From Candidatus Omnitrophota bacterium (GTDB lineage: Bacteria; Omnitrophota; Gorgyraeia; Duberdicusellales; 4484-171), in contig WJJJ01000025.1 of the NCBI GenBank assembly GCA_014729775.1, forward strand, positions 53,790 through 117,789: a stretch of DNA of 64,000 bases, in the 5' to 3' direction. Under the pieces are notes generated by a model. The model worked only from the letters and a program-made list of their open reading frames with translations. It made no database searches and was not told the origin of the DNA. Shown here piece by piece: positions 1 to 64,000 of the stretch. A program made the position numbers and the translations under genes. Every line of letters starts with the position of its first letter. Position 1 is the stretch's first letter.

Positions 1-2
1 AC

Positions 3-1742
3 CATGCCGGAGCGGTGCTGTTCCTCGTCCATTTCGGTCTTCAGGCTTTTCTGGGATACGGCGCGCTGTTCCGCGCTTACCGCGCGGAAACCAACCTCAC
101 CCGCAAAAAGCAGATCGGTCTTATCGGGATCGCGAACGTGATCGGATTTACTGCTGCGGCGGATTTCCTGCCGAAATTCTTCCACGTTCCGCTTTATCCT
201 TACGGATATGTATCTCTGCTGGTGTTCATTGCACTGGTCGGGTATTCGATCGTCCGTTACAGAGCGTTCGATATCGAAACGGTGATTCATAAAACCGTGA
301 TGTGGATCGGCACCTCGCTGCTGGTGCTGATCCCCCTGGTTGGGGTGTACGCCTGGATGTTTCCCTTCTTAAAGGATTTCTTGTATTTACAGGTAGCCTT
401 TCTCTTGGGCGCGTTATTTTTATTCGCGTTTTATCTCCGGATCGTGCAGCCGCGGATCGACCGTCTTTTCCAGCGGCACAAGGCGAATCTTGAGCAGATC
501 GCCACGCGTTTTTCGGAAAATCTGGTGCATCTTCGGGGGGTGGTACCCGTACTCTCCCGGATTAAGGACACGATTCGCGAAGGAGTGAACGCGACAAGGA
601 CCGATATTTACCTTTGGGACGAGGATCGGAAGCGTTATGTTGATTCTGACGATTTCACCCATATTTTGCGTTTTTCCGGCGATACCCGTTTTTTCTCATG
701 GCTGGCAGAAACAAACCGGACTCTTTACCGTGAATTCACCGATATCGATCCTTTTTCCGCGCGGCTCCGCGATGAGGCGAAAGAATGTTTCCATGCCTCC
801 GGCGCGACGGTATTACTGCCGCTTGTAGTCAACGAAAAACTGCTGGGCTGTATCGCGCTGGGCAAGAAAGAAAATTTAAGAAGATACAGCGCCGCGGATT
901 TCTCTTTTCTGAATATGCTGAAAAACCAGTCGGCGATCGCCCTTTCCAATTCACTGCTGTATGAGAATATCGAAAAGCAGGTACGGGAAAAAACCAGGGA
1001 ACTGGTGGATGTGCAAAAACAGCTGATCCAGGCCGAAAAGCTGGCCACGGTCGGCACCTTGGCCGGGGGAGTGGCGCACGAGATCAATAATCCGCTTACC
1101 GCCGTTTTGACCAACGTGCAGATGCTCCTGGCAGCTCCGGAAGGAATGAACGAAACCGATCTGGAATCGCTGCAATTGATCGAGGAAGCGACGAAACGGT
1201 GCCGGAACATCGTGCAGAAACTGATGACTTACGCCAAGAAGCCCATGGAATCGGGTACATGGTCGATGGTGGATCTTTCTTCCGCGGTAGACAGAGTCAT
1301 GGCGTTTGTCGGATATCAACTTCAGCAGGAGAACATCAATTTACGCGTGCAGGTCGTTCCCGGAACGTATCCGGTCAACGGGAATCAGAATGAAATCGAG
1401 CAGGTATTGACGAATCTTATTTTAAACGCCCGTGACGCGATCAAATCCGCGCGGCGCAAAGGGAATATCGAAATACGCCTGTCCCGGGAAAACGACGCCA
1501 GCTGTATATCGGTGAGAGACGAGGGGCCGGGCATCAAGCCGGCGCTGATATCAAAAATATTCGACCCGTTTTTTACTACGAAAGACGTGGGGAAAGGTCT
1601 GGGACTGGGACTTTCCATTTGTCAGTCCATCGTTGAGCAGCACCGGGGCCGTATTGAAGTTTCTTCGCGTCCGGGACAGGGTACGGAGTTTCGGGTGTTT
1701 TTCCCGATACATACCGAAAAAGGTCTTATTCCCGAAAAATGA
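3..1742 (+). CDS. sensor histidine kinase, 5'-truncated at window edge (polytopic membrane sensor + GAF-like + HisKA + HATPase_c)
   Basis: The reading frame stays open back to nt 3 and the track 'M' at 15 is GTG. Multiple TM helices; H-box 'HEINNPLT'; G-boxes 'DEGPGI' and 'GKGLGLGLSI'. Confidence 0.85.
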   Translation, partial: HAGAVLFLVHFGLQAFLGYGALFRAYRAETNLTRKKQIGLIGIANVIGFTAAADFLPKFFHVPLYPYGYVSLLVFIALVGYSIVRYRAFDIETVIHKTVMWIGTSLLVLIPLVGVYAWMFPFLKDFLYLQVAFLLGALFLFAFYLRIVQPRIDRLFQRHKANLEQIATRFSENLVHLRGVVPVLSRIKDTIREGVNATRTDIYLWDEDRKRYVDSDDFTHILRFSGDTRFFSWLAETNRTLYREFTDIDPFSARLRDEAKECFHASGATVLLPLVVNEKLLGCIALGKKENLRRYSAADFSFLNMLKNQSAIALSNSLLYENIEKQVREKTRELVDVQKQLIQAEKLATVGTLAGGVAHEINNPLTAVLTNVQMLLAAPEGMNETDLESLQLIEEATKRCRNIVQKLMTYAKKPMESGTWSMVDLSSAVDRVMAFVGYQLQQENINLRVQVVPGTYPVNGNQNEIEQVLTNLILNARDAIKSARRKGNIEIRLSRENDASCISVRDEGPGIKPALISKIFDPFFTTKDVGKGLGLGLSICQSIVEQHRGRIEVSSRPGQGTEFRVFFPIHTEKGLIPEK

Positions 1743-1755
1743 AAAAGGAGTAGCG

Positions 1756-2139
1756 ATGAATAAAATACTTGTAGTCGACGATGATCCGTTAGTCGTCAGA
1801 ACGCTCAAAAATGTCCTGGAACGTGAAGGGTACGCGGTTGAGGCGGTAAAAAACGCCTATGAGGCGGTCGATCGCGGAACGGGAGCTGATATCGATTTGA
1901 TTGTTTGTGATATTCGACTTCCCCAGATGAGTGGCATCGAGCTTATCGGGAAGGTGAAGCAGATGCGGAGTGAGGAGGGAAAACGCGAGGTGCCGGTGAT
2001 TTTCATTACCGGTTACGCTTCCGCCGAAGCGCCTGATCAGGCGCGGGATTTGGGCGGAAAAGCATATCTGTTTAAACCTTTTGATTTAGACAGTTTGCTC
2101 GAGGCGATCCGGACGCATCTGTTTCGCCGGAATGAATGA
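1756..2139 (+). CDS. single-domain response regulator (CheY-like receiver)
   Basis: ATG at 1756 with RBS 'aaaggag' 6 nt upstream. 'ILVVDDDP' acidic pocket, phospho-Asp in 'LIVCDIRLP', conserved 'KPF'. Immediately downstream of the HK. Confidence 0.9.
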   Translation: MNKILVVDDDPLVVRTLKNVLEREGYAVEAVKNAYEAVDRGTGADIDLIVCDIRLPQMSGIELIGKVKQMRSEEGKREVPVIFITGYASAEAPDQARDLGGKAYLFKPFDLDSLLEAIRTHLFRRNE

Positions 2140-3023
2140 AACGCGCAGCCGAGGCGCACAGGAATAGAAAGGATAAGGGAGAGCCGCTGCCGCGGCGTTC
2201 CCGGACGGTCCTACCAGGCGGACAGAAGATACTGTCGAAAGCGGCCGTACGTCTGCGGGTGCGCTACCGGTTCTACCGGCGCATGTGGTTCAAAACCATA
2301 CGGCTGGCTACCTTTTTTTTCTTTCGGCTCTGGATAAAAGAACTGGAGGGATTCGACCGTATTCCGGAAGGCCGTTCGGCACTGCTGGTATCGAATCATC
2401 TCAGTTATTATGATTTTCTGATTTTGGGAGCGTTATTCCGGCATCATATCGTTTTTCTCGCGGTGAATAAAATCAGGGCAACTCCGTTTATTCGTTGGTT
2501 TACGAAACTTCATTTTGTGGTGTATGTCGACCGGGACCATCCCGGGCCCGTCTTCTTCAAACAGGTAATGAGGCATATTCAGGCGGGGAAATTGATCGTG
2601 GTGTATCCGGAAGGTTCACGGTCCCGGACGGGGAAAATGCTTCGGCCGAAACCGGGATTCGTGAAGCTCGCGATGCGTGCCAATATTCCGATCATTCCGG
2701 TAGCGATGCGGGGTACCTACGAAATTCTTCCCCCCCAGCGAAAAATCCCGCGGTTCAGGAAATGTGCGGTGCGGGTAGGGAACAGAATGTATATTTCACC
2801 AAATAATCCTGAATTCACGGACGTATTTTTCGCCGAGCCGCGGGAAAAGATCAGCGATCTAAGTAAGGAACAAATTGAAGAGGTCGCGGTGCGGGTCATG
2901 GAAAAGGTCCGTATGCTGGCCGGAGAAGAATGGGATGAACGCGCGGCCGACCAGGTTCGCCGGGTACTCGATCCGGCTCCGGCCGGGGAGGAAGGTGACC
3001 GCAACCCCGGTACGGAATCATGA
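2136..3023 (+). CDS. plsC: 1-acyl-sn-glycerol-3-phosphate acyltransferase (PlsC/LPLAT family)
   Basis: HX4D motif 'NHLSYYD', 'VYPEGSRSRTG' and 'IPIIPVA' blocks typical of PlsC. ATGA start/stop overlap with the upstream RR. Confidence 0.8.
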   Translation: MKRAAEAHRNRKDKGEPLPRRSRTVLPGGQKILSKAAVRLRVRYRFYRRMWFKTIRLATFFFFRLWIKELEGFDRIPEGRSALLVSNHLSYYDFLILGALFRHHIVFLAVNKIRATPFIRWFTKLHFVVYVDRDHPGPVFFKQVMRHIQAGKLIVVYPEGSRSRTGKMLRPKPGFVKLAMRANIPIIPVAMRGTYEILPPQRKIPRFRKCAVRVGNRMYISPNNPEFTDVFFAEPREKISDLSKEQIEEVAVRVMEKVRMLAGEEWDERAADQVRRVLDPAPAGEEGDRNPGTES

Positions 3024-3164
3024 ACGGAATGGTCTTCGTTGCAGAAACACTCCGCTGCCGGCTTGTATGTGACAGGCGGGCGTGCCGATTCCTCGGAGAG
3101 CCGTACTAAGAGCATCGGGATCAGCCGCTGAAACCGTACGGATCGGAGAAAGGACGGAGATGGG

Positions 3165-3839
3165 ATGACTACCGTGTTTCAACCGCATGAACTGCTGGTG
3201 GTTTTTGACGTCGACAACGTGATTATTCCGGGTCAGACTCAGAAGTGTTTTTTGGGGAAACTTCTGCGGGCAGGGGATGTATCCTTGTTCTCGTTTTCTG
3301 TGGTGTGCTCATGGTTTTTGTTGTATAAGGCGGGGATTACAGTGAATACACAGAGAATTCGGCGCTACGCCTACAGGCAGTTAGCCGGGAAGCGATCCGC
3401 GAATCTCCGCCAGCTGTGCGCGGATCTTTTCCAGTCAGAGCTGCGGCCAAAAATTTTTCCGGCCGCGATGAAGAAAATCGCGTCCTACCGCGACCGCGGA
3501 GCTACCGTTATTTTAATGTCCTCCTCATTACGCGAAATCGTGGAAAGAATTCAAGAATATATCGGCGTGGAGACATGCATCGCAACGAATTTAGAAGTGC
3601 GCAACGGCAGTTACACCGGGGAGATCCAGGGAGGAGTTCCCTATGGAGAGGGAAAAGTGCACAAGCTCCAGGAATTTATCGCAGAGAACGGTCCTTACAG
3701 GAAAATTATTGCGTATTGCGATCACGATTCCGATCTTCCTCTGCTGGAGTACGTGCATGAACCGATCATAGTCAATCCTAATAAAAGAATGCGGCGTCTT
3801 GCCGAGGAAAGGAGATGGAGAGTTGAACAACATACATGA
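3165..3839 (+). CDS. HAD-IB family hydrolase (phosphoserine-phosphatase-like)
   Basis: HAD motif I 'VVFDVDNVII', C-terminal 'CDHDSDLPLL' motif IV. About 224 aa, typical for HAD-IB. Confidence 0.7.
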   Translation: MTTVFQPHELLVVFDVDNVIIPGQTQKCFLGKLLRAGDVSLFSFSVVCSWFLLYKAGITVNTQRIRRYAYRQLAGKRSANLRQLCADLFQSELRPKIFPAAMKKIASYRDRGATVILMSSSLREIVERIQEYIGVETCIATNLEVRNGSYTGEIQGGVPYGEGKVHKLQEFIAENGPYRKIIAYCDHDSDLPLLEYVHEPIIVNPNKRMRRLAEERRWRVEQHT

Positions 3840-3849
3840 TCTGCATCTG

Positions 3850-6012
3850 ATGGAAGTAATGTACATTTTCTCGTCTATGCTTACGGGACTGGGCAGTATT
3901 GCGCTTGGGGTATTCGCGGTAATCGCAGGCAAGAAGTCTTCGGTGAACATAAGGTATTTTCTTATGAGCGTGTGCGTGGCACTTTGGTCGTCGGGCTTGT
4001 TTTTCTGTCACTGGTTTGCCCGGCTGCCGCTTTCCCTCTACTGGAACCGGTTTGGTCATGCCGCCGCTGCGTTTATTCCGGTGACTTTCTTCCACTTTAT
4101 TCTTGTGCTGGTCAAACGAACGGACAAGAAAAAAATTCTTCTTTTAGGCTACGGCGCTTCTTTTCTGATCGCGTTATCTTCTTTTACGACTCTCTTGATT
4201 CGCGATATGCGTCCCAATGCCTGGTTTACGTTATGGCCGCAACCGGGGATCTTATACCCTGCGTTCATATTATTGTTCGGTTTTTATGCAGTCTATTCAT
4301 TCGCGCTGGGTTTCCAGCGCTATCAAATGACCAGTGGATTTCAAAGAGAACAGTTGAAATATATTCTTGTGGGAATGGTCGTTGGTTTCGGAGGAGGGGC
4401 AACCAATTACCCGTTATTCTATGATTTGAAAATTCCACCGGTCGGTAATTTCTTTATCTTCAGCTATATTCTCATGTACGCCTACGCCATTCTGCGTTAT
4501 CGGTTAATGGACGTGCATCTGGCCGTTTCCCGCACCACGCTGGGGTTGGGAATCTACACGCTGGTGTTCGGAATCCCTTTTTACGCGGGGTTCGTGACCG
4601 ATTCTTGGATGTTTTCGACCTCGCTCGCCGTGATTCTGGCCATACCGGCGCCCTTCATGTACCGCTATTTTCGCGGGAGGACCGAAAGGATTCTTTTAGC
4701 CGAGCAGCGTCACTATCAGAGAGTTTTGCTGCGCGCGGCCAGCGGCATGGTTCGCGAACACAATCTGGAGAAGCTGTACCGTCTGGTGGTATATGTGGTG
4801 AAAAAAGCGGTAAAAATCCGGTGGGTGGCGCTGTGTATTCGCGATGATGAAGGGGGTCCGTATCGATTGAAGAATTTTCGCAACGGCGGAGGGCAGCGGC
4901 CGTCGGCCGAGTATCCCGCCGAGCATCCGCTGCTGCGCTTTCTCGACGAAAAAAGGGAACCCGTGGTGTATGAAGAACTGCCGCAAGGTCTGCGCCGCAG
5001 CGTGGATTTTCCGGAAAAGGTCGGTCTTTTGATCCCTTCTTTTGTGGAAGACCGTCTGCTCGGTTTTTTGATCCTGGGTGAAAAAATGAACGGGAAGGCC
5101 TATTCGGCCGACGATATCAACGTGTTTAAGATCCTGGCGCATCAGGCCGCGCTGTCGATCGAGAACTGTCTGTTTTTCGATGAATTCAAAAAGGTCCAGG
5201 AACGAATTTTCACGGCTGAAAAGCTGGCGTCGGTGGGAGGCATGGCCGACGGGGTTGCTCATCAGATCAAGAACCGGCTCAATCATTTTTCGGTCGCCGC
5301 CGGAGAGCTTAAGTATGAAATCCAGGACGTGCGCGAGAAGTTTCCCGAAATGTGCGAGAACGAACCCAAAATCGCGAAATCGCTCGACTATCTCACGGAT
5401 ATCGCGGAATCTCTGATTGATAACGTGAAACGGACCGACGGCGTGATACGGGGAATTCTTTCTTTCGCCCGTACCGAAGAAAAGGAAACGTTTTTCTCCC
5501 ACTTCTCCTTCACGGAAACCGTCGAGTTATCGCTGGAACTGCTGAAGATTAAACATCAGGTGTCTCATTTTCCGCTTAAAACGAATATCTTAGGTGGGGA
5601 TATGATATACGGAGTAAAATCTCAGATCATGGAGGCGGTGTACAATCTTCTGGATAACGCCTATGAAGCAATACAGGATAAAATGAATTATCATCTTGAT
5701 GAAACACAGAAAAAAGAATTTAGGCCGCAGGTGAGGATTGAACTGGCAGAGAACCACGAAATGAACAAAATTACGGTGAGTGATAACGGAATCGGCATTA
5801 AAACGGTTGACAGAAATAAAATTTTCGCGCCGTTTTTCACGACCAAATCCTCGTTTAAATCAGGAACCGGGATCGGGATGTACGTGGTCAAACGGATGGT
5901 GGAAGAAAATCACGGCGGCCGGATATGGTGTACCTCAGAGTTCATGGAAGGAACGCGCATGCATATGGAACTTCCCAAGGCACCTTCGTCCGAAAACGAA
6001 GAGAGGGCGTGA
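3850..6012 (+). CDS. sensor histidine kinase (7-8 TM sensor domain + GAF-like + HisKA + HATPase_c)
   Basis: ATG at 3850; the ORF-track start at 3799 is TTG and overlaps the HAD gene. TM-rich N-terminal ~290 aa paralogous to HK 3..1742 ('RYRLMDVHLAVSRT' vs 'RYRAFDIETVIHKT'). H-box 'VAHQIKNRLNHF'; G-boxes 'SDNGIGI' and 'GTGIGMYVVKR'. Confidence 0.85.
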   Translation: MEVMYIFSSMLTGLGSIALGVFAVIAGKKSSVNIRYFLMSVCVALWSSGLFFCHWFARLPLSLYWNRFGHAAAAFIPVTFFHFILVLVKRTDKKKILLLGYGASFLIALSSFTTLLIRDMRPNAWFTLWPQPGILYPAFILLFGFYAVYSFALGFQRYQMTSGFQREQLKYILVGMVVGFGGGATNYPLFYDLKIPPVGNFFIFSYILMYAYAILRYRLMDVHLAVSRTTLGLGIYTLVFGIPFYAGFVTDSWMFSTSLAVILAIPAPFMYRYFRGRTERILLAEQRHYQRVLLRAASGMVREHNLEKLYRLVVYVVKKAVKIRWVALCIRDDEGGPYRLKNFRNGGGQRPSAEYPAEHPLLRFLDEKREPVVYEELPQGLRRSVDFPEKVGLLIPSFVEDRLLGFLILGEKMNGKAYSADDINVFKILAHQAALSIENCLFFDEFKKVQERIFTAEKLASVGGMADGVAHQIKNRLNHFSVAAGELKYEIQDVREKFPEMCENEPKIAKSLDYLTDIAESLIDNVKRTDGVIRGILSFARTEEKETFFSHFSFTETVELSLELLKIKHQVSHFPLKTNILGGDMIYGVKSQIMEAVYNLLDNAYEAIQDKMNYHLDETQKKEFRPQVRIELAENHEMNKITVSDNGIGIKTVDRNKIFAPFFTTKSSFKSGTGIGMYVVKRMVEENHGGRIWCTSEFMEGTRMHMELPKAPSSENEERA

Positions 6013-6069
6013 ACGGGCGCGGACGGCGGCACGAGGGGCCGTGGTTTTTCAAAAGACGGATCAGCGTGT

Positions 6070-7419
6070 ATGAGCAAAAAGAAGATTCATGAACGCCGGA
6101 GGTTTCCGCGGGTACGCGCCGCATGGCGCGTTCGGGGTGCCTCGGGCGTGCGCGGCAGTACGGTGGACGTGAGCGAATCCGGCGCGCGGATCGTATTTTC
6201 CCGGCCGCTCTGCGATTCTTCTTTGACCCTGGACCTCGTACTGCCGGACGGAACCGAGGTATTGTCCCTTTGCGTCCGAATCGTCCGCGAAGTCCCCGGC
6301 CTTCGGGAGGAATACGCGTTCCGTCTGATCGATTGTACCGGAACCCAGCGCCGTGCGCTTCGTCGCGCGCTGCTGGCTCAGCAGGTGCACATTGTGCTCA
6401 GTGACATTGACGAGGTGTCTGTCCGGGAACAAATAGAAAAATTTTTTCTCCGGGATCTGCTCGAGTATCTTCATTTGGCCGCGTCCTTCGAAGAGTCACT
6501 GGGGAGGGACTCTGATCCTGCCGGAATCGTTCCGGCGCTTGAACGGGCCCATAACGCGTTGATGCTGAAAGGGTATTGTTTGGAATTGCTTCTTTCCGGT
6601 GAATCCGCTCTGGTGAAACGGGTAAAGGAGTATTTCCAAAAATGGACTGCGCCATGGACGGCGCAAAGCGCGATCATGCGCTGGGCATTGGAAAAACCCC
6701 GGGGAATTCCCGGGGATTATCGGATATTGGAGTACATCTACGAGGATCGCGTTGTTTCTGAGGGGATCGGCCGTTATTTCGATTCGTTGTTCTTACGCAG
6801 TCCCTATGCGGTCGCGATGCGTCTGCGTAAAGACCGGATACTGGCATTGCTGCAGGAATATCTTTCCGCGCTCCCTCCCCTGAAAGAAGCAAAAGTATTA
6901 AATATCGCTTGCGGTTCATCTCGCGAAGTGAGAGAATTAGTAGCTCACGCCGCGGTGCCGTGTAAATTGAAAATTACCTGTATGGACTGGGATTGGGAAG
7001 CGCTCCGTTTTTCGCGGGAGAAATGCGCCGCGCCCGGAAACCGGGTCCGTTGCGGATACGTGAGGGAAGATGTCATTCGGATCGTGCGGAATAAAGTTCC
7101 GCTGTATTCATACGGAGTCCAGGATATTATTTTTTGCGCAGAACTTCCCAATTATCTTCCGGACCGGGTGATGAAAAAGCTGCTGCACCGGGTATATCCG
7201 CTTTTAGAGAGGGGAGGAAAGTTCCTGTTTACCCACAAAAACCGCGAAAAAACTTATCCTCCGTTGTTCCCTGACTGGTTCTGTGACTGGCGGATGATAC
7301 CCCGCACTCCGGAAGAGGTCGTTGAGGTGTGTCACCGTTGCGGCATCCCCCGCGGCGCGCTGAAAGTCGAGCCGGGGGTATTCGGATACGTGTATTTCTT
7401 TACGGTGACCAAGAAATAG
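6070..7419 (+). CDS. PilZ-domain protein fused to a predicted class I SAM-dependent methyltransferase
   Basis: N-terminus 'RRRFPRVRAAWRV...DVSESGARIV' matches the PilZ RxxxR and DxSxxG motifs. C-terminal half has MTase-like motif I 'VLNIACGSSREV', 'ITCMDWD' and motif II-like 'DIIFCAELPNYLPD'. Confidence 0.6.
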   Translation: MSKKKIHERRRFPRVRAAWRVRGASGVRGSTVDVSESGARIVFSRPLCDSSLTLDLVLPDGTEVLSLCVRIVREVPGLREEYAFRLIDCTGTQRRALRRALLAQQVHIVLSDIDEVSVREQIEKFFLRDLLEYLHLAASFEESLGRDSDPAGIVPALERAHNALMLKGYCLELLLSGESALVKRVKEYFQKWTAPWTAQSAIMRWALEKPRGIPGDYRILEYIYEDRVVSEGIGRYFDSLFLRSPYAVAMRLRKDRILALLQEYLSALPPLKEAKVLNIACGSSREVRELVAHAAVPCKLKITCMDWDWEALRFSREKCAAPGNRVRCGYVREDVIRIVRNKVPLYSYGVQDIIFCAELPNYLPDRVMKKLLHRVYPLLERGGKFLFTHKNREKTYPPLFPDWFCDWRMIPRTPEEVVEVCHRCGIPRGALKVEPGVFGYVYFFTVTKK

Positions 7420-7512
7420 AGATTATGGGGATGCACCGGATCCTTGATCCTGGATCCTGGATGCGGAAGGAGAAGAGGAGAAGAGTCAGCGAGAGGAAGG
7501 ACGAGGGAAGCG

Positions 7513-8595
7513 ATGGTCTATCATTTTCTGTTTCCGCTTTCGAAATATTTTTTCGCCTTTAACGTAACCAGATACATCACTTTTCGCGGCGGATGTGCGG
7601 TCGTAACCGCATTCCTGCTGGTTTTTCTGTTCTGGCGGTTTACGATCGCCCGGCTGCAGCGGTTGAAAGTCGTGGAAAAAATTGACATGTACGGCCATAT
7701 CCACTTAGAAACGCTGCACGGTACCAAAAAGGGCACGCCTACCATGGGAGGATTGCTCATTCTCTTTGCCGTTCTGGGATCCACGCTGCTCTGGGCGCGT
7801 CTCGATAATGTGTATATTTGGTTATGCATGGGTATCGCAGGATTTCTGGGGATACTGGGGTTTACCGACGACTACCTCAAGCTGAAAAAAGGGAAAGGCT
7901 TGACCAGGATCCAGAAGTTTTCCGGCCAGATCGCTGTGGGGGTAGCCGTAGGGATCGTGGCGGTGGCCAGCAAGTACATTTCCACTACCTGGCATTTTCC
8001 TTTCGCCAAGGATGTGATTCTCGATCTGGGATATTTTTACTTGTTCTGGGCTGCATTAATGATCGTCGCGTCTTCGAACGCGGTGAATTTTACCGACGGG
8101 CTTGATGGTCTGGCAATCGGCGCGATTGTCATCAACGCGCTCTTCTTCGCACTTTTGGCTTACTTAAGCGGGCATGCGAATTTCGCTTCCTATCTGTTTA
8201 TCCCATATATCCAGGGAACCGGTGAACTGACGGTCCTCTGCCTCGCGGTCGGCGGGGCCGGCCTGGCCTTTCTGTGGTATAATTCTTATCCCGCGCAGGT
8301 ATTTATGGGAGATGTGGGCGCGCTCGCCTTGGGCGGATTGACGGGCGCCGTGGCATTATTTGTAAAAAAAGAGTTTCTGCTTTTTTTGAGCGGCGGGTTA
8401 TTTGTGATCGAAGCGGCATCGGTAATTCTCCAGATTTTATGGGTAAGATACGGCAAACGGCGGTTATTCCGGGCAGCGCCGCTGCACCATCATTTTCAAT
8501 TGCTGGGCTGGAAAGAACCGAAGATTATTATACGATTCTGGATCGTGTCGATTGTGTGCGCGGTACTCGCGCTTCTTACGTTGAAACTGCGTTAG
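7513..8595 (+). CDS. mraY: phospho-N-acetylmuramoyl-pentapeptide transferase
   Basis: ATG at 7513 ('MVYHFLFPLSKYF...'); the ORF-track start at 7444 is an R/E-rich extension. Polytopic; 'NAVNFTDGLDGLA' and 'HHHFQLLGW' MraY signatures. Confidence 0.93.
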   Translation: MVYHFLFPLSKYFFAFNVTRYITFRGGCAVVTAFLLVFLFWRFTIARLQRLKVVEKIDMYGHIHLETLHGTKKGTPTMGGLLILFAVLGSTLLWARLDNVYIWLCMGIAGFLGILGFTDDYLKLKKGKGLTRIQKFSGQIAVGVAVGIVAVASKYISTTWHFPFAKDVILDLGYFYLFWAALMIVASSNAVNFTDGLDGLAIGAIVINALFFALLAYLSGHANFASYLFIPYIQGTGELTVLCLAVGGAGLAFLWYNSYPAQVFMGDVGALALGGLTGAVALFVKKEFLLFLSGGLFVIEAASVILQILWVRYGKRRLFRAAPLHHHFQLLGWKEPKIIIRFWIVSIVCAVLALLTLKLR

Positions 8596-8611
8596 CATTT
8601 CTTCGTCGACG

Positions 8612-9862
8612 ATGAATATTGAATCAATTGAAACCGTGGCGGTCGGCGGGTGGAGCAAAACCGGTATGTCACTCGCAAAGCTCCTGCTTACCTTAGGAAA
8701 AAAAGTGAAGGTCACCGAAGAGCGTGAGCGGGGATGTTTTTCTCCCGCGCTCATTGACGTATTTGCGCGTAAAGGCGTGTGTTTTGAATTCGGCGGCCAT
8801 TCACTCCGTTTTTTGCGTGATGCCGGTCTGCTCATCGTGAGTCCGGGAATCGATTTGCAGCGTTCGGCGCTGTCTGCGCATGCCCGGGAACTGTGTATCC
8901 CGGCCGTGGGGGAGATCGAATTCTGCTTTTGGCTGACGCGGGCCCGCTGTGTCGGTATCACGGGAACCAACGGAAAAAGCACCACCACGTTTCTTACCTA
9001 CCTGGTATTGAAAGAGAAGCGGAAACGGGTGTTTTTGGGAGGTAATATCGGTATCCCGTTTTCTTCGTTCGTGCGCCGGACGAGAAAGAACGATCTCATC
9101 GTGCTCGAATTGAGTTCCTTTCAGCTGGAAACGATTCTCGAGTTCCATCCCTTTGTCGCCGCGTTATTAAACATCGAGCCCGACCATTTGGACCGATATC
9201 CCGGTTATGCCGAATATAAGGCCGCAAAATTCAACATTTTCCGCAATCAGCGTCCAGATGAGTGGGCGGTCGTGAACGAACGCTTCCTGCCGGAAGTAAG
9301 ACAAACGCTGCGTGCCCGCTGCGTTCCTTTTTCCGGAGGGGAAAACGAGAATGTCGACTGTGTCACCCGCATCGCGGGGTTGTTCCAAATTCCCCGGGAA
9401 ACCGTTACCGCGGTAGGCGCCGGGTTTCACGGATTGCCTCACCGGCTTCAAACCGTAAAAAAAATTCAGGGTATCAGCTTTATCAATGATTCCAAGGCGA
9501 CGAATCCCGCGTCCACGCTGTGGGCTCTGCAAAGGGTGAAGAAGAAAGGGAAACGGATCCTTTTGATCGCCGGAGGCAAGGATAAGGGGGTGTCTTACGA
9601 ATGTCTCCGGGATAAATTCAGCGGCGTCAAACAGCTGTTTCTTATTGGTGAATCCGCGCCGAAGATACATAAAGCATTCAGGGATCGGTGTCCTGCCGAG
9701 ATCTGTCCTTCTCTGGAGGAAGCGGTAAAGGAAGCCTACCGGAATGCCCAGCGCGGCGATGTGGTGCTGTTGTCACCGATGTGCGCGAGTTTTGATATGT
9801 TCCGTAATTACACTGAGCGCGGATCGCGGTTTACCGCCGCGGTAAATAAGCTGAGTTCGTGA
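8612..9862 (+). CDS. murD: UDP-N-acetylmuramoylalanine--D-glutamate ligase
   Basis: P-loop 'GITGTNGKSTTT' Mur ligase motif; position after mraY; 416 aa. Confidence 0.92.
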   Translation: MNIESIETVAVGGWSKTGMSLAKLLLTLGKKVKVTEERERGCFSPALIDVFARKGVCFEFGGHSLRFLRDAGLLIVSPGIDLQRSALSAHARELCIPAVGEIEFCFWLTRARCVGITGTNGKSTTTFLTYLVLKEKRKRVFLGGNIGIPFSSFVRRTRKNDLIVLELSSFQLETILEFHPFVAALLNIEPDHLDRYPGYAEYKAAKFNIFRNQRPDEWAVVNERFLPEVRQTLRARCVPFSGGENENVDCVTRIAGLFQIPRETVTAVGAGFHGLPHRLQTVKKIQGISFINDSKATNPASTLWALQRVKKKGKRILLIAGGKDKGVSYECLRDKFSGVKQLFLIGESAPKIHKAFRDRCPAEICPSLEEAVKEAYRNAQRGDVVLLSPMCASFDMFRNYTERGSRFTAAVNKLSS

Positions 9863-9869
9863 TCCGGAA

Positions 9870-11021
9870 ATGAACGGTATATTCGGGAGATGGAAAGAAA
9901 ACATATGGCCGAGTACCTTGCGGCGCCAGCGGCGGGTTCTCTTCCTTTCTGTACTCGGACTGACGTTATTCGGCATACTCATGGTCTATGAAGCATCGAG
10001 CGTGTACGCTTATCATATCGCTTCCGACCCGGCCTATTTTCTCAAAAGACAATTTGTGTTTTTTCTCGCCGGCCTGGCCGCTTTTTTTCTGACGATCTTT
10101 TTCGTCGATCTGGACTGGCTCCGCCAGTACTATAAGGAGATTTTGGGCGCTACGCTGGTGTTACTGGCACTCGTTCTTTTTCTGGGGAAAAGTGCCGGCG
10201 GGGCCAAAAGGTGGCTCTCTCTGGGAATTGTACACGTGCAGCCCAGTGAATTCCTGAAGATAAGTTTCGTGCTTTTCGGGGCGGAGTATTTCCGGAGAAA
10301 GGGAAAGAAGATACGGTCTTTGCGGGAAGGCGTCCTGCCGATGATGGGAGTACTCGCGGTTATTGGGGTGCTTTCGCTGTTGCAGCCCGATCTGGGCACG
10401 GCGATTTTCTGGGTCATATGGGTGTTTTTGATGTTGTTCCTTTACAAGGCGCGGATTCGTCACTTATCGGCCGTGGGAGGGGTGGGAATACTCTTATGCG
10501 CGCTATTAATTTTTGCCTCTCCTTACCGGATGCGGCGGATCGTCTCTTATCTGAATCCGTTTCTTGATCCCCAGGGCGCAGGTTTTCAGCTCATCCAGTC
10601 ACAAATCGCCTACGGGAGCGGCGGATTATTCGGGGTAGGATTGGGTGAAGGGAAACAAAAACTTTTTTTTCTTCCCGCAGCGCACACTGATTTTGTGTAT
10701 TCGATTATCGCGGAAGAGTTCGGCCTGCTGGTAAGTGGAGGGATTCTGTTTCTTTTTTATTTTCTTTTTCATCACATGTACCGGATAGCGGTAAGGTGTC
10801 AGGACCCCTTTCGGCGGGCCGTGTTATGGGGCGTGATCTGCGTGTTTTTCCTTGAAATCATACTGAATATCGGCGTCACCTGCGGAGTCTTTCCCACCAA
10901 GGGAATGGCACTTCCTTTTTTGAGTTACGGGGGCAGTAATCTTATCACCCATTACGTTCTTCTCGGAATTTTTTTCAATGCGACGCGAACGAACACACCA
11001 CATAACTCTCTTCGTATGTGA
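9870..11021 (+). CDS. ftsW: SEDS-family peptidoglycan glycosyltransferase/lipid II flippase FtsW
   Basis: 10-TM SEDS protein; 'GSGGLFGVGLGEG' and 'LPAAHTDFVYS' conserved blocks; dcw position. Confidence 0.9.
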   Translation: MNGIFGRWKENIWPSTLRRQRRVLFLSVLGLTLFGILMVYEASSVYAYHIASDPAYFLKRQFVFFLAGLAAFFLTIFFVDLDWLRQYYKEILGATLVLLALVLFLGKSAGGAKRWLSLGIVHVQPSEFLKISFVLFGAEYFRRKGKKIRSLREGVLPMMGVLAVIGVLSLLQPDLGTAIFWVIWVFLMLFLYKARIRHLSAVGGVGILLCALLIFASPYRMRRIVSYLNPFLDPQGAGFQLIQSQIAYGSGGLFGVGLGEGKQKLFFLPAAHTDFVYSIIAEEFGLLVSGGILFLFYFLFHHMYRIAVRCQDPFRRAVLWGVICVFFLEIILNIGVTCGVFPTKGMALPFLSYGGSNLITHYVLLGIFFNATRTNTPHNSLRM

Positions 11022-12027
11022 ACGGAGCGGGGGACATTTATTTCCCGCGTTGAGTCTGGCCCGGGAAATGCGCCGAAGAGACACGGGGTATCCGGTGTTT
11101 TTCGTCACGTCGGCGCAGTTGAAGCTTTTGATCCGGCGTGAGAATTTCCCCGTGTATGGGCGCGGTTTTCGGCGGCGGAATTTAATCCTGGAATTATGCT
11201 ATCGCTTTTGGGAGGCGCCGCTCCTTTTGTGCCGCTGCCGGCCGGCGAAGGTGTTTGGATTCGGCGGGAGGGACAGTTTTTTTCTCATGCTTTGGGCTGT
11301 CCTGCTGCGCATGGGCCCGGTACTCTATGAACCGAATTCGGTTTTCGGCCGGGCCAATAAGATTCTTTCGCCCTTTATGAAACGCAATTTTTGCGGTTTC
11401 AGGCCGCTTTGCCGGGGACGGCACATTGTTTGTGCCGGGATCCCCGTCCGCGATGATCTTCAAAAGCTCCCGGCGGGGGAGGCGAAAGAAAAGCTTGGTT
11501 TTGGGGCCGATGCGGTGGTGCTTACGGTTTGCGGAGGGAGTCAGGGCTCTCAATTCCTGAATGATCTTATGATGAAACTGGCGCTTGTCATTCCGTCACA
11601 CGTGAAAATCGTACACATCACGGGCCGTCGGGGATATACGGAAACCAGGAAATTTTACGAGAGGACGGCAGTCAGGGCGCGGGTGTTGGATTTTTGTACC
11701 GATATGAGCACGGTATATTCAGCGACGGATGTGATCATATCGCGAAGCGGCGCGATGACCTTAGGGGAAATTATTTATTTTCAAATTCCTCCGGTCTTTA
11801 TCCCGCATCCCGGCGGTTTTTCCCATCAATACCGCAACGCGGATTTTCTCCAGCAGCGAAACGCCGCCGCGGTTTTTCGGCAGAATGAGATCGATTTTCA
11901 GCAGTTTACTGATGCCGTGTCCGAATTATTAACTAACCCTTTGCCGCGGAAGAGGATGGCCGAGCAGCTCGCTGCCGTGCAGACGGCAGTATCTGCGCGG
12001 AAGTTTTATGATCGGGTGTTTGAATGA
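10978..12027 (+). CDS. murG: UDP-GlcNAc--N-acetylmuramyl-(pentapeptide)-PP-undecaprenol GlcNAc transferase
   Basis: GT28 fold; N-terminal G-loop is degenerate ('ERSGGHLFPALSLA' instead of 'GGTGGH'). 44-nt overlap with ftsW. Confidence 0.85.
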   Translation: MRRERTHHITLFVCERSGGHLFPALSLAREMRRRDTGYPVFFVTSAQLKLLIRRENFPVYGRGFRRRNLILELCYRFWEAPLLLCRCRPAKVFGFGGRDSFFLMLWAVLLRMGPVLYEPNSVFGRANKILSPFMKRNFCGFRPLCRGRHIVCAGIPVRDDLQKLPAGEAKEKLGFGADAVVLTVCGGSQGSQFLNDLMMKLALVIPSHVKIVHITGRRGYTETRKFYERTAVRARVLDFCTDMSTVYSATDVIISRSGAMTLGEIIYFQIPPVFIPHPGGFSHQYRNADFLQQRNAAAVFRQNEIDFQQFTDAVSELLTNPLPRKRMAEQLAAVQTAVSARKFYDRVFE

Positions 12028-12851
12028 GAAAAAAAACGACGTGTATCGCATTGGTGGTATGTCTGTGCAGTGCCTGCGGGGGCGCCCCTGTCCTGGCGGA
12101 TGCGCCGCCGATGCCCGATGTGTCTCTTTCCGGCACGGAAGAAGAGTTTTCCCAGAAGCGCTCGGAACATTTCATCGTCTATTACGATCCGGAAGTCAGC
12201 GAAGCGGCCGCGCGCAAAATCAGCGCGATGGCCGAACGGTATTACCGTTCCATTACCCAGGAGTTCCGGCTGATTCGGGAAGATCTTTGGCTGTGGGATA
12301 ACCGGGCGCGAATTTACGTGGCGAAAGACCGGGGAGAATATCTGCGCAGATTCCGCTGTCAGCAGTGGTCGGCGGCCTGCGTGGATTACCGCTCAAAGAA
12401 GATTTTCACTTATCCGTCACAAAATGATTTTTCGGGATTGCTGCTGCATGAGTTAACCCACATTATATTCCGGGAGTACGTCGGACACCGGCGTCTGCCT
12501 TTATGGATCGATGAAGGCGTGGCTACGTACATGGAATACAAAAATTCTCCCTCCGGAGACCGGCTGCTGCGAATGACAGAGGAGATGGTACGGGAAGACG
12601 CCTATATTCCTTTCCGCCGGATCCAGGCGATGTCGCGCCTGAGTAAGTCCGGTCGGGCAGCGCGCCGATTTTATGCGCAGTCCTACAGCATGATCGTGTT
12701 CCTCCGTCAATTTGGAAGTCATTATTTTAAGCCTTTCCTTTCCGCCCTGAAACGGGGCGAATCAGTCGGTGATTCATTAGGAAGTTCCTACCGCTCGTTA
12801 CGGTCGATCGAACAATTTGAAAAAGCATGGAAGAGACATTACCAAAAGTAA
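12024..12851 (+). CDS. secreted/lipoprotein gluzincin-like putative metallopeptidase (Peptidase_MA_2-like)
   Basis: Signal peptide with Cys-rich lipobox-like 'LCSACGG'. 'HELTH' zinc motif followed by 'EGVATYMEY' (third-ligand Glu pattern of Peptidase_MA_2). ATGA overlap with the murG stop. Confidence 0.55.
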   Translation: MRKKTTCIALVVCLCSACGGAPVLADAPPMPDVSLSGTEEEFSQKRSEHFIVYYDPEVSEAAARKISAMAERYYRSITQEFRLIREDLWLWDNRARIYVAKDRGEYLRRFRCQQWSAACVDYRSKKIFTYPSQNDFSGLLLHELTHIIFREYVGHRRLPLWIDEGVATYMEYKNSPSGDRLLRMTEEMVREDAYIPFRRIQAMSRLSKSGRAARRFYAQSYSMIVFLRQFGSHYFKPFLSALKRGESVGDSLGSSYRSLRSIEQFEKAWKRHYQK

Positions 12852-14203
12852 CCAATGTGCATCTGGTTGGGATAGGCGGGATCGGCATGAGCGCGCTCGC
12901 TTTTCTCCTACGCGAAAAGGGGATCGGCGTTTCAGGCTCGGATCTCCGGGACAACCCTACGGTCAACGAATTGCGGAAATCCGGGATCAAGGTGTATATC
13001 GGACACCGCCCTGAACACATTACGCATGCGGATCTGGTGTGTATTTCCTCTGCCGTCGGAGTTTCCAATCCAGAAGTCCGCGCGGCGCGTTCCCGGGGAG
13101 TTCCGGTCTGGCCGCGGGCGCGGATGTTAGCCGCGCTTGCCGCCGGATGTAAATCGATCTGCGTGAGCGGAGCTCACGGAAAGACGACGACCACCTCGCT
13201 CCTGGGGTTTGTGCTTTCCCAGCTCGGGTTTGCGCCCACAGTGTGTATCGGCGGGGTGCCTCTCAATTTTTCACGGCATGCGTGGTGGGGGAAGGATTAT
13301 TTCGTGATCGAAGCGGACGAAAGCGACGGGAGCTTTCTTTACTACACGCCGGAGTTTTCGGTTCTCACCAACATCGATACCGAGCATCTCGAATATTACG
13401 GTACGCCCGCCCGCCTGCGGGAGGCATTCAAAAAGTTTGCCGCCAATACCAAACACACGGTGGTCGCCTGCGCCGAGGATCCGCAGGTGCGCGCCGTGAC
13501 CGAATCCGTAACACATTGCTGGTACGGGTTCGATTCTTCTTTACCTGTACACGCCCGGGATGTGCGCTGTGAAGAAAGGGGCATGCGTTTTACCGCGTCG
13601 GTACATTCTCAGGAATTCGACGTATTTCTTCCCCTGGTGGGAGCACATAACGTGCTGAACGCGCTCGCGGTCTTTTCGGTGTGTTCGTTGCTTTGCGCCG
13701 CGCCCCGGAAAGTGACTCATGCCGTTCGTGAATTCAAAGGAACTCATCGCCGCTTTCAGTTCAAAGCGCAGGTCGGCGGGGTGACCTTTATCGATGATTA
13801 TGCCCATCATCCCACCGAGATCCGGGCGGTACTGCAGGCACTGAAATATCTTCCGGCGAAACGCCGCTGGGTAATATTTGAACCGCACCGGTTTACCAGG
13901 GTGAAACGTCTCGCCGACGAATTCGCGGAATGCTTTGCCGGTGCCGATACTCTTATCCTTACCGATATTTATTCGGCCGCCGAAGCCCCTCTTCCTGGAG
14001 CGACGGTAGAGGACCTTTTCCGGCGGATCCGGCGCGGATATGACGGGCAGTTGTACTATGTCCCTAAACATGAACTGGCGGGGATGCTCGGCGGGCGGGT
14101 ACGGTCCGGCGATGTGATCCTCGGTTTGGGGGCGGGGGAGATCAGCGAATTGATGGAGAAGATCATAGATGAATTCCGATTACGGCACGATACTGCTGGA
14201 TGA
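12827..14203 (+). CDS. murC: UDP-N-acetylmuramate--L-alanine ligase
   Basis: N-terminal 'VHLVGIGGIGMSALA' and 'GAHGKTTTTS' P-loop; 458 aa. Confidence 0.93.
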   Translation: MEETLPKVTNVHLVGIGGIGMSALAFLLREKGIGVSGSDLRDNPTVNELRKSGIKVYIGHRPEHITHADLVCISSAVGVSNPEVRAARSRGVPVWPRARMLAALAAGCKSICVSGAHGKTTTTSLLGFVLSQLGFAPTVCIGGVPLNFSRHAWWGKDYFVIEADESDGSFLYYTPEFSVLTNIDTEHLEYYGTPARLREAFKKFAANTKHTVVACAEDPQVRAVTESVTHCWYGFDSSLPVHARDVRCEERGMRFTASVHSQEFDVFLPLVGAHNVLNALAVFSVCSLLCAAPRKVTHAVREFKGTHRRFQFKAQVGGVTFIDDYAHHPTEIRAVLQALKYLPAKRRWVIFEPHRFTRVKRLADEFAECFAGADTLILTDIYSAAEAPLPGATVEDLFRRIRRGYDGQLYYVPKHELAGMLGGRVRSGDVILGLGAGEISELMEKIIDEFRLRHDTAG

Positions 14204-15029
14204 ACCTCTTGCTTCCTATACGACGCTGAAAATAGGAGGGCCGTCGGCCCGTCTTTTTTTTGCGGCTTCCGAGGAGGAATTGAGCAAGATCCTTACCAGC
14301 TTCAGGGAAGAACCGCTGATATTGGGCGCGGGTTCCAATCTTTTGATCAGCGACCGCGGTACGCACAGACCGGTGATCAAACTTACCGGTCATATGCGGA
14401 CAGTTTCCCGGCAGGGGAATATTATCAGCGCGGGAGCGGGCGTCAGATTGCCCGAACTGCTGAGATTTTGCATCGCGCATCGGTTAACCGGCTTGGAACC
14501 GTTCGCCGGAATCCCGGGATCACTCGGAGGGATGGTCAAAATGAACGCGTCGGCGCACGGGTGCGCGGTGAGCGATTATGTGACGCAGATCGAAGCTTTT
14601 ACCCGCCGGGGCAGGCACGAGGTCATCCCCGCGGAACGGCTCGATTTTCGCCGGCGTCATTGCGCGCTTAGCGGAGCGGTTATCACCCGGGTGAAACTGT
14701 GTGTGCGTCCCGCGAATAAGGATATCCGCGGACGAATCAGGGCGGTTGTGCAACGGCGTCTGCGTACGCAGGATTATCGTTATCCTTCCTGCGGCTGTGT
14801 ATTTCGCAATCCTTCCACCGCGCCGGCGGGAAAGCTTATCGATGAGTGCGGATTAAAAGGACTTCGCCGCGGAGGGGCATTGATTTCTCCGGTCCACGCA
14901 AATTTTATCGTCAACACGGGCGGTGCCCGTTATGCTGATGTTGATTTTCTCATCAGTCAGATCCGTCGCAAAGTGTATGACCGGTTCCGTGTCCGGCTAA
15001 AAGAGGAAGTCACTCGTTGGTCCTCGTGA
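14169..15029 (+). CDS. murB: UDP-N-acetylenolpyruvoylglucosamine reductase
   Basis: 'LASYTTLKIGGPS' FAD-binding N-terminus; 'GSNLLISD'; 286 aa. Confidence 0.9.
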   Translation: MNSDYGTILLDEPLASYTTLKIGGPSARLFFAASEEELSKILTSFREEPLILGAGSNLLISDRGTHRPVIKLTGHMRTVSRQGNIISAGAGVRLPELLRFCIAHRLTGLEPFAGIPGSLGGMVKMNASAHGCAVSDYVTQIEAFTRRGRHEVIPAERLDFRRRHCALSGAVITRVKLCVRPANKDIRGRIRAVVQRRLRTQDYRYPSCGCVFRNPSTAPAGKLIDECGLKGLRRGGALISPVHANFIVNTGGARYADVDFLISQIRRKVYDRFRVRLKEEVTRWSS

Positions 15030-15110
15030 AATCCGCGTGTTTACGGATATCTCTGAAAAGAAGTGAGGTTTCTCCTGTAAACCCCGGAAAAATTTGTTAT
15101 AATAACAACG

Positions 15111-16100
15111 ATGCCTGAACGCAAATCGAAGTCCGGTCGCGGCCAATGCCGGGTCGGGGTATTAGGAGGAGGAATATCTTCGGAAAGGGAGATCTCACTG
15201 CTTTCAGCCCGCTCCGTGACCGATGCGTTGAATCGGTGCAGGATCCCGGCAGTAATGATCGACGTTGATTCTTCGGATCCTGAGCGAATGCGAAACCTGC
15301 TCCGGAAGGACGGGATCGGTTTCGTGTTTATCGCTCTCCACGGAGAATACGGGGAGGACGGGCAGGTTCAGCGGCTTCTTGGTCAGGAGAAAATGAGGTA
15401 TACCGGATCCTCTCCCTCCGCCAGCGCCCGGGCAATGGATAAGGTGTGCGCGAAGGAAGTGTTTCAACAGCACGGCATTTATACGCCGCGGGGACGGGTA
15501 TGCGGAGACGCTGATGATATCGGCGTGTATCCCGAATTCCCCTGCGTGGTGAAGCCGTCCCGGTCCGGTTCCAGTATCGGAGTGGAAATAGTGGAAGAAC
15601 CCCGCGGCCTTCGTCCTGCAGTGGAGCGGGCGGCCGCGATTCAGAAACCGGTGCTGATCGAAGAATACGTTCCGGGCCGCGAAGTGACCGTGGGGATTTT
15701 GGGTAACCAGGCATTATCCGTCATCGAAATAATTCCCCGGCAGCGATACTATGATTACCGGGCGAAGTATTGCGATGAAGCAACGCGTTTCCGCCACGCA
15801 ACGGACCTGGAACCTGAGCGCTACCGGGAGATCCAGGATATCGGGCTGAAGGCACATCGCGTGCTGGGATGCCGGGGATTTTCACGGGTGGACGTCCGCC
15901 TCACCAACGAAAAAATACCTTACGTCCTGGAAGTGAATTCTATTCCGGGATTTACTTCTCATAGTTTATTGCCGTTGTCGGCAAAATATTCCGGTATTGA
16001 TTTTGATGAGCTGGTAGTACAGATACTCAACCAAGCAGGATATGGCAAGGAAACGTCGCAAACGAAAATCTCAGCGAAAAAAGCTCAGAATACCTCCTAA
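15111..16100 (+). CDS. ddl: D-alanine--D-alanine ligase
   Basis: ATP-grasp; 'FIALHGEYGEDGQVQ', 'EEYVPGREVTVGIL' and 'LEVNSIPG' motifs. Confidence 0.9.
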   Translation: MPERKSKSGRGQCRVGVLGGGISSEREISLLSARSVTDALNRCRIPAVMIDVDSSDPERMRNLLRKDGIGFVFIALHGEYGEDGQVQRLLGQEKMRYTGSSPSASARAMDKVCAKEVFQQHGIYTPRGRVCGDADDIGVYPEFPCVVKPSRSGSSIGVEIVEEPRGLRPAVERAAAIQKPVLIEEYVPGREVTVGILGNQALSVIEIIPRQRYYDYRAKYCDEATRFRHATDLEPERYREIQDIGLKAHRVLGCRGFSRVDVRLTNEKIPYVLEVNSIPGFTSHSLLPLSAKYSGIDFDELVVQILNQAGYGKETSQTKISAKKAQNTS

Positions 16101-16800
16101 AATATTTTTGTGGACGGGGATCGGCATAGGCATTCTCGCGACCATTATCGTGATCGGCCGCGCCGTATACAAATCCGATGCGTTCCTCATCACCAGAGTG
16201 GTAGTCGATGAGCCTCTGGACAAAAGAGTGGAGAGGGAACTTCTCGGCCGGTCTTTATTCCGGATTCCTCTCCAGGAGATCCAGCGCGATCTCATGGAGG
16301 AGTATCCGGAACTCAAGGCGATTCGGATCGTCAAGCAGTTCCCTTCGACGGTGAGCATACAGGTCCGGCCGAGGAAACCGGTTGCACAGTGGAAGACTAC
16401 CCGTTATTATCTGATGGGACGCGAAGGCGTAGTCCTGGATTCCGGACGCGATGAGCCCTATTCGGAGTATGTGGTGATTGAGACGAACGGCTACCGGGGA
16501 AGGATCTCGAAAGGAATGCAGATCGATGATCGCGCACTGCAGGGGGCGCTTTCACTCGCAGAAATCATTCAGTCGAGTTCATTCCTTCGTGAGTATACCG
16601 TGCGTACCATCAACGCTTCTCAGCTTCCGGCATTATCGTTCTCGCTCGGCGGGATCAATGTGATGGTAGGCGAAGGAGACTGGAGAAAAAAAATCGCTCT
16701 GCTGCAGACTCTTCTCGAAGAAAAAATACGGGAAAATCTTTCCGCGGTGAAGTATATCGATTTACGCTACCAGAAGGTATATGTTGGTTACAAACGATGA
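16042..16800 (+). CDS. ftsQ: cell division protein FtsQ (POTRA-containing)
   Basis: Basic N-terminus, single TM ('IFLWTGIGIGILATIIVIG'), POTRA-like region; located after ddl. Confidence 0.75.
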   Translation: MARKRRKRKSQRKKLRIPPKIFLWTGIGIGILATIIVIGRAVYKSDAFLITRVVVDEPLDKRVERELLGRSLFRIPLQEIQRDLMEEYPELKAIRIVKQFPSTVSIQVRPRKPVAQWKTTRYYLMGREGVVLDSGRDEPYSEYVVIETNGYRGRISKGMQIDDRALQGALSLAEIIQSSSFLREYTVRTINASQLPALSFSLGGINVMVGEGDWRKKIALLQTLLEEKIRENLSAVKYIDLRYQKVYVGYKR

Positions 16801-16815
16801 GAGCCCGCTAGTACG

Positions 16816-17988
16816 ATGTTTCGGCTGACGAATGGCGTATGCGGAATGGAAGTCGCTGACGACAGGACTTTTTTCTCCTATGCATCGGCGTCGGGAAAAA
16901 ATATGCATGTGATTGAGGAATCATGGGTGCCCGTTCCTTTTTCCGGGGACGATCTTGTCGCACATTTCAAAGAGAACTTCAATCTTTTCGCTGCCGAATT
17001 ACAGCACAAAGAAAAAAAACACCGGTTAAAGATCCGGCGTCTTTTTGTCAATCTGCCCGCCCGGTTTACGCGTGTTTCCACTGTCGAACACACCGTTTCT
17101 TTTCGTCGTGAAAAGAAAATTTCGATCCGTGATGTGCTTTCCGCCAAACAGTACGTGGAAGAATCCGCCTCGGAGTGGGGCGAATGCTGTCTGCATCATG
17201 TTGTCGAGCGTTACTGGGTAAACGGCGGGGAGAGTTTTTCTCCGCCGGTGGGAACATGGAGCGGGAAAATAAGACTGCGTTGTCGTCTTATTTGGGTGAG
17301 AAACAATGTGTGGGCGGAGCTCAATGAAATCGCGACGCACTTTCATACTCGTCTCGGCGGAGTGATTGCCGAGGAAATGAGCGTGTTGTCTTCAAGCGGA
17401 GACGCGAGCGGAATACTCCCTGAAAAAGCCGTGCTCAAAATCGGTTATCATGATACCGTCTTTCTCTACTGGCGGAAAAAAAAGGTGATCTCCGAAAGGA
17501 GGTTTCCGTTCGGACTGCGGGGAATTTTTTGCCGGATGGCGGAACGGTTCAGTCTGTCTCTGCCGGTCGCGGAACAGGTTTTTCACCGTTATTTTTCTTT
17601 GAAGCCCGAAGTCGTTCGCTCTTCGCGCCGGCTCGGGGAAGTAAGCGTGAAGAGCGGTGATGCCTACGTCAATCTCAGTGTAGGCGCGGTCAACCGCTTC
17701 CTGCGCGAAGTCATTCACCGGGAGTTGGAGCGGATCCTCGATGAATGTATTCCGGAGATCGGCGGAGATCGCACGTCAGTGACGGTAACAGGCAGACTGA
17801 ACGGGCGGGAAGGATGGGCCCGTTTTTTGAGAGAGCACTTCGCAAGGCCGGTGCTGGCGGCTTCCGCCCGGGAAAGCGCGGCTTTCGGCGCGTCCCGGTA
17901 CGGATTATTTCCTTGTTTAGATCGTGAAACCGTGCCTCAAAAAAAATTTTTTCGGCGCATATCGGAACTGTACCGTGAATACTTTTAA
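16816..17988 (+). CDS. degenerate FtsA-like actin-fold protein (position of ftsA)
   Basis: 390 aa at the ftsA slot. C-terminal 'SVTVTGRLNGREGWARFLREHFARPV' resembles the FtsA phosphate-2/connect-2 'VLTGGGA...' block, but the N-terminal phosphate-1 'DIGT' motif is not recognisable. Confidence 0.45.
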   Translation: MFRLTNGVCGMEVADDRTFFSYASASGKNMHVIEESWVPVPFSGDDLVAHFKENFNLFAAELQHKEKKHRLKIRRLFVNLPARFTRVSTVEHTVSFRREKKISIRDVLSAKQYVEESASEWGECCLHHVVERYWVNGGESFSPPVGTWSGKIRLRCRLIWVRNNVWAELNEIATHFHTRLGGVIAEEMSVLSSSGDASGILPEKAVLKIGYHDTVFLYWRKKKVISERRFPFGLRGIFCRMAERFSLSLPVAEQVFHRYFSLKPEVVRSSRRLGEVSVKSGDAYVNLSVGAVNRFLREVIHRELERILDECIPEIGGDRTSVTVTGRLNGREGWARFLREHFARPVLAASARESAAFGASRYGLFPCLDRETVPQKKFFRRISELYREYF

Positions 17989-18005
17989 CCCCGGACTTTT
18001 CTTCA

Positions 18006-19937
18006 ATGAAATACCTCGAACAGATTGAACAATTTCTGAAAATGCTGAAAATCGGACTCACCCACGCGAGCATGTACTTTACCGAGCATCCGATCTATCA
18101 AAAAACCGTTCGGGAAGTGCACAGGGAGCTTCAGCAGGTACTGCGTGAAAAGAACCCTCTTCTCATCGGAGTCTCGCCCGATGCGCTGATCATCGACAAT
18201 CATGAATGGAAGAATTCCCGATTAACCGAGGATCTGGCGGTTTTTTTTCATACCCGCATGGTGAGCCGGATCGAATTCGTCGACGGAATAACAGAACAGG
18301 AGCTCCACACCTTTCTCTCGTATGTCTCCCTTTCGGCGCAGGAAATTTTAAGCCTGGGCGGCCTCGGAAAAATCTTCGAGGAAAAACAAGTCGCTCACGT
18401 CCATGTGTCTGATCTCGATTATTCTCACCTGCTGAAAAATGCGGGAGTGTACCATAAAGATATTTGGAAATATCTGCTCCGCAGCGCGGCCCGGAGCCAG
18501 AAGGACGAAGAAATGAAGGCGCTGATCGATAATTTTGAAACCGTCGTGAGTTCCCTCGGAAAGGAATTATTTCAAGAAGCAGAGTGCCGGGCTCAGCTCC
18601 GGGTTTTTTTGACGCACTTAAGCAAGAGTCAAAAAAGTACGTTAAAACAGTGCAGTAAGACCATCCTTCAGTATCTTTTGAGAGACCGCGATGCGGTTGA
18701 GGGTAAAATCCCGGTTGAGGATCTCCGAAATTTTCTCACCGTATTGTCGGATGCTGAATCAGCGGATATCCTGTGGGATGAGATCGCAAAAGGTCCTGAT
18801 TTTGATGCGAGTGCTTTTTCGTTCTTTCTGACCCTCTTGAGTTCGAAAAATCACGAGATTATCGCGGACAAAGTGCTGCACCGTTTGGATTCGGTGTCGA
18901 CCGAGAAAAAGCATCAAATGAAGTCCAGACTCGAAGATTTGTTTTCAACCGCGTTTTCTTCCGGCCCGCGGGAAGCCAGCCAGGTGTATCAGGAAGCGTT
19001 GTCCGCGATGTTTGAGGCGATGTCCGATGAGGGGCGATGGGTGTTTGACCGCGAGAATGCGCGCAAGAACTACCGGTATATTCTGCTGGCGCTGCTCGAT
19101 GAGAAAAAAAAATCCGAACAGATGCGGCGGATCGCGGAGAAGATTTCCGCGGAGACGATACACGCATTCGAAATTCGCGACCGCGGATATCTGGCGGCCT
19201 GTTTCTCTCTGCTCAAAAGGAAAGACGATTCCTTTCGGTCTGAACTGCAGGAAGGGCTGCGCGGGCTCGATGAATTCCTGGAAACAAAAGTGCTCCAAGG
19301 AGAGTATCCTTCCGGAATGGAACGCTATCTTTCCCGGCTAAAAAAAAGTTCCTATGGTCCGCGGACATACATTCAGAAAATCACCCAGGCTTCTTCTGTG
19401 TCCCCCGCGCTGCTCGATGCGTTTCTCCGCTTTTATCCGGGCGAGACCGGGAGACTGCTGGAAGAAGTGAAGACTCGGCAGGCACAGGCTTCTTACATGA
19501 CTTCGCTGGCGGAATCGGCCGCGGCGGCGGATTCCCCTTCGAGCCTGCGTATGCTGTGCGGGCTTTACCGCGATGCGCGGCTCTATCTGCGGCGGGTGAT
19601 TCTCCGGGTGATGCGCCGAATGAAACAATACGATATTGATTTTCTCTTTGAGGTTCTTTCTGGTTCAGAAGTTTTTCTCAAACGGGAGGCGCTGGCGATA
19701 CTTGCAGGTATACCCGGCGCGCGGGCACGCGCCGCGGAGATTTTATTTCGCGTCCCGAATCCGTTTGGTATCCGGGAGAATCTCCTCAGTTCCCATATCG
19801 CGCTCGCCGATGAATTTTCGCTTTCCGAGGCCCGGCCTTACCTGGAAAAATTATCGGGCCAGCTGTGGTTCTGGCATAATAAAACGAAACGGCACGCGCA
19901 GGAAGTGCTGCGTAAATGGCATGAAAAATCAGATTGA
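18006..19937 (+). CDS. hypothetical protein: HD-GYP-associated N-terminal (DUF3391-like) domain + long alpha-helical/HEAT-like C-terminus, no catalytic domain
   Basis: First ~130 aa align with the N-terminus of the downstream HD-GYP protein ('MYFTEHPIYQKTVREVHRELQQVL' vs 'MYTPEHKRFIEAVDGAYMELQKIL'; 'RIEFVDGITEQELHTF' vs 'KITFVRGVDKDELASA'). The remainder is helical, with 'ALAILAGIPGARARAAEILF' HEAT-like repeats. Confidence 0.6.
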   Translation: MKYLEQIEQFLKMLKIGLTHASMYFTEHPIYQKTVREVHRELQQVLREKNPLLIGVSPDALIIDNHEWKNSRLTEDLAVFFHTRMVSRIEFVDGITEQELHTFLSYVSLSAQEILSLGGLGKIFEEKQVAHVHVSDLDYSHLLKNAGVYHKDIWKYLLRSAARSQKDEEMKALIDNFETVVSSLGKELFQEAECRAQLRVFLTHLSKSQKSTLKQCSKTILQYLLRDRDAVEGKIPVEDLRNFLTVLSDAESADILWDEIAKGPDFDASAFSFFLTLLSSKNHEIIADKVLHRLDSVSTEKKHQMKSRLEDLFSTAFSSGPREASQVYQEALSAMFEAMSDEGRWVFDRENARKNYRYILLALLDEKKKSEQMRRIAEKISAETIHAFEIRDRGYLAACFSLLKRKDDSFRSELQEGLRGLDEFLETKVLQGEYPSGMERYLSRLKKSSYGPRTYIQKITQASSVSPALLDAFLRFYPGETGRLLEEVKTRQAQASYMTSLAESAAAADSPSSLRMLCGLYRDARLYLRRVILRVMRRMKQYDIDFLFEVLSGSEVFLKREALAILAGIPGARARAAEILFRVPNPFGIRENLLSSHIALADEFSLSEARPYLEKLSGQLWFWHNKTKRHAQEVLRKWHEKSD

Positions 19938-21243
19938 AAAATTCGTCAGAAGTATCTTCGCCGTGTTCCAGATCACGCAGATGTACACGCCGGAGCATAA
20001 AAGATTCATTGAGGCGGTGGATGGCGCGTACATGGAGCTGCAGAAAATTCTGCAGACCAGAGAGGACGTGACGGTAGGCATCGTGGGCGAGGAATTTACT
20101 ACAGGTGACGTAATACTGTTTGATCTGAGCAAAAAAACGAAGTCGTTTATCGTTTTTTTGAAAGACCGGGGCATTGAAAAGATCACTTTTGTCAGGGGTG
20201 TTGACAAAGATGAACTGGCGTCAGCGATCACGGCGATCTTCACCGTCGATCCTCATTCCGAAGCGGATATGCAAAAGGTGCTGGTTACGGAGGGGATTAC
20301 TCACATTAAAACGGGTACGATCAGCGCACCGCGTGATGAAGGGAAAAAGGTGTTTGCCCAGGAATACCATAACGCGTTGGAATCGGTCCGCAGCGCCCTG
20401 GGCAACATGCTTGAAGGCAAGGAGGTGAATGCGCTGGATCTGAAGTATTCGCTCGCCCATTTCGCGGAAAATATTCAGGTATGGCACAAGGAGTTTCGCA
20501 GGCTCCTGGCGGTCAAACAGCATGATCTGGGTACATTTTCACATATTCTCAATGTCGCGATCCTTTCGGTGTACTTTTCGGCCTGTCTCGGCTTTCGAAA
20601 GAATGACATGACCGAAATCGGAATTGCCGCACTGTTTCATGATATCGGCAAACAGTATATCTCGCGGTATATCATCAAGAAAACCCGCCGACTCACCGAT
20701 GAGGAATTCAAACAAATACAAAGTCACACCGTGCTGGGAGCAAACCTCCTCCTTCCTTATGAACCGGTGCTGGGTTTTCTCCCGGTCGTCGTCTGTTTCG
20801 AACATCATTTAGGGTATGACCGGCAGGGCTATCCCCGAACGCCGTACAACCGGCATCCGCATATCGCCTCTCAAATCGTGACGATATGCGATGTGTATGA
20901 CGCGCTGATGCAGAGACGGTCTTATAAGCGGGATTATCCTCCCCGATTTATTTACGATCTTATGATGCGCGATAAGGGACGGCAATTTCACCCGCTGCTC
21001 ATAGAGAAATTTTTTCAGTTCATGGGAATTTGGGCGGTGGGCACGATCGTGGAACTGAATGATAAGCGTGTCGGGATCGTACGCCGGGAAAATCAGGGGG
21101 ATATCCGCTCTCCCTGGGTGCAAATAATTTCGCCGGCACCTGAAAAGGAGCTTTTGAATCTTGAAAAAGAGACGCCCCGGCTCTATATCCAGAAAGCGCT
21201 GAATCCCATGAAGGAAGGGAAGCGATACCTTTCTTTCTTGTAG
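19921..21243 (+). CDS. HD-GYP domain c-di-GMP phosphodiesterase with DUF3391-like N-terminal domain
   Basis: ATG at 19921 (17-nt overlap with the upstream gene). HD motif 'LFHDIGK', 'FEHHLGYDRQGYPRT' (HD-GYP signature), 'CDVYDALMQRRSYK'. Confidence 0.85.
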   Translation: MKNQIEKFVRSIFAVFQITQMYTPEHKRFIEAVDGAYMELQKILQTREDVTVGIVGEEFTTGDVILFDLSKKTKSFIVFLKDRGIEKITFVRGVDKDELASAITAIFTVDPHSEADMQKVLVTEGITHIKTGTISAPRDEGKKVFAQEYHNALESVRSALGNMLEGKEVNALDLKYSLAHFAENIQVWHKEFRRLLAVKQHDLGTFSHILNVAILSVYFSACLGFRKNDMTEIGIAALFHDIGKQYISRYIIKKTRRLTDEEFKQIQSHTVLGANLLLPYEPVLGFLPVVVCFEHHLGYDRQGYPRTPYNRHPHIASQIVTICDVYDALMQRRSYKRDYPPRFIYDLMMRDKGRQFHPLLIEKFFQFMGIWAVGTIVELNDKRVGIVRRENQGDIRSPWVQIISPAPEKELLNLEKETPRLYIQKALNPMKEGKRYLSFL

Positions 21244-21258
21244 AACCCGGAGAAAAGG

Positions 21259-21287
21259 TTTGCCGGGCGTACTAAATATGATATATT
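21259..21287 (+). promoter_or_regulatory. sigma70-like promoter TTTGCC-N17-TATATT placing TSS at or next to the RR start codon (leaderless candidate)
   Basis: 'tttgcc' 21259-64, 17-nt spacer, 'tatatt' 21282-87; the RR ATG is at 21295. Confidence 0.3.
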
Positions 21288-21294
21288 GTATACC

Positions 21295-21663
21295 ATGAAC
21301 GCCGCGCAAAAACCAGTGTTGGTAGTCGATGACGAAAAAGAAATCGTTGATTTCCTTGAGAAGTTCATTTCCCGGTTCGGGTATAGGGTCGAAAAGGTGA
21401 CCAGCGGGGAAGCCGCACTCGCGTTCATTGAATCGCACGGCGCACGCTGTGTGTTCTTGGACATACAAATGGGAGGGGTCGATGGTATCGAAGTACTGCG
21501 CCGGATCAAGAAAACGTATCCCGATATCACCGTAATCATGATTACCGGTAAGGCAGAAAAAGAGGTTCAGACGAAAGCAAAACGATACGGAGCCGCTACC
21601 TATATTACCAAACCCCTGGATCTGGAAGATTTGAGCCGGAGAATTAAGGAATATCTAGTATAA
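21295..21663 (+). CDS. single-domain response regulator (CheY-like)
   Basis: 'VLVVDDEKEIVDF', phospho-Asp in 'VFLDIQMGG', 'TKPL'. ATG at 21295; the track start at 21286 is TTG. Confidence 0.85.
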   Translation: MNAAQKPVLVVDDEKEIVDFLEKFISRFGYRVEKVTSGEAALAFIESHGARCVFLDIQMGGVDGIEVLRRIKKTYPDITVIMITGKAEKEVQTKAKRYGAATYITKPLDLEDLSRRIKEYLV

Positions 21664-21681
21664 CTTCAATTCGAACCCCAG

Positions 21682-22860
21682 ATGACCGTCGATTACCAGC
21701 AAGATCTCGAAAAAGCCGCGCGCCAGATGATTCTGATTCATCGCTCGAGTACTCTGACCCGGCTTATTCTGCGTACGATCGTTGCGAAAGTAAAGGTGGA
21801 ACACGCAGGCTTGTTTATATACGACAAACAGCGGGACGAATATGTGGTCAAAGTTTCCCGGGGAGCCACGGGAATGAAAATTCCTTCCGGATTCGTGAAA
21901 ATATCGCAGGAAAATTCGCTCATAAGGTATTTTCGCGAGCCTTCCCTGCCCTATCCCAAAGACAGTATTCTCTGGTCGTCCTTGAACGGATATCTCCGAT
22001 CAGCGAAACGCCGGAAGAACGAGGAATTAGTGAATTTTTTGGAAGATCTGCGGATGACCTTGTCTTTATACCAAGCCCGTGCATGCGTGCCGGGATTCTT
22101 CCGTAAGGAACTGGTCGGCGTGCTTTTTTTAGGGGAGAAGACCGATCAACAGGGACTCTCCAAGGAAGAACTGGGATATCTTTCCGTCCTCGCCTCGGAC
22201 GTCGTGATGGCGATCAAGAATGCCTGGTTGATCGAGGATCTCAATCAACAGGTCGAAGTGAATAAGCGGCTGTTCGTACAGACGGTTTCGGCGCTGGCTT
22301 CGAGCATTGAAGCGAAAGACATGTATACGATCGGCCACACTGAACGGGTCGTGGAGAAAAGTCTGGAGATCGCCCGGCAGATGCGGCGGCGCAAAAGGAT
22401 CCGGAATTGGGAATCGTTTTTGGAGAATTTGAGGGTAGCGGCGCTGCTTCACGATATCGGAAAAATCGGCATACCGGAAAAGATCCTGAATAAAAAGAAG
22501 TGGCTCAACGAAAAGGAGCGGGGCGTGATTGAAAGGCATCCTCTCATCGGAGCCAAGATCCTGCAGCAGGTGGAGGAAATGAAAGATGCGCTCTTGGGCG
22601 TAAAGCACCACCATGAACGCTACGATGGAAAAGGGTATCCTTCCGGATTGCGGGGAAAAGAAATCCCCCTTACTGCGGCGATAATCGCGGTCGCCGATTC
22701 GTTTGACGCGATGATTATCGACCGGCCGTACCGAAAGGGCCTCCGGCTCAGCGAAGCTTTGGAGGAGATCCGCAAGAACCGGGGTAAGCAGTTCGCGCCG
22801 GCCGTCGTCGATGCCTTTTTGTCCTTGTACGCGGTCCCGGCAAAAAAGAAAAGAAAATGA
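21682..22860 (+). CDS. GAF-like + HD-GYP domain protein (c-di-GMP phosphodiesterase)
   Basis: 'GHTERVVEKSLEIA', 'LLHDIGKIGIPE', 'HHHERYDGKGYPSGL', 'ADSFDAMIIDRPYRK'. Confidence 0.85.
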   Translation: MTVDYQQDLEKAARQMILIHRSSTLTRLILRTIVAKVKVEHAGLFIYDKQRDEYVVKVSRGATGMKIPSGFVKISQENSLIRYFREPSLPYPKDSILWSSLNGYLRSAKRRKNEELVNFLEDLRMTLSLYQARACVPGFFRKELVGVLFLGEKTDQQGLSKEELGYLSVLASDVVMAIKNAWLIEDLNQQVEVNKRLFVQTVSALASSIEAKDMYTIGHTERVVEKSLEIARQMRRRKRIRNWESFLENLRVAALLHDIGKIGIPEKILNKKKWLNEKERGVIERHPLIGAKILQQVEEMKDALLGVKHHHERYDGKGYPSGLRGKEIPLTAAIIAVADSFDAMIIDRPYRKGLRLSEALEEIRKNRGKQFAPAVVDAFLSLYAVPAKKKRK

Positions 22861-24020
22861 GATCCGCTGTTGAGAATACGCAGGGGGATACCGCAAAAAA
22901 GAAACGAAGCATCATTGTGTTTTATATTTCCGAATTCGGCGGGCACAGCCGGGCTGCCAAGAATATCCGCGAAGCGCTGCTCATGCGGGATCCCGGCCTG
23001 GCTGTCCACAGGATCAACGGGGCAAAATATTTTTATCCCGTATGGGAGCGTATCGTCGATTTTATCTATACCCGCGTCATCGTCCATTCGCCGCATTTGT
23101 GGGGCAGGGTATATGACCGGGAAAAAGTCATTCGCCGTCTTTCCCCGGTACGAAGGGTCGTAAACCGTTTGGCATTCGGAAAGGTGAAACGGCTGCTGCG
23201 CCGGAAAAGGCCCGATTGCATCGTGGCGACCCAGGCGTTTCCCTGCGGAGTGATTGCCGATTACAAACTTGCTTACGAAGTAGATGTTCCGCTGATCGCG
23301 GTGGTGACCGATTATTATCCTCATCGCTTCTGGGTGCACCCGGCCATCACCCATTATGTGGTGGCCTGCCCGGAAGCCAAGGATATTTTGTGCCGGGAAG
23401 GGGTTCCGGAAGAAAAAATCAAGATTCTGGGAATTCCGATTTCGGTGAAGTTTCTCCAGTCATTCTCAAAGGAAGCGGTTGCTCGTGCCTACGGATTCAA
23501 TCCCCACCTGCCCTCGCTGCTGCTCATGGGCGGAGGATTAGGACTTGGCCCTTTGAAAATGATTGCCGGCGATATCGATTCTCTCCCGTATGAGTTTCAA
23601 ATTATTGTGGTGTGCGGACGCAATCACGGGCTCTATCAGTGGTTTTGCTCGCGCCGGAGAAAATTCCGTAAGCCGGTATATTGTTTTCGGTACGTTGATT
23701 TCGTGCATGAATTGATGGATTTCGCCGACATTATCGTGACCAAAGGAGGGGGGATTACCGTGTCGGAAGCCCTGGCAAAAGGACTTGCGATGCTGATTAC
23801 CAATCCGATTCCGGGTCAGGAAGAACGCAATGTTGCCTATCTGGCGCGTACCCAGGCGGTTTTGCGGATGCGGAATCCTCAAGAGATCGCCGAGGCCGTG
23901 CAACGGCTGTTTACCGAAAAAGGGGAATTGTACCGTCTTAAGGAACGGGCTAAGGATATCGCGGTGATTGATTCATCCGTACGAATCGTTGATCTGATAT
24001 TGAGCGAATTGCGGGGATAA
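22857..24020 (+). CDS. diacylglycerol glycosyltransferase, MGDG-synthase/UgtP-like (GT28 family)
   Basis: N-terminal 'IIVFYISEFGGHSRAAKNIREAL' MGDG_synth-type domain plus C-terminal GT-B domain ('VTKGGGITVSEALAKGLAMLI'). ATGA overlap with the upstream gene. Confidence 0.7.
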   Translation: MRSAVENTQGDTAKKKRSIIVFYISEFGGHSRAAKNIREALLMRDPGLAVHRINGAKYFYPVWERIVDFIYTRVIVHSPHLWGRVYDREKVIRRLSPVRRVVNRLAFGKVKRLLRRKRPDCIVATQAFPCGVIADYKLAYEVDVPLIAVVTDYYPHRFWVHPAITHYVVACPEAKDILCREGVPEEKIKILGIPISVKFLQSFSKEAVARAYGFNPHLPSLLLMGGGLGLGPLKMIAGDIDSLPYEFQIIVVCGRNHGLYQWFCSRRRKFRKPVYCFRYVDFVHELMDFADIIVTKGGGITVSEALAKGLAMLITNPIPGQEERNVAYLARTQAVLRMRNPQEIAEAVQRLFTEKGELYRLKERAKDIAVIDSSVRIVDLILSELRG

Positions 24021-24026
24021 CCGGCT

Positions 24027-24884
24027 ATGTATGTGCTTTTTTTCCTGGGAAAAATCATCGCGTTGAGCCTTCCCCGGCCGGCCCGTTACCGGTTCGCGAA
24101 AATGTGCTCTCTGCTTCAGTACCGGTTTTCCCGCAGAGACCGCGAGACCGTTCGAAATAATTTGCTCCCGGTTATCGGTCCGGAGGAACGAGAAAGATAC
24201 ACTCGGCGGGTATTTGTCAATTTCGGTTACTATCTGGCCGACTTTTTCACCTATTCCCGTATTACTCCGGCGTTTTTAAAAAAATACGTCACCGTGGAAG
24301 GGGAGGCGAATCTCCGCCAGGCGATGGCCCGCGGCAGGGGTGTGATCGCGCTCACGGCTCATTTGGGAAACTACGAACTCGGCGGCGCCGTTGTTGCCCT
24401 GCGCGGGTATCCTTTCTGCGCCGTCGCGCTCCCTCACAAAGTACAAAAAGTAAACGAATTTTTCAACGCACAGCGAAAACGAGTGGGGATAGAAGTGATC
24501 CCGACGGGTATCGCGGTCAAACGGTGCCTGAAACGGCTGCGGGAAGGCAAGATCATCGCTTTTCTGGGAGACCGGGATTTTTTCGGCGGAGGGATTGCGA
24601 CCCCCCTCTGCGGAGAGCGGGCGATACTGCCGAAGGGCGCGGCCTATTTTGCGCAAAAAACCGGGGCGGCGATCGTACCCAGTTTTTTCGTGCGGGATTC
24701 GCTCTATCATTACCGTCTGATATTCGAGCCTCCCATTTTCACTGAGCGGCACATGAGTGAAAACCAGATACTTCGGCAATTCGCGCCCGTGCTGGAACGC
24801 TACATTCGCGCTTTTGCGGATCAGTGGTACATGTTCGGGCCGTTTTGGGAAAAAGACGTCAAGGATGCAAATGGATATTCGTAA
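24027..24884 (+). CDS. lipid A biosynthesis (Kdo2-lipid IVA) acyltransferase family protein (LpxL/HtrB-like)
   Basis: 'ALTAHLGNYELGG' matches the HxGNWE H(X)4E motif of the Lip_A_acyltrans family; 285 aa. Confidence 0.65.
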   Translation: MYVLFFLGKIIALSLPRPARYRFAKMCSLLQYRFSRRDRETVRNNLLPVIGPEERERYTRRVFVNFGYYLADFFTYSRITPAFLKKYVTVEGEANLRQAMARGRGVIALTAHLGNYELGGAVVALRGYPFCAVALPHKVQKVNEFFNAQRKRVGIEVIPTGIAVKRCLKRLREGKIIAFLGDRDFFGGGIATPLCGERAILPKGAAYFAQKTGAAIVPSFFVRDSLYHYRLIFEPPIFTERHMSENQILRQFAPVLERYIRAFADQWYMFGPFWEKDVKDANGYS

Positions 24885-25551
24885 TGTATGGGCGGTAGTG
24901 CCGGCGTACAACGAAGGGAGGAAACTGTACGGGATTGTTTCCGAACTTAAACGCCGCCGGCTCTCGGTGCTGGTAGTCGATGACGGCTCCACCGATGATT
25001 CGGCGAAAATTGCCAGAGCCGCCGGCGCCGACAAGATTATTTCACACCCGAAAAATTTGGGGAAAGGACGATCGATTAAAATCGCGATCGCGTATCTATG
25101 TGCGTCAACCGATTTCGAATATATGGTCACTCTGGACGGAGACGGACAACATGCTCCCGGCGACCTTCCCGTATTTTTTTCCGCAGCGGCTCAGGGGTGT
25201 GATTTTGTAGTCGGCAATCGAATGGCCAATCACCGCGGCATGCCGAGACTGAGAGTGGCGACTAACCGGGTGATGTCCTGGATGATTTCCCGGATTACCG
25301 GCCAGTACATTCCCGATACTCAGTGCGGGTATCGGTTGATCCGCAAAGAAGTGCTGGAGCATATTCAGATACGCACGACTAAATTCGAAATCGAATCGGA
25401 AATACTGCTGAAGGCAGCCCGGAAAGGATATCGAATTCACAGCGTGCCCATTCAAAGCATTTATTTCCAGGGGTATGAGAGTAATATTCATCCGGTATTT
25501 GACACGATTCGTTTTTTTCGGTTTTTAATCAAGGCCGTCAAATTCAAGTGA
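24865..25551 (+). CDS. family 2 glycosyltransferase, polyprenyl-phosphate glycosyltransferase (Dpm1/ArnC/GtrB-like)
   Basis: ATG at 24865 ('MQMDIRNVWAVVPAYNEG'), 'VVDDGSTDDS', 'LDGDGQH' DxD-type motif; about 228 aa; 20-nt overlap with the upstream gene. Confidence 0.8.
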   Translation: MQMDIRNVWAVVPAYNEGRKLYGIVSELKRRRLSVLVVDDGSTDDSAKIARAAGADKIISHPKNLGKGRSIKIAIAYLCASTDFEYMVTLDGDGQHAPGDLPVFFSAAAQGCDFVVGNRMANHRGMPRLRVATNRVMSWMISRITGQYIPDTQCGYRLIRKEVLEHIQIRTTKFEIESEILLKAARKGYRIHSVPIQSIYFQGYESNIHPVFDTIRFFRFLIKAVKFK

Positions 25552-26070
25552 ATGGAATGGATCCGGACAGAACTTTTTGAGGCCGTGACGGGGACTTTTT
25601 CTCCCCCGGTCGCGGTGACGGTGAGCGCGATGCTTCCGGTGTTTGAGCTGCGGCTCGCAGTTCCGCTGGGAATACTGCAGTTTCGTTTGCCGGTGTGGGA
25701 GGTGTATACGCTGGCCGTGGTCGGCAATCTGGTTCCGGTACTGCCCCTGCTTTTCTTTCTGTCTTTTTTCTTTCACGGCGTACAGCAAGTGCCGGTATTC
25801 GGCCGTCTCTTCCGGTGGTGGTTCGAAAGGGTGGAGCGAAAGTCGCAGAGAGTCCGCCGTTGGGGGTTTTGGGGGTTGGTGCTGATGGTGGCGATTCCGC
25901 TGCCGATGACCGGTGCCTGGACGGGATGTGCGGCCGCGGCATTGCTTGAAGTTCCCCTGCGCAGAGCGGTAGCCGCAATTACGCTTGGGGTTCTGTGCGC
26001 GGGAGCGGCGGTCACTCTTTTGAGCGTGGGGGCGGGTGGTATCGTGACGCGCTGGTTCCTGCCGAACTGA
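25552..26070 (+). CDS. small integral membrane protein (possibly COG2426/small-multidrug-export-like)
   Basis: 4 predicted TM helices. ATG directly abuts the GT2 stop (tgaATG), so it is operonic with the GT2 gene. Confidence 0.55.
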   Translation: MEWIRTELFEAVTGTFSPPVAVTVSAMLPVFELRLAVPLGILQFRLPVWEVYTLAVVGNLVPVLPLLFFLSFFFHGVQQVPVFGRLFRWWFERVERKSQRVRRWGFWGLVLMVAIPLPMTGAWTGCAAAALLEVPLRRAVAAITLGVLCAGAAVTLLSVGAGGIVTRWFLPN

Positions 26071-26084
26071 AAAGGAGAAAAATC

Positions 26085-26113
26085 TTTACAAATCAAAAGA
26101 GCCGATGTATAAT
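26085..26113 (+). promoter_or_regulatory. near-consensus sigma70-type promoter (TTTACA-N17-TATAAT) upstream of hisG
   Basis: -35 'tttaca' at 26085-26090, 17-nt spacer, -10 'tataat' at 26108-26113, about 28 nt before the hisG ATG. Confidence 0.45.
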
Positions 26114-26140
26114 CTTTAACTTTCGGGATTGGATGGGGAT

Positions 26141-27028
26141 ATGACGAAAAAACGCAATAAATTAACGCTCGGGATACCGAAGGGAAGTCTCCAGAATAAG
26201 ACGCTGGAAATTTTCAAAATGGCGGGATTTGATTTTTACGTGAGTCCCCGTTCCTACTTCCCCACCGTGGATGATCCCGAACTGAGATCGATATTGATCC
26301 GTGCTCAGGAAATGTCGCGGTACGTCGAAGAAGGACTGCTTGACTGCGGCATTACCGGTGAAGACTGGATTCTGGAGAATAATTCCCGCGTGACCCGTCT
26401 GGCGGAATTAAAATACGCCAAGCGTACGTTGCAGCCGGTTCGGTGGGTGATCGCGGTGAGAGAGGATTCCAAGATCCGGACATTGACCGACTTGGGCGGC
26501 AAGAGGATCGCGACCGAGCTGGTAAATTACACCAAAAAGTATTTCAGACAGCGGAAGATTCCGGTGGAGGTGGAATTCAGCTGGGGCGCGACTGAAGTGA
26601 AGGTGAAAAGCGGACTGGTCGACGCCATTGTCGAGCTTACCGAAACCGGCGAAAGTCTCAGAGCGAATAACCTGAAAGAGATCGCAACGATATCTGAATC
26701 CACCACGCGGTTTATCGCCAACAAACAGGCTCTGAAGGATCCATGGAAAAAAAAGAAAATGGATCATTTACTCCTGCTTCTGCGGGGTGCGCTTGAATCC
26801 CGCGACAAAGTGGGGCTCAAATTGAATGTGCGGGAGAAAGATCTTGACCGGGTTCTTGATTTGCTTCCCGCATTGAAAGAGCCGACCGTTTCTTCTCTCA
26901 CCCTGAAGGGATGGGTCGCGTGCGAGGTGATTCTGGAAGAGAAAGAGGTGCGTAATTTGCTGCCTTTGTTGAAGGAGAACGGTGCTCAGGGGATTATCGA
27001 GTATCCGTTGAATAAAGTTTTGTATTAG
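26141..27028 (+). CDS. hisG: ATP phosphoribosyltransferase, long form
   Basis: 'LTLGIPKGSLQNKTLEIFKMAGFD' HisG N-terminus; 296 aa including the C-terminal regulatory domain. ATG at 26141; the track start at 26129 is TTG. Confidence 0.9.
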   Translation: MTKKRNKLTLGIPKGSLQNKTLEIFKMAGFDFYVSPRSYFPTVDDPELRSILIRAQEMSRYVEEGLLDCGITGEDWILENNSRVTRLAELKYAKRTLQPVRWVIAVREDSKIRTLTDLGGKRIATELVNYTKKYFRQRKIPVEVEFSWGATEVKVKSGLVDAIVELTETGESLRANNLKEIATISESTTRFIANKQALKDPWKKKKMDHLLLLLRGALESRDKVGLKLNVREKDLDRVLDLLPALKEPTVSSLTLKGWVACEVILEEKEVRNLLPLLKENGAQGIIEYPLNKVLY

Positions 27029-27051
27029 CGCAGAGGATCGAAGGAGTATCT

Positions 27052-27141
27052 ATGCCGTGTGGAAGAAAAAGAAAATTGAAGAAAGTGAAGCGTCACTGGT
27101 TCAAGAAGAGAAGAAAACAGCAGAGACATAAAGCGAAATAA
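27052..27141 (+). CDS. candidate 29-aa highly basic small protein (MPCGRKRKLKKVKRHWFKKRRKQQRHKAK)
   Basis: ATG with RBS 'gaaggag' 7 nt upstream. The stop taa overlaps the ATG of the next gene (taATG). Not on the ORF track because it is under 60 aa. Confidence 0.3.
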   Translation: MPCGRKRKLKKVKRHWFKKRRKQQRHKAK

Positions 27142-28106
27142 TGAGAGTCTGGACACTCTTTCTTGCTCTGATCCTTCTGGTTCATGTCGCAGGAGCGCAA
27201 ACCCGGAGGTATTCCGCCGGATTATACAGAGATTATCTTCAGGGAGTGTATGCCGCCGCCCGCGGAGATTATGAAACTGCGGTGCGGAAGTTGGAAGACG
27301 CCAAACGTTTTGACCCCGACGCTCCTCACCTGCGGGTGCGGCTTGCCACGTATTACATTAAGCTGGGACAGCTTGCGAAGGCGGAGAATGAACTTCAAGA
27401 GGTAAAGAATCTGGATCCCCGCAACGTTGATGCCTCTCTTGCGTTGATTTTTCTTTATTCGTACGGGCAGAAGGAAGAAGCCCTCGTACAGGAGTATGAG
27501 GACTTTTTAACACGCGCGCTGAAAATATCCCCGAAGGATCAGGAGATTCTCCTCCATCTGGCGCAGTACTATTTCCAGCAGCAGCGATACGAGAAGGCCG
27601 AGGAAATATACCAGAGGATGGTGGATGAAAATCCCGAGTACGTCGAAGGGTTGTTCTGGCTGGGATATTTGAAAGAAGAACTTGGGAACAGAAAAAAAGC
27701 AATTCGGCTGTGGAGGAAAGTGCTTGAGGTGGATGCGGATCACGCCCCTACGCTGAATTCGCTCGCCTACATTTACGCCGAAGAGGGAATTCGTTTGGCT
27801 CAGGCTGAATCCATGCTGAAAAATGCGCTTGCACAGGAACCGGAAAACGGCGCATATTTGGACAGCTTAGGCTGGGTTTACTATAAACAGGGGGAATACG
27901 CGCGGGCCGAAGAGGTCCTGCGGCAAGCGATCGGCCTGGTGAAAGATCCGGTGATTTACGAACATCTGGGCGATGTCTACCGTAAACTCGATCAGCCTCA
28001 CAAGGCGGCGCATTTCTATCGCGAAGGTCTTACTCATTTTCCCGAAAATGAACGGTTGCAGAGAAAGGTGAATCAGTATGGAGAAAATACGGTTCCTCAA
28101 GAATAA
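27141..28106 (+). CDS. secreted tetratricopeptide-repeat (TPR) protein
   Basis: Signal peptide 'MRVWTLFLALILLVHVAGAQ'; multiple TPR units ('YYIKLGQLAKAE', 'LGWVYYKQGEYARAE'). Confidence 0.8.
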   Translation: MRVWTLFLALILLVHVAGAQTRRYSAGLYRDYLQGVYAAARGDYETAVRKLEDAKRFDPDAPHLRVRLATYYIKLGQLAKAENELQEVKNLDPRNVDASLALIFLYSYGQKEEALVQEYEDFLTRALKISPKDQEILLHLAQYYFQQQRYEKAEEIYQRMVDENPEYVEGLFWLGYLKEELGNRKKAIRLWRKVLEVDADHAPTLNSLAYIYAEEGIRLAQAESMLKNALAQEPENGAYLDSLGWVYYKQGEYARAEEVLRQAIGLVKDPVIYEHLGDVYRKLDQPHKAAHFYREGLTHFPENERLQRKVNQYGENTVPQE

Positions 28107-28914
28107 CGCCAACCAGATGCGCAGGCTGATAGTGGAAATGCTCGCCAAAGCCGGGAGCGGCCATCCGGGCGGGTCCCTTTCCGCGACCGAAATCCTTGCC
28201 TGCCTTTTTTTTGAAGTTATGCGGCATGATCCGAAAAATCCCGGCTGGGAGGACCGCGACCGGTTTCATCTTTCAAAAGGGCACTGCTGCCCCGCTCTTT
28301 ACGCTGCGCTGGCGCTCAACGGGTATTTTCCCAAAGAAGAACTCATGCATCTTCGTTGTCTCGGTGCCAAACTGCAGGGACATCCCGACCGAAGAACTCC
28401 GGGAGTGTCGATGGCGAGCGGATCATTAGGAAAGGGGTTATCCGTGGCACTGGGTATGGCTCTTGCCGGAAAAATGGATAAAAAGGATTATCGAGTCTAC
28501 TGTGTGATGGGAGACGGGGAGATCCAGGAAGGGAATATATGGGAAGCCGCGATGGCCGCGGCGCATTTCAAGACGGATAATCTGTGCGGGATTCTGGACT
28601 ATAACCGGTTTCAGATTGACGGCCGTACCGAGGATATCATGAATCTCGAGCCGGTGGTCAACAAGTGGGAATCGTTCGGCTGGCATGTGATTGAATGTGA
28701 CGGGCACAATATCGAACTGCTAATCGAAGCTTTTCACCAGGCGAAAGGGATTCAGCAGAAGCCAACACTTATCGTGGCGCATACGGTCAAAGGGAAGGGG
28801 GTCTCATTCATGGAACACGTAGTGGATTTTCACGGGAGAGCCCCTACAACCAAAGAGCAGGAGATCGCATTCAAAGAACTTGAGGATATCGAGCGGGACG
28901 AGAGTCAGCTGTAA
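28078..28914 (+). CDS. transketolase, N-terminal (TPP-binding) subunit of split transketolase
   Basis: 'GHPGGSLSATEILACLFF' and 'GDGEIQEGNIWEA' TPP motifs; 278 aa. Confidence 0.9.
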   Translation: MEKIRFLKNNANQMRRLIVEMLAKAGSGHPGGSLSATEILACLFFEVMRHDPKNPGWEDRDRFHLSKGHCCPALYAALALNGYFPKEELMHLRCLGAKLQGHPDRRTPGVSMASGSLGKGLSVALGMALAGKMDKKDYRVYCVMGDGEIQEGNIWEAAMAAAHFKTDNLCGILDYNRFQIDGRTEDIMNLEPVVNKWESFGWHVIECDGHNIELLIEAFHQAKGIQQKPTLIVAHTVKGKGVSFMEHVVDFHGRAPTTKEQEIAFKELEDIERDESQL

Positions 28915-28927
28915 AGGGAGAGCATGC

Positions 28928-29869
28928 ATGGAAAAGTTGTACGCGCGTGATTTATATGGGCAGACGCTTCTTGAACTGGGGAAGAAAGATCCCCGGGTTG
29001 TCGTACTGGATGCGGATCTTTCCGGATCAACGCGAACCGCGATTTTTGGAAAGGAATTTCCCGAAAGATTTTTCAATGTAGGCGTCGCGGAACAAAATCT
29101 GATGGCCACCGCGGCCGGATTATCCAGCTGCGGCAAGATAGTGTTCGCCTCGACATTCGCGATGTTCGCCACTGCTCGGCCGCTGGATCAAATCAGAAAT
29201 ACCGTGTGCTACAACAACTGTAATGTCAAAATCGTGGCTACCCACGGAGGCATTACCGTAGGAGAGGACGGCGCTTCTCATCAGGCGATCGAAGATGTGG
29301 GATTTCTGCGTCCCATACCGAATATCAGAATTATCGTTCCCTGTGATGCCTGGGAAGCCAGAGCCGCCGTACTGGCCGCGTATGAAACAGAAGGCCCGTT
29401 CTACATCCGATTGGGCCGTTCGAAAGCACGAACGGTCACACAGAAGCCGCCTTTCGAGCTGGGGAAGGGACAGACGATCGAGGATGGCCGGGATGTAGCC
29501 CTTGTTGCTTGCGGCATCATGGTGAACGAGGCGCTTCAAGCCCGAGACGTGCTGAAAGAGCAGGGGATTTCTGCGGCAGTAATCAATATGCCGACGATTA
29601 AACCGGTCGATGAAGACTTGATCGTCCGGATGGCAGAGCGGTTCGGAAAGATCGTCGTATGTGAAGAACACCAGGTAATAGGAGGATTATATTCAGCGGT
29701 ATGCGAAGTGCTTGCCCGCACGCGGCCGGTCCGCGTAGCCGCGGTAGCCGTAGACAATAAATTCGGACAATCGGGAAATCCCGAGGAGTTAATGAAACAC
29801 TATGGTCTCACCCCTGGTGGAATCGCGGACAAAGCGGTCAACCTGTGCCGGCAGACGTCTGGTAATTAA
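28928..29869 (+). CDS. transketolase, C-terminal (pyrimidine-binding) subunit
   Basis: ATG at 28928 ('MEKLYARDLYGQ'); 'FNVGVAEQNLMATAAGL'; pairs with the upstream N-terminal subunit. Confidence 0.9.
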   Translation: MEKLYARDLYGQTLLELGKKDPRVVVLDADLSGSTRTAIFGKEFPERFFNVGVAEQNLMATAAGLSSCGKIVFASTFAMFATARPLDQIRNTVCYNNCNVKIVATHGGITVGEDGASHQAIEDVGFLRPIPNIRIIVPCDAWEARAAVLAAYETEGPFYIRLGRSKARTVTQKPPFELGKGQTIEDGRDVALVACGIMVNEALQARDVLKEQGISAAVINMPTIKPVDEDLIVRMAERFGKIVVCEEHQVIGGLYSAVCEVLARTRPVRVAAVAVDNKFGQSGNPEELMKHYGLTPGGIADKAVNLCRQTSGN

Positions 29870-30704
29870 AAGTCCCGCGAAAATCAACCTCTATTTGAAT
29901 CTGCTGGGCCGGTATCCGGTTCCCACTCCTTCCGGAATCCAGTCATATCATGAAATTGAAAGTATCGTGGAGCGGATATCGCTCTGCGACCGTATTGTGA
30001 TCGCGGTGCGTGCCGACCGGAGGATCACATTCGTCAGCGATTGCAGTGACCTTCCCGCGCGTAAGAATACCTGCGTGCAGGCGGCGCGTTTAATGCAAAA
30101 AGAATACGGGATCAGCGCGGGTTTCGATATCTGCCTGAAAAAAAACATTCCTGTCGGCGCCGGTCTCGGAGGAGGGTCCTCGAACGCGGCCAGCGTGATT
30201 CTGGGGATTTGTTCTCTGCTCGGTCTGCAGCTTTCCCGCGACCGGCTGTTCCTTCTGGGCGAACAAATCGGGAGTGACGTGAATTTCTTTCTCGCGCAGA
30301 CACCGTTCGCGGTGATGCGGGGACGCGGAGAGAAGATTTCCCCTTTTCAGGGACATCGCTTTTTGCATACGGTGGTCTGGCCGGGAGTATACTGTTCCAC
30401 AAAAAAGGTGTACGCACGCGTCACGAGAAAATTGACAAAAATTTTTGATAATGTTAAGATATTGCGGTACGCGATAAAGAACGGAGATGTGCAGCTTTCT
30501 CAACGAACGGCGTTTAACGCATTGGAACAGCCGGCACTCGAGGCGTATCCCGGTCTGCGGCGGGCAAAATGTTGTTTGCATGGAATTGACCGATATGTGC
30601 GAATCAGCGGAAGCGGAAGCGCGCTGTATACCATGGGCGCGAAAAGGATATCTTCCTCCTTTCGATTACACAACTTTGCGGTGTATAGAGTACACACATT
30701 TTAA
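29802..30704 (+). CDS. ispE: 4-diphosphocytidyl-2-C-methyl-D-erythritol kinase
   Basis: 'SPAKINLYLNLLGR' and GHMP 'PVGAGLGGGSSNAA' motifs. The start is uncertain: the ATG at 29802 overlaps tktC by 68 nt. Confidence 0.8.
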   Translation: MVSPLVESRTKRSTCAGRRLVIKSPAKINLYLNLLGRYPVPTPSGIQSYHEIESIVERISLCDRIVIAVRADRRITFVSDCSDLPARKNTCVQAARLMQKEYGISAGFDICLKKNIPVGAGLGGGSSNAASVILGICSLLGLQLSRDRLFLLGEQIGSDVNFFLAQTPFAVMRGRGEKISPFQGHRFLHTVVWPGVYCSTKKVYARVTRKLTKIFDNVKILRYAIKNGDVQLSQRTAFNALEQPALEAYPGLRRAKCCLHGIDRYVRISGSGSALYTMGAKRISSSFRLHNFAVYRVHTF

Positions 30705-30839
30705 CGCATAGACGTTCGCGGAACAAAGCGCAGTATCACGAAGGTACATGCCGAAATCTCGTGACCGCAGGGGAAGGGGAAAATTTCCCGCGGCCGGGAC
30801 CACGCGCGCGAACACCACGGGAAAAGGAGGGGATGTCCT

Positions 30840-31268
30840 ATGGAAATCACTGAAGTACGTGTGTCGTTGATTGAACGTGACGGGAAGCGGCTGAAGGCTT
30901 ACGCGACAGTGACGTTCGATAATTCGTTTGTCGTCCGCAACATTAAGGTGGTGGAAGGGAATAACGGGTTGTTCGTGGCGATGCCCGCCCGAAAAATGAA
31001 ACAATTCTGTCCTCGTTGCGGGAAAAAAGTCGACGTGGGCAGTAAGTTCTGTAATCATTGCGCTCTTCAGCTTCCGCCGCCCTCCGGCGACCTCGCGACA
31101 AACCGTCAGGCGACCCATCAAGACTTGGCGCATCCAATCAACCAGCAGTTCCGCGATTACCTTCAAGGGAAAGTGTTGGAGGCGTTCACGCATGAACAGC
31201 AGGCGAAACGTGCTCCTGAAGATCCGGCGGTTTCCCCTGCCGTTGAAGAAGAATCCCGCAATCTCTAA
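30840..31268 (+). CDS. spoVG: SpoVG-family protein with C-terminal zinc-ribbon extension
   Basis: 'MEITEVRVSLIERDGKRLKAYATVTFDNSFVVRNIKVVEGNNGLFVAMPARK' is canonical SpoVG. It is followed by 'CPRCGKKVDVGSKFCNHC' and a ~50-aa tail. Confidence 0.85.
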   Translation: MEITEVRVSLIERDGKRLKAYATVTFDNSFVVRNIKVVEGNNGLFVAMPARKMKQFCPRCGKKVDVGSKFCNHCALQLPPPSGDLATNRQATHQDLAHPINQQFRDYLQGKVLEAFTHEQQAKRAPEDPAVSPAVEEESRNL

Positions 31269-31309
31269 GACGGGTGTGCGGGACAGGAAATTTCCCGCAA
31301 CACCGCATT

Positions 31310-31381
31310 TGCCCGGTAGTGTAATTGGCAACACATCAGATTTTGGTTCTGACGTTCCTGGTTCGAGTCCAGGCCGGGCAG
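31310..31381 (+). tRNA. tRNA-Gln (anticodon UUG)
   Basis: Manually folded cloverleaf: acceptor TGCCCGG/CCGGGCA (U1-A72 as in bacterial tRNA-Gln), D-stem GTGT/ACAC, anticodon stem TCAGA/TCTGA with loop TTTTGGT (anticodon TTG), T-arm CCTGG-TTCGAGT-CCAGG. No encoded CCA. Confidence 0.8.
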
Positions 31382-31527
31382 TATATGCATCCGGGGGGGC
31401 GGTGAACGAAGTGGCGAGAATGATCCCGGTAAATGCAAACGGCTGTGACCGGCACCCGCCGAATTTTCGCCCGGAGAGCGGATCGGTCTTGTAGGCAACC
31501 TGCCGCTTCGGGGCAAAAGAAACGCGT

Positions 31528-32340
31528 ATGTGTGATCAAAACCATAAACGGCAAAGTGTTTCTGCTGTCGTTCTTGCGGCAGGACAAGGTACCCGAATGC
31601 GGTCGGATCTCCCCAAGGTACTCCATCCGCTTGCGGGGGAGCCGATGATTCTGCATATTTTGAGGAAGCTGCGTTCAATTCCCCGCGTAAAGCAGATTCT
31701 GTTGGTAATCAAGCACCAGGCTTCTCTCGTTGCTGAGCGTGTCCGTGATTGTTTTCCGGAAGAGGAAAGAATTCAGTATGTGCTGCAGGGAGAGGAGAAC
31801 GGCACCGCGTCTGCGGTTGCCTCCGCGCTTGTCCGCGTGACCCAACCCCATGTGCTGATCCTGTGCGGGGACGCCCCTTTGATCCGAAAGTCGACGATCG
31901 ACGCGGTTCTCGATGAGTATTTCAAAGAGGATTCGGCCGGTCTGGTGGTGAGCGCGCTGCGGAACGAACCCAATGATCTGGGGCGAATATGCCGCGATTC
32001 CCGGGGAAACCTGACCGCTATTTGCGAAAAAGGAAGCGGCCCGGCGTACCGGCAGAGCTGCGAGGTGAACAGCGGAATGTACTGTTATCCCGTTTCCGTG
32101 CTCAGGGATACCATTCCCAAAATTGCTCCGAATACGAAAAAGAACGAATATTATCTTACCGATATGGTGCGAATTCTGGCCGGGAACGGCAAGCGTCTCA
32201 CCAGCTTTGTGGTTCCCGATTACCGGGAGATTTTAGGCGTGAACACGGTGGATGATCTGTACCAGGCCGAAAAAATAATCCTGAAATACGAAAACGGTAC
32301 TGCTTCCTTCCCGGGACCGGATCCGGAGCAATCCCCGTGA
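31528..32340 (+). CDS. UDP-N-acetylglucosamine pyrophosphorylase domain protein (GlmU N-terminal uridyltransferase domain only)
   Basis: 'VLAAGQGTRMRSDLPKVLHPLAG', 'LQGEENGTASAV', 'ILCGDAPLI' and 'NEYYLTDMV' track E. coli GlmU residues 1-230. There is no left-handed beta-helix acetyltransferase domain (270 aa total). Confidence 0.8.
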   Translation: MCDQNHKRQSVSAVVLAAGQGTRMRSDLPKVLHPLAGEPMILHILRKLRSIPRVKQILLVIKHQASLVAERVRDCFPEEERIQYVLQGEENGTASAVASALVRVTQPHVLILCGDAPLIRKSTIDAVLDEYFKEDSAGLVVSALRNEPNDLGRICRDSRGNLTAICEKGSGPAYRQSCEVNSGMYCYPVSVLRDTIPKIAPNTKKNEYYLTDMVRILAGNGKRLTSFVVPDYREILGVNTVDDLYQAEKIILKYENGTASFPGPDPEQSP

Positions 32341-32380
32341 TTTTCTTGAATTTAGCCCTTTACCTTTCCCGGAAACGGTG

Positions 32381-32388
32381 CTATAATT
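32381..32388 (+). promoter_or_regulatory. possible extended -10 element (TGcTATAAT) upstream of prs
   Basis: 'tgctataat' lies 46 nt before the prs ATG. No good -35 at 17-nt spacing. Confidence 0.25.
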
Positions 32389-32433
32389 GCGAAATTGTCT
32401 GCGGGAGAATAGGATATATCCGGAACAGATGTC

Positions 32434-33381
32434 ATGGATAACCTGATCATTTTAAGCGGAAGCGCACATTCCAAATTGACAGACGGTATTTGCGGCCATC
32501 TGGGACTTGAACCGGCAGAAGCCCTTGTGTCACGGTTCAGCGACGGCGAGGTACGGGTGGCCGTGTACGAAAATGTGCGCGGGAAAGACGTGTTTGTGGT
32601 ACAGCCGACGTGTCCGCCCGTGAATGAAAATCTCATGGAATTGCTGATCATGCTTGACGCGCTGCGCCGTGCCTCAGCGAAACGGATTACGGCGGTGATT
32701 CCCTACTTCGGGTATGCCCGGCAGGACCGGAAAGATCAGCCCCGCGTGCCGATTACCGCTAAGCTTGCGGCGAATCTGCTTACTGGAGCCGGCGCAAACC
32801 GGGTGTTAACGCTCGATTTGCACGCGGGACAGGTACAGGGGTTCTTTGATATTCCGGTTGATCATCTTTACGGGGTAAACGTATTTTTCGATCATTTTAA
32901 AAATATGGATATGGACGGTCTGAATGTGGTGTCGCCCGATGTCGGCGGAATTAAAATGGCCCGTGCCTACGCTAAAAAGTTTCAGGCGGGATTAGCGATT
33001 GTGGATAAGCGCCGTAATACTCCGGAATCGACAGAGGTGATGCATATCCTGGGCGAAGTGAAGGGGAAAAACGTGATCCTTGTCGATGACATCATCGCCA
33101 CCGGAAGTTCTTTGGTCGAAGCCGCGCAGGCGCTCAAAGACGCGGGGGCGAAGAAAATATTCGCCGCGATCACTCACGGGATTTTGTCCTCTACGGCGGT
33201 GGAGAAGGTGGCAAACTCAAAGATAGACGAGTTAGTGATTACGGATTCCATTCCTTTGCCGGAAGGAAAACAGCATGAAAAGATCAAAGTGGTATCCGTA
33301 GGCCTGCTGTTCGCGGAGGCGATAAAAAGGATTCATTTCGAACAGTCGATAAGTGTGTTGTTTGACGGAATAGGGAGATAG
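32434..33381 (+). CDS. prs: ribose-phosphate pyrophosphokinase
   Basis: 'ILSGSAHSKL', 'FSDGEVRV' and the PRPP-binding 'ILVDDIIATGSS' motif. Confidence 0.93.
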   Translation: MDNLIILSGSAHSKLTDGICGHLGLEPAEALVSRFSDGEVRVAVYENVRGKDVFVVQPTCPPVNENLMELLIMLDALRRASAKRITAVIPYFGYARQDRKDQPRVPITAKLAANLLTGAGANRVLTLDLHAGQVQGFFDIPVDHLYGVNVFFDHFKNMDMDGLNVVSPDVGGIKMARAYAKKFQAGLAIVDKRRNTPESTEVMHILGEVKGKNVILVDDIIATGSSLVEAAQALKDAGAKKIFAAITHGILSSTAVEKVANSKIDELVITDSIPLPEGKQHEKIKVVSVGLLFAEAIKRIHFEQSISVLFDGIGR

Positions 33382-33382
33382 T

Positions 33383-34108
33383 ATGGAAAGAATTCAGATC
33401 GAAACGCAAAAAAGAGTAAAGCTCGGGAAAGAGGCGAATAAAAAAATGAGGCGCGGCGGAGAAGTTCCTGCCGTCGTCTACGACAAGGAAATGAACGTTC
33501 CGATACGCATATCGCACGATGCGCTGATGAAACTGCGCGCGGTACATTTCGCCGAAAGCGTGATTGTCGACATGACGATCCAAAACGGAACATCCGGGAA
33601 AGATTCCGTGCCGGTGATCATCAAAGCGCTGCAGCATCATCCGTTGAGTGAGGAAATTATTCATATCGATTTTTTAAAAGTTTCTCTGACCGAAAAAATC
33701 CAGGTGCATGTGCCGGTTTCACTTAAAGGGGAGATCAAGGAAGTGAAAGAAGGAGAAGCGGTGCTGGAGCAGATGCTGCGAGAAGTGGAAATCGAATGTC
33801 TCCCGACGGATATCCCGGACAAAATACAGGTTGACGTGTCGGAATTGACCATAGGTCATTCCTTTCACGTTGCCGACATAAAAACCGCTCCCGAGATTAA
33901 GGTGGTGACCCCGGGTGAGGATACCATCGCGACAGTAGTGTATAAGGAAGAAGAGCCGATAGAAACTCCCGAAGCGGTTGAAGGCGAAGAGCCGGAAGTG
34001 ATCAAGGCAGAGGGAGCCGAAGAAGAAGGCGCTGAGGGCGAAGAAAAAGGCGAGGGCGGGGAAGAGACCGTCCAGAAGGAGCCGAAGGAAGAAAAGAAAA
34101 AAGAATAG
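33383..34108 (+). CDS. rplY: 50S ribosomal protein L25/general stress protein Ctc, with acidic low-complexity tail
   Basis: 'RRGGEVPAVVY' and 'IHIDFLKV' L25 blocks; conserved prs-rplY-pth order; C-terminal E/G/K-rich tail. Confidence 0.88.
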   Translation: MERIQIETQKRVKLGKEANKKMRRGGEVPAVVYDKEMNVPIRISHDALMKLRAVHFAESVIVDMTIQNGTSGKDSVPVIIKALQHHPLSEEIIHIDFLKVSLTEKIQVHVPVSLKGEIKEVKEGEAVLEQMLREVEIECLPTDIPDKIQVDVSELTIGHSFHVADIKTAPEIKVVTPGEDTIATVVYKEEEPIETPEAVEGEEPEVIKAEGAEEEGAEGEEKGEGGEETVQKEPKEEKKKE

Positions 34109-34130
34109 CCCGCGGTCGCAGGAATTCGCA

Positions 34131-34724
34131 TTGACAGAGAGAAAGGCAATTGTTGGTCTTGGGAATCCCGGGAGGAAATACCGGCACAACCGTCACAATA
34201 TCGGCTATATGGTTCTTGAAAACGTGGCGGATAAATGGAATGTAAGGTGGCGCGGCTCCCGTCGTACCAGGACTGACAGCGCGCGTTATGCGGGAAACGA
34301 AGGAGAAATTATTCTCGCCAAGCCGCGCACATTCATGAATTGTGCCGGGACGGCCGTCGCCGCGCTCGCAACGGAATATGGAATATCCCCGGACCGAATG
34401 CTCGTCGTGTATGACGAGATCGATTTAGCGTACGGGCGGCTCCGGTTTAAACCAGAAGGATCGAGCGGGGGACACAAAGGGATGCAGTCCGTGATTGAAT
34501 CGCTCCACACTGCCGAGATCCCGCGTTTGCGAATCGGGATCGGCCGGGGCGCGGAACTGTCCGTAAGTGAATATGTGCTTTCTGATTTTACGGCGGACGA
34601 GCGAAGCCGGCTCACACAAATCGTGACCCGCGCCGGCAGGGCGTGTATCGACTGGGCTGTGCGGGGCAACGAATTTGTAATGCAGGCGTATAACCGAAAA
34701 CACAAGACGGAAAACACACAATGA
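34131..34724 (+). CDS. pth: peptidyl-tRNA hydrolase
   Basis: 'AIVGLGNPGRKYRHNRHNIGYMVLE' Pth signature. The start at 34131 is TTG; there is no nearby in-frame ATG. Confidence 0.88.
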   Translation: MTERKAIVGLGNPGRKYRHNRHNIGYMVLENVADKWNVRWRGSRRTRTDSARYAGNEGEIILAKPRTFMNCAGTAVAALATEYGISPDRMLVVYDEIDLAYGRLRFKPEGSSGGHKGMQSVIESLHTAEIPRLRIGIGRGAELSVSEYVLSDFTADERSRLTQIVTRAGRACIDWAVRGNEFVMQAYNRKHKTENTQ

Positions 34725-34740
34725 GGGAAAAGGAGGAAGA

Positions 34741-35082
34741 GTGGAACGCGTATATGAAAGTATGATGATCCTGGTGCCGGATATCGACGAGGAGTCGCGT
34801 CAGGAAGCGTGCGACAAAATATCGAAAAAGATCGAACAGCTCGCGGGAAAAGTCATGAGCTCACGGGTGTGGGCGAAAGAACGAAATTTTAATTTCATTA
34901 TCCGCAGCCGCGCAGCCGGAAAGAAAAAATACGAGAGAGGGACCTATTGGCTGATTCTTTTTTCGCTGGATACCGCGGAATTGCCCGCATTGAAGGAAAC
35001 GATCCGGTTGGAGGAACGCATATTGCGTCATATCATCACCCGTAAGGAAAAGCACCAGCTTGCCGGGACCTCGGCGCAATGA
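34741..35082 (+). CDS. rpsF: 30S ribosomal protein S6
   Basis: GTG start with RBS 'aggagg'; 'YESMMILVPDIDEE' S6-like N-terminus; rpsF-ssb-rpsR-rplI order. Confidence 0.85.
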   Translation: MERVYESMMILVPDIDEESRQEACDKISKKIEQLAGKVMSSRVWAKERNFNFIIRSRAAGKKKYERGTYWLILFSLDTAELPALKETIRLEERILRHIITRKEKHQLAGTSAQ

Positions 35083-35099
35083 GATAACAAGGAGGAAGA

Positions 35100-35522
35100 A
35101 TGGTAAGTCTGAACAGAGTGTATTTGGTCGGAAATCTCACCCGGGACCCTGAATTGAGGTATACCCCGCAGGGGACAGCCGTGGGGACACTGAGGATCGC
35201 GGTCAATACGCCCTTTAAAGATAAATCAGGCCAAATGCAGCAGGATACCTGTTTTATTAACGTGGTCGTATGGTCGCAGATGGCCGAAGTGTGTAATCAA
35301 TATTTACAGAAAGGGCGTCAGGTGCTCGTAGAGGGGCGTCTGCAGTCCCGTTCCTGGCAGGATAATGAAGGAAAAAAGCGTACTACGATCGAAGTGCGGG
35401 CGTCGCGGGTCCAGTTCATGCCCCGGGGAGGTGCCCGCGAAGAAAGCCGGGAAGCGGATCTCGGTGACGGGCCTGAAGAAGTCGTGAATCTTGAGAATGA
35501 AGGAGCGCGGGACGCGATTTAA
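35100..35522 (+). CDS. ssb: single-stranded DNA-binding protein
   Basis: 'NRVYLVGNLTRDPELRYTPQGTAVGTLRIAVN' OB-fold; RBS 'ggagg'. The C-terminus ends '...ENEGARDAI' rather than the canonical D-D-D-I-P-F tip. Confidence 0.88.
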   Translation: MVSLNRVYLVGNLTRDPELRYTPQGTAVGTLRIAVNTPFKDKSGQMQQDTCFINVVVWSQMAEVCNQYLQKGRQVLVEGRLQSRSWQDNEGKKRTTIEVRASRVQFMPRGGAREESREADLGDGPEEVVNLENEGARDAI

Positions 35523-35541
35523 GGTATGTGGAGGTAAATGA

Positions 35542-35772
35542 ATGGCGAGAAAAAAACCAAAAGTGGTGCGGTTCAAAAAGAGCTGTGTTTTCTGTAAAAA
35601 AGATTTGGATATTGATTATAAGAATCTGGAGCTTCTCGGAAGATACGTGTCTTCGAAAGGAAAAATCGCGTCACGGCGAATAACCGGAAATTGCGCTCGG
35701 CATCAGCGTAAACTCACCCGGGAGATCAAACGGGCCCGGTATTTAAGTCTGTTACGGTACGTAGCCCGCTGA
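35542..35772 (+). CDS. rpsR: 30S ribosomal protein S18
   Basis: '[29 protein letters not shown]...RHQRKL' S18 signature. Confidence 0.9.
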
Positions 35773-35816
35773 TTCCGTGTACAGTTGACAGTCACAGTAA
35801 TCCAAGGAGAACCTCA

Positions 35817-36260
35817 ATGAAAGTGATTCTGCTCAGACCGTTTCAAAAGTTGGGAGAAGAAGGGGAAGTGGTGGAAGTCAAAGGCGGATACGCCCGCAAT
35901 TACCTTATTCCCCGCGGCATCGTGATGCACGCGACGAAGGACAGCTATAAGAAGATAGAAGAACTGAAAGAACGCCGCCGTAAACAGGAGGCTCAGGAAC
36001 GGGGGCGCGCCGAAGAATTGAAGCAAAAATTAAAAGCCTTGTCGGTCACCATCGCGTGCGAGGTGAAAAACGAAGAAGAAATCTTCGGGTCGGTCGCGGA
36101 ACCTCAAATACGCCAGGCGCTCCAGGACGAAGAGATTGATCTCCAGGGAGCCAAAATAGAAATGGCCGAACCCATACGGAAGCTCGGGGCATACAACCTG
36201 ACCGTGCATCTTACTGCCGGTATCGACGCAGCAATCCGCGTCTGGGTTGTGAAGAAATAA
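35817..36260 (+). CDS. rplI: 50S ribosomal protein L9
   Basis: 'MKVILLRPFQKLGEEGEVVEVKGGYARNYLIPRGIV' L9 N-domain. Confidence 0.9.
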   Translation: MKVILLRPFQKLGEEGEVVEVKGGYARNYLIPRGIVMHATKDSYKKIEELKERRRKQEAQERGRAEELKQKLKALSVTIACEVKNEEEIFGSVAEPQIRQALQDEEIDLQGAKIEMAEPIRKLGAYNLTVHLTAGIDAAIRVWVVKK

Positions 36261-36296
36261 AAACCGGATTTACGCAGAGTAGTTTCTGGAGCTCAT

Positions 36297-37652
36297 ATGA
36301 ACCCGGCAATCTCTCCGCACTCACTGGAAAAGATTCCTCCCCAGAATCTCGAAGCCGAAATGGCAACGCTGGGCGCCATGCTGATCAACGAGGAAAGTAT
36401 TCCCGAGGTGCTCGAAACCCTTACCGAAGACGCGTTTTATAAAGACGCGCACAGAATCATTTTTTCCGCCGTTATCGAACTGTTTGATCAGCGAAAAAAA
36501 GTAGATATTCTGACCGTTTCCGAAATGCTCAGCCGCAAGAAACTCCTCGAAGCGGCCGGCGGCGCCGCCTACCTAACCACGCTGTCCGATTTTGTGCCGA
36601 CCGCCGCGCACGCGGGGCATTACGCGCAAATCGTACGGGAAAAAAGCATTCTTCGTTTTCTTATCCACAATGCTACGCAAATCGTTTCTCTGGCGTATAA
36701 AGAGGAAGGAGAGGTTTCGGGAGTGCTCGACCGGGCGGAAAAATTGATATTCGAAATCAGCGACCGGCGGGTTGAAGGCGGCTACAGCCACATCAAGGAT
36801 ATCATCAAGGACGGTATTGAATTGATTGAATCGTTGTACCATAAAAAATCACATATTACCGGGATACCGACAGGATTTCGTGATTTTGACGTTCGTACCG
36901 CCGGTCTGCAAAAAGGAGATTTTATCGTAATGGCCGGCCGCCCATCTATGGGCAAAAGCGCGCTTGCGACTACAATCGCCGAGCATGTCGCGGTAAACGA
37001 GAAGCAGCCAGTCGTCATTTTCAGCCTGGAGATGTCGAAAGAACAGCTCATGCAGCGCTTCCTATGCTCTCAGGCTAAGGTGAACATTCAAAAATTGAGG
37101 ACCGGCTTTCTTGCGCCGTCGGAGTGGCCGGTGCTGACCAGTGCGGCCGGACGCCTTTCAGAGGCTCCGCTGTTTATAGATGATACTCCCGCGATGAGTA
37201 TCTTCGAACTGCGGGCGAAAGCCCGGCGCCTGAAAGCGCATCACGACATTAAACTCATTCTCGTCGATTACCTGCAGATGATGCGCGGACCCCGCAGGGG
37301 AGAAAGCCGTCAGCAGGAAATTTCCGAAATTTCGCAATCGCTGAAAGCCTTAGCAAAGGAATTGGCGGTGCCGGTGATCGGTCTCAGTCAGTTGTCCCGG
37401 GCGGTCGAGATGCGGACGGATCACCGGCCTCAATTATCCGATTTGCGTGAGTCCGGAGCGATTGAGCAGGATGCTGACGTGGTGGTGCTGCTGCTGCGGG
37501 AGGAATATTACGATCCGACACCTGAAAATAAAGGTATGGCGGAGGTGATCATCGCGAAACAAAGGAACGGTCCGGTGGGGAGTATTCATTTGGGGTTCAT
37601 GAAGGAATTCATGAAATTCGTGAATCTGTCGCGCGCAGGGGAGGAGGGTTGA
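36297..37652 (+). CDS. dnaB: replicative DNA helicase
   Basis: 'GIPTGFRDFD', Walker A 'GRPSMGKSALA', 'IFSLEMSKEQL', 'ISQSLKALAKELAVPVIGLSQLSR'. Confidence 0.93.
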   Translation: MNPAISPHSLEKIPPQNLEAEMATLGAMLINEESIPEVLETLTEDAFYKDAHRIIFSAVIELFDQRKKVDILTVSEMLSRKKLLEAAGGAAYLTTLSDFVPTAAHAGHYAQIVREKSILRFLIHNATQIVSLAYKEEGEVSGVLDRAEKLIFEISDRRVEGGYSHIKDIIKDGIELIESLYHKKSHITGIPTGFRDFDVRTAGLQKGDFIVMAGRPSMGKSALATTIAEHVAVNEKQPVVIFSLEMSKEQLMQRFLCSQAKVNIQKLRTGFLAPSEWPVLTSAAGRLSEAPLFIDDTPAMSIFELRAKARRLKAHHDIKLILVDYLQMMRGPRRGESRQQEISEISQSLKALAKELAVPVIGLSQLSRAVEMRTDHRPQLSDLRESGAIEQDADVVVLLLREEYYDPTPENKGMAEVIIAKQRNGPVGSIHLGFMKEFMKFVNLSRAGEEG

Positions 37653-37684
37653 CTTTGAAAATCAAAACGCTTATAATACCTGAA

Positions 37685-39958
37685 ATGAAAAACGTTCTTA
37701 TCCTGTTTTTGAGCGTACTGGTGCTTTTTCCCTTCTCCGGCACCGCGCAGAACACCGTGTCCCGCATCGAAATCCAAGGTAACTCCATCGTCAGTGACGC
37801 GACGATTATTTCCAAAATCAAGAGCCGTGCAGGCCAGCCGGTAAGCGAAAACGTCGTCAACCAGGATATCAAGAACCTCATTGCCACCGGTTTTTTTGAA
37901 ACGGTGGAAGTCAATACCCGTCAGGGAGACGACGGACAGATATTGGTTTTTTCCGTCCAGGAGAAACCCGTGCTGGACGAGCTCAGGATCGAAGGAGCGC
38001 GCCGGATCAGAGCCAGAACGATAAAAGAAACGATCCAGTTGAAGGAAGGCAGTTTCATCGACGAGTACCGGCTCGAAGAAGCGGTGCGTAAGATCGAAGA
38101 TCTCTATGCGCAAAAAGGTTTCTCTCAGGCCCAGGCCGAATATTCATTGCGGTCGGAGGATGCCGGCCAAACTGTGGTCAATATTACCATAAACGAAAGC
38201 GAAGTGCGGAAAGTCCGGAAGGTCACGATTGCAGGAAATGAGGAGTTTTCCGATGCACGGATCCTCAAACTGATGAAGACACGTCCGGCGTGGCTTTTCA
38301 ACAAGGGCCTGTTCAAGGAAGCGCAGTTGAAGGATGATGTGAGCCGTATCAAGGATTTTTATCTTCAGCACGGGTTCAGCGACGCAGAGGTTTCGGCTGA
38401 AACTGAGAAAAAGACCGAAGGCATATACGTCACGATATCCGTCAAAGAAGGTCCTCAGTATTTTATCGGAGAGGTGGAAATTAAAGGAAACGAAATGGTT
38501 TCGACCGGGGAACTGCGTCAGTCACTGGTGCATACGCAAGGAGACGTGTTCAGCGAAACTGCCCTGTATGAAGATGCCGCGAATTTGAAAGGTGTATATG
38601 TTGACAAGGGGTATATTTTTGCGAACGTCGAGCCGTTGAGCATATATGATCCCCAAACGGAACGGATTCAGATCACCTATCGCGTGACCGAGAATGAAAT
38701 CGCCTATCTGGAGCAAATAAATATACAAGGAAACGAAAAAACCAAGGACGAAGTGATCCGGAGGGAACTGCGCGTGTATCCGGGCGATAAGTTCGACGGG
38801 GAAAAGCTTCGTCGCAGCAAGGAGCGGCTTGACAACCTCGGTTTTTTTGAGGAAGTAACGGTGGATACCGAACCCGGATCCAAGCCGAATTGGGTTGATT
38901 TGGTCTTTGACGTAAAAGAAGCGAAGACCGGATACGTGAGTTTCGGCGGCGGATACAGTTCAATCGATGAATTCATCGGCTTTATGGAGATCCGGCAGCG
39001 GAATTTCGACTATCAGAACTGGAAAACGTTTACCGGGGCCGGACAGGATCTGAGTCTCAATATGAGTTTGGGTACCATCACCGACCGCTACCAGTTAAGC
39101 TTCACCAATCCCTGGATTTTCGATCAGCCTCTTTCCTTTGGATTTGACGCCTACAAAAAGGGACACGATCAAGAGGACGATGTCGGGTACGCCTACGAGG
39201 AAGATATACGCGGAGGAGTACTGAGATTATCGCGCGAATTCGGTGAACGGGTCAAGGCCGGAGTCGCGTATCGCTTTGAGCGGGTCGAGATTAGCGATGT
39301 GGTGGATGACGCGACCCAGGCGCTGAAAGACGAAGCAGGAGAAAATGATTTGAGTACGGGAGAATTTCACCTTAGTTACGACACCCGAAATAGCGTGTTT
39401 ACGCCCTCCCGGGGAATATATGTGACAAACACCCTTCAGCTTACGGGCTCCGTGCTGGGCGGAGACCGCGATTTCGTGAAGTATTTCGTGCGCGGGAGTA
39501 AATATTTTCCGTTGTTCCACGATTCGGTTCTTGAAATTCGGGGCAGAGTGGGATTCGGAGACACCATTGACAGTACCGATAAAATCCCGATATATGAACG
39601 TTTTTTTGCCGGTGGCGCCTCCACTATCCGTGGATACCAGGAACGAAAAGTCGGGCCGATCGATGCGGTGACCGACGATCCCGTCGGAGGAGAAGCGCTT
39701 TTCGTAGCGAATATCGAATACACCTATCCGCTGGTCGAGGATTTTTTGAAACTGGCGACATTTTTTGATACCGGCAATGTCTGGGCGGAGAATCAGGATT
39801 TTCTTGACGGGGACCTTAAATCAAGCGTCGGTCTCGGTTTTCGGGTCAAAACTCCCCTGGGGCCGGTGAGTGTCGATTACGGCTGGCCGCTTGACGTGGA
39901 ACCGGGGGAAGAAGACAAGGAAGGACGGTTCCATTTCAACATCAGCCGGGGATTCTAG
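37685..39958 (+). CDS. bamA: outer membrane protein assembly factor BamA (Omp85, POTRA repeats + beta-barrel)
   Basis: ATG at 37685 with signal peptide 'MKNVLILFLSVLVLFPFSGTAQ'; the track start at 37649 is TTG. Five POTRA-like repeats; C-terminal barrel ending '...FHFNISRGF'. Confidence 0.9.
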   Translation: MKNVLILFLSVLVLFPFSGTAQNTVSRIEIQGNSIVSDATIISKIKSRAGQPVSENVVNQDIKNLIATGFFETVEVNTRQGDDGQILVFSVQEKPVLDELRIEGARRIRARTIKETIQLKEGSFIDEYRLEEAVRKIEDLYAQKGFSQAQAEYSLRSEDAGQTVVNITINESEVRKVRKVTIAGNEEFSDARILKLMKTRPAWLFNKGLFKEAQLKDDVSRIKDFYLQHGFSDAEVSAETEKKTEGIYVTISVKEGPQYFIGEVEIKGNEMVSTGELRQSLVHTQGDVFSETALYEDAANLKGVYVDKGYIFANVEPLSIYDPQTERIQITYRVTENEIAYLEQINIQGNEKTKDEVIRRELRVYPGDKFDGEKLRRSKERLDNLGFFEEVTVDTEPGSKPNWVDLVFDVKEAKTGYVSFGGGYSSIDEFIGFMEIRQRNFDYQNWKTFTGAGQDLSLNMSLGTITDRYQLSFTNPWIFDQPLSFGFDAYKKGHDQEDDVGYAYEEDIRGGVLRLSREFGERVKAGVAYRFERVEISDVVDDATQALKDEAGENDLSTGEFHLSYDTRNSVFTPSRGIYVTNTLQLTGSVLGGDRDFVKYFVRGSKYFPLFHDSVLEIRGRVGFGDTIDSTDKIPIYERFFAGGASTIRGYQERKVGPIDAVTDDPVGGEALFVANIEYTYPLVEDFLKLATFFDTGNVWAENQDFLDGDLKSSVGLGFRVKTPLGPVSVDYGWPLDVEPGEEDKEGRFHFNISRGF

Positions 39959-40007
39959 TCGGAATGAGCCATATTTTACGGAGGAATGAGTTAAAGGAGG
40001 CAATCGA

Positions 40008-40520
40008 ATGAAAAGAATAGTAGTGATGCTGATCGGCATGTGTGTGATCGCCGGAGTACCGTGGTGCGGATCCGCCGATGCGAAGGATATGAAGATAGGG
40101 TATGTCGATGTGTTTAAAGTATTTAATGAATACGAAAAAACAAAGGAATACGACGCAGTACTGGAAAAGAAAAAAGAAGAAAAGGAAGCCCAGCTGCAGG
40201 AGAAGAAGGAAAAGATCGAACAGATGCAGAATAAGTTGAGCATGATGAAAGAAAAGGAACAAGGGACCCAGCGGGAAAAGATCGCCGAGGCAGTAAAAGA
40301 ATTCAAATCTATCGAACGTGAATCATTTATCGATCTGAAGAAAACCAGGGACGAACGCATGAAAGAAATCGTCGAAGATATTGATAAGGTCGTCGAGGAA
40401 TTCGCCCAGGAAGAAGGGTATGACTTGATCGTGAACGGCAACGCGGTCCTTTACGGAAGCGGAAATTTGGATATAACCGACCAGATACTCAAAAAGGTGA
40501 ACCAGCGATACGGACGTTAA
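40008..40520 (+). CDS. skp: periplasmic chaperone Skp/OmpH
   Basis: Signal peptide; 'IGYVDVFKVFNEYEKTKE' followed by a long K/E-rich coiled coil; bamA-skp-lpxD order. Confidence 0.85.
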   Translation: MKRIVVMLIGMCVIAGVPWCGSADAKDMKIGYVDVFKVFNEYEKTKEYDAVLEKKKEEKEAQLQEKKEKIEQMQNKLSMMKEKEQGTQREKIAEAVKEFKSIERESFIDLKKTRDERMKEIVEDIDKVVEEFAQEEGYDLIVNGNAVLYGSGNLDITDQILKKVNQRYGR

Positions 40521-40541
40521 TCGGGCGGTGGAGAGTAAAGA

Positions 40542-41585
40542 GTGAAGTATACGCTGGGACAGATCAATGAGATGATCCAGGGCGCGCTGGTCGGGGATCC
40601 TCAAGTGCTGATTACCGGTATCTCCGGCATTAAGGAGGCCAGACAAGGGGACATTACCTTTCTCGCCAATTCGAAATACCTGCCTCTGATGAATTCTACC
40701 AAAGCGTCGGCGATTATTGTTTCGCGGGAGATTGAACAGTCTTCTAAACCGATCATTCAGACGGAAAACCCGTCATTGGCGTTCGCGAAAGTAGTGAATA
40801 TCGTGGCGCCCAACGACATGAGCCATCCTAAAGGAATCCATCCTACGGCGGTCATCTCTCCGAATGCCCGTTTAGGAAAAAACGTTTCCGTAGGAGCCTA
40901 TACGATCATCGAGAGCGAGTGTGAGATCGGAGACGGGAGCATCATTTACGGAGGGTGTTTTTTAGGGCGTGAGGTGCGGATCGGCAAGGATTGTCTGGTA
41001 TACCCGCACGTTTCCATTCGCGAGGGAATCCGTCTGGGCAACCGGGTAATCGTACACTCCGGAGCGGTGATCGGCAGTGATGGTTTTGGATTTGCCACCG
41101 TAAAGGGGATGCAGGAAAAAATTCCTCAAATCGGGACGGTGGAAATCGAGGATGACGTGGAGATCGGTTCTAACGTGACGATTGACCGGGCGAGGTTTGA
41201 TACGACTCATATCGGTCGCGGGACCAAAATCGATAATTTGGTGCAGATTGCTCATAACGTGCATATCGGAGAGAATTGTATTATCGTAGCCCAGGCGGGG
41301 ATTTCGGGAAGCACGACCCTCGGCAAGGGCGTGATACTCGCCGGTCAGGCGGGAGTAGTCGGACATATTCAAATCGGCGACGGCGCCATTGTTGCTGCGC
41401 AGGCCGGAGTTACTAAAGCCGTTCCGGCAGGGACAAAAGTGTCCGGCTATCCGGCAAAGCCTCATGGGGAAGCAAAGCGGGTCAATGCCTGCATGCAGCG
41501 TCTGCCGCAGTTACACAAAAGGATCAAAGAACTGGAAGAGAAAATTTCACAACTGGAGAAACGATTAGAGGAGCATGATGGATAA
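40542..41585 (+). CDS. lpxD: UDP-3-O-acylglucosamine N-acyltransferase
   Basis: GTG start; N-terminal 'ITGISGIKEARQGDITFL' followed by a hexapeptide-repeat left-handed beta-helix. Confidence 0.9.
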   Translation: MKYTLGQINEMIQGALVGDPQVLITGISGIKEARQGDITFLANSKYLPLMNSTKASAIIVSREIEQSSKPIIQTENPSLAFAKVVNIVAPNDMSHPKGIHPTAVISPNARLGKNVSVGAYTIIESECEIGDGSIIYGGCFLGREVRIGKDCLVYPHVSIREGIRLGNRVIVHSGAVIGSDGFGFATVKGMQEKIPQIGTVEIEDDVEIGSNVTIDRARFDTTHIGRGTKIDNLVQIAHNVHIGENCIIVAQAGISGSTTLGKGVILAGQAGVVGHIQIGDGAIVAAQAGVTKAVPAGTKVSGYPAKPHGEAKRVNACMQRLPQLHKRIKELEEKISQLEKRLEEHDG

Positions 41586-42891
41586 ACAACGCACGGTATC
41601 TCAACCGATTCATTGTGAAGGTGTGGGGCTGCACACCGGCGAAAAATCCCGTCTGGAAATAGTCCCATCGGCGCCGAATGCGGGTATTACCTTTTCCCGG
41701 AGGGATATCGCTTCCGGGCTGATCAAAGCAGATTTCTATTCGGTGCTGGACACGACGAAATTTCCGCGCCGGACTTCCATCGGCACGCAGGATTCATACA
41801 TTCATACCATTGAGCATCTTATGGCTGCATTTCATATTCTTCATATCGATAACGCGCACGTAAATATCTGGGGAGAGGAAGTGCCCGGATTGGACGGGAG
41901 CGCGAAAGGATTCGTGGACCGCATTACCGAGGCGGGAACCGGCGAACAGAGCGCGCCGCGGAATTATCTCACGCTGCGGGAACCGCTTTGGGTAGAAGAC
42001 GGGGAATCCCGTATCATGCTCTTTCCGCACAACGGTTTGCGTATATCCTACGCTCTGAAATACGATAATCCTTTGATCGGCGCCGGATATGTGGACGTTG
42101 ATCTTACCCGGCCCCTGCCCGATAATTTTTACGAAGCCCGCACGTTTTGCCTGGAGGAAGAAGTCCAGCCTCTTCTTGATATGGGGTTGGGAAAAGGATC
42201 GAATTACGAGAACACACTGGTGGTTTCGAATAAAGGAATTAAAAACAACCGAATTCGTCTGGATGACGAATTCATTAAACACAAACTGCTTGATCTGGTC
42301 GGTGATCTGTATCTGGCCGGTCCGATCAAAGCCCATATTTTTGCCGTTCGCAGCGGGCATAAATTGAATATTAAACTGCTGGAGAAGTTGCGGAAATACA
42401 AAGAAAAAGTGATCAGCGGCGGCGTGGGGTCGCAAACCGGTTTTATCCCCGAAGGAAACGAACTGAAAGCGGAAGAGATCATGAAGATTCTTCCGCATCG
42501 CTATCCGTTCCTGCTTGTGGACAGAATCAGCTATCTTGACCGGGGAAAACGCGCGGTGGGCATTAAATGCGTGACGATGAACGAATATTTCTTTCAGGGA
42601 CACTTTCCCGGCCGTCCGGTAATGCCCGGAGTATTGATGATCGAGGCGATGGCCCAGGTGGGAGGGGTATTGATGCTCGCCTGCGAAGAACATAAAGGGA
42701 AATTAGCGTTTTTCATGGCGGCTGATAAAGTGAAATTCCGCAAGACAGTTGAACCGGGAGATTGTCTTACGATCGAAGTCGTGGCCGGTAAAGTGAAGAA
42801 AAAGACCGGCACCGTTCATGCCAAAACGTACGTGCAGAATAAGGTTGTTGCCGAAGCGGAATTGATGTTCGCGCTGGTCGGCGCGGCATAG
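41575..42891 (+). CDS. lpxC/fabZ: bifunctional UDP-3-O-acyl-GlcNAc deacetylase / 3-hydroxyacyl-ACP dehydratase (LpxC-FabZ fusion)
   Basis: N-terminal 'IHCEGVGLHTGEKSRLEIVPSAPNAGITF' and 'HTIEHLMAAF' are LpxC. The C-terminal 150 aa ('LPHRYPFLLVDRI', 'GHFPGRPVMPGVLMIEAMAQ') are FabZ. Confidence 0.9.
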   Translation: MMDKQRTVSQPIHCEGVGLHTGEKSRLEIVPSAPNAGITFSRRDIASGLIKADFYSVLDTTKFPRRTSIGTQDSYIHTIEHLMAAFHILHIDNAHVNIWGEEVPGLDGSAKGFVDRITEAGTGEQSAPRNYLTLREPLWVEDGESRIMLFPHNGLRISYALKYDNPLIGAGYVDVDLTRPLPDNFYEARTFCLEEEVQPLLDMGLGKGSNYENTLVVSNKGIKNNRIRLDDEFIKHKLLDLVGDLYLAGPIKAHIFAVRSGHKLNIKLLEKLRKYKEKVISGGVGSQTGFIPEGNELKAEEIMKILPHRYPFLLVDRISYLDRGKRAVGIKCVTMNEYFFQGHFPGRPVMPGVLMIEAMAQVGGVLMLACEEHKGKLAFFMAADKVKFRKTVEPGDCLTIEVVAGKVKKKTGTVHAKTYVQNKVVAEAELMFALVGAA

Positions 42892-42982
42892 GATCTTTTC
42901 TTTCCCGACGGATCATTCCTTCCTTTTTCGTTGTCCGCCGGTCATTTTTTGATATAATGTATTTTGTGATACCCAGAGACCT

Positions 42983-43771
42983 ATGCCTGTTGAAATTCAC
43001 CCCACAGCAATGGTGCATGAAAACGCCCTCCTCCAGGACGGAGTGTGCGTCGGGCCTCACGCGATCGTCGGTCCGGATGTGTCGATAGGTGCCGGAACGA
43101 GTCTCGCGGCTTTCGCTCAGGTGATCGGACATACCGAAATCGGCAGATCCTGCCAGATATTCTCCTACGCCGTAATCGGCAGCATCCCGCAGGACCTGAA
43201 ATACAAAGGAGAACGTTCCTACCTGAAAATAGGCGATTACAACCGTATCAGGGAATTCGTGACCGTGAATCCCGGTACCGAAAGGGACGCGGTAACCCGC
43301 ATCGGGAACGGGAATCTGCTCATGGCCTATTCCCATATTGCGCACGATTGCGTAATAGGGAACAATAATATTCTCGCCAATAACGCCACGCTGGCCGGTT
43401 ACGTGACCATCGAAGACAAGGCGGTTATCGGTGGACTCGCGGCAGTACATCAATTCTGCCGTATCGGCGCTTACTCCATCGTCGGGGGATGCTCAAAGGT
43501 CGTCCAGGATATTCCGCCCTATTCGATGTGCGACGGTCATCCGGCAAAAGTGCACGGATTGAACCTGGTTGGTCTCAGGCGAGCGTCGATGCCGACGGCA
43601 ACCGTCCAGGCGTTAAAAAAAGCATTCAAAATACTTTTTTTCGAACAGCATTCCTATTCCCAGGGCGCAAAAAAGATTCGTGGCGAAGGTCCGTGCGTGC
43701 CGGAAGTGGAGAGTCTGCTGAAATTCGTGGCGGAATCCAAGCGGGGGATCAACAAAAGGCACGCAGCGTGA
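42983..43771 (+). CDS. lpxA: acyl-ACP--UDP-N-acetylglucosamine O-acyltransferase
   Basis: 'IHPTAMVHENALLQDGVCVGPHAIVGPDVSIG' hexapeptide repeats; 262 aa. Confidence 0.9.
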   Translation: MPVEIHPTAMVHENALLQDGVCVGPHAIVGPDVSIGAGTSLAAFAQVIGHTEIGRSCQIFSYAVIGSIPQDLKYKGERSYLKIGDYNRIREFVTVNPGTERDAVTRIGNGNLLMAYSHIAHDCVIGNNNILANNATLAGYVTIEDKAVIGGLAAVHQFCRIGAYSIVGGCSKVVQDIPPYSMCDGHPAKVHGLNLVGLRRASMPTATVQALKKAFKILFFEQHSYSQGAKKIRGEGPCVPEVESLLKFVAESKRGINKRHAA

Positions 43772-43772
43772 C

Positions 43773-44609
43773 ATGACTGCGAAAACAAAGATCGGGATCA
43801 TTGCCGGGAACCGTTTACTGCCGGTTGTTCTTGCCGCGGCAATCCGGCGGCAATGTCCTGAGTGTGAGATTATCGCGCTGTGCTTTCGGGGAGAGACTTC
43901 CTCACGGATCAAACGATTTGCTGACCGGACTCATTGGCTCGTGCCCGGCCATCTCGCCCGCTTAATCCATCTCTTGAAAAAATACGACCTTACCCGCTGT
44001 ATCCTGGCGGGGCAAATTTCCCCATTGAGAATTTTTCAGCCGCGGTACTGGGATAGGGCATTCCGCGAGTTGGTGGACCAAATCGAGGATTTTCGTCCGC
44101 ATACGGTTTTTTCTGGCTTAATTCACAGACTGGAACAGGAAGGGATCGTCTTTCTCGATTCGACGGAGTATCTGCGGGATCTGCTCGCTCATCCGGGTCC
44201 CATGAACAAAATGATACCGGATGCACATCTGCAGCGTGATATTGTGTTCGGTTCCCGCGTGGCGGCGCGCTACGTGGAGCTTGATATCGGGCAAACCCTG
44301 GTAGTGAAAAATAAGACCGTTGCCGCCCTCGAATCGCTGGAGGGGACTGACCGTACGCTGATCCGGGGGGCTCGGCTGGCCGGCCGCAATTGCGTCGCAG
44401 TAAAATACAGCCGAAAGCATCAGGATCTACGGTTTGACGTGCCGGTTATCGGACTGCGGACGTTGCGCGTGCTGCGCCGTATGCGGGCCGGCGCGTGCGT
44501 ACTGGAAGCCGGCCGGGTTATTATGCTGGAAAAACCAAAGTTTCTGCGCGCAGCCGCACGTTACGGGATCCCCGTGGTGGGTACGGAAGCAGGAGCAGGT
44601 GATGGCTAA
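43773..44609 (+). CDS. lpxI: UDP-2,3-diacylglucosamine pyrophosphatase, LpxI family (DUF1009)
   Basis: 278 aa. N-terminal 'KIGIIAGNRLLPVVLAAAIRR' and C-terminal 'RFDVPVIGLRTLRV' match LpxI/DUF1009. Immediately follows lpxA (stop/start overlap), as in lpxA-lpxI-lpxB loci. Confidence 0.65.
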   Translation: MTAKTKIGIIAGNRLLPVVLAAAIRRQCPECEIIALCFRGETSSRIKRFADRTHWLVPGHLARLIHLLKKYDLTRCILAGQISPLRIFQPRYWDRAFRELVDQIEDFRPHTVFSGLIHRLEQEGIVFLDSTEYLRDLLAHPGPMNKMIPDAHLQRDIVFGSRVAARYVELDIGQTLVVKNKTVAALESLEGTDRTLIRGARLAGRNCVAVKYSRKHQDLRFDVPVIGLRTLRVLRRMRAGACVLEAGRVIMLEKPKFLRAAARYGIPVVGTEAGAGDG

Positions 44610-46506
44610 ATACCCGCAGGTGCTCTTGTGGGCAGCTGCCCTCTGTCTGACGGTGCTTCCCGGTGAGGGATACGGTCAGAAAAAGCCTTCACATCTGAAT
44701 CTGGCTTTATTATTCAAGGAGAACGGAGAATACGTCCGCGCCGCGCAAATACTTGACCGTGCGCAAGAGGATGATACTCCGGAAGTTCTCCGGATACGGG
44801 CGGAGGTCGCGGTGATGAGCGGTGATCCCCGGACGGCGTTGGAGTACTATGCCCTCCTGCCGCGCCGGGAATGGTATGACCATATTTATCAGGGGTTGGC
44901 CTATGAACAGCTCGACGCGCCGGAGCGCGCCTGCCGTGCATACGAAGAATCGCTCGGAAAGAAACGGTCATCGATTCCTCTCTACCGCCTGGCCAAACTT
45001 CATCTGCGGAAAAAAAGATACGCCGCTGCCAGAAAATATTTTCAGGAACTGTTGGACCTTGATCCCAGTTACCGGATCGCCTATTATCATTTAGGCCGCA
45101 TTTTCCTGAGGGAAAAGGAGTACGCGTCGGCATACCGGATGCTTTCCAAAGCGGTTCGTTTCTTCCCGGAACGGGATCCGGCCGAGACGGCGCTGGCCGA
45201 GGCCAGGACGGGATTGGGCGAAGAGTATTTTCGCGCACGGAAAAAGGAGAAAACCGCAAAAAGAAAAAAGATAGAGATACCGGATTATCTGCCTCATACC
45301 GGAAAAATGGTACGGGTGGGGCTCGCAGAGGGACTCGAAACGCTTACCTTGCGCTGCGGACGCGCCTGTATTTTTTCCGACGGTACCCGGCAATTTACCG
45401 GGTCATCAGGGGTGTTCTACACCCTGGAAACCCGCCGCGGCGGGCTCATTCTGCGTCCGGCCGAAACCCAGACAATCCTGACGCGTTTCAGCGGACCAGT
45501 GACGGTCCGTTCATCACAGTCCGAAAGAGGAGAGCGATCGTTGTTTTACCTGTTCGACGTGATCTACGGCCGGGACGCCTATTGGCACAAGCGGATTGAC
45601 CGGATGTACCGGGGAAATCTGCGCGTGATCCCCCGGGGCAAGACCTTCACCGTAGTAAACCACCTGACTCGTCAGGAATACCTGTACGGAGTACTGCCCG
45701 CCGAAATCCTGTCCGGTTCTCCGGTCGAAGCGCTCAGAGCGCAATCGGTTGCCGCCAGAACGATTGCCAGCCGGAATCTCGGCCGCCACGAAAAACAGGG
45801 GTACGACTTTTGCGCTGATACCCATTGCCAGGTCTATCAGGGATATTCGCACGAAACGGACCGCACCAATCGAGCGGTTGACGCGACGCGGAATGAAGTG
45901 CTCTATTTCGGGTCCGAGCCCATTGAAACACTGTACCATTCAAATTGCGGAGGATGCGTACGGTCTGATGCCTACGGAAAAAGAAAGTATTTCGCGCATG
46001 CGTTCGATTTCGACAACGGCAGGTATAAGGGGCTCACTCCCGGCGAATTCACTCCATTTTTGGAAGAGCTTTGGTTTTACGAAGAACCAAAAGCCTTTTC
46101 TTACCGGCAAAGCACCAAATATCGCTGGCAGAGAGCCTATGACGCCGAAGATTACCGATTCGCGTTCGGTGATGATTTGAGGAATGTGCGTATTCGTACT
46201 GGAGAAAAGGATGAATGTTTTCATCACGATACGCTGGAAATCACGAGTGGCGGCGAACAGGTTACGGTAAGGGGGGACTGGAGAATAAGGAAATACTTTC
46301 AGGGGTTACGATCGAGCGCGTTCAAGTTCGAGCAGGTCAGGTTTCCTTCCGATGCCGATGCGGTCCTGCTGTTCTGGGGAGCCGGATTCGGCCACGGAAC
46401 GGGCCTGTGTCAGGACGGGGCAGTGGGAATGGCCAGCCAAGGTTTCTCCTACGAGAAGATTCTTACCCACTATTATCCCCATACCCGGTTGATTAAGGAA
46501 GAGTAA
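44602..46506 (+). CDS. secreted TPR + SpoIID/LytB-domain protein
   Basis: ATG at 44602 with signal peptide 'MAKYPQVLLWAAALCLTVLPGEG'. N-terminal TPRs; C-terminal 'AARTIASRNL...YDFCADTHCQVYQGY...LYHSNCGG' SpoIID/LytB signature. Confidence 0.75.
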   Translation: MAKYPQVLLWAAALCLTVLPGEGYGQKKPSHLNLALLFKENGEYVRAAQILDRAQEDDTPEVLRIRAEVAVMSGDPRTALEYYALLPRREWYDHIYQGLAYEQLDAPERACRAYEESLGKKRSSIPLYRLAKLHLRKKRYAAARKYFQELLDLDPSYRIAYYHLGRIFLREKEYASAYRMLSKAVRFFPERDPAETALAEARTGLGEEYFRARKKEKTAKRKKIEIPDYLPHTGKMVRVGLAEGLETLTLRCGRACIFSDGTRQFTGSSGVFYTLETRRGGLILRPAETQTILTRFSGPVTVRSSQSERGERSLFYLFDVIYGRDAYWHKRIDRMYRGNLRVIPRGKTFTVVNHLTRQEYLYGVLPAEILSGSPVEALRAQSVAARTIASRNLGRHEKQGYDFCADTHCQVYQGYSHETDRTNRAVDATRNEVLYFGSEPIETLYHSNCGGCVRSDAYGKRKYFAHAFDFDNGRYKGLTPGEFTPFLEELWFYEEPKAFSYRQSTKYRWQRAYDAEDYRFAFGDDLRNVRIRTGEKDECFHHDTLEITSGGEQVTVRGDWRIRKYFQGLRSSAFKFEQVRFPSDADAVLLFWGAGFGHGTGLCQDGAVGMASQGFSYEKILTHYYPHTRLIKEE

Positions 46507-46870
46507 TCGCGAGAATTCTGGGGAGGAATAACAGGATGCCCACGCATATCGCGCCGGCGCACACTACGAGGACCGCGCCGGAAGCAATATCCTTGATGAT
46601 CTTGATCCGGGGATCGGTTTCGGGATTGATCATGTCACAGAGGTATTCGACGACCGTGTTAAAGACTTCGGATACGAATACGGTGAGAATGACGAGCAGG
46701 AGAATGACCATTTCCAGAAGCGAACAGCGAAGCCATATCGCGAATACATATACCGCGAATCCGATCAGAAAAATGATCCGGGCGTTGCGTTCGGTGCGTA
46801 CGACGATCAAGAGTCCACGCAGCGCGCTGAGGAGACTTTCCCGAATGGTGTGATGATGCCAGCTTTTCAT
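46493..46870 (-). CDS. dgkA: diacylglycerol kinase / undecaprenol kinase (DgkA family)
   Basis: 125 aa, 3 TM; 'ERNARIHF'-like 'ERNARIIF' and 'EVFNTVVEYLCD' DgkA motifs. Confidence 0.8.
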   Translation of the reverse strand: MKSWHHHTIRESLLSALRGLLIVVRTERNARIIFLIGFAVYVFAIWLRCSLLEMVILLLVILTVFVSEVFNTVVEYLCDMINPETDPRIKIIKDIASGAVLVVCAGAICVGILLFLPRILAITLP

Positions 46871-48261
46871 GGATTATTCCCGGTAAGGAAGCCGGAAATC
46901 TCCTCCGGCGTGCGGACTTCCCCGATACATTCCCGCCACATTTTTTGTGTTTCCATACACAGATAGACCGGGGTAGTGCCGTCCTTTTCTCTGAGCCATT
47001 CTCTCATTTTTGCGTAGATTTGTCTACGGATGAATTCCGGATAACGCAACTTTCCGTCGCCGCCGAGAAGCAGTTCCCCGTAGAAGAGGGTGCTTTCGGG
47101 AAATCTCTGCTCCCATATTGATTTGATCTTCCGGTGGGCGCGCAGGGTGCCCAGGCTGATCCAGGCAAAGGGCGGCCGCAGGTATGAATACAGCTTCGAT
47201 ACCAGTGCCCGATACTCTGTTTCCCATCCCGGCATGTGGATCAGCGGGTCAAAGTGAAAGGCGATCCGATATCCGGCCTGCCGGACTTTTCGGGCAGCTT
47301 CGAGCCTCGCGTCGAGGGACGCCGTGCCGGGCTCTTCATGTGCGGTAATATCCGGCGGGTTCAACGACCAGGAGATGACGATGTTATCCGCCGGGGACAT
47401 CCGGAGGATGTTGTCGATACAGGCACTTTTTGTTTTGAACTCAAAGTATACGTCCGGTTTGGCGCGGAAATACGGAATCAGCTGCAAAGAATACTCCGTG
47501 AGCGGGTCCAGCGCGAGAGAATCGCAAAATTCACCGGTTCCCAGCCGCAGCGGGCCGGGACGCGTGCGCAGAAAAGAATCAAATCGTTCGAAGAAATCGG
47601 ACACGTTGGCCGGGAGAATGATCCCGGGAACATTTGCGTAATGCTGCAGAAAACAGTAAGAGCAGTCGTAGGGGCAGCCGAATCCGAGGTTGAGTATCCA
47701 GTATCCGCAGCGCACGTGGCTTTTGGTACAGGGACACGGTTTATGAAAATCCCAGGGCTCCCGGACGAGAAAGAGCAGGGGGGTTTTCACATTCAGGGGA
47801 GAAAATCGATGCGTGCGGGAATATTCCCGGAGAGATTTCAATGTGGTGAGCGGGGTGTCCGGATAGCGCTCCCGTACGCGCCGGGCGAGATCGCTTTTCC
47901 GCACCGAGGATTCCATGTATATCTGTGCCGGCCTGAATTCGGCAAATCGTCCAGATTCGGGTGCGGGCAGCGGCGGTAACGGGGATGAGTACACCTCAGA
48001 CGGCGGGATGGAGATACGCGCGCTGGTTTCGGGGAATCTCCGGGCGATGAGCACCCGGCGCAGTGCCACAAAGGCGTCCCGCGGCGAATATCGGCGAAGA
48101 TCGAGCTCTTTCTGCGCTTCCTCGAGAATTTCGTGCGGCGAAACGCGTTCGCGAACGGATATTTCGTGTGCAAGCCGTGCGACATCGCGCAGTTTATTTG
48201 ATTCCAGACGCATCCCGAATCGCGATTCGACGTCATGTTGTATTGAAGCTTCATTTGTCAT
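46867..48261 (-). CDS. radical SAM protein, spore-photoproduct-lyase (SplB/COG1533) family, with ~190-aa N-terminal extension
   Basis: 'KPCPCTKSHVRCGYWILNLGFGCPYDCSYCFLQ' contains the CxxxCxxC cluster in SPL-family context. Start overlaps dgkA (operon). Confidence 0.6.
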   Translation of the reverse strand: MTNEASIQHDVESRFGMRLESNKLRDVARLAHEISVRERVSPHEILEEAQKELDLRRYSPRDAFVALRRVLIARRFPETSARISIPPSEVYSSPLPPLPAPESGRFAEFRPAQIYMESSVRKSDLARRVRERYPDTPLTTLKSLREYSRTHRFSPLNVKTPLLFLVREPWDFHKPCPCTKSHVRCGYWILNLGFGCPYDCSYCFLQHYANVPGIILPANVSDFFERFDSFLRTRPGPLRLGTGEFCDSLALDPLTEYSLQLIPYFRAKPDVYFEFKTKSACIDNILRMSPADNIVISWSLNPPDITAHEEPGTASLDARLEAARKVRQAGYRIAFHFDPLIHMPGWETEYRALVSKLYSYLRPPFAWISLGTLRAHRKIKSIWEQRFPESTLFYGELLLGGDGKLRYPEFIRRQIYAKMREWLREKDGTTPVYLCMETQKMWRECIGEVRTPEEISGFLTGNNP

Positions 48262-48369
48262 AATTCTTGCGGTGTGCTGTCTGCGTGCACGATAAATTGA
48301 TTTATGCTATTATAGAATATCTGACAAATAAGTAAAGCAGTTGAAAAAAGCAAAAAAAGGAGAGGCCGT

Positions 48370-48567
48370 ATGAATAAGTGGCAGGCGATCGGGTTTTTCA
48401 GCCCGGCGGTGATCTTTTTCCTTACCGGAATTATCTTTTTCGCGCTCGGCAGCGTCGCCGCGGATCCGGTACTTCGCCAGATCGGATCATTCTGGATGCC
48501 GCTGGGCTTGCTTTATCTGTTGCTCATGCTTTTTTTATATTCTCGGAAGAAAAAAGGCTCTGGATGA
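48370..48567 (+). CDS. small membrane protein (65 aa, 2 TM)
   Basis: Strong RBS 'aaaaaggagagg' 5 nt before the ATG; two hydrophobic helices. Confidence 0.5.
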   Translation: MNKWQAIGFFSPAVIFFLTGIIFFALGSVAADPVLRQIGSFWMPLGLLYLLLMLFLYSRKKKGSG

Positions 48568-48590
48568 ACCGTAAGACAGGCGAGGAGAAA

Positions 48591-49493
48591 CTACCGGCGC
48601 CGCGAAGAGAGCGACTCGAACAGTTTGTTCTCCAGTTCTGCGGTCATTGCTTCATATTTGCCGGCCTCTTCGAATTTCCTTCGTTTACGGGCTCCCTGCG
48701 TAAAAATTGAAACTTTTTTCTTGAGCGCGTCAAAGGCAAGAAGCTTTTGAGTTTCGGTCAGGCGCGTTTTTCCCACGAACAGGTTGTGGAGCGCTTGAAT
48801 ACGGAACCTGTCCATTGCCGGGTAGCGGCGCGATTGCTGGTCCGGATGGCCGCCCTCTTTGATCGTGAGCGCTTCCGGGAGCAGATAGACAGGGAATTTC
48901 GCCGAAACTCTCAGCCAGAAATCGTAATCCTCACACGCCGGCAGATTTTCGTCGAATGTTCCCAGCAGCTGAAAAATACCTTTTTGCACTGCCGCAGTGG
49001 AGATACTGATACAGCACAGTTCCAGCGCCTGACGGAACACCCATCCCGAAGGTTTCTTATGGTAGCTTTTCTGCGGCAGGAGCGTCCCGTTGCGGTACCA
49101 GACTTCTTCGGTATGGAAAACACGGTACTCGGGAAAATTCTGGATATGTTCGTGCATAAGTTCAAGCTTATGCGTCCGGAACCGGTCGTCGGAATCGAGG
49201 AAGCAGACATACTCTCCCCGGGCATGGCGCAGGCCCAGGTTACGGGCTGCGGAAACGCCGCGATGGTCCTGTTGAAAGGCATTGATCTGGGGGTGGGGCA
49301 GATACTGAGCGATCAAATCGCGGCTGTCGTCGGTGGAGCCGTCGTCGACGATGATCAGTTCGTAATCGGTAAAGGTCTGTTCCAGTACCGATTCCATGGC
49401 GATCTTGAGAAAATCACTACGGTTGTAAGCGGGGATAATTACGCTGAAGAAGGGCGCTTCATTCATTCTGGTATGTTCCTCAATTGAAATCAT
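48591..49493 (-). CDS. family 2 glycosyltransferase
   Basis: 'FFSVIIPAYNRSDFLKIAMESVLEQTFTDYELIIVDDGSTDDS' GT2 N-terminus; 'CFLDSDD' DxD. Confidence 0.85.
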   Translation of the reverse strand: MISIEEHTRMNEAPFFSVIIPAYNRSDFLKIAMESVLEQTFTDYELIIVDDGSTDDSRDLIAQYLPHPQINAFQQDHRGVSAARNLGLRHARGEYVCFLDSDDRFRTHKLELMHEHIQNFPEYRVFHTEEVWYRNGTLLPQKSYHKKPSGWVFRQALELCCISISTAAVQKGIFQLLGTFDENLPACEDYDFWLRVSAKFPVYLLPEALTIKEGGHPDQQSRRYPAMDRFRIQALHNLFVGKTRLTETQKLLAFDALKKKVSIFTQGARKRRKFEEAGKYEAMTAELENKLFESLSSRRR

Positions 49494-49807
49494 ATTATAA
49501 GTGAAAACCGATTCGAGCGCAAGGAGGATGGAGAGAAAAAACCAATATTGAGGTGGTATTTTTGAAATAAATTATGGTAAAATATGATGCATGTGTGATC
49601 TGCATCCACGGGGTGATCTGTTTCCGCCTGAAAAGAAGGACGCACAGGCACGCTCCCTCGCGCCCGCTTTCAGGGATGAGATGCCGCGAGCGCGCCGTTT
49701 AACACCCTGTCTGTGCCTGATAAAATCTCCTCGGGAAGCAGAAGGCCTGTGATGTCAATGGGGTGATATCTGTGGCGGCAATGAACAAAAAATGAGGGGA
49801 GGAAAGC

Positions 49808-50017
49808 ATGCAGCATCAAAACTGGAAATGCCCCAAATGCGGCAATGAGCAATTCGAAACCGACCAGTTTCAGGCCACCGGAGGAATGTTCGCCAAGATC
49901 TTTGACGTGCAGAATAAGAAATTTTCCACGGTGACGTGTGACCGATGCCAGTACACCGAGATCTACCGCGCCGCAACTGGTTCGCTGGGGAACGTGTTTG
50001 ATTTCTTTACCAGCTGA
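49808..50017 (+). CDS. small zinc-ribbon protein (69 aa)
   Basis: 'CPKCG...CDRC' four-Cys ribbon; RBS 'gaggggagg'. Confidence 0.55.
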   Translation: MQHQNWKCPKCGNEQFETDQFQATGGMFAKIFDVQNKKFSTVTCDRCQYTEIYRAATGSLGNVFDFFTS

Positions 50018-50070
50018 GTTCCATGCGGGTATTTTGCGCCGGATGAACGGAATTTTTCTTATTTCAAAGG

Positions 50071-50493
50071 ATGGATGAATCGCGTGAGAGAACGTCGCTG
50101 AGGAATTTTCTTCTTGTGCTGGGAATCCTGCTGGCGGCATGGGCAGGGCTGTGGTATTTTCATTTTCGTTATGATCAATCAATGAGAGTGACTGCCACCG
50201 CGTTTAATTCCGTACCGGAACAGACCGACCGTCAGCCGAATACCGCGGCCTGGGGGAACCGGCTTAAACCCGGTGATAAGGCGATCGCCGTCTCCCGTGA
50301 TCTTATCGACCGGGGCCTGAAAAACGGGACACCGGTCAGGATTGAGGGTCTGTTCGGGACGTATACCGTACGCGACAAAATGAACAAACGATATCGCCGC
50401 AGGATCGATATCTATATGGGCGCAGATAGGCAACGGGCCATGAAGTGGGGAAAACAAAAGGTGCGTATCCGCTGGCCGGGTGATGACCGATGA
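50071..50493 (+). CDS. 3D-domain protein (MltA-like/stationary-phase-survival-type, N-terminal TM anchor)
   Basis: 'VTATAFNSVPEQTDRQPNTAAWGNRLKPGDKAIAVSRDLIDRGLKNGTPVRIEGLFGTYTVRDKMNKRYRRRIDIYMG' matches the 3D-domain pattern (TAY...G...iAvd...GT.V.IEG.G.Y.V.D.G....IDIYM). Confidence 0.7.
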   Translation: MDESRERTSLRNFLLVLGILLAAWAGLWYFHFRYDQSMRVTATAFNSVPEQTDRQPNTAAWGNRLKPGDKAIAVSRDLIDRGLKNGTPVRIEGLFGTYTVRDKMNKRYRRRIDIYMGADRQRAMKWGKQKVRIRWPGDDR

Positions 50494-50929
50494 GCAGATG
50501 AAGAGAACCCGTGCACACCGGAAATTTTACCGCCACGGCCTGAGGTTCGAATGTCAAGGCGGGGGCAAGTGCTGTACCGCCGGCACGCAGGAAGGGTACG
50601 TATACCTGACGCTGGCTGACCGGCAGAATATCGCGCGCTATCTGGGAATTTCCCTGGCGGTATTTACCAGAAAATACTGCCGGCGGGAACAGGGGATGTG
50701 TTATTTACGCCGGCTGAAACCATGCTGCCAGTTTTTGGACAATAATCGATGCGCGATTTATCCGGTCCGGCCGATCCAGTGCGAGACCTGGCCGTTCTGG
50801 CCGGACAATCTTACCCCCGAGGCCTGGCGGCGCGCGAAGCGGTTTTGCCCGGGAATCGGGAAAGGACGGATCCATTCCCTTCAGGAGATAGAACGGTTAA
50901 TGACACTGCAGGCGCGGCTGGAAACATAA
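50480..50929 (+). CDS. YkgJ-family cysteine-cluster protein (UPF0153, putative Fe-S/Zn-binding)
   Basis: 'CQGGGKCCTAG' ... 'CCQFLDNNRCAIYPVRPIQCETWPFWP' is the characteristic CxxxxCC...CC...C...C arrangement. Confidence 0.7.
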   Translation: MMTDEQMKRTRAHRKFYRHGLRFECQGGGKCCTAGTQEGYVYLTLADRQNIARYLGISLAVFTRKYCRREQGMCYLRRLKPCCQFLDNNRCAIYPVRPIQCETWPFWPDNLTPEAWRRAKRFCPGIGKGRIHSLQEIERLMTLQARLET

Positions 50930-50939
50930 AGGAGGCAAG

Positions 50940-51419
50940 ATGCGCAGGCTGTTCTTTATCGGGATTATGATACTCGGATTATGCGGAGCACGCGGCCAGG
51001 CATTGGACTGGAAAATTACGGAATTCTGGATGAATGCCGATCAACTTTTATCTCCGGGAGACATGGTGTGCCGCAGTATTATCGATGCGTCCGCAGCGAC
51101 GGTCGGGAGCGGCGGCGCACGCGAAGCCCGGATGGAACATCAGGTGATGTATATAGGATATGAGCCTGGCGATCCCGGGCAGGCGCGGTTTCTGCGTACC
51201 AGTACCTGGCGTAAGGACACCGCGAAATTTTACCAGCCGGGAACCAAGGACGTGCGTGAATGGACCCAGCCCTTTGACCGTCAGGGGATGACTGTGCTTG
51301 ACTTTGCGTATTTTCCCGCGATCAAAGTCACCTTGACCGATCGTGAGACGGAGACCATCCGGGTTGCGGCCGACGTTGACCAGTGGAAGGCAGAATTGCC
51401 GCCGGTACGGGATTATTGA
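50940..51419 (+). CDS. secreted hypothetical protein
   Basis: RBS 'aaggagg'; signal peptide 'MRRLFFIGIMILGLCGARGQA'. No recognisable domain. Confidence 0.55.
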   Translation: MRRLFFIGIMILGLCGARGQALDWKITEFWMNADQLLSPGDMVCRSIIDASAATVGSGGAREARMEHQVMYIGYEPGDPGQARFLRTSTWRKDTAKFYQPGTKDVREWTQPFDRQGMTVLDFAYFPAIKVTLTDRETETIRVAADVDQWKAELPPVRDY

Positions 51420-51488
51420 CCCTCAGGGACCGCAAGAAGGCTCTTGTCTTCCGTACCCCCGGCGGAAAGATGATTACCTTTTTTCCCG

Positions 51489-52376
51489 CTATCCCGGAGT
51501 ATCGCCGGGAAGGCCGCCGGCGAGAGGATTTTGATACGTAAGGGACCTGTCATAGAACCGGCGGAATTCCGGTACTATGAGATACAGCCGCAGTCCGGTT
51601 CTGCGGTTCAGCGCTCTCATGCGGACGGCCTGATCCGCCGCAAACGAATCATAGCGGTGTTTGGCGGCGTATATCTCCTTCATTTTTTGCGCCGCGGCGC
51701 GTTCCCTTATCTGCTCGATTCGTTCCCCCACCTGGAGGAAATTTCCCTGGATAGGATGGTACAGTTCCACGTCAATCTCTTTCACTCCTTTCGGAAGCAG
51801 GCGCAGGATTGTGTCCAAGGAGGAAAGAAAAGGGAAAAAAGGGCCGGCGTGCACCCGCAACGAAATCCCGAAACGGAGAATTTCGGCCAGTGTATCTATT
51901 CGATGGTGAAGGTGAGGAGACGCGCCTTCCAAGGCGCGAATATGATGATTACTGCTCAAATTGAAGGTGAAAAATATCCGGTTCTCCCGGTTCCTGCTCA
52001 GTAAAGGCAGGCAGGAACGAATCAAATGCGATTTCGTCAAAATCGTCACCGGAATTCCATATCGGTCTAGAATCTTCAGAATTTTTTCGGTCAGACGGAA
52101 ACGGGCTTCCGCATACTGAAAACATTCGGTAGTTGAGCCCAGCAGTACCCGCCGCGGCCGCCGCATTCGGAGTTCCCGGGTCAATAGTTCCGGCGCATTT
52201 ATTTTCGCTTCTACACAGGCACGCCTGCTACCCGCGCTATGCGCCTTTCGGGCGTAGCAGTAGACGCAGTCAAACTGACATCCGCGATAAGGATTGATTA
52301 CCGCGTCGGCCAGACTGATTTGCGTAGGAGAAAGCACCCGTTGAGCCCGTATCTCTTTCCACTCGCAGAAGCTCAT
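51489..52376 (-). CDS. radical SAM protein, COG1533 'DNA repair photolyase'/SplB-like family
   Basis: 'NPYRGCQFDCVYCYARK' is the hallmark COG1533 motif (CxxxCxxC); 295 aa. Confidence 0.7.
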   Translation of the reverse strand: MSFCEWKEIRAQRVLSPTQISLADAVINPYRGCQFDCVYCYARKAHSAGSRRACVEAKINAPELLTRELRMRRPRRVLLGSTTECFQYAEARFRLTEKILKILDRYGIPVTILTKSHLIRSCLPLLSRNRENRIFFTFNLSSNHHIRALEGASPHLHHRIDTLAEILRFGISLRVHAGPFFPFLSSLDTILRLLPKGVKEIDVELYHPIQGNFLQVGERIEQIRERAAAQKMKEIYAAKHRYDSFAADQAVRMRALNRRTGLRLYLIVPEFRRFYDRSLTYQNPLAGGLPGDTPG

Positions 52377-53647
52377 CGCGGAACCTTCCCGGGCTGGATC
52401 AAGTTGTTGATATATCTGGGGGTGAACGGAATTTTCTCGGCGGCGACCAGCGCGGCCAGCCGGTCGGCCCGGTGACGCGCCCTACGCGAAGGGAACCGCG
52501 GTGCGGCCCGCCGGAGGTCATAATCGAGATAGGGGTTGATCTGTGCGATTTTCGGAATGAGCCGTTTCTGCGCAATAAGGAACCGGCAGGTCTGTGCGAA
52601 ATCCCGCGCGCGTTCGCCGGGAAATCCGGCGATCAGACTGATCTCAAAGTGAATACCAGCGGTGCGCAGGGTGCGGAAAAAGGAACGTGCGCCGCCGGCG
52701 GTAACGCCTTTTCTCATTTTCTGTAATACTGCATCAGAGCCGCTCTCCAGGCCGATAAACAGGTTGCTGCACCCGCTTTTTTTCAATAAACGGGCCAGGG
52801 CAACGGGAAATGAAGGCTGGATTTTCATCTGGGCTTCCCAGCGTATCGAAAGCCTGGTGTCGATAATCATCCGGCAGAATTCTTCGAGCCATTGGAAAGA
52901 ATGATTGAACAGTGAATCGCAGAACACGAAATAGCGCCGCCGGTAACGCCGGTGTAACCGGATAATCTGTTCACCCACATAAGAGGGGCTGTGGATGCGA
53001 TAGGAACGGAAGAGGAACCTTTCGGTGCAGAAGGCGCACTCTCCGGGACAGCCGCGCGAAGAGAGAAGAGGAAGCACAGGGGGGATCCGAGAGGGCGCCA
53101 GATAATCGAAGTCATAGTGCGGCAGGCGGTCAAGATCGGAAAGTTCATCGTGCACGATCCGCGCTCGATCGTCGCCCCGGATGATCCGGGCCGACGGCAA
53201 CTCGCCTTCGCCGATGACCCACTGTGCCCGCAGTCCGGGAAACTTTCCGCTCAGGTAGAATCGTAAAGTCTGGGGTCCGCCGCAGAAAATTTTCACCTTT
53301 GGGTTTCGCCGAACGATACGATCGGCGATGTCCAGGACACAGGGAGTATTCCGCTGAGTGAGCGTAAACCCCACCGCGTCCGATTCCGCTGCGGTACATT
53401 CGACTTTTTCCATCAGCAGGGGAACCGCGTTGCGCAGACGGGCGAACAGCGACCGCTCAAACGCCGGATCGACTTTCAGCCATCGCGGCCGCGTCTCAGG
53501 CAGACGGCGGAACGCAATCTGGTTGAGATCGAGGATCCGCACTTCTGCCGTACAGGTATGTTCCAGATACGCTTTCAGCAGTACCGGTGCCAGCGGCGGC
53601 GGGGTGATCCAGGAGGGCGGGGCATAGATCAAGGTTACTATTTTCAT
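52373..53647 (-). CDS. B12-binding-domain radical SAM protein (class B)
   Basis: N-terminal Rossmann-like B12-binding region ('KIFCGGPQ'); 'SSRGCPGECAFCTE' CxxxCxxC. ATGA overlap with the downstream rSAM gene (operon). Confidence 0.7.
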   Translation of the reverse strand: MKIVTLIYAPPSWITPPPLAPVLLKAYLEHTCTAEVRILDLNQIAFRRLPETRPRWLKVDPAFERSLFARLRNAVPLLMEKVECTAAESDAVGFTLTQRNTPCVLDIADRIVRRNPKVKIFCGGPQTLRFYLSGKFPGLRAQWVIGEGELPSARIIRGDDRARIVHDELSDLDRLPHYDFDYLAPSRIPPVLPLLSSRGCPGECAFCTERFLFRSYRIHSPSYVGEQIIRLHRRYRRRYFVFCDSLFNHSFQWLEEFCRMIIDTRLSIRWEAQMKIQPSFPVALARLLKKSGCSNLFIGLESGSDAVLQKMRKGVTAGGARSFFRTLRTAGIHFEISLIAGFPGERARDFAQTCRFLIAQKRLIPKIAQINPYLDYDLRRAAPRFPSRRARHRADRLAALVAAEKIPFTPRYINNLIQPGKVPR

Positions 53648-53726
53648 GTTTTTTTATGAGAAGTTGCGTTACAATAAATATCCAGGACTGTATTGTACTA
53701 TAACGGGGAACTTCACAAAAATCAAG

Positions 53727-54860
53727 ATGCGCCCATTACTGTACATCCATATTCCGTTTTGCGACAGAGGCAAATGCGCTTATTGCGATTTCTACAGCGT
53801 GCCCTATGAACCCCGGCAGGCCGCGGCGCTCGTCGAAAGCTACGGGCGCGAACTCCGGATGACCACTTCTCATTTTCGCACGATTTATATCGGCGGAGGA
53901 ACCCCCTCGGTCTTATCCCGATCAGCGTGGGCGACGCTGCTCAACGCCTGCCGCCGGCACGCCTCCGGCGCGGAAGAATGGACGGTCGAGATGAATCCTG
54001 AACACGTGACCGGGACGCTGGCGCATATGCTGAAAGAGTCCGGGGTGAACCGGATCAGTCTGGGAGTACAGTCATTCTGCCGGCAGAAATTACGGTGCCT
54101 CGGCCGCAGGCATTCTCCGTCGCAAGCCGCTGAGGCGGTGAATATCGTCCGGAAGGCAGGGATCCAAAATGTCAGCATTGATTTACTGTTCGGCGTATGG
54201 GAAGAATCCCTTAAAGAATGGAGGCGGGAACTTGCCGGTGCACTCACCCTTCCCCTGACCCATCTTTCTCTCTACGCGCTGACCTATGAAAGGGATACGC
54301 TCCTTGGCCGCCGCCTTTCACGGGGGGACATTACGCCCCTCGCGGACGATATCGTGGCAGAGCAGTATCTGGCAGCCGCTGATCTCCTGCGTTCCTGCGG
54401 GTTCGTACGCTATGAGATCTCCAATTTTGCCCGGCCTGGTCGTGAATGCCTTCATAATTTGGGATATTGGCAGGGATTTCCCTATCTTGGAATCGGTCCG
54501 TCGGCGGTTTCTTTTCTGAACGGAGTTCGTATGCGCCGAACTGCGGAGGTGTCCCGTTATCTCGCGCTGGACGGAGGCGCGGCGGCCGTATGCGAGCGGG
54601 AAAAACTTCCTCCCGCGTACCGGGCCCGCGAAGCCGCCGCAGTATTGATACGAACCAGTCAGGGGATCGATTTTGCGGCTTTCCGCCGCCGCTACGGATA
54701 CGACCTTTTGAATACGACGCGGCCGGGCCTGCAGGAATTGGTAGGGGCCGGAATTCTGGAATGGACCGGCTCTCCGGCACGCCCCACCGGCGTACGGCTT
54801 ACTTCCGAAGGCTTCCTGCGTGCCGATACCGCTTCCAGTGCCCTGCTTTCACACACCTGA
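53727..54860 (+). CDS. hemW: radical SAM heme chaperone HemW (HemN-like, oxygen-independent coproporphyrinogen-III-oxidase-like)
   Basis: 'LYIHIPFCDRGKCAYCDFYS' plus 'IGGGTPS' HemW/HemN signature. ATG at 53727; the track start at 53646 overlaps the divergent gene. Confidence 0.85.
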   Translation: MRPLLYIHIPFCDRGKCAYCDFYSVPYEPRQAAALVESYGRELRMTTSHFRTIYIGGGTPSVLSRSAWATLLNACRRHASGAEEWTVEMNPEHVTGTLAHMLKESGVNRISLGVQSFCRQKLRCLGRRHSPSQAAEAVNIVRKAGIQNVSIDLLFGVWEESLKEWRRELAGALTLPLTHLSLYALTYERDTLLGRRLSRGDITPLADDIVAEQYLAAADLLRSCGFVRYEISNFARPGRECLHNLGYWQGFPYLGIGPSAVSFLNGVRMRRTAEVSRYLALDGGAAAVCEREKLPPAYRAREAAAVLIRTSQGIDFAAFRRRYGYDLLNTTRPGLQELVGAGILEWTGSPARPTGVRLTSEGFLRADTASSALLSHT

Positions 54861-54994
54861 CTGAAAATATTCCGGATTCGTTGATTTCACGGGAGAAGTG
54901 TTCATTTAAAGGTAGATTTTTTACGCATAGATGATATAATCTATCGGATATTGGGGCGCGCCGGAGCAGGGGTTACTTTTCGGTTCAGATACGA

Positions 54995-55981
54995 ATGAAA
55001 CTACGCAAGAAACGGGTGCAGCACATACTGTCGCAGTTTGCCGGGAAACACTGTCTCGTCATCGGCGATCTGATTTTAGATCACTATCTGCTGGGCAACG
55101 TGGATCGCATCTCTCCGGAAGCTCCTGTTCCGGTAGTATGGGCCTCCGGAGAAGAATTTCTCTGCGGGGGCGCCGCCAACGTCGGACGTAACTTAACCGC
55201 ATTGGGCGCGTCTTCCTCACTATGCGGAATTACCGGCAGGGATTATTACGGAAAACAGCTTTGGACAATTATCGAACAGGAGGGAATCGGGACGCGGTTG
55301 ATCCGCAGAGAGAAGCTTCGCCCGACTACGCTCAAGACACGGGTAATTGCCCATCATCAACAAGTAGTAAGGGTGGACCGCGAAGCGACCGATCCGCTGC
55401 CTTCTCGGGTGAATCGCGCGCTGGTGAAAAAGGTGCGTGCGTGCCTCGATCTGTTTGATGCGGTCATTATCGAAGACTACGGAAAAGGGGTGGTGACTGC
55501 CGAATTGGTGCAGGAATTAGTTGCCCTGTGTCGCGAAAAGAATAAAATAATCACGGTCGATCCCAAACAGGATCATTTTGATTATTACCGTCACGTAACC
55601 GCGCTGACGCCGAATTTACACGAAGCGGCACAGGCGGTGCACATGCGGGGAAGTGAAGCCGGTGAAGTGGCGGCGATCGGCCGTGCGGTACTTGATGCCC
55701 TCCAGCCGAAGGCACTGCTGCTCACTCTCGGCGAGAAGGGGATGATGCTCTTCTCCCAAGACCGTATCACCCATATCCCTGCCTATCCGGTAGAAGTGTA
55801 TGATGTCACGGGAGCGGGGGATACCGTAATCGCCGCGTTTACGCTCAGTTTAAGCGCGGGCGCGACATTTGAAGAAGCGGCGTCGATCGCGAATTTTGCC
55901 GCCGGCATAGTAGTAGGACGCAGAGGCGCGGCCGTAACCGATGCTGAAACCCTGCGAAGGAGGATTTATGAGCACATATAG
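54995..55981 (+). CDS. hldE: D-glycero-beta-D-manno-heptose-7-phosphate kinase (HldE/RfaE domain I, PfkB family)
   Basis: 'VIGDLILDHYLLGNVDRISPEAPVPVV' and 'DVTGAGDTVIAAF' ribokinase-family motifs; 328 aa with no adenylyltransferase domain. Confidence 0.8.
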   Translation: MKLRKKRVQHILSQFAGKHCLVIGDLILDHYLLGNVDRISPEAPVPVVWASGEEFLCGGAANVGRNLTALGASSSLCGITGRDYYGKQLWTIIEQEGIGTRLIRREKLRPTTLKTRVIAHHQQVVRVDREATDPLPSRVNRALVKKVRACLDLFDAVIIEDYGKGVVTAELVQELVALCREKNKIITVDPKQDHFDYYRHVTALTPNLHEAAQAVHMRGSEAGEVAAIGRAVLDALQPKALLLTLGEKGMMLFSQDRITHIPAYPVEVYDVTGAGDTVIAAFTLSLSAGATFEEAASIANFAAGIVVGRRGAAVTDAETLRRRIYEHI

Positions 55982-56726
55982 CGTTATCGGGGTAATTCCG
56001 GCCCGCTACCGGTCAACCCGCCTTCCGTTTAAATTACTGCGGGAGGTGGCCGGCAAACCTTTGCTGCAGCATACCTGGGAGAACGCGTCCCAGGCGCGGA
56101 TGCTGGATAAATTACTCATTGCCTGTGATGACGAACGGATCGAAGAAGCCGCCCGAGACTTCGGCGCGGAAGTAGTCCCGACGTCGGTACAGCACACCTC
56201 TGGTACCGATCGTATCGCCGAGGCGGTCCGCGATATCGACACTCAGATCATCATCAACATCCAGGCCGACGAACCTATGATCCAGCCGTTTGTGATTAAC
56301 CGTCTCGCGACCGAAATGCGGGAGAACCGAGATCTCATGATGGCCACGGTCAAAAAAAAGATCGAGCGAAAAGAGGAAGTATACGATCCCGGGGTGGTCA
56401 AAGTCGTGTGCGGAAAAGACGACTTCGCCCTTTATTTCTCCCGTTACGCCGTTCCTTACGTCAGGGACGGACAGAAGCTGGCGCACTCGTTCTATAAACA
56501 TGTCGGTATTTACGCCTACACCAAAGATTTTTTATTCACCTTCAAGAATCTGCCTCCTTCGCAACTGGAACAGGCGGAAAAGCTGGAACAGCTGCGAGCC
56601 CTCGAAGCCGGATTCAAGATCAGGGTAATAGAAACCAACTGTGACTGCCGGGGAGTCGATACGGAAGAAGATCTGGCCGCGGTCACCCGGCTGCTCGCGG
56701 AAAAAAAGGCGGAAGATGAACACTGA
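55968..56726 (+). CDS. kdsB: 3-deoxy-manno-octulosonate cytidylyltransferase (CMP-KDO synthetase)
   Basis: ATG at 55968 with RBS 'gaaggagg'. 'VIGVIPARYRSTRLPFKLL' and 'IINIQADEPMI' motifs. Confidence 0.9.
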   Translation: MSTYSVIGVIPARYRSTRLPFKLLREVAGKPLLQHTWENASQARMLDKLLIACDDERIEEAARDFGAEVVPTSVQHTSGTDRIAEAVRDIDTQIIINIQADEPMIQPFVINRLATEMRENRDLMMATVKKKIERKEEVYDPGVVKVVCGKDDFALYFSRYAVPYVRDGQKLAHSFYKHVGIYAYTKDFLFTFKNLPPSQLEQAEKLEQLRALEAGFKIRVIETNCDCRGVDTEEDLAAVTRLLAEKKAEDEH

Positions 56727-57528
56727 CCGGTTTTTTGAAAAATTTTTATTCATCGCCGGCCCGTGCGTCATTGAGGATGAGGCGCAGGTGATGGAAACCG
56801 CCGAATTCCTGCAAAGGCTGTGCGCCCGCTATCCGGTGAACCTCGTGTTTAAGGCCAGTTTTGACAAGGCCAACCGGACCGCCCTGAATTCGTATCGGGG
56901 GCCGGGACTGAACGAGGGTATGCGAATCCTCAGCCAGGTGAAGGCCCGTTACGGGCTCGCGGTGCTCACCGACGTCCACTGCGTGACGCAGGTAGAAACT
57001 GTCGCCCGGACGGCGGATGTCCTGCAGATTCCCGCGTTCCTTTCCCGGCAGACGGACCTGCTCTGCGCGGCCGGCCGCACCGGGAAGCCGGTCAACGTCA
57101 AAAAGGGGCAGTTTCTCGCTCCGGCACACATGAAATATGTGGTGGAAAAAATTGAGTCGACCGGCAACGGAAATATTCTGCTTACCGAACGCGGCACCTG
57201 CTTTGGATACCAGAATCTGGTCGTGGATTTCCGATCGTTGTTTATTATGAAAAAATTAGGGTATCCGGTTATTTTCGACGCGACCCATTCGCTCCAGCGT
57301 CCTTCTGCCGCCGGAGGCATTTCCGGGGGGGACCGCGAATTTGCCGCAGGCTTGTGCCGCGCCGCGGCCGCCTGCGGGGTGGACGGTCTGTTCATGGAAG
57401 TGCACCACGCTCCCGAAAAAGCGCTTTCCGATTCCAGAACCTCTCTTTCCTTTGAGGGGGTTGAAGACGTGCTGAAAAGCGTGCTCGCGGTACGCGCCGC
57501 GGTATTGAACGAAAAGGGTTCCGAATGA
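56716..57528 (+). CDS. kdsA: 2-dehydro-3-deoxyphosphooctonate aldolase (KDO-8-P synthase)
   Basis: ATG at 56716 ('MNTDRFFEKFLFIAGPCVIEDE'). 'KASFDKANRT' and 'HCVTQVE' motifs. Confidence 0.9.
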   Translation: MNTDRFFEKFLFIAGPCVIEDEAQVMETAEFLQRLCARYPVNLVFKASFDKANRTALNSYRGPGLNEGMRILSQVKARYGLAVLTDVHCVTQVETVARTADVLQIPAFLSRQTDLLCAAGRTGKPVNVKKGQFLAPAHMKYVVEKIESTGNGNILLTERGTCFGYQNLVVDFRSLFIMKKLGYPVIFDATHSLQRPSAAGGISGGDREFAAGLCRAAAACGVDGLFMEVHHAPEKALSDSRTSLSFEGVEDVLKSVLAVRAAVLNEKGSE

Positions 57529-58505
57529 AAGAGCCGCGCGAGAATGAAATCCTCCAATGGGCCCGGGAAGTGATTCAAATCGAAGCCGAAGGTATTTCCC
57601 GTCTGACCCAGAGTTTAAACGATGAGTTCCTGCGGGGAATCCGGCTTCTTCAGAACTGTCAAGGCCGGATCGTAGTAACCGGCATGGGAAAAGCGGGGAT
57701 CATCGGACAGAAATTTTCCGCCACCCTTTCTTCCACGGGGAGCTCAAGTTTTTGGCTTCACGCCGCCGAAGCTGTTCACGGTGATCTGGGACGAATCAAG
57801 GAGGACGACATCGTGGTCGCGCTTTCTTACAGCGGAGAAACCGATGAGATCAAAAATCTTATCCCGTTCGTGAAAAAGATCGGAGCGAAAATCATCGCGG
57901 TTACCGGCAAGGAGAAATCCAGTCTGGCCAAATATTCTGACAGCGTGATCAGTGTCAAGGTCGCCAAGGAGGCCTGTCCGCTGAATTTGGCTCCTACGAC
58001 ATCCACCACCGCGATGCTGGCCATATGCGACGTGATTTCAGTCATTCTGCAGAAACTCGCCGGGTTTCAGGAAAAAGATTTCGCCCTTTTCCATCCCCGA
58101 GGGTCGCTGGGACGCCGGCTGTTGCTGAAGGTAAAGGATATTATGCGTACCGGTAAATATAACCCTGTAGTCGCCGAAGATACTCCGGTGAAGGACGTAC
58201 TGGTTCAAATTACCTCATCTCACTCGGGGGCGGCGACCGTGACGGGAGAGGACGGTACGATTGCCGGCATTTTTACCGACGGTGATCTCCGCCGGAATTT
58301 AGAGCTTCATCCCGATTTACTGCGTCGGCCGGTAAAAGAAGTGATGACCGTGGGACCGACAGTGGTCCGCCAGACGGATCTCGCCTCGGAATGTTTAAAA
58401 ATTCTTGAACAGAAAAAAATTGACGAGGTTCCCGTCGTTGACCGGGAAAACCGGCCGGTAGGCATGATCGACGTGCAGGATCTGATTGCCGCGGGGGTGA
58501 TCTAA
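57525..58505 (+). CDS. kdsD: arabinose-5-phosphate isomerase (SIS + tandem CBS)
   Basis: 'GRIVVTGMGKAGIIGQKFSATLSSTGS' SIS domain plus two CBS repeats. ATGA overlap with kdsA. Confidence 0.88.
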   Translation: MKEPRENEILQWAREVIQIEAEGISRLTQSLNDEFLRGIRLLQNCQGRIVVTGMGKAGIIGQKFSATLSSTGSSSFWLHAAEAVHGDLGRIKEDDIVVALSYSGETDEIKNLIPFVKKIGAKIIAVTGKEKSSLAKYSDSVISVKVAKEACPLNLAPTTSTTAMLAICDVISVILQKLAGFQEKDFALFHPRGSLGRRLLLKVKDIMRTGKYNPVVAEDTPVKDVLVQITSSHSGAATVTGEDGTIAGIFTDGDLRRNLELHPDLLRRPVKEVMTVGPTVVRQTDLASECLKILEQKKIDEVPVVDRENRPVGMIDVQDLIAAGVI

Positions 58506-58508
58506 GCA

Positions 58509-59051
58509 ATGAATAAAACGCATCATTCCGCCGATACTCTGTTTGCCCGGATTCGTCTCCTGGTTCTTGACGTTGACGGCGTCCTGACCCGGGGAGAGAT
58601 TATTTATGATGACCGGGGGGGGGAATGGAAGATTTTCAACGTAAAGGACGGTTTGGGTATCGCCCTGCTTTCCAAGCTGGGGATCCCTACCATTTTTCTT
58701 TCCGCGCGGAATTCTCCGGTACTGCAAAAACGGGCCCAGGATATGAAAGTAGTGGAGGTCATCGGCGGGATTCTTCCCAAGGAAAGTCTGCTGGAGTCAA
58801 TCGAAGAGAAATACCGCGTTCCCCGCGATCAGATCTGTTTTATCGGTGATGATCTCATTGATTTGAGAATGATTGAACGGGTCGGTGCCGGAGTGGCGGT
58901 TGCCGATTCTCCCGAAATGGTGAAGTCGGCCGCCCGGTACGTAACCGCACGCAAAGGAGGTGACGGCGCGGTCCGGGAAATCGTCGATTTGATCGTGCGG
59001 GCTCAGGGACTGGAAGAAAAACTTTTGGAATGGCTGAGAAATCCCAAATAA
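58509..59051 (+). CDS. kdsC: 3-deoxy-D-manno-octulosonate 8-phosphate phosphatase (HAD)
   Basis: 'LLVLDVDGVLTRGEIIYDD', 'FNVKDGLGIALL', 'ICFIGDDLIDL'. Confidence 0.88.
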   Translation: MNKTHHSADTLFARIRLLVLDVDGVLTRGEIIYDDRGGEWKIFNVKDGLGIALLSKLGIPTIFLSARNSPVLQKRAQDMKVVEVIGGILPKESLLESIEEKYRVPRDQICFIGDDLIDLRMIERVGAGVAVADSPEMVKSAARYVTARKGGDGAVREIVDLIVRAQGLEEKLLEWLRNPK

Positions 59052-59067
59052 AGATTCGATTAAAGAA

Positions 59068-59096
59068 TTGCCAAACACGAAACGATTTGATATAGT
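59068..59096 (+). promoter_or_regulatory. sigma70-like hexamers TTGCCA-N17-TATAGT ending 4 nt before the annotated lptC/A ATG
   Basis: Read directly: 'ttgcca' 59068-73, 17-nt spacer, 'tatagt' 59091-96. If functional, the mRNA would be leaderless or the true start lies downstream. Confidence 0.25.
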
Positions 59097-59099
59097 GTT

Positions 59100-59894
59100 A
59101 TGCTTTTGAAACGTGTGACCGCGATACTTCTCATGTGCCTGGCGGCTCCCGGGATTTCGGAAGGACTTTCCCAGCAGAGAATCGAACAGTTTTACCTTTC
59201 GAATCTGAAGGAGGATGGTACGCGCGATTGGGAAATTACCGGGAACGAAGCCATGGTGTACGAAAAACACGTGGATATCGACCGGATGAACGCGAAATTC
59301 TTCGGAGACGGGGATACGGTCTCTGTGAAATCCAACAAAGCCAAGTTGATCAAAGAAAGCGCGAACGTGTTCCTCCGCGAAGACGTGGAGATCGAGAATC
59401 AACAGGGAATGAAAATGAACACGGAATCTCTCGACTGGATAAGGTCCGATAATAAGATTGAAACCGATGAATGGGTGCAGGTCCAGCGCGATGACATGCA
59501 GGTCCGGGGAAAGGGGCTTCGGGCCGATACCGCGCTGAAAAACATCGATTTCAACAAAGATATTGAACTCCAGATTCCCCAGGGCCAAAAATACATTTCG
59601 ATCCGGTGTGAAGGACCGCTTGAAATCCAGTACCACCAAGGCACCGCGCTTTTCCGGAAAAACGTCGTCGTGACCGACCGCAAGAGCAAGCTTTTTTCCG
59701 ACAGGGCCAAAGTACATTTCGATCCGGAAAGCAAAGAAATCCGAAGAATTGTGGCCGAGGGACACGTGAAAATCATTCGCGACGAGAACGTGACTTTCGC
59801 GGAGAAAGCCACGTATATGGGGAAAGAAGGCCGGGTCATTCTGGAAGGAACCCCGCGGCTTATCTACTTTCCGAATTCTGAAGAGACGGAATGA
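59100..59894 (+). CDS. LptC/LptA-family (OstA-like) periplasmic LPS transport protein
   Basis: N-terminal membrane anchor/signal; beta-jellyroll repeat pattern ('VEIENQQGMKMNTESLDW...', 'AEGHVKIIRDENVTFAEKATY', 'RVILEGTPRLIYF'). Lies between kdsC and lptB as in kdsD-kdsC-lptC-lptA-lptB. A single 264-aa ORF where two genes are usual. Confidence 0.65.
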   Translation: MLLKRVTAILLMCLAAPGISEGLSQQRIEQFYLSNLKEDGTRDWEITGNEAMVYEKHVDIDRMNAKFFGDGDTVSVKSNKAKLIKESANVFLREDVEIENQQGMKMNTESLDWIRSDNKIETDEWVQVQRDDMQVRGKGLRADTALKNIDFNKDIELQIPQGQKYISIRCEGPLEIQYHQGTALFRKNVVVTDRKSKLFSDRAKVHFDPESKEIRRIVAEGHVKIIRDENVTFAEKATYMGKEGRVILEGTPRLIYFPNSEETE

Positions 59895-60613
59895 AACTGT
59901 TAGAGGTCAACAATCTCACCAAATCTTACGGGGGACGGCAGGTCGTCAAAGGAGTTTCGTTAAATGTGCAAAGAGGCGAGATCGTGGGCCTGCTGGGCCC
60001 CAACGGCGCCGGAAAAACCACGACGTTTTACATGATCGTGGGCGTGATCGCGCCTGATTCCGGGGAAATCCGGTTCGATAATTTGGACATCACCAAGCTG
60101 CCCGTTCACGTCCGTGCCAAATACGGAATCGGCTATCTTTCACAGGAGCCCTCGGTCTTCCGCAAATTAACGGTAGAGGAGAATATCCTTGCTATACTGG
60201 AAACACTTCCTCTTTCGCGAAGAGAACGGCACGCGAGACTGGAACATCTGCTCAACGAATTGAATATCGCGCATTTGCGGAAAAATAAAGCGTACACGCT
60301 GAGCGGCGGCGAAACCCGACGCTTGGAAATTACCCGCGCCTTGGTCACCAACCCTTCGTTCTTACTTTTGGATGAGCCTTTTTCCGGTATCGATCCGATT
60401 GTCGTCGGTGAAGCAAAGCAGATCATTATGGAATTAAAGCGCAAGGGAATGGGGATTCTTTTAACCGATCATAATGTGAGAGAGGCACTCTCGATCACTG
60501 ACCGCGCGTTTCTTATTGCCGAGGGGAAAATACTTATCCATGGAACGTCGCATGATCTGATCGGTGATACCAAAGCACGTGAAGTATATCTGGGAAAAGA
60601 TTTTCGAATGTAA
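59891..60613 (+). CDS. lptB: LPS export ABC transporter ATP-binding protein
   Basis: Walker A 'GPNGAGKTTTF', signature 'LSGGETRRLEITRAL', Walker B 'LLLDEPFSGIDP'; 240 aa; ATGA overlap with the upstream gene. Confidence 0.9.
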   Translation: MKLLEVNNLTKSYGGRQVVKGVSLNVQRGEIVGLLGPNGAGKTTTFYMIVGVIAPDSGEIRFDNLDITKLPVHVRAKYGIGYLSQEPSVFRKLTVEENILAILETLPLSRRERHARLEHLLNELNIAHLRKNKAYTLSGGETRRLEITRALVTNPSFLLLDEPFSGIDPIVVGEAKQIIMELKRKGMGILLTDHNVREALSITDRAFLIAEGKILIHGTSHDLIGDTKAREVYLGKDFRM

Positions 60614-60637
60614 CGTAAATAGGAGAGGGGACTGAGA

Positions 60638-61519
60638 ATGAAAGTAGAAGTGAAAAAACTTGATCAGCTGAAACGGGAGCTCCAGGTAGAGGTGAGCGGA
60701 GACGAATATCAGACGTATAAGAAAAACACCTATCTGGAATCGGGGAAAAAATTAAAAGTTCCGGGATTCCGTCCGGGCAACGTGCCCTACGAAATGCTCG
60801 TGAAACACCACGACAAAGCACTCAGCCAGGAATTCATGAAACAGGCTCTTCCCCTGTATTACCAAAAAGCGCTTCAGGAGCAGAATATCTCGCCGGCCGG
60901 GTATCCGCAAATCCACGATGTGGATATGAACGATCGCGCCTTTTCTTTCCGGGCCGAAGTGGAAATTCAACCCGAGATATCGGTAAGCGAAAATGAGTAT
61001 CGCGGGATCAAGATCAAAGAAAAAGTCGAGCCGGTGGAACCGGTGGAGATAGAGAAAGTGATTTCAAACATTAAGGAAGGAATAAAGAAGGTGGCGAAAA
61101 AGGAACTTTCGGACGAAGAGATCGCGCATTGGGTCGGATATCCCGATAGGGATACGTTGCGTGAAGCGATCAAAGGAGAAATTTTCATCGAGAAACTTCG
61201 CTCCCGCCGGCAAAAAATCGATTCCCGGATCAGCCAGCATCTTTTAAAGCAGGTGAACGTGCAGGCGCCGCGTACCGAAGTGGAAAACATGCATAAGGAA
61301 TTCGTCCGGCGCGAAATGCAGAATCTGCAGGCACGGGGAGTTCCTCAGCAGGACATCGAAAAATACAAAAAGGAAATCGAGGAGAAGACCAAAACGCTGG
61401 CGGAAGATCAGGTGAAACTGTCGTATATCATCAGGGCCATCGCGCAGAAAGAGCACATAGAAGGGAAAGGACTCGGCGAGGCGGTTCTGGGAACGATTCT
61501 GTATTACGCCAAGTACTAA
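60638..61519 (+). CDS. tig: trigger factor lacking the FKBP PPIase domain (N-terminal ribosome-binding + C-terminal chaperone domains only)
   Basis: 'KVPGFRPGNVPYEMLVKHH' contains the TF signature GFRxGxxP. 293 aa versus ~430 for canonical Tig, with no FKBP block. tig-clpP order. Confidence 0.75.
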   Translation: MKVEVKKLDQLKRELQVEVSGDEYQTYKKNTYLESGKKLKVPGFRPGNVPYEMLVKHHDKALSQEFMKQALPLYYQKALQEQNISPAGYPQIHDVDMNDRAFSFRAEVEIQPEISVSENEYRGIKIKEKVEPVEPVEIEKVISNIKEGIKKVAKKELSDEEIAHWVGYPDRDTLREAIKGEIFIEKLRSRRQKIDSRISQHLLKQVNVQAPRTEVENMHKEFVRREMQNLQARGVPQQDIEKYKKEIEEKTKTLAEDQVKLSYIIRAIAQKEHIEGKGLGEAVLGTILYYAKY

Positions 61520-61549
61520 TTCATTCAGTACCAGTACAAAGGAGGAAGA

Positions 61550-62146
61550 ATGAAAAATCAGATGTACGTGCCGATGGTGATAGAGCAGACGGGAAGAGTG
61601 GAACGCGCTTACGACATATATTCCCGCCTGCTGAAAGACAGAATTGTATTCATCGGAACTCCTGTGGACGATAATATCGCGAACGTAGTCGTCGCCCAGA
61701 TGCTTTTCCTTCAGATGGAAGACGCGCACAAAGATATTAACTTGTACATCAATACTCCCGGGGGCGCGATTACCGCCGGAATGGCGATTTACGATACGAT
61801 GCAGTTCGTGAAATGCGACGTGGCCACCTATTGCGTGGGACAAGCGGCTTCGCTGGGAGCACTCTTGTTATGCTCGGGAACAAAAGGGAAGCGATACGCG
61901 CTTCCCAATTCCCGGATAATGATTCATCAGCCGCTCGGGGGAGCTCAGGGAAGCGCCGAGGATATTTCCCGGCAGGCGAACGAAATCCTCCGGATGCGCG
62001 AGGCCGTGAACAACATTTTGACAGCCCATACCGGCCAGTCACTGGAGAAAGTTGAAAAAGATACCGACAGAGATTTCTTTATGACCGCCGATGATGCGAA
62101 AAAATACGGATTGGTCGATGAAGTGATTGTTCCTTCGAAAAAGTAG
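61550..62146 (+). CDS. clpP: ATP-dependent Clp protease proteolytic subunit
   Basis: '[24 protein letters not shown]', catalytic '[11 protein letters not shown]' (Ser) and 'IMIHQPLGG' (His); RBS 'aggagg'. Confidence 0.95.
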
Positions 62147-62174
62147 CCCCTGCACAGAAGGGAAAGGAGAACGA

Positions 62175-63311
62175 ATGAAACGGAAATATTTAATGACTCC
62201 GGGACCGTCTCCGGTGCCGGCATTCGTACGCGAGTCATTGTCGCGTGAAATTATGCATCATCGTACCGATGAATTTCGCGAAATCCTTCAACACGCTCAT
62301 GAAGGACTTAAATACGTTTTCTGCACTAAAAATCCGGTGTTGATTTTTTCTTCTTCGGGCACGGGAGCTATGGAAGCAACGGTGTCCAGCCTTTTTTCTC
62401 CCGGAGATAAAGTGATCTCTATCGCCGGCGGGAAATTCGGACAGCGCTGGACGGAGCTCGCCAAAGCCTATCAGCTTGACGTAGTGGAAATGACGATAGA
62501 CTGGGGCAATGCTCCCGATCCGGAACGGCTGAAATCTCTGCTCGAACAGCATGCTGCGGTGAAAGGAGTGCTGACGACTCTGTGCGAAACGTCAACCGGT
62601 ACCGTGTACGACGTAGAAGCGTTGGCGAAAACCGCCCGTAAAGCAGGCGCGCTCATCGTGGTTGACGCGGTCAGCGGACTTGGACAGGATAAACTTCCCA
62701 CTGATGAATGGGGGGTAGACGCGGTCGTATCCGGATCGCAAAAGGGACTGATGCTGCCGCCGGGTCTGGCATTCGTGAGCGTGAACGCGAACGCGCAAAC
62801 CGCGATGAAAAACGCGCAGTGTTCCAGATACTATTTAAACCTGCAAAAGGCCCTGGCGAGCTACGCGAAATCCGACACCCCGTTTACTCCGGCGGTCTCC
62901 CTGGTAGTCGGGCTGAAAGAAGCACTCAGGACAATGCAGGAGGAACGAATGGAAAGCCGGTGGGTACGGTTCGAAACAATGGCAGCCGCGACCCGGAAAG
63001 CGGCGCAGGCGCTCGGCCTGAAACTGTTTTCCTCCCGCCCGTCGGCGTCACTGACGGCGATACGCGCGCCTGAGGGGATCAAATCCACCGATATCGTGCG
63101 CACACTTCGGAAAAATTACGGTATAAGCATCGCCGCGGGTCAGGGCGACGTAAAGGAAAAAATTTTCCGTATCGCCCATATGGGGTGGATCAACGAGCAG
63201 GATTTGATGATGACATTTTCTCTGCTGGAGAAAGTACTTCGTTCACTCGGTCATACGTTTGAGAACGGGGTATCGCTGGCGTGTCTGCAGGAGGTTTTAT
63301 ATGGCAAGTAG
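62175..63311 (+). CDS. class V aminotransferase (AGXT/SGAT family), probable phosphoserine aminotransferase given adjacent serA
   Basis: ATG at 62175 with RBS 'aaggaga'. 'YLMTPGPSPVP', 'SGSQKGLMLPPGLAF' (PLP-Lys in SGSQK). Directly followed by serA. Confidence 0.75.
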   Translation: MKRKYLMTPGPSPVPAFVRESLSREIMHHRTDEFREILQHAHEGLKYVFCTKNPVLIFSSSGTGAMEATVSSLFSPGDKVISIAGGKFGQRWTELAKAYQLDVVEMTIDWGNAPDPERLKSLLEQHAAVKGVLTTLCETSTGTVYDVEALAKTARKAGALIVVDAVSGLGQDKLPTDEWGVDAVVSGSQKGLMLPPGLAFVSVNANAQTAMKNAQCSRYYLNLQKALASYAKSDTPFTPAVSLVVGLKEALRTMQEERMESRWVRFETMAAATRKAAQALGLKLFSSRPSASLTAIRAPEGIKSTDIVRTLRKNYGISIAAGQGDVKEKIFRIAHMGWINEQDLMMTFSLLEKVLRSLGHTFENGVSLACLQEVLYGK

Positions 63312-64000
63312 AGTTCTTGTTTCGGATAAACTGGCGTCTGAAGGTCTCCGTATCCTGCAGGATTCCGGTTTTGAAGTCGACACAAAATACGACCTGAGCC
63401 CCGAACAGCTGCGGGAAGAAATCCGGCACTACCAGGCGTTGGTAATCCGCAGCGGCACCAAGGTCACGGCCGAAGTTATTTCCCGGGCCGACTCCCTCAA
63501 GGTGATCGGACGCGCCGGTGTCGGCGTAGACAACGTTGATATTGAAGCCGCGAGCAAAAAGGGCATTATTGTGATGAACGCGCCCGGCGGCAATACGATT
63601 TCGACCTGTGAGCACGCCTGCGCACTCATGCTTGCGGTCGCCCGGAATATCCCTCCGGCGGCGGCGTCTATGAAATCCGGGAAGTGGGACCGTTCAAAAT
63701 TTAAAGGAAAAGAACTGAACGCAAAAATTCTGGGAATTATTGGTTTCGGACGCATCGGAAAAGAAGTCGCAAAACGCGCGCTCGCGTTCGGAATGAAAGT
63801 GCTCGTGCATGATCCGTTCGTCTCTCAAGAGGTCGCGGCTCGGATCGGGGTGGAATTAGCGCAGGTAGATGACATACTTTGCGCCGCTGATTTTATCACT
63901 ATGCATACTCCGCTGACCGAAAAAACAAAAGGGATGATCGGGGCCGCGGAAATTTCAAAGATGAAATCGTCGGCGTATCTCATTAACTGCGCCCGCGGCG
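63301..64000 (+). CDS. serA: D-3-phosphoglycerate dehydrogenase, 3'-truncated at window edge
   Basis: 'KILGIIGFGRIGKEVAKRA' NAD-binding GxGxxG, 'VMNAPGGNTISTCEH'. The ORF runs off the end of the window. Confidence 0.88.
   Translation, partial: MASRVLVSDKLASEGLRILQDSGFEVDTKYDLSPEQLREEIRHYQALVIRSGTKVTAEVISRADSLKVIGRAGVGVDNVDIEAASKKGIIVMNAPGGNTISTCEHACALMLAVARNIPPAAASMKSGKWDRSKFKGKELNAKILGIIGFGRIGKEVAKRALAFGMKVLVHDPFVSQEVAARIGVELAQVDDILCAADFITMHTPLTEKTKGMIGAAEISKMKSSAYLINCARG

Follow-up and report, generated by a model that had tools for sequence, protein, structure and literature searches.

A PilZ domain and a predicted SAM-dependent methyltransferase joined in one polypeptide of Candidatus Omnitrophota

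Introduction

[quoted passage not shown] Few c-di-GMP effectors, chief among them BcsA, combine receptor and enzymatic output in a single polypeptide. For methyltransferases, the known ties to c-di-GMP run only through separate adaptors, namely MapZ acting on CheR1 and N5MapZ acting on HemK, or through direct binding without a PilZ domain, as with RlmI. In MapZ-CheR1 and in BcsA, the surface contacting the partner is the C-terminal helix of the PilZ domain. Another system with which we compare our results is that of Ralstonia, in which PhcB makes a fatty-acid methyl-ester signal (methyl 3-hydroxymyristate or 3-hydroxypalmitate).

We describe here a gene found in a stretch of 64,000 nucleotides (hereafter, the window) from the genome of a Candidatus Omnitrophota bacterium; Omnitrophota is a phylum of very small, largely uncultured bacteria. 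A first-pass annotation, made from the letters alone, had proposed a PilZ domain fused to a methyltransferase and had called c-di-GMP-gated methyltransferases an uncharacterised effector class. The fusion is indeed new, our literature search having found no publication on a PilZ-methyltransferase fusion, whereas the control itself has precedents in MapZ-CheR1, N5MapZ-HemK and RlmI. The novelty is the presence of PilZ and methyltransferase in one polypeptide, not c-di-GMP control of methyltransferases as such.

Domain architecture

The gene is an intact ORF of 449 aa starting with ATG, for which a longer upstream start is impossible. Its parts, assigned by Pfam, by AlphaFold models and by conserved residues, are as follows.

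6070..7419, + strand: PilZ-methyltransferase gene, 449 aa
6091..6372, + strand: PilZ domain, six-stranded beta-barrel (aa 8-101), from Pfam and the model of the domain alone
6097..6111, + strand: RxxxR motif (R10-R-F-P-R14), first c-di-GMP-binding motif; conserved, binding predicted
6166..6183, + strand: DVSESG motif (D33-V-S35-E-S-G38), matching the refined [D/N]hSxxG motif
6340..6399, + strand: Arg-rich C-terminal PilZ helix (aa 91-110, helix by DSSP), running directly into the methyltransferase cap
6415..6870, + strand: helical cap (aa 116-267) by model helices, with conserved K209-P-R-G-x-P-G-D-Y and R251/R253/K254
6886..7413, + strand: Rossmann SAM-binding domain (aa 273-448) with motif I (G282, R285), D306/D308 and the W403/C405/W407/R412 loop

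The PilZ profile of Pfam (PF07238) matches aa 8-101 with its positions 1-100 of 102, at an E-value of 2e-08 and 34.9 bits against a gathering score of 22.5. When the N-terminal domain is modelled alone (pLDDT 84.7), its best 41 matches in the PDB are all PilZ domains, with TM-scores of 0.6-0.7, and they include BcsA, Alg44 with c-di-GMP, MotI, YcgR and MapZ. The RRRFPR sequence, which supplies R10 and R14, lies in an N-terminus that is flexible in the models (pLDDT 41-56). Across 30 full-length homologues (alignment A1), R10, R14, E36 and G38 are invariant, as are L97 and R98 of the C-terminal helix. Among PilZ-bearing relatives aligning at these positions, R10 is kept in 94/95 and R14 in 95/95; at the [D/N]hSxxG site, D or N is found in 96/99, S in 71/99 and G in 97/99, and both motifs are fully canonical in 68 of the 99, a degenerate PilZ being found in some paralogues. 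[quoted passage not shown] Two methyltransferase profiles of Pfam exceed their gathering scores, Methyltransf_25 at aa 276-383 (30.2 bits against 27) and Methyltransf_20 at aa 219-295 (22.1 bits against 21), and a search of NCBIfam with the window protein gave nothing above the cut-offs. Motif I reads VLNIACGSSRE, a variant in which A-C-G-S-S replaces G-x-G-x-G; its G282 is kept in 182/183 relatives, and D306, which ends strand beta2 within ITCMDWD, in 181/183. The model of the C-terminal half matches structures of small-molecule and polyketide methyltransferases, and the best PDB profile match of the module is juvenile hormone acid O-methyltransferase; sequence searches of the PDB, run with the protein by itself and with two profiles, yielded generic Rossmann-core matches only, and none of the sequence matches led to a family of assigned substrate. 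Membership in the CheR family was rejected, the Pfam CheR match having an E-value of 0.073 over 36 residues and the structure matches not being to CheR. On profile and model grounds, the C-terminal half is a predicted class I SAM-dependent methyltransferase with a helical cap. The protein as a whole is a canonical N-terminal PilZ domain fused, through its Arg-rich C-terminal helix, to this cap and Rossmann module. Both domain assignments of the first-pass annotation have therefore stood up to the checks that it had itself proposed: the HMM searches, structure prediction of both halves, which gave confident folds matching PilZ and methyltransferase structures, and conservation of the two PilZ motifs in relatives.

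A conserved family

The module belongs to a family of 728 representatives at E<=1e-30; the full family numbers 6141 hits. PilZ is borne by 99 relatives, mostly of Omnitrophota, and about 95% of these keep both arginines; the PilZ-methyltransferase architecture is a conserved family. Methyltransferase-only relatives start at the cap, at profile positions of about 100-125. Natural REC-PilZ-methyltransferase fusions also exist, in which the REC is 45-47% identical to the REC family encoded nearby, as well as PilZ-PilZ-methyltransferase fusions, and a distant PilZ-methyltransferase group (P0037) adjoins a different hybrid kinase. A 558-aa relative (P0113) has an N-terminal extension of 200 aa, for which a GNAT-type N-acyl synthase was considered and rejected, Pfam and NCBIfam having found nothing there.

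When the PilZ and cap part only was searched by tblastn against a plasmid collection, the PilZ-methyltransferase was found on no plasmid. The methyltransferase without PilZ occurs in strains of Rhizobium leguminosarum/johnstonii, including the model strain 3841 (plasmid NC_008378.1, match H168), and in 6/7 contexts of the Rhizobiales type such methyltransferase-only relatives are divergently paired with a gene for a GGDEF-EAL protein with 5-6 transmembrane segments. These Rhizobium strains being culturable, the finding can be tested there.

Genomic neighbourhood

The genes of the window that concern the comparison are listed below.

15..1742, + strand: second kinase of the same family as the upstream one, cut by the window start (GAF, HisKA, HATPase_c)
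1756..2139, + strand: single-domain receiver REC1 of the methyltransferase-associated REC family, by translation (signature ITGYA...YLFKPF)
2136-3023, + strand: PlsC-like acyltransferase (Pfam, NCBIfam), between signalling genes
3165-3839, + strand: HAD-IB phosphatase (Pfam, NCBIfam), between signalling genes
3799..6012, + strand: 7TM-GAF histidine kinase, directly upstream of the PilZ-methyltransferase gene (HisKA_7TM, GAF_3, HATPase_c)
19636-21243, + strand: HD-GYP protein (Pfam)
21286-21663, + strand: REC (Pfam)
21682-22860, + strand: HD-GYP protein (Pfam)
22857-24020, + strand: MGDG-synthase-like glycosyltransferase (Pfam)

The kinase directly upstream matches the PrsK model over its full length at a sub-threshold score and is 52.5% identical to the kinase in the same position in another locus (L001); the truncated kinase at the window start matches it by tblastn, the membrane region included. 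REC1 shares 48% identity with the REC that immediately precedes the PilZ-methyltransferase gene in L004. In 19/32 loci the methyltransferase gene has as its immediate neighbour a kinase of the same family as those of the window, and in 18/32 a receiver; 27/32 have one or both of them next to it; the polytopic 7TM-GAF histidine kinase and the single-domain receiver are the constant genomic partners of the family. Kinship of the Omnitrophota 7TM sensor with the membrane sensor of Rhizobiales and Pseudanabaena was rejected, the two not being detectably related (hhalign probability 0.5).

Several strings of genes recur. The same acyltransferase cluster stands upstream of a kinase-REC-methyltransferase string in L012, L019 and L033, and in L004 a kinase-REC-HD-GYP-MGDG synthase string, 40-44% identical to that of the window, follows directly after the PilZ-methyltransferase. 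In several loci the kinase-REC-methyltransferase module is repeated, and genes for REC-fused ketosynthase and thioesterase accompany it. Concerning c-di-GMP turnover, both HD-GYP proteins that the first-pass annotation had listed in the window have the HD and GYP motifs; HD-GYP genes are near the PilZ-methyltransferase in the window, L004 and L012, and GAF-GGDEF genes in L020, L022 and L023. No GGDEF gene was found in the 64-kb window.

Downstream of the gene lies the dcw cluster (mraY-murD-ftsW-murG-...-murC), and the first-pass annotation had placed the gene between a sensor kinase and this cluster. Both neighbours are present, but the adjacency to dcw is incidental, occurring in 2/32 loci only (the window and L001), and a functional link to dcw was rejected.

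Evidence on the substrate

Among relatives with a name given by JGI, 19/30 are called 'EF 3-hydroxypalmitic acid methyl ester biosynthesis protein', a name which we take to be that of KEGG phcB. A PilZ-bearing relative (P0187, 41% identical) has this name too, the link to PhcB being by a source-given name. A homologue search with non-Omnitrophota relatives gave no Ralstonia protein among the best 120 and further JGI PhcB labels. Homologues are also found in acyl-related settings: a homologous domain stands at the end of a KS-ACP-methyltransferase polyketide synthase, and a Deinococcus homologue sits in a string of genes for fatty acid desaturase, FeeM N-acyl amino acid synthase and methyltransferase. 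About 12/32 loci have, within 8 kb, genes for KS, ACP, dehydratase, ketoreductase, aldehyde dehydrogenase and PlsC-like acyltransferase; only one locus in three, roughly, has such lipid genes nearby. The family and contexts of the module point to lipid or acyl-type small-molecule substrates, and the statement in the first-pass annotation that nothing in the sequence indicates the substrate was too cautious.

Divergence of the window copy

The window copy differs from its family at 6/31 positions conserved at 90% or more (R190Q, Y213I, Y355F, G358E, D361N, F409M), and it ranks 172 of 178. It is an outlier around motif IV, where Y355F, G358E and D361N lie; D361N is found again in other lineages of the family. 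The sequence DIIFCAELPNYLPD quoted in the first-pass annotation is present, after strand beta4, but it is exactly where the window copy departs from the family consensus. The protein is 39% identical to the copy in the same position in L001, against 50-74% for the neighbouring genes, and the receiver gene found directly upstream in most relatives is absent from that place in the window. The SAM-site residues G282, R285, E289, D306 and D308 and the W403/C405/W407/R412 loop are intact. Such divergence around motif IV may mean a substrate or activity different from the family norm. Because the window copy is divergent and its adjacent receiver gene is missing, activity can be assumed with less confidence for it than for a typical member.

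Proposed function and alternatives

We consider, with a probability of about one half, that the protein is a lipid-type O-methyltransferase gated by c-di-GMP and by a phosphorelay, that is, a signal-gated small-molecule enzyme, possibly a signal synthase of the Phc-like kind. The kinase would sense a membrane or envelope cue and phosphorylate the receiver, which would act directly on the methyltransferase, and c-di-GMP, at a level set by the HD-GYP and GGDEF genes often found nearby, would bind the RxxxR loop and the PilZ beta-barrel. Through the connecting helix, this binding might reposition the helical cap over the active site, so that methyl transfer would be switched by two inputs, receiver and c-di-GMP. 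The substrate would be lipid-like, either an acid or an alcohol (for example a fatty acyl, hydroxy-acyl or N-acyl compound), and might be bound to ACP, and the product may be a methyl ester serving as an envelope modification or as a signal.

A more specific version of this reading, which does not contradict it, is that the enzyme synthesises a diffusible lipid methyl ester for which the adjacent kinase is the receptor, and that the receiver feeds back and c-di-GMP gates the synthesis. The three genes, for methyltransferase, membrane kinase and receiver, parallel phcB-phcS-phcR-phcQ, a Ralstonia paper has proposed that PhcB may be modulated by the PhcQ receiver, and relatives carry the PhcB name from JGI. 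The Pseudanabaena partner is a 6TM kinase whose HisKA domain, like that of PhcS (His230), lies around residue 230, and the GGDEF-EAL partners of Rhizobiales are likewise polytopic membrane sensors, a pairing that resembles a signal synthase next to its receptor. The sensor of the Omnitrophota kinase, however, is of the 7TM-GAF, PrsK type and shows no detectable relation to those of Rhizobiales and Pseudanabaena; the repeated modules with REC-fused ketosynthase and thioesterase look more like a biosynthetic pathway under phosphorelay control, and we have seen no gene for export or for degradation of a signal. We therefore regard this version as unlikely, and as quite improbable a broader one, in which the kinase-receiver-(PilZ)-methyltransferase set is Phc-type lipid methyl-ester signalling in Omnitrophota with its synthesis gated by c-di-GMP via the fused PilZ, and in which a link to c-di-GMP may extend to all PhcB-like enzymes, including the Rhizobiales copies paired with GGDEF-EAL and perhaps even Ralstonia PhcB, with its N-terminal R22C. 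If true, an intracellular second messenger and intercellular lipid signalling would be coupled in one enzyme.

The remaining alternatives change the role of one half of the protein. The divergence around motif IV, the faster change relative to the neighbouring genes, the missing adjacent receiver gene and the paralogues with degenerate PilZ, which tell that domains decay in this family, would all suit a protein whose methyltransferase half has lost or changed catalysis in this genome and whose main role is that of an adaptor or scaffold, dependent on c-di-GMP, for the upstream kinase; we give this a small chance, in view of the intact SAM-site residues and loop, the recurrence of D361N in other lineages, the intact ORF and the confidently predicted fold. 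Smaller still is the chance of a protein methyltransferase for sensory adaptation, which would methylate the neighbouring kinase or receiver as CheR does, tuned by c-di-GMP: the negligible CheR match and the relatives found as the terminal domain of a polyketide synthase and beside FeeM speak against it, even though the adjacency to signalling proteins rather than metabolic genes is tight and near-universal, PilZ adaptors control the protein methyltransferases CheR1 and HemK, a ComFB-CheR fusion has been reported in Omnitrophota, and the depositor of one homologue named it 'chemotaxis protein CheR'. Finally, PilZ might be merely structural, or bind another ligand, with no role for c-di-GMP; the loss of binding in some PilZ domains and the absence of a GGDEF gene from the window would fit, but with both binding motifs intact and conserved across the family, binding kept by PilZ in fusion proteins according to the review, and HD-GYP and GGDEF genes co-localising with the gene in several loci, we consider this very improbable.

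The signal-gated small-molecule enzyme would unite a receptor and a small-molecule methyltransferase in a single chain, and its family counts hundreds of sequence clusters; the fixed partnership with a membrane kinase and a receiver offers a testable convergence of phosphorylation and c-di-GMP on one metabolic enzyme. If the product is a lipid methyl ester like the quorum signal of Ralstonia, this chemistry would reach far beyond Betaproteobacteria and be tied to c-di-GMP.

Comparison with known systems

In the phcBSRQ system, as here, the gene for a SAM methyltransferase adjoins those for a membrane histidine kinase and for receiver-domain proteins, and the window family shares this operon arrangement in the 27/32 loci with an adjacent kinase, receiver or both. 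PhcB has about 467 aa, a length similar to the 449 aa of the window protein. The adaptive mutation R22C of PhcB falls in an N-terminal stretch not covered by the annotated methyltransferase domain, and descriptions of PhcB mention no PilZ domain or c-di-GMP control. The systems differ also in the 7TM-GAF sensor of the window partner kinase, in the PhcA-type regulator, of which none was seen here, and in the host, Betaproteobacteria for Phc and Omnitrophota here.

The methyltransferase module can be compared with Methyltransf_20 (PF12147), of which the window protein matches only profile positions 78-156 of 309, an above-threshold partial match common to it and many relatives. The Methyltransf_20 domain that closes the KS-ACP-methyltransferase polyketide synthase of Enterobacter, matching profile positions 77-298, is homologous to the window module, and the sequence match of the window protein to PDB 3ocj of Bordetella parapertussis is insignificant (E 0.32).

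The PilZ side can be compared with MapZ-CheR1 of Pseudomonas aeruginosa and N5MapZ-HemK of Xanthomonas citri, in which a canonical PilZ domain relays the c-di-GMP level to a SAM methyltransferase with its C-terminal helix as the contact surface, MapZ being among the structural matches of our N-terminal domain. MapZ and N5MapZ act in trans, each as a protein of its own, and their targets are protein methyltransferases, whereas in the window protein PilZ stands in cis with a methyltransferase of the small-molecule type and with a different cap. In this respect the window protein resembles BcsA and Alg44, the best structural matches of its N-terminal domain, in which a canonical PilZ domain is an allosteric c-di-GMP switch within the same polypeptide as the controlled output; there the output, instead of a methyltransferase, is a glycosyltransferase or polymerisation complex, and in BcsA the PilZ domain is C-terminal, whereas in the window protein it is N-terminal and leads directly into the methyltransferase.

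Domain structure of the PilZ-methyltransferase

The ORF at 6070-7419 (+) is intact and encodes 449 aa from the first possible ATG. The first-pass annotation proposed that its product joins a PilZ domain to a SAM-dependent methyltransferase, and both halves were recognized by Pfam: PilZ (PF07238) at residues 8-101 over nearly the full profile (34.9 bits; gathering score 22.5), and Methyltransf_25 at residues 276-383 (30.2 bits vs 27), with a partial match to Methyltransf_20 at residues 219-295 (22.1 bits vs 21). The motifs that it named were also confirmed, i.e., R10xxxR14 and D33-V-S35-E-S-G38 of PilZ, and motif I (VLNIACGSSRE), the acidic D306 ending strand beta2 and the post-beta4 segment of the methyltransferase. 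An AlphaFold prediction on 30 homologues was confident (pLDDT 85.5, pTM 0.82) and gave the following parts.

Residues 15-110: six beta-strands and a long helix
Residues 116-267: helical bundle
Residues 273-448: Rossmann fold

In the protein, a canonical PilZ domain is connected by its Arg-rich helix with the methyltransferase cap, and the methyltransferase is of the small-molecule type.

Conservation of the fusion

Among 5.8 billion proteins we found 37 relatives, about 30 of them full-length with the architecture of the window protein; the closest shares just 40% identity, and the named ones belong to metagenome-assembled Candidatus Omnitrophota genomes. Because no relative exceeds 40% identity there, and on the basis of synteny and 50-74% identity of cell-wall/division (dcw) genes to CP070807, the window genome appears to represent a poorly sampled Omnitrophota-related lineage. 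A one-genome-per-species scan gave 27 loci, the majority in Omnitrophota; when 1.84 billion cluster representatives were searched by profile, 6141 matched, 728 of them at E<=1e-30.

Architectures in the family
PilZ-methyltransferase, ~450 aa: among the best profile matches
Methyltransferase alone, ~350 aa, starting at the helical cap: among the best profile matches
PilZ-PilZ-methyltransferase (relatives P0044, P0053, P0054, P0083): natural fusion, second PilZ in front; among the best profile matches
REC-PilZ-methyltransferase (P0045, P0085): natural fusion, receiver (REC) in front; among the best profile matches

The PilZ part of P0085 appears degenerate, and in the relative P0113 (558 aa) PilZ is replaced by a 200-residue N-terminal extension (residues 1-200) without a match in Pfam or NCBIfam.

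Both PilZ motifs are conserved in relatives. Arg occupies position 10 in 94/95 and position 14 in 95/95 aligned PilZ-bearing relatives; position 33 is Asp or Asn in 96/99, position 35 Ser in 71/99 and position 38 Gly in 97/99, and the motifs are fully canonical in 68/99. According to a review, PilZ domains inside fusion proteins retain c-di-GMP binding. Paralogues with a degraded PilZ do occur. For example, L001, the Omnitrophota chromosomal locus most closely related to the window (identities: MraY 74%, FtsW 64%, kinase 52.5%), encodes a second family member at 4056-5414, directly 3' of REC-ketosynthase and ACP genes, whose N-terminal PilZ-like region lacks both c-di-GMP motifs.

Kinase and receiver partners

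When ORFs were called in 32 non-redundant loci and clustered, only two gene families recurred beside the methyltransferase: a histidine kinase of ~720 aa that combines a HisKA_7TM membrane region with a GAF domain, and a single-domain receiver of ~125 aa with its own signature, ITGYAD...YLYKPF. Direct same-strand adjacency was found for the kinase in 19/32 loci, for the receiver in 18/32 and for one or both in 27/32, and several loci repeat the module, e.g., as methyltransferase-kinase-REC-methyltransferase. The fusion is a conserved family, with receiver and kinase as its constant partners. The window is arranged as follows.

15-1742, +: kinase of the same family as 3799-6012, incomplete at the start of the window
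1756-2139, +: REC1, of the methyltransferase-associated receiver family
2136-3023, +: PlsC-like acyltransferase
3165-3839, +: HAD-IB phosphatase
3799-6012, +: 7TM-GAF kinase
6070-7419, +: PilZ-methyltransferase

The kinase matches the PrsK model over its full length, below threshold. P0037, from a distant PilZ-methyltransferase group, adjoins another kind of kinase, a MASE8-PAS hybrid. Between the REC of the REC-PilZ-methyltransferase fusions and the receiver family encoded beside unfused genes, identity is 45-47%, and by this Rosetta-stone argument the receiver would act directly on the enzyme. Receivers are also fused to a beta-ketoacyl synthase or a 4HBT-type thioesterase in Omnitrophota clusters (L001 2217-3824; L002 993-1865), which suggests direct phosphorelay control of fatty-acid/polyketide-type enzymes.

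The gene does lie between a sensor kinase and the dcw cluster, as first described; only the window and L001 have dcw genes 3' of the methyltransferase, so this adjacency is regarded as incidental. A peptidase MA-family gene is inserted in the cluster between murG and murC (12024-12851), as in L001 (47% identity).

c-di-GMP genes near the methyltransferase

The two HD-GYP proteins noted earlier in the window both carry HD and GYP motifs, and no GGDEF motif was found within the 64 kb; three other loci (L020, L022, L023) have GAF-GGDEF genes at a distance of 3.5-4 kb from the methyltransferase. A string of REC, HD-GYP and MGDG-synthase-like glycosyltransferase genes lies 14 kb downstream of the window gene and directly 3' of the PilZ-methyltransferase in locus L004. 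The syntenic stretch (window 21286-25000; L004 11642-15897), which continues with a lipid A-type acyltransferase and GT2, is a candidate for a c-di-GMP-regulated glycolipid module. The HD-GYP protein at 19636-21243 (535 aa) has no domain match in its first ~290 residues, and its annotated start is overlapped by ~300 bases by a 643-aa ORF (18006-19937) without a Pfam match.

Elsewhere in the window (G+C 52.6%), the sole Rfam match is a single tRNA gene (31310-31381), and at 46493-48261 (-) a spore-photoproduct-lyase-like radical SAM gene adjoins a diacylglycerol kinase gene.

In Rhizobiales, plasmids and chromids carry methyltransferase-only relatives, whose identity over residues 195-448 is 25-30%. 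Divergent pairing of such a gene with a GGDEF-EAL gene of 650-670 aa recurs in six contexts whose other neighbours all differ: Rhizobium leguminosarum, R. phaseoli, R. hidalgonense, Rhizobium sp. Q54, Nitratireductor and 'Roseateles' XES5 (L036 3547-6762; L039 2475-5747; L040 3439-7850; L044 1447-4747; L045 1384-4744; L046 1550-4762). XES5 is flagged UNVERIFIED_ORG in GenBank and classed in Burkholderiales, with a Rhizobium-like gene neighbourhood; there a PAS-GGDEF gene additionally follows the pair. A seventh context, Aureimonas, lacks the pairing. The methyltransferase and [5-6TM]-GGDEF-EAL genes form a conserved two-gene unit, apparently undescribed. At their N-terminus these GGDEF-EAL proteins have a sensor with 5-6 membrane helices, which can be aligned to the membrane domain of the kinase adjoining the Pseudanabaena copy and has no detectable relation to the Omnitrophota 7TM region. 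Judging from kinase partners in Omnitrophota and Pseudanabaena and GGDEF-EAL partners in Rhizobiales, the methyltransferase travels with a polytopic membrane sensor across phyla, the predicted sensor output being phosphorylation or c-di-GMP turnover. Some of these relatives are found in Rhizobium strains that can be cultured.

Probable substrate and activity

Structure searches group the module with small-molecule and polyketide methyltransferases having an N-terminal helical domain (3ocj, SgvM, SibL, CmoA, CurJ, citrinin PKS C-methyltransferase, plant O-methyltransferases). CheR is absent among the matches listed, and a CheR-like protein methyltransferase, disfavoured on structural grounds, is rated less likely than the lipid-type readings, with a low probability. 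PDB sequence searches gave generic core matches only, the top one being juvenile hormone acid O-methyltransferase (E 0.0013).

Four independent clues favour a lipid-like acceptor. The JGI name 'extracellular factor (EF) 3-hydroxypalmitic acid methyl ester biosynthesis protein', presumably the KEGG name of Ralstonia PhcB and a label assigned by the source rather than a test result, is borne by P0187 (PilZ-bearing, 41% identical) and by 19/30 JGI-named proteins retrieved with non-Omnitrophota relatives as queries. An Enterobacter ludwigii plasmid encodes a KS-ACP-methyltransferase PKS that ends in a homologous domain (27% identity; Methyltransf_20 positions 77-298). On a Deinococcus actinosclerus plasmid (L041 3347-6705), the homologue is preceded by a fatty acid desaturase, a FeeM N-acyl amino acid synthase and a Methyltransf_23 enzyme; the operon product is probably a methylated N-acyl amino acid, and the depositor name 'CheR' for this homologue is probably wrong. 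Finally, about 12/32 loci have lipid-type genes at a distance of up to 8 kb: ketosynthase (sometimes REC-fused), ACP, FabA/ApeI-like dehydratase, ketoreductase, aldehyde dehydrogenase, REC-thioesterase and PlsC-like acyltransferase. Several of the family-wide invariant residues are basic or aromatic (K209, R251, R253, R285, K390, W403, W407 and R412) and would suit an anionic, hydrophobic substrate.

The window copy itself is divergent. It departs at 6/31 positions conserved at >=90% (R190Q, Y213I, Y355F, G358E, D361N, F409M), against 1 for the median member, ranking 172 of 178, and three departures fall in the motif IV segment quoted by the first-pass annotation; D361N recurs in other lineages and G358E is nearly unique. 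Identity to the L001 copy at the same position is 39%, against 50-74% for neighbouring genes, and the receiver gene that L001 has between its kinase and methyltransferase genes is missing at that place in the window. These departures could reflect a pseudo-enzyme, to which we give a low probability; the SAM-site residues are intact, and the copy is probably active and may have a shifted substrate.

Proposed mechanism and comparison with known systems

We consider the window gene, at a probability of roughly one half, to encode a lipid-type methyltransferase doubly gated by phosphorelay and c-di-GMP. The kinase would phosphorylate the receiver, which would then act on the enzyme; c-di-GMP would be bound by the flexible RxxxR arm and the PilZ barrel and would shift the cap via the connecting helix; and the enzyme would O-methylate a lipid-like acid or alcohol. 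A more specific version, a Phc-like signal synthase, is rather unlikely in our estimation; in its favour, the layout of methyltransferase, kinase and receiver genes matches the phcBSRQ operon. In that system, PhcB makes a fatty-acid methyl ester sensed by PhcS, and the receiver protein PhcQ is proposed to modulate PhcB.

The known links between c-di-GMP and methyltransferases are MapZ-CheR1 and N5MapZ-HemK, RlmI, which binds c-di-GMP directly, and a ComFB-CheR fusion noted in Omnitrophota. In the literature searched, we found no description of a PilZ-methyltransferase fusion, and database entries for relatives read 'PilZ domain-containing protein' or 'SAM-dependent methyltransferase', or carry the PhcB name. 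While MapZ-CheR1 and N5MapZ-HemK act in trans, the window protein unites PilZ and methyltransferase in one polypeptide; PilZ is already known as an enzyme input module, and what is new is the methyltransferase output and the conserved three-gene module.

What the first reader, a model, noticed from the sequence alone, without database searches (positions are those of the whole stretch)
7513..17988. Truncated, rearranged dcw cluster: starts at mraY, ends with a degenerate FtsA-like protein, no ftsZ
Canonical order is mraZ-mraW-ftsL-ftsI-murE-murF-mraY-murD-ftsW-murG-murC-murB-ddl-ftsQ-ftsA-ftsZ. Upstream of mraY here are signalling genes (HK, PilZ-MTase), not murF/murE/ftsI. Downstream of ftsQ is a 390-aa protein that keeps only a C-terminal FtsA-like block ('VTVTGRLNGREGW...'). 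It lacks a recognisable phosphate-1 motif, so ATP binding is questionable. No tubulin-like (GGGTGTG) FtsZ follows; the c-di-GMP cluster does. Either ftsZ/ftsA proper are elsewhere in the genome, or this lineage divides with a reduced machinery, as in the FtsZ-less Planctomycetes and Chlamydiae.
Basis: partly seen in the sequence, partly recalled or inferred. Interest (0 to 1): 0.5.

Follow-up and report, generated by a model that had tools for sequence, protein, structure and literature searches.

The report
Diverged FtsA ending an ftsZ-less dcw cluster
In this uncultured Omnitrophota bacterium the cell-wall and division gene cluster ends with a full-length but strongly diverged FtsA whose ATP-binding motifs have decayed, and no ftsZ follows it here or in 29 related loci, so this group may divide without the usual FtsZ ring while keeping FtsA.

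Summary
The gene calls hold: mraY-murD-ftsW-murG-(zinc-peptidase lipoprotein)-murC-murB-ddl-ftsQ, then a 390-aa ORF. Signalling genes lie upstream. No FtsZ is present anywhere in the 64 kb window.

The 390-aa protein is not a C-terminal remnant. It belongs to a conserved Omnitrophota family (80 clusters at 50% identity). The family profile matches solved FtsA (E=1.5e-16). The AlphaFold model (pLDDT 92.5) matches FtsA best (TM 0.68-0.70, against PilM 0.51). It keeps an FtsA-type C-terminal amphipathic helix ending in an invariant YF.

All three nucleotide-binding motifs are degenerate. The 1C subdomain and the C-terminal helix are the best-conserved parts. This suggests a membrane-bound scaffold, not an ATPase.

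The break upstream of mraY is local: three relatives have murF directly upstream. The lack of ftsZ after ftsA is shared by 26 same-family loci. It is also shared by two more distant lineages, one probably and one possibly Omnitrophota, whose FtsA keeps largely intact ATP motifs.

A published survey found no FtsZ in 4 of 5 Omnitrophica genomes. I could not search any whole genome, so "FtsZ-less" stays probable, not shown. Verdict: new variant of a known kind, moderate interest.

The parts
6070..7419 (+). PilZ-methyltransferase fusion. It marks the upstream boundary of the cluster in this genome and is not a dcw gene.
   Evidence: Pfam PilZ plus Methyltransf_25. Relatives L011, L019 and L021 have murF at this position instead.
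7513..8595 (+). mraY
   Evidence: TIGR00445 mraY, 327 bits, above its cutoff. ATG at 7513 follows a purine-rich stretch.
8612..9862 (+). murD
   Evidence: Pfam MurD-like_N, Mur_ligase_M and Mur_ligase_C
9870..11021 (+). ftsW
   Evidence: TIGR02614 ftsW, 368 bits, above its cutoff
10978..12027 (+). murG
   Evidence: Pfam Glyco_transf_28 N- and C-terminal domains
12024..12851 (+). Peptidase_MA_2 zinc-metallopeptidase, a predicted lipoprotein, inserted between murG and murC
   Evidence: Pfam PF13485, E=1e-9. Sequence shows a signal/lipobox (LCSAC) and an HELTH motif. The gene is present at this position in every related locus that covers the murG-murC junction, and in L029 but not in L026/L027.
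12827..14203 (+). murC
   Evidence: Pfam Mur_ligase, Mur_ligase_M and Mur_ligase_C
14169..15029 (+). murB
   Evidence: Pfam FAD_binding_4 plus MurB_C
15111..16100 (+). ddl
   Evidence: Pfam Dala_Dala_lig_N and Dala_Dala_lig_C
16042..16800 (+). ftsQ
   Evidence: Pfam POTRA_1 plus FtsQ_DivIB_C, both above their cutoffs. One N-terminal transmembrane segment is visible in the translation.
16816..17988 (+). Diverged FtsA ortholog (390 aa). It has an FtsA fold with the 1C subdomain, degenerate ATP-binding motifs, and a C-terminal amphipathic helix (residues 378-389) ending in YREYF.
   Evidence: Family profile versus PDB FtsA, E=1.5e-16. AF2 pLDDT 92.5. Foldseek top hits are all FtsA, TM 0.68-0.70. 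Motif analysis. NCBI record MBD3246487.1 is named 'hypothetical protein GF333_05690'.
18006..19937 (+). Orphan 643-aa alpha-helical protein in the position where ftsZ would be. It belongs to the downstream HD-GYP module, not to the divisome.
   Evidence: No Pfam or PDB hit. Its N-terminal ~110 aa are homologous to the N-terminus of the next gene (BLASTP E=1e-9). Where the flank is covered, it always occurs with HD-GYP1. The pair is absent together in 6 related loci.
19921..21243 (+). HD-GYP protein 1 (c-di-GMP phosphodiesterase type). It overlaps the preceding gene by 17 nt.
   Evidence: Pfam HD_5 and HD. The start was set by alignment to the L001 ortholog.
21682..22860 (+). HD-GYP protein 2
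   Evidence: Pfam HD_5, E=5e-38

Best explanation
This is a genuine dcw operon of an Omnitrophota bacterium. It is locally broken upstream of mraY.

Its last division gene is a true but strongly diverged FtsA ortholog. The protein keeps the FtsA architecture: an actin-like fold with the 1C/SHS2 subdomain, and a C-terminal amphipathic membrane-targeting helix.

It has lost the consensus of all three nucleotide-binding motifs (phosphate-1, phosphate-2, adenosine). It therefore most likely acts as a nucleotide-independent, membrane-anchored scaffold. Through its well-conserved 1C subdomain it would connect FtsQ, FtsW and the peptidoglycan synthases at the division site.

ftsZ was removed from its canonical place after ftsA before this family diverged. 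It is probably absent from these genomes altogether.

What is shown: the fold, the family, the motif decay, the conserved gene order, and the absence of ftsZ from the window and from 29 related loci. What is inferred: loss of ATP binding, the scaffold role, and genome-wide absence of FtsZ.
For: Identity of the protein:
- Exhaustive HMMER finds 80 cluster representatives, most of them full length at about 380 aa (a quarter are shorter fragments) and 19-35% identical.
- The family profile hits solved FtsA at E=1.5e-16. It aligns to S. aureus FtsA over residues 4-338 versus 24-363. PilM scores only about 2e-3.
- The AF2 model has pLDDT 92.5.
- Foldseek ranks 19 FtsA chains first (TM 0.61-0.70). 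PilM follows at 0.51 and MreB at 0.44.
- The C-terminus KKFFRRISELYREYF is a predicted helix. Y389 and F390 are invariant. It resembles the E. coli FtsA membrane-targeting sequence GSWIKRLNSWLRKEF.

Motif decay across the family:
- Phosphate-1: DxGxxK becomes (D/E)x(D/E)xDK. The window protein reads MEVADDR.
- Phosphate-2: the Asp becomes N or K. The window protein has K208.
- Adenosine: GG becomes GR.
- 1C and the C-terminal helix are the most conserved segments. The phosphate-2 segment is the least conserved.

Gene order:
- 25 related loci share the order up to ftsQ-ftsA, as far as each contig reaches. They include the complete chromosomes CP070807.1 and CP070797.1. Another family member, L028, lies on a 1.8 kb contig that shows no neighbours. 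None contains FtsZ.
- Two more distant lineages have FtsA with largely canonical ATP motifs and the same YxEYF tail (P0074 in L029; P0075 in L026/L027). They also lack ftsZ after ftsA.

Literature:
- FtsZ was not detected in 4 of 5 Omnitrophica genomes. FtsA hits were found in 4 of 5 (PMC8178401, supplementary file 4; figure legend).
Against: - No whole genome could be searched, so ftsZ may simply lie elsewhere.
- One Omnitrophica-labelled genome (OLB16) has adjacent ftsA-ftsZ.
- A 2025 paper describes dcw genes as highly conserved in Omnitrophota, without gene-level detail (PMC12283558).
- Loss of ATP binding is inferred from motifs only. Some Pfam-recognised FtsA sequences also deviate in phosphate-2 (DIGY in P0078, DLGY in P0080).
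- The protein fails the curated thresholds: TIGR01174 27 bits against a cutoff of 175.85, and no Pfam FtsA hit.
- A retained FtsA with a membrane anchor is itself most simply explained by FtsZ still being present.
Confidence: 0.6

Rival explanations
1. Simple split cluster. ftsZ, and also ftsI, murE and murF, are encoded elsewhere in the genome. The diverged FtsA still tethers FtsZ to the membrane, and division is conventional.
For: - The cluster is visibly fragmenting in this clade. The window breaks at mraY, while L011, L019 and L021 keep murF-mraY.
- CP070807.1 (L006) keeps only ddl-ftsQ-ftsA together.
- FtsA with an intact membrane-targeting helix is retained under selection. Its best-known role is anchoring FtsZ (established knowledge).
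- OLB16 has FtsZ.
- PMC12283558 calls dcw genes highly conserved in Omnitrophota.
Against: - ftsA-ftsZ adjacency is among the most conserved gene pairs in bacteria (own knowledge). It is absent in all 29 related loci, spanning three divergent FtsA lineages.
- In L029, ftsA is followed directly by yggS/ylmE-proC...ileS-lspA-rluD. This is the order that normally follows ftsZ in Firmicutes (own knowledge), as if ftsZ alone had been excised.
- HMM surveys found no FtsZ in 4 of 5 Omnitrophica assemblies.
Confidence: 0.32
2. The 390-aa ORF is not a divisome protein. It would be a decaying relic of ftsA, or an actin-like protein recruited to another job such as a PilM-like pilus platform or part of the downstream c-di-GMP module.
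For: - It is below all curated family thresholds.
- Its ATP motifs are degenerate.
- It is followed by signalling genes, not by division genes.
- The family profile also hits PilM weakly, at about 2e-3.
Against: - Full-length ORFs of about 380 aa persist across very deep divergence (19-35% identity, 80 clusters). Strongly conserved surfaces and a pLDDT of 92.5 also argue against a pseudogene.
- Fold and profile are clearly closer to FtsA than to PilM.
- Wherever the upstream flank is covered, the gene directly follows ftsQ. The downstream signalling module is dispensable: it is absent in L002, L008, L013, L014, L020 and L021.
- No pilNOPQ genes are nearby.
Confidence: 0.06

Closest known systems
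FtsA (E. coli, T. maritima, S. aureus; PDB 7q6d, 4a2a, 3wqt)
   Same: - Same fold, including the 1C/SHS2 subdomain in place of actin 1B
- Same position directly after ftsQ
- Same kind of C-terminal amphipathic membrane-targeting helix with a ...(K/R)E(Y)F end

   Different: - Only 13-16% identity to solved FtsA in the Foldseek alignments
- Fails the TIGR01174 and Pfam thresholds
- Phosphate-1, phosphate-2 and adenosine motifs are degenerate (G to D/E, D to N/K, GG to GR)
- No ftsZ next to it
FtsA of more distant relatives (P0072, P0074, P0075; loci L028, L029, L026). L029 shares the Peptidase_MA insertion with this clade, so it is probably Omnitrophota. The organisms of all three are unnamed.
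   Same: - Same YxEYF C-terminus
- P0074 and P0075 sit in the same dcw context and also lack ftsZ downstream. L029 also has the Peptidase_MA insertion.
- P0072 lies on a 1.8 kb contig with no visible context
   Different: - They keep DLGSxK and the phosphate-2 Asp. P0072 and P0075 keep GG; P0074 has GE
- P0074 and P0075 are recognised by Pfam FtsA and SHS2_FTSA. P0072 passes only SHS2_FTSA
- They look like the less-derived state
PilM (type IV pilus platform, PDB 5eox, 2ych)
   Same: FtsA-like actin fold with a 1C-type subdomain. Weak profile match (about 2e-3).
   Different: - Clearly poorer structural match (TM 0.51 against 0.68-0.70)
- PilM lacks a C-terminal membrane helix and binds PilN instead (own knowledge)
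- No pil genes nearby
FtsZ-less division in Chlamydiae and Planctomycetes
   Same: Omnitrophota is usually placed in the PVC superphylum. ftsZ is not found where expected. The peptidoglycan synthesis genes ftsW and ftsQ are retained.
   Different: Those phyla are reported to lack FtsA as well (PMC8178401). Here FtsA is retained and conserved. Genome-wide absence of FtsZ is not demonstrated here.
Canonical dcw cluster (mraZ...ftsA-ftsZ)
   Same: The order mraY-murD-ftsW-murG-murC-murB-ddl-ftsQ-ftsA is colinear with the canonical cluster.
   Different: - The 5' part (mraZ to murF) is detached in this genome
- A zinc-peptidase gene is inserted between murG and murC
- ftsZ is missing
- An HD-GYP signalling module follows

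Membership tests
FtsA | Actin/ASKHA fold with the 1C (SHS2) subdomain inserted in domain 1 | tested here: met
   AF2 pLDDT 92.5. Foldseek ranks FtsA chains 1-19 (TM 0.61-0.70, E down to 7e-23), ahead of PilM (0.51) and MreB (0.44). SHS2_FTSA is hit weakly at residues 88-154.
FtsA | Sequence membership by curated models (TIGR01174, Pfam PF14450 and PF02491) | tested here: not met
   TIGR01174 scores 27.1 bits against a cutoff of 175.85. There is no Pfam hit at threshold; SHS2_FTSA has E=0.089. Homology is nevertheless significant at profile level: family profile versus PDB FtsA gives E=1.5e-16.
FtsA | Gene located directly downstream of ftsQ in the dcw cluster | tested here: met
   ftsQ is 16042-16800 and the ORF starts at 16816. 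The arrangement is the same in every related locus that covers the upstream flank.
FtsA | C-terminal amphipathic membrane-targeting helix after a flexible linker | tested here: met
   Predicted helix at 378-389 follows a lower-confidence linker. The pattern (R/K)(I/L)xx(I/V)YKEYF is conserved, with Y389 and F390 invariant. It aligns with the E. coli membrane-targeting sequence. Membrane binding itself was not tested.
FtsA | Intact nucleotide-binding motifs (phosphate-1 DxGxxK, phosphate-2 DxGGGT, adenosine GG) | tested here: not met
   The window protein has MEVADDR, LKIGYHDT and TGRLNGREGW. Family-wide, the phosphate-1 Gly is D/E in 42 of 54 sequences. The phosphate-2 Asp is N in 17, K in 7 and still D in 11 of 54. 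The second adenosine Gly is Arg in 38 of 54.
FtsA | Binds the FtsZ C-terminal peptide through subdomain 2B; ftsZ is usually adjacent | not testable with these tools
   ftsZ is not adjacent in the window or in 29 related loci. Binding cannot be assessed. No complex prediction was available, and no FtsZ sequence from this group was found to test.
dcw cluster | Colinear block of mur, fts and mraY genes | tested here: met
   mraY-murD-ftsW-murG-murC-murB-ddl-ftsQ-ftsA lie on one strand with short gaps or overlaps.
dcw cluster | Complete 5' part (mraZ, rsmH, ftsL, ftsI, murE, murF) and 3' ftsZ | tested here: not met
   None of these genes is in the 64 kb window. murF precedes mraY in L011, L019 and L021, so the 5' break is local.
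FtsZ-less PVC-type division | No tubulin/FtsZ-family gene anywhere in a complete genome | not testable with these tools
Only literature is available: FtsZ is recorded as not found in 4 of 5 Omnitrophica assemblies.
FtsZ-less PVC-type division | FtsA lost together with FtsZ, as in Planctomycetes and Chlamydiae | tested here: not met
   An FtsA ortholog is present and conserved. PMC8178401 states that FtsA is absent in Planctomycetes and Chlamydiae.

The most novel reading that the evidence does not exclude
A large Omnitrophota clade has no FtsZ at all. It divides with a peptidoglycan-based machinery (FtsQ, FtsW and partners) organised by a membrane-anchored FtsA that no longer binds nucleotide. 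This would be an actin-family scaffold that outlived its tubulin partner, and a third kind of FtsZ-independent division in the PVC group, distinct from the FtsA-less Chlamydiae and Planctomycetes. The related lineages with still-intact ATP motifs and no adjacent ftsZ would then show the order of events: ftsZ was lost first, and the ATP site decayed afterwards.
Probability: 0.35. Interest if true: 0.75.

Novelty: new variant of a known kind. Interest (0 to 1): 0.55.

Why it matters
How bacteria divide without FtsZ is still an open question. So far it has been studied only in lineages that lost FtsA as well. If this clade truly lacks FtsZ but keeps a conserved, membrane-anchored, nucleotide-site-degenerate FtsA next to ftsQ, it offers a natural test of what FtsA does on its own, such as recruiting or activating the septal peptidoglycan synthases.

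It also gives a concrete family to add to annotation. These proteins are currently named 'hypothetical protein' and are invisible to word-based searches and to the Pfam and TIGRFAM thresholds.

If FtsZ turns out to be encoded elsewhere, the finding reduces to an unusually diverged FtsA in a fragmenting dcw cluster.

Tried and rejected
- Word-index homology search with the 390-aa protein found only itself. Exhaustive HMMER was needed.
- The search for related loci with the 54-sequence alignment failed for lack of a conserved stretch. A 13-sequence alignment worked.
- Looking up the window's own contig by the NCBI protein failed, because it is not on record. The 133 kb contig could therefore not be extended beyond the window.
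- The 643-aa protein in the 'ftsZ position' was considered as a possible FtsZ substitute and rejected. It has no GTPase or cytoskeletal signal. Its N-terminus is shared with the adjacent HD-GYP protein. It is absent from six loci that keep the FtsA-like gene.
A homolog search with its alignment returned nothing. The single-sequence model was too poor to use (pLDDT 49.7), so no fold search was run on it.
- A search of the big protein collection for an Omnitrophota FtsZ was considered and not run. The candidate list appears capped (8000 candidates), so close relatives of any available FtsZ query would probably crowd out distant ones. One protein search was left unused.
- PilM and MreB identities were rejected on fold and profile scores.
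- A pseudogene reading was rejected on family-wide conservation.
- The Velamenicoccus genome paper (PMC9004380) is not held.
- Supplements of PMC12283558 hold nothing on Omnitrophota.
- The 2026 complete-genome preprint does not mention FtsZ or FtsA.

Full report
**Source and gene calls**

The window comes from a Candidatus Omnitrophota MAG. The ORF at 16816-17988 is identical over 380 residues to MBD3246487.1, 'hypothetical protein GF333_05690', on a 133 kb contig.

- mraY (7513-8595)
- murD (8612-9862)
- ftsW (9870-11021)
- murG (10978-12027)
- murC (12827-14203)
- murB (14169-15029)
- ddl (15111-16100)
- ftsQ (16042-16800)

It is a Peptidase_MA_2 zinc metallopeptidase with a lipoprotein signal and an HELTH motif (12024-12851).

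Upstream lie two histidine kinases, a response regulator, an acyltransferase, a HAD hydrolase and a PilZ-methyltransferase.

The window contains no FtsZ:
- No tubulin signature in six frames.
- Best tblastn hit with E. coli FtsZ is E=16. The query was verified against PDB.
- Pfam annotation of all larger ORFs finds no FtsZ, FtsI, MurE, MurF, Min or Zap protein.

**The 390-aa protein is a full-length FtsA ortholog**

Alone, the protein falls below every curated threshold. TIGR01174 scores 27 bits against a cutoff of 176. SHS2_FTSA has E=0.089. There is no significant PDB sequence hit.

An exhaustive HMMER scan of 1.8 billion representatives finds 80 clusters. Most are full length at about 380 aa, and identities range from 19% to 35%.

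A profile of 54 members matches solved FtsA proteins at E=1.5e-16. It aligns with S. aureus FtsA over residues 4-338 versus 24-363. PilM reaches only about 2e-3.

The AlphaFold model built on this alignment is confident (pLDDT 92.5, pTM 0.89). Foldseek against the PDB ranks 19 FtsA chains first (TM 0.61-0.70, E down to 7e-23). PilM follows at TM about 0.51 and MreB at about 0.44.

The statement that only a C-terminal block is FtsA-like is wrong.

The family alignment and the model favour the ATG at 16816 over the NCBI start at Met11. The NCBI start would remove the first beta-strand.

**Nucleotide site and conservation pattern**

I aligned the family with E. coli FtsA and with Pfam-recognised FtsA sequences. 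Across the family:
- Phosphate-1: DxG(T/S)xK reads (D/E)x(D/E)xDK. The glycine is Asp or Glu in 42 of 54 members. The window has MEVADDR.
- Phosphate-2: the aspartate is Asn in 17, Lys in 7 and still Asp in 11 of 54 members. The window has Lys208.
- Adenosine motif: GG is G-R in 38 of 54 members. The window has TGRLNGREGW.

The segment holding phosphate-2 is the least conserved part of the protein. The 1C/SHS2 subdomain and the C-terminal helix are the most conserved.

The C-terminus (KKFFRRISELYREYF) is a predicted helix after a lower-confidence linker. Y389 and F390 are invariant. It aligns with the E. coli FtsA membrane-targeting sequence GSWIKRLNSWLRKEF.

The pattern combines decayed catalytic motifs with a conserved protein-interaction subdomain and membrane anchor. 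That is what one expects of a scaffold that no longer depends on nucleotide. Loss of ATP binding is an inference from motifs, not a measurement.

**Comparison with relatives**

I gathered 25 related loci with visible gene context. Four are metagenome contigs found by exact protein look-up. Twenty-one are species-representative genomes. They include two complete chromosomes, CP070807.1 and CP070797.1.

Seventeen of the 21 genome records are titled Omnitrophota. Three carry a 'Planctomycetia' title on third-party assemblies, and one is titled only 'bacterium'.

As far as each contig reaches, the loci show the same order: mraY-murD-ftsW-murG-peptidase-murC-murB-ddl-ftsQ-FtsA-like. This is usually followed by the 643-aa gene, one or two HD-GYP genes, an MGDG-synthase-like glycosyltransferase and lpxL. 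None contains FtsZ.

The break upstream of mraY is specific to this genome. In L011, L019 and L021 the C-terminus of murF lies directly upstream of mraY. CP070807.1 is broken elsewhere and keeps only ddl-ftsQ-ftsA together. L002 has an IS110 transposase after the FtsA-like gene. The cluster is evidently fragmenting in this clade.

Three weaker hits (P0072, P0074, P0075) are informative. They share the YxEYF tail. They keep DLGSxK and the phosphate-2 Asp. P0072 and P0075 keep GG, while P0074 has GE. P0074 and P0075 are recognised by Pfam FtsA and SHS2_FTSA; P0072 passes only SHS2_FTSA. P0072 lies on a 1.8 kb contig that shows no context.

P0074 and P0075 sit in fuller clusters (murE/murF-mraY...ftsQ-ftsA). 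The P0074 locus also has the peptidase insertion. ftsA is again not followed by ftsZ:
- In L026/L027 a UvrD/AddB pair follows.
- In L029 yggS(ylmE)-proC...ileS-dksA-like-lspA-rluD follows. From my own knowledge, this is the order that follows ftsZ in Firmicutes, as if ftsZ alone had been removed.

The organisms of L026 and L029 are not named. Their proteins are 25-53% identical to the window's. The shared peptidase insertion suggests that L029 is related. This points to ftsZ leaving the cluster before the ATP site of FtsA decayed.

**What follows the FtsA-like gene**

The 643-aa ORF (18006-19937) starts 17 nt after the FtsA-like gene. It matches nothing in Pfam, NCBIfam or the PDB.

Its N-terminal ~110 residues are homologous to the N-terminus of the next gene, an HD-GYP protein that overlaps it by 17 nt (19921-21243). 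Where the flank is covered, the two genes are present or absent together in relatives. Both are missing from six loci that keep the FtsA-like gene.

It is therefore part of a c-di-GMP signalling module, not a replacement for FtsZ. A single-sequence structure model was uninformative (pLDDT 49.7).

**Literature**

- A 2016 review detected FtsZ in only one of three Omnitrophica genomes (OLB16). It left open whether the absence was real (PMC5147048).
- Pende et al. 2021 list Omnitrophica among the PVC phyla without FtsZ. Their table shows FtsZ 'NA' in 4 of 5 Omnitrophica assemblies and FtsA hits in 4 of 5. [quoted passage not shown]
- A 2025 paper calls dcw genes highly conserved in Omnitrophota, without gene-level detail (PMC12283558).
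- A 2026 preprint on 176 complete Omnitrophota genomes reports a full peptidoglycan pathway. It does not mention FtsZ or FtsA.

The FtsZ-absent, FtsA-present pattern is thus already visible in a supplementary table. I found no description of the diverged family or its decayed nucleotide site.

**Interpretation**

Most likely (about 0.6) this is a diverged FtsA that works as a nucleotide-independent, membrane-bound scaffold in a lineage that lost ftsZ from the cluster and probably from the genome.

The main rival (about 0.3) is a plain split cluster with ftsZ elsewhere and FtsA still anchoring it. A conserved membrane-anchored FtsA is in itself easiest to explain that way.

A relic or non-division actin-like protein is unlikely (about 0.06), given family-wide conservation, the fold and the fixed position after ftsQ.

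**Limits**

- No complete genome could be searched for FtsZ. The window's own contig is not in the look-up index.
- ATP binding, membrane binding and partners are untested.
- The taxonomic breadth of the family is a lower bound, because it was found with a single peptide pattern.

Noticed in passing
window 12024-12851; also L001, L002, L005-L012, L015, L019-L024, L029: A Peptidase_MA_2 zinc-metallopeptidase lipoprotein (lipobox LCSAC, HELTH motif) is inserted between murG and murC. It is present in every related locus that covers this junction. It is duplicated on both sides of murG in L005, L007, L015 and L024. Its role in the cell-wall cluster is unknown.
   Followed up: partly
window 18006-19937 and 19921-21243: An orphan 643-aa alpha-helical protein has no Pfam or PDB match. 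Its N-terminal ~110 aa are homologous to the N-terminus of the overlapping HD-GYP gene (E=1e-9). The pair is gained or lost together in relatives. This looks like an undescribed N-terminal domain of an HD-GYP module.
   Followed up: partly
L005 11220, L016 3250, L017 1506: In three relatives the ortholog of the 643-aa gene has no in-frame ATG, GTG or TTG between the upstream stop and the conserved N-terminus. The only plausible start is a CTG; in L005 it lies just after a GGAGG.
   Followed up: no
L029 10001-18208 (GCA_018400015.1, JAGYNB010000002.1): ftsA is followed by yggS/ylmE, proC, a PNP_UDP_1 gene, ileS, a dksA-type zinc finger, lspA and rluD. This is the gene order that follows ftsZ in Firmicutes (own knowledge), with ftsZ alone missing.
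   Followed up: partly
window 16816 versus 16846: The NCBI annotation of GF333_05690 starts at Met11 (380 aa). The family alignment and the AF2 model (first strand at residues 5-13) support the upstream ATG at 16816 (390 aa).
   Followed up: yes
L006 (CP070807.1) 1-8300; L002 11548-12768: The cluster is broken differently in relatives. In the complete chromosome CP070807.1 only ddl-ftsQ-ftsA stay together. In L002 an IS110-family transposase sits right after the FtsA-like gene.
   Followed up: partly
window 41575-42891: A single 438-aa ORF carries both an LpxC domain and a FabA/FabZ-like dehydratase domain. It lies within an lpxD-(lpxC-fabZ)-lpxA-lpxI block next to bamA and ompH.
   Followed up: no
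window 7420-7512: The 93-nt spacer between the PilZ-methyltransferase gene and mraY contains a short direct repeat (ggatcctggatcctggat) and a purine-rich run. It is possibly the rearrangement junction or a regulatory site.
   Followed up: no
window 15-1742, 3799-6012, 6070-7419, 19921-22860: The dcw genes are flanked on both sides by signalling genes. These are two GAF histidine kinases (one with a clear 7TM domain), a PilZ-methyltransferase fusion and two HD-GYP proteins. The downstream HD-GYP genes are syntenic in most relatives.
   Followed up: partly
L008, L019, L023, L025: Four third-party MAG records titled 'uncultured Planctomycetia bacterium' carry the same Omnitrophota-type cluster and FtsA family. 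Their taxonomic label is probably wrong.
   Followed up: no

Follow-up and report, generated by a model that had tools for sequence, protein, structure and literature searches.

A HEAT-like protein and a predicted HD-GYP phosphodiesterase with a common N-terminal domain form a conserved gene pair in Omnitrophota and other bacterial phyla

Two neighboring genes in a 64,000-nucleotide stretch of Candidatus Omnitrophota DNA (contig WJJJ01000025.1; hereafter the window) encode an HD-GYP enzyme, Y, with intact catalytic residues, and a protein without a catalytic motif, X, in which the same N-terminal domain is joined to a long HEAT-like region. The pairing of these two architectures is strict across phyla. 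We propose, at an even chance of being correct, that X and Y constitute a conserved two-gene module in which X would serve as a non-catalytic, paralogous scaffold or regulator of Y by way of the shared domain. Among c-di-GMP phosphodiesterases the HD-GYP class is the less well understood, and with this pair the idea of a dedicated protein partner for such an enzyme becomes concrete and testable. The genes are arranged as follows.

18006-19937, + strand: gene X (643 aa), a new N-terminal domain followed by a HEAT-like alpha-solenoid, without a catalytic motif
19921-21243, + strand: gene Y (440 aa), predicted HD-GYP phosphodiesterase, with the N-terminal domain common to X and matches to HD_5 and HD
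19921-19937, + strand: 17 nt in which the stop of X and the start of Y overlap, read from the sequence

X opens with an ATG. The ATG of Y at 19921 lies within the TGG-CAT-GAA codons that close X, and it agrees with the start of all aligned homologues. The 17-nt overlap reported in the first-pass annotation is therefore confirmed by the sequence and by a homologue-supported start for Y. It is also conserved, being estimated at 17 nt in 50 of 68 metagenome loci and at 4-19 nt in another 17. Overlap is not obligatory, because the two genes are separated by 122 nt in L087 and L168, which belong to one lineage. Since the genes overlap, X and Y are probably co-produced from one mRNA; a scan for promoters and terminators returned hits at chance level only. 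We also considered X as two fused or frameshifted genes. This was ruled out by the collinear, nearly gap-free alignment of X with orthologues of 640-644 aa and, among the matches listed, by end-to-end alignment with at least 150 homologues of ~640 aa.

A Y-type HD-GYP gene directly followed X in 68/68 metagenome loci with enough downstream sequence, a sample found with a 19-sequence X subset and made up only of X genes carrying [VI]EELDYSQ (45 clusters at 90% identity, 16 at 50%). Look-ups from either side agreed: a Y-type gene came next in 5/5 when starting from X, and a gene of 640-648 aa without a Pfam match lay directly upstream in 6/6 when starting from Y. X had been described as an orphan; this description is contradicted by its membership of a large family of uniform length that was paired with a Y-type gene throughout the metagenome loci. 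An exhaustive HMMER search placed 621 cluster representatives in the X family, whose members are labeled "hypothetical" in the public records we checked, so that a family of more than 600 representatives now gains a genomic context. A word-index homology search with X alone retrieved no homologue, and with a 74-sequence profile it retrieved one protein; the X family is too divergent for this type of search. More distant pairs with the same layout occurred in Acidobacteriota, Gemmatimonadota and Deltaproteobacteria MAGs, where the partner carries Pfam HEAT_2/HEAT_PBS repeats, and probably in Planctomycetota as well. The organisms that carry the pair are uncultured.

Flanking genes vary between genomes and include RadA-like, DUF4388, permease, peptidase, GGDEF and LpxB genes; therefore, only the X-Y pair is conserved at the locus. 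No third partner gene recurs in the flanks of the nine Omnitrophota and seven distant loci that were searched for one. Literature searches for an HD-GYP/HEAT pair returned nothing relevant, and for the Bd1817 family the literature searched mentions no HEAT-repeat gene as an obligate partner. In the window, two further signaling genes follow Y.

21286-21663, + strand: stand-alone CheY-like receiver (PF00072, 102 bits against a cut-off of 30.2)
21682-22860, + strand: second HD-GYP protein (392 aa; HD_5, 131 bits)

Of the HD-GYP/CheY/GAF-HD-GYP cluster originally proposed, the succession of genes stands and the GAF label is unconfirmed, but the cluster is not a conserved unit. The N-terminus of the second HD-GYP protein is weakly GAF-like, matching GAF, GAF_2 and GAF_3 below cut-off (E=0.027-0.05, 14.5-15.1 bits) and over the last ~50 model positions only. 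The window and L086 are the only loci in which the two genes come after the pair; they are clade-specific, and we rejected them as core parts. The wider neighborhood could be read as a cell-division or envelope module, in which the pair would connect the turnover of c-di-GMP with the divisome or with the synthesis of envelope lipids. The pair comes right after murC-murB-ddl-ftsQ-ftsA-like genes in the window, L086, L089, L090 and L142; in four of these five (not L142) it is followed by genes for an MGDG-synthase-like glycosyltransferase and a homologue of lipid A acyltransferase, and LpxB is nearby in L001, L087 and L172. However, the ftsQ/ftsA placement was found in 1/80 metagenome loci, the link to the dcw cluster is confined to one clade, and most genomes and all distant phyla show unrelated flanks. 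We regard a division or envelope role as very improbable.

The feature that unites the two proteins is their N-terminal domain.

18006-18455, + strand: N-terminal domain of X (aa 1-150), from hhalign against Y, the combined alignment and the domain model
19921-20355, + strand: N-terminal domain of Y (aa 1-145), from BLASTP, profile searches and hhalign

A common N-terminus of ~130 aa had been noticed by eye; it is real and covers ~150 aa, with significant similarity at both pairwise and profile level. BLASTP aligned the two N-termini at 25% identity over 108 aa (E=6e-8), the Y-family N-terminus profile matched the window's X at E=2.1e-18, and the X-family profile matched the window's Y at E=3.9e-11. 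Family against family, hhalign joined X 4-156 to Y 2-145 over 151 columns at 97.3% probability (E=2.3e-11). The motifs first picked out visually were verified (...ASMYFTEHP in X and ...TQMYTPEHK in Y; also SRIEFVDGITEQEL and EKITFVRGVDKDEL). Y24, H28, R84, E99 and L100 are kept in both families; in the combined alignment H28 is invariant and the other four are present at 90% or more. The structure model of the X domain (pLDDT 91.7, pTM 0.85) predicts a helical hairpin at aa 3-48 followed by a mixed beta/alpha part, and no neighbor covering the whole domain was found among solved structures in the PDB. Likewise, no Pfam model matched the N-terminal domain in 9/9 Y-family members tested, the sequence of the Y domain had no match in the PDB, and the X profile retrieved nothing from PDB sequences at E<=1. 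We conclude that the common ~150-aa region is an undescribed domain with a confidently predicted fold that, as modeled, has no relative among solved structures. In a census of the HD-GYP family, most members have undefined N-terminal regions (10.1101/2021.11.05.467447), and one of these is now delimited as a domain. Both this domain and the X family would deserve new domain-family entries.

The first-pass annotation had identified the shared region as DUF3391 (PF11871), a domain that would have moved from HD-GYP proteins to an orphan. The similarity of LAxxFHxRKIKxIEF in X and FLKDRGIEKITF in Y to 'LLKRKGIKNITI' of L015, itself a weak DUF3391 match, speaks for this identification, but the direct comparisons have largely refuted it already. 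PF11871 matched neither X nor Y at E<=0.1, and matched none of nine Y-family members (Y and eight homologues) even at E<=10. L015, our positive control, gave a weak PF11871 match (E=0.0034) but showed no relation to the new domain (hhalign 5.7%). The DUF3391 fold, as seen in Bd1817, consists of four beta-strands, then two long helices and an S-helix, whereas the X/Y domain is predicted to open with a long helical hairpin; Bd1817 (3TM8) matches Y in the HD region only. On these results we reject DUF3391, and we assign the idea a very low probability.

Beyond the shared domain, X is composed of a hinge and a solenoid.

18414-18467, + strand: X-specific hinge motif (E)LDYSxLL...D(I/V)W (aa 137-154), between the N-terminal domain and the solenoid
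18456-19934, + strand: all-helical HEAT-like solenoid of X (aa ~151-643)

Hinge residues L137, D138, Y139, S140, L143, D152 and W154 are each present in 90% or more of 74 X homologues, and the motif is lacking in Y. The predicted model of X is an alpha-solenoid of paired antiparallel helices for which no enzyme-like fold match was found, in keeping with the original description of a long helical, HEAT-like region lacking an enzymatic motif. The arrangement of the domains within full-length X is uncertain because the full-length model reached a pTM of only 0.51. None of the Pfam HEAT models reached threshold with the window's X (best, Htt_N-HEAT_1, E=0.02, 15.7 bits against a cut-off of 31.2); distant X orthologues do pass, with HEAT_2 at 70-103 bits.

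Y has the hallmarks of an HD-GYP enzyme, with an additional C-terminal segment.

20488-21030, + strand: HD-GYP catalytic domain of Y (aa ~190-370), from alignment to PmGH 4MCW
21031-21240, + strand: C-terminal extension of Y (aa ~371-440), with a conserved GxWxxGxxVxL...V...N motif, from the family alignment

Pfam HD_5 and HD both matched Y above their cut-offs (48.6 bits each), and PmGH 4MCW was matched by Y at E=1.5e-18 and by the Y-family profile at 8e-30. Y keeps FHDIGK, EHHLGYDRQGYP and CDVYDAL, with the HH pair, GYP, Lys and Asp intact and conserved in the family. E185 of PmGH is the third-metal ligand and defines the trinuclear subclass (10.1101/2021.11.05.467447). At this position Y has Gly and its homologues have G, S, N or T; an acidic residue was found neither in Y nor in the aligned homologues. 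Y therefore belongs, judging by its residues, to the binuclear class without the third-metal glutamate; it probably has a two-metal center and mainly converts c-di-GMP to pGpG. Of 267 Y homologues, the 120 listed are 431-477 aa long (mostly ~445) and 42-48% identical, the window's own protein excepted. The C-terminal extension was not covered by any Pfam model in Y or in family members.

How might a non-catalytic relative serve such an enzyme? X carries the same 150-aa N-terminal domain as Y, but where Y has its catalytic domain X has a HEAT-like solenoid of ~490 aa. The shared domain would be a contact module or a common-input module. The N-terminal domains of X and Y may pair, the long helical hairpin being the candidate surface, or they may bind the same signal; the invariant polar His, Arg, Glu and Tyr would be no less at home in a small-ligand pocket than at an interface. 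In that case the solenoid would offer a docking platform to tether, gate or target the enzyme, so that c-di-GMP is degraded locally or only under certain conditions. Co-occurrence of the genes strongly supports the earlier suggestion of an action of X on, or together with, the neighboring phosphodiesterase; physical contact and the direction of regulation are what we infer.

If the domain instead binds a ligand or signal, X and Y could sense the same cue separately and without contact, Y answering by c-di-GMP hydrolysis and X through binding of another target by its solenoid. The invariant polar residues Y24, H28, R84 and E99, common to both families, are typical of a binding pocket, and a sensor role is the general expectation for the N-terminal domain of an HD-GYP protein (10.1101/2021.11.05.467447). 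We nevertheless consider parallel sensing unlikely: co-regulation alone would require neither the strict adjacency nor the overlap that are conserved across phyla, and no known ligand-binding fold was recognized in the domain. X might also be a built-in inhibitor, a pseudo-subunit that replaces one HD-GYP protomer and titrates Y into inactive heterodimers. It has the same N-terminal domain without the catalytic domain, and dimers, which an N-terminal domain may promote, are thought to be the active form of HD-GYP enzymes (10.1101/2021.11.05.467447). A simple inhibitor would, however, have no need of a solenoid of 490 aa that is conserved and has conserved motifs of its own, and producing enzyme and inhibitor in fixed ratio from one mRNA makes sense only if a further signal frees the enzyme; antagonism of this type appears quite improbable.

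Our preferred reading, X as scaffold or regulator of Y, has a stronger form: an obligate heteromeric phosphodiesterase, a "split" signaling protein, in which a structurally unprecedented pairing or sensor domain lets a HEAT-repeat pseudo-subunit gate or target an HD-GYP enzyme, from Omnitrophota to Acidobacteriota and Gemmatimonadota. This we hold to be somewhat unlikely; if true, no dedicated subunit without enzymatic activity would have been described for an HD-GYP enzyme before X. In the loci examined, one domain is always encoded in two forms together, on the enzyme Y and on the long HEAT-repeat protein X, and the pair points to an unstudied two-protein signaling unit in several bacterial phyla.

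Signaling of the RpfG type by HD-GYP proteins uses protein-protein contacts, and c-di-GMP signaling complexes can be local. Common to these systems and our proposal for X and Y is the idea that the HD-GYP enzyme works inside a protein complex, and not on the global c-di-GMP pool alone. The known partners of RpfG are of the GGDEF and PilZ types, and none is known to be a paralogue having the enzyme's N-terminal domain; X is such a paralogue and would be a partner of Y. The closest solved catalytic domain is that of PmGH (GAF-HD-GYP, PDB 4MCW), the reference c-di-GMP phosphodiesterase, whose HD, HH, GYP, Lys and Asp are kept in Y; unlike PmGH, Y has Gly for E185 and a different N-terminal domain. 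Like members of the Bd1817 family (DUF3391-HD-GYP, PDB 3TM8, COG2206), Y is cytoplasmic and has an uncharacterized N-terminal domain of ~120-150 aa ahead of the catalytic domain, but HMM search, profile-profile comparison and fold order all set the domain of Y apart from PF11871. Compared with HEAT_PBS/HEAT_2 repeat proteins such as E. coli YibA (PDB 1OYZ), X adds a 150-aa N-terminal domain in common with an enzyme and the LDYSxLL hinge and, unlike the YibA type, always adjoins an HD-GYP gene in the loci examined.

X (643 aa) and the HD-GYP protein Y (440 aa) are encoded in a Candidatus Omnitrophota genome, in a same-strand gene run ordered murC, murB, ddl, ftsQ-like, ftsA-like, X, Y, CheY-like, second HD-GYP, glycosyltransferase and acyltransferase:

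16816-17988, plus strand: very divergent ftsA-like gene, upstream of X
18006-19937, plus strand: X, 643 aa
19921-21243, plus strand: Y, 440 aa
21286-21663, plus strand: CheY-like receiver, after Y
21682-22860, plus strand: second HD-GYP protein, after the CheY-like receiver
after the second HD-GYP gene, plus strand: MGDG-synthase-like glycosyltransferase, then a lipid A acyltransferase homologue

Alignment of Y to its homologues, all with the same start position, fixes its start at 19921, and X and Y therefore overlap by 17 nt. The first-pass annotation had proposed this overlap, and its claim that the two N-termini are alike also stands. BLASTP aligned them at 25% identity across 108 residues (E=6e-8); a profile of nine Y-family N-termini matched the window X (E=2.1e-18), and a profile of 74 X-family N-termini matched the window Y (E=3.9e-11). 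Aligning the two families with hhalign gave 97.3% probability (E=2.3e-11), with 151 columns pairing X 4-156 with Y 2-145. The joint alignment of both families has H28 in every sequence, and Y24, R84, E99 and L100 in at least 90%.

The same annotation had called the shared domain DUF3391-like; by our comparisons it is not DUF3391. PF11871 matched neither X nor Y at E<=0.1, and with the limit relaxed to E<=10 it still missed all nine Y-family members scanned. As a positive control, an unrelated HD-GYP protein (L015) matched PF11871 weakly (E=0.0034), and the profile of the shared domain reached only 5.7% probability against this protein (hhalign). The order of the fold also differs. DUF3391 in Bd1817 (3TM8) has four beta-strands and then two long helices (10.1101/2021.11.05.467447), whereas a separate model of the shared domain (pLDDT 91.7, pTM 0.85) leads with two helices: H3-23, H29-48, E52-56, E61-63, E66-68, H72-83, E86-91, H97-107, two short helices, and E132-136. 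PDB sequences matched the Y family profile in its catalytic part only, 3TM8 at positions 175-283 only. Together, these results indicate that the domain is undescribed in Pfam-A and NCBIfam, and is without a whole-domain relative among solved structures.

X had also been read as an orphan. A word-indexed protein search returned no match with X alone and one with a 74-sequence profile; exhaustive HMMER, counting cluster representatives, found 621 at E<=1e-3, of which 222 reached E<=1e-30, which indicates that families at 25-30% identity escape the word-indexed search. Among 150 X matches listed, nearly all were 635-650 aa and aligned from about residue 5 to about 640 at 24-34% identity, and orthologues taken from beside Y homologues aligned end to end with hardly any gap. 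These alignments show X to be a single gene with a family, hence no orphan, and exclude two fused or frameshifted genes. Public annotation calls both of the X-family members looked up "hypothetical protein"; no Pfam or NCBIfam model and no PDB sequence matched X. An AlphaFold2 model from 74 homologues has a mean pLDDT of 89.9 and a pTM of only 0.51, so that the domain arrangement is uncertain; it predicts a compact alpha/beta domain at residues 1 to ~148 and helix only from ~150 to 643. The window X passes no Pfam HEAT threshold; distant orthologues do. The most conserved X-specific stretch is the hinge LDYSxLL...D(I/V)W, residues 137-154.

Y is probably an active HD-GYP enzyme of the binuclear class. 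Its catalytic region matched PmGH (4MCW) at E=1.5e-18, and the whole Y family keeps HDIGK, the HH pair, GYP and the aspartates of DVYDAL. PmGH has a third-metal ligand, E185, whereas Y has Gly there and its homologues G, S, N or T; HD-GYP domains lacking an E185-type residue are reported to have binuclear centres, the trinuclear ones being those able to take pGpG on to GMP (10.1101/2021.11.05.467447). A conserved C-terminal extension of ~70 aa is matched by no model.

All six Y homologues looked up on long contigs were preceded by a 640-648 aa gene without a Pfam match, overlapping by 8-17 nt, and the remaining flanking genes differed between loci. Conversely, five of five X look-ups were followed by an HD/HD_5 gene of ~445-466 aa. 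Metagenomes were scanned with an X pattern, which covers only X genes with [VI]EELDYSQ and is no census; this yielded 80 loci, whose 69 full-length X genes fall into 45 groups at 90% identity and 16 at 50%. A Y-type gene directly follows X on the same strand in all 68 loci with at least 800 nt downstream, the other 12 contigs stopping no more than 422 nt beyond X. An overlap of an estimated 17 nt occurs in 50 of the 68 (among L091-L169) and one of 4-19 nt in 17, with a 122-nt gap in one; the recurring 17-nt overlap shows constraint on the junction itself. The Y start codon falls within the codons that follow the conserved Trp at the C-terminus of X (TGG CAT GAA; 19921-19937).

Scanning genomes with the Y alignment brought up full-length relatives outside Omnitrophota. 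In seven loci a long gene with the same N-domain ends at or overlaps the start of the HD-GYP gene: Deltaproteobacteria MAGs (L008, L011), Vicinamibacterales (L009), Thermoanaerobaculia (L014, L044) and Gemmatimonadota (L010, L013). A Phycisphaerales locus (L012) is a probable further pair; its upstream gene carries the hallmarks LYGSDHP and LASDLH, although the hhalign match is only E=0.0036 at 9% probability. Pfam recognised C-terminal HEAT_2/HEAT_PBS repeats in the five distant partners scanned (E 8e-30 to 3e-5), and likewise in P0271, a "HEAT repeat protein" whose N-terminus aligned to X 63-143 (94.5%) and whose gene runs 14 nt into the HD-GYP gene downstream. The distant pairs sit among flanking genes that are unrelated from locus to locus. 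The Thermoanaerobaculia Y-type proteins (L014 5647-7134, L044 5629-7113) carry HHLRYDG(Q/E)PNYP, that is, NYP plus a one-residue insertion, not GYP, and may be variant or degenerate HD-GYP proteins. The HD-GYP gene paired with P0271 is directly followed by a convergent gene for a second, small HEAT_2 protein (L171 3124-3735, 203 aa).

The conserved unit is thus the X-Y pair, with no third conserved gene. The HD-GYP / CheY / GAF-HD-GYP cluster of the first-pass annotation is not such a unit: CheY and the second HD-GYP come after the pair in just two places, the window and L086, a complete Omnitrophota genome of 1.82 Mb that shares this synteny. In L089 and L090 the glycosyltransferase directly follows Y. 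GAF matches to the second HD-GYP protein were partial and sub-threshold (E 0.03-0.05), and its first 200 residues may form a further sensor domain that is poorly modelled. The second HD-GYP protein is matched (phmmer, 152-171 bits) by ~640-710 aa ORFs just upstream of X in several marine-sediment loci (L096, L109, L120, L135, L138 and L154-L156). The only plus-strand sigma-70-like site within 16.5-24.2 kb (21260-21287, TTGCCG-16-TATATT with TG) sits in the 42-nt Y/CheY gap; its position would be consistent with separate insertion of CheY and the second HD-GYP as one unit, in a scan that is at chance level as a whole.

Upstream, the place after ftsQ and the ftsA-like gene is common to the window, L086, L089, L090 and L142, but is found in only one of the 80 metagenome loci. 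In the window, X-Y follows a dcw-type run (murC, murB, ddl, ftsQ-like, ftsA-like; 12827-17988) at the usual place of ftsZ. The tubulin signature GGGTG[ST]G occurs in no ORF of at least 80 aa in the 64-kb window; as high conservation of dcw genes is reported for Ca. Omnitrophota (PMC12283558), ftsZ probably lies at another place in this genome. The ftsA-like protein is extremely divergent (TIGR01174 27 bits versus a cut-off of 176; SHS2_FTSA only E=0.089), its gene still syntenic in L086, L089, L090 and L142. Two Omnitrophota genomes have a GGDEF (diguanylate cyclase) gene upstream of the pair, adjoining and divergent in L005 (4922-5863), several genes off and on the opposite strand in L001 (1-949); it is not conserved elsewhere.

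Two paralogous N-domains are carried, one by an apparently competent HD-GYP enzyme and one by a HEAT-like solenoid, in genes whose adjacency is strict and whose overlap is conserved across several phyla. The main rival to the putative physical partnership has the shared domain binding one signal for both proteins, with X and Y never in contact; the invariant Tyr, His, Arg and Glu suit such signal binding equally well. Many HD-GYP N-terminal domains are still undefined (10.1101/2021.11.05.467447), and our literature search for an HD-GYP/HEAT pair or for this N-domain found no describing paper. The HD-GYP enzyme class, HEAT scaffolds and operon-encoded partners are already familiar, so the novelty is limited to the domain family and the apparently obligate architecture in which X and Y are partners.
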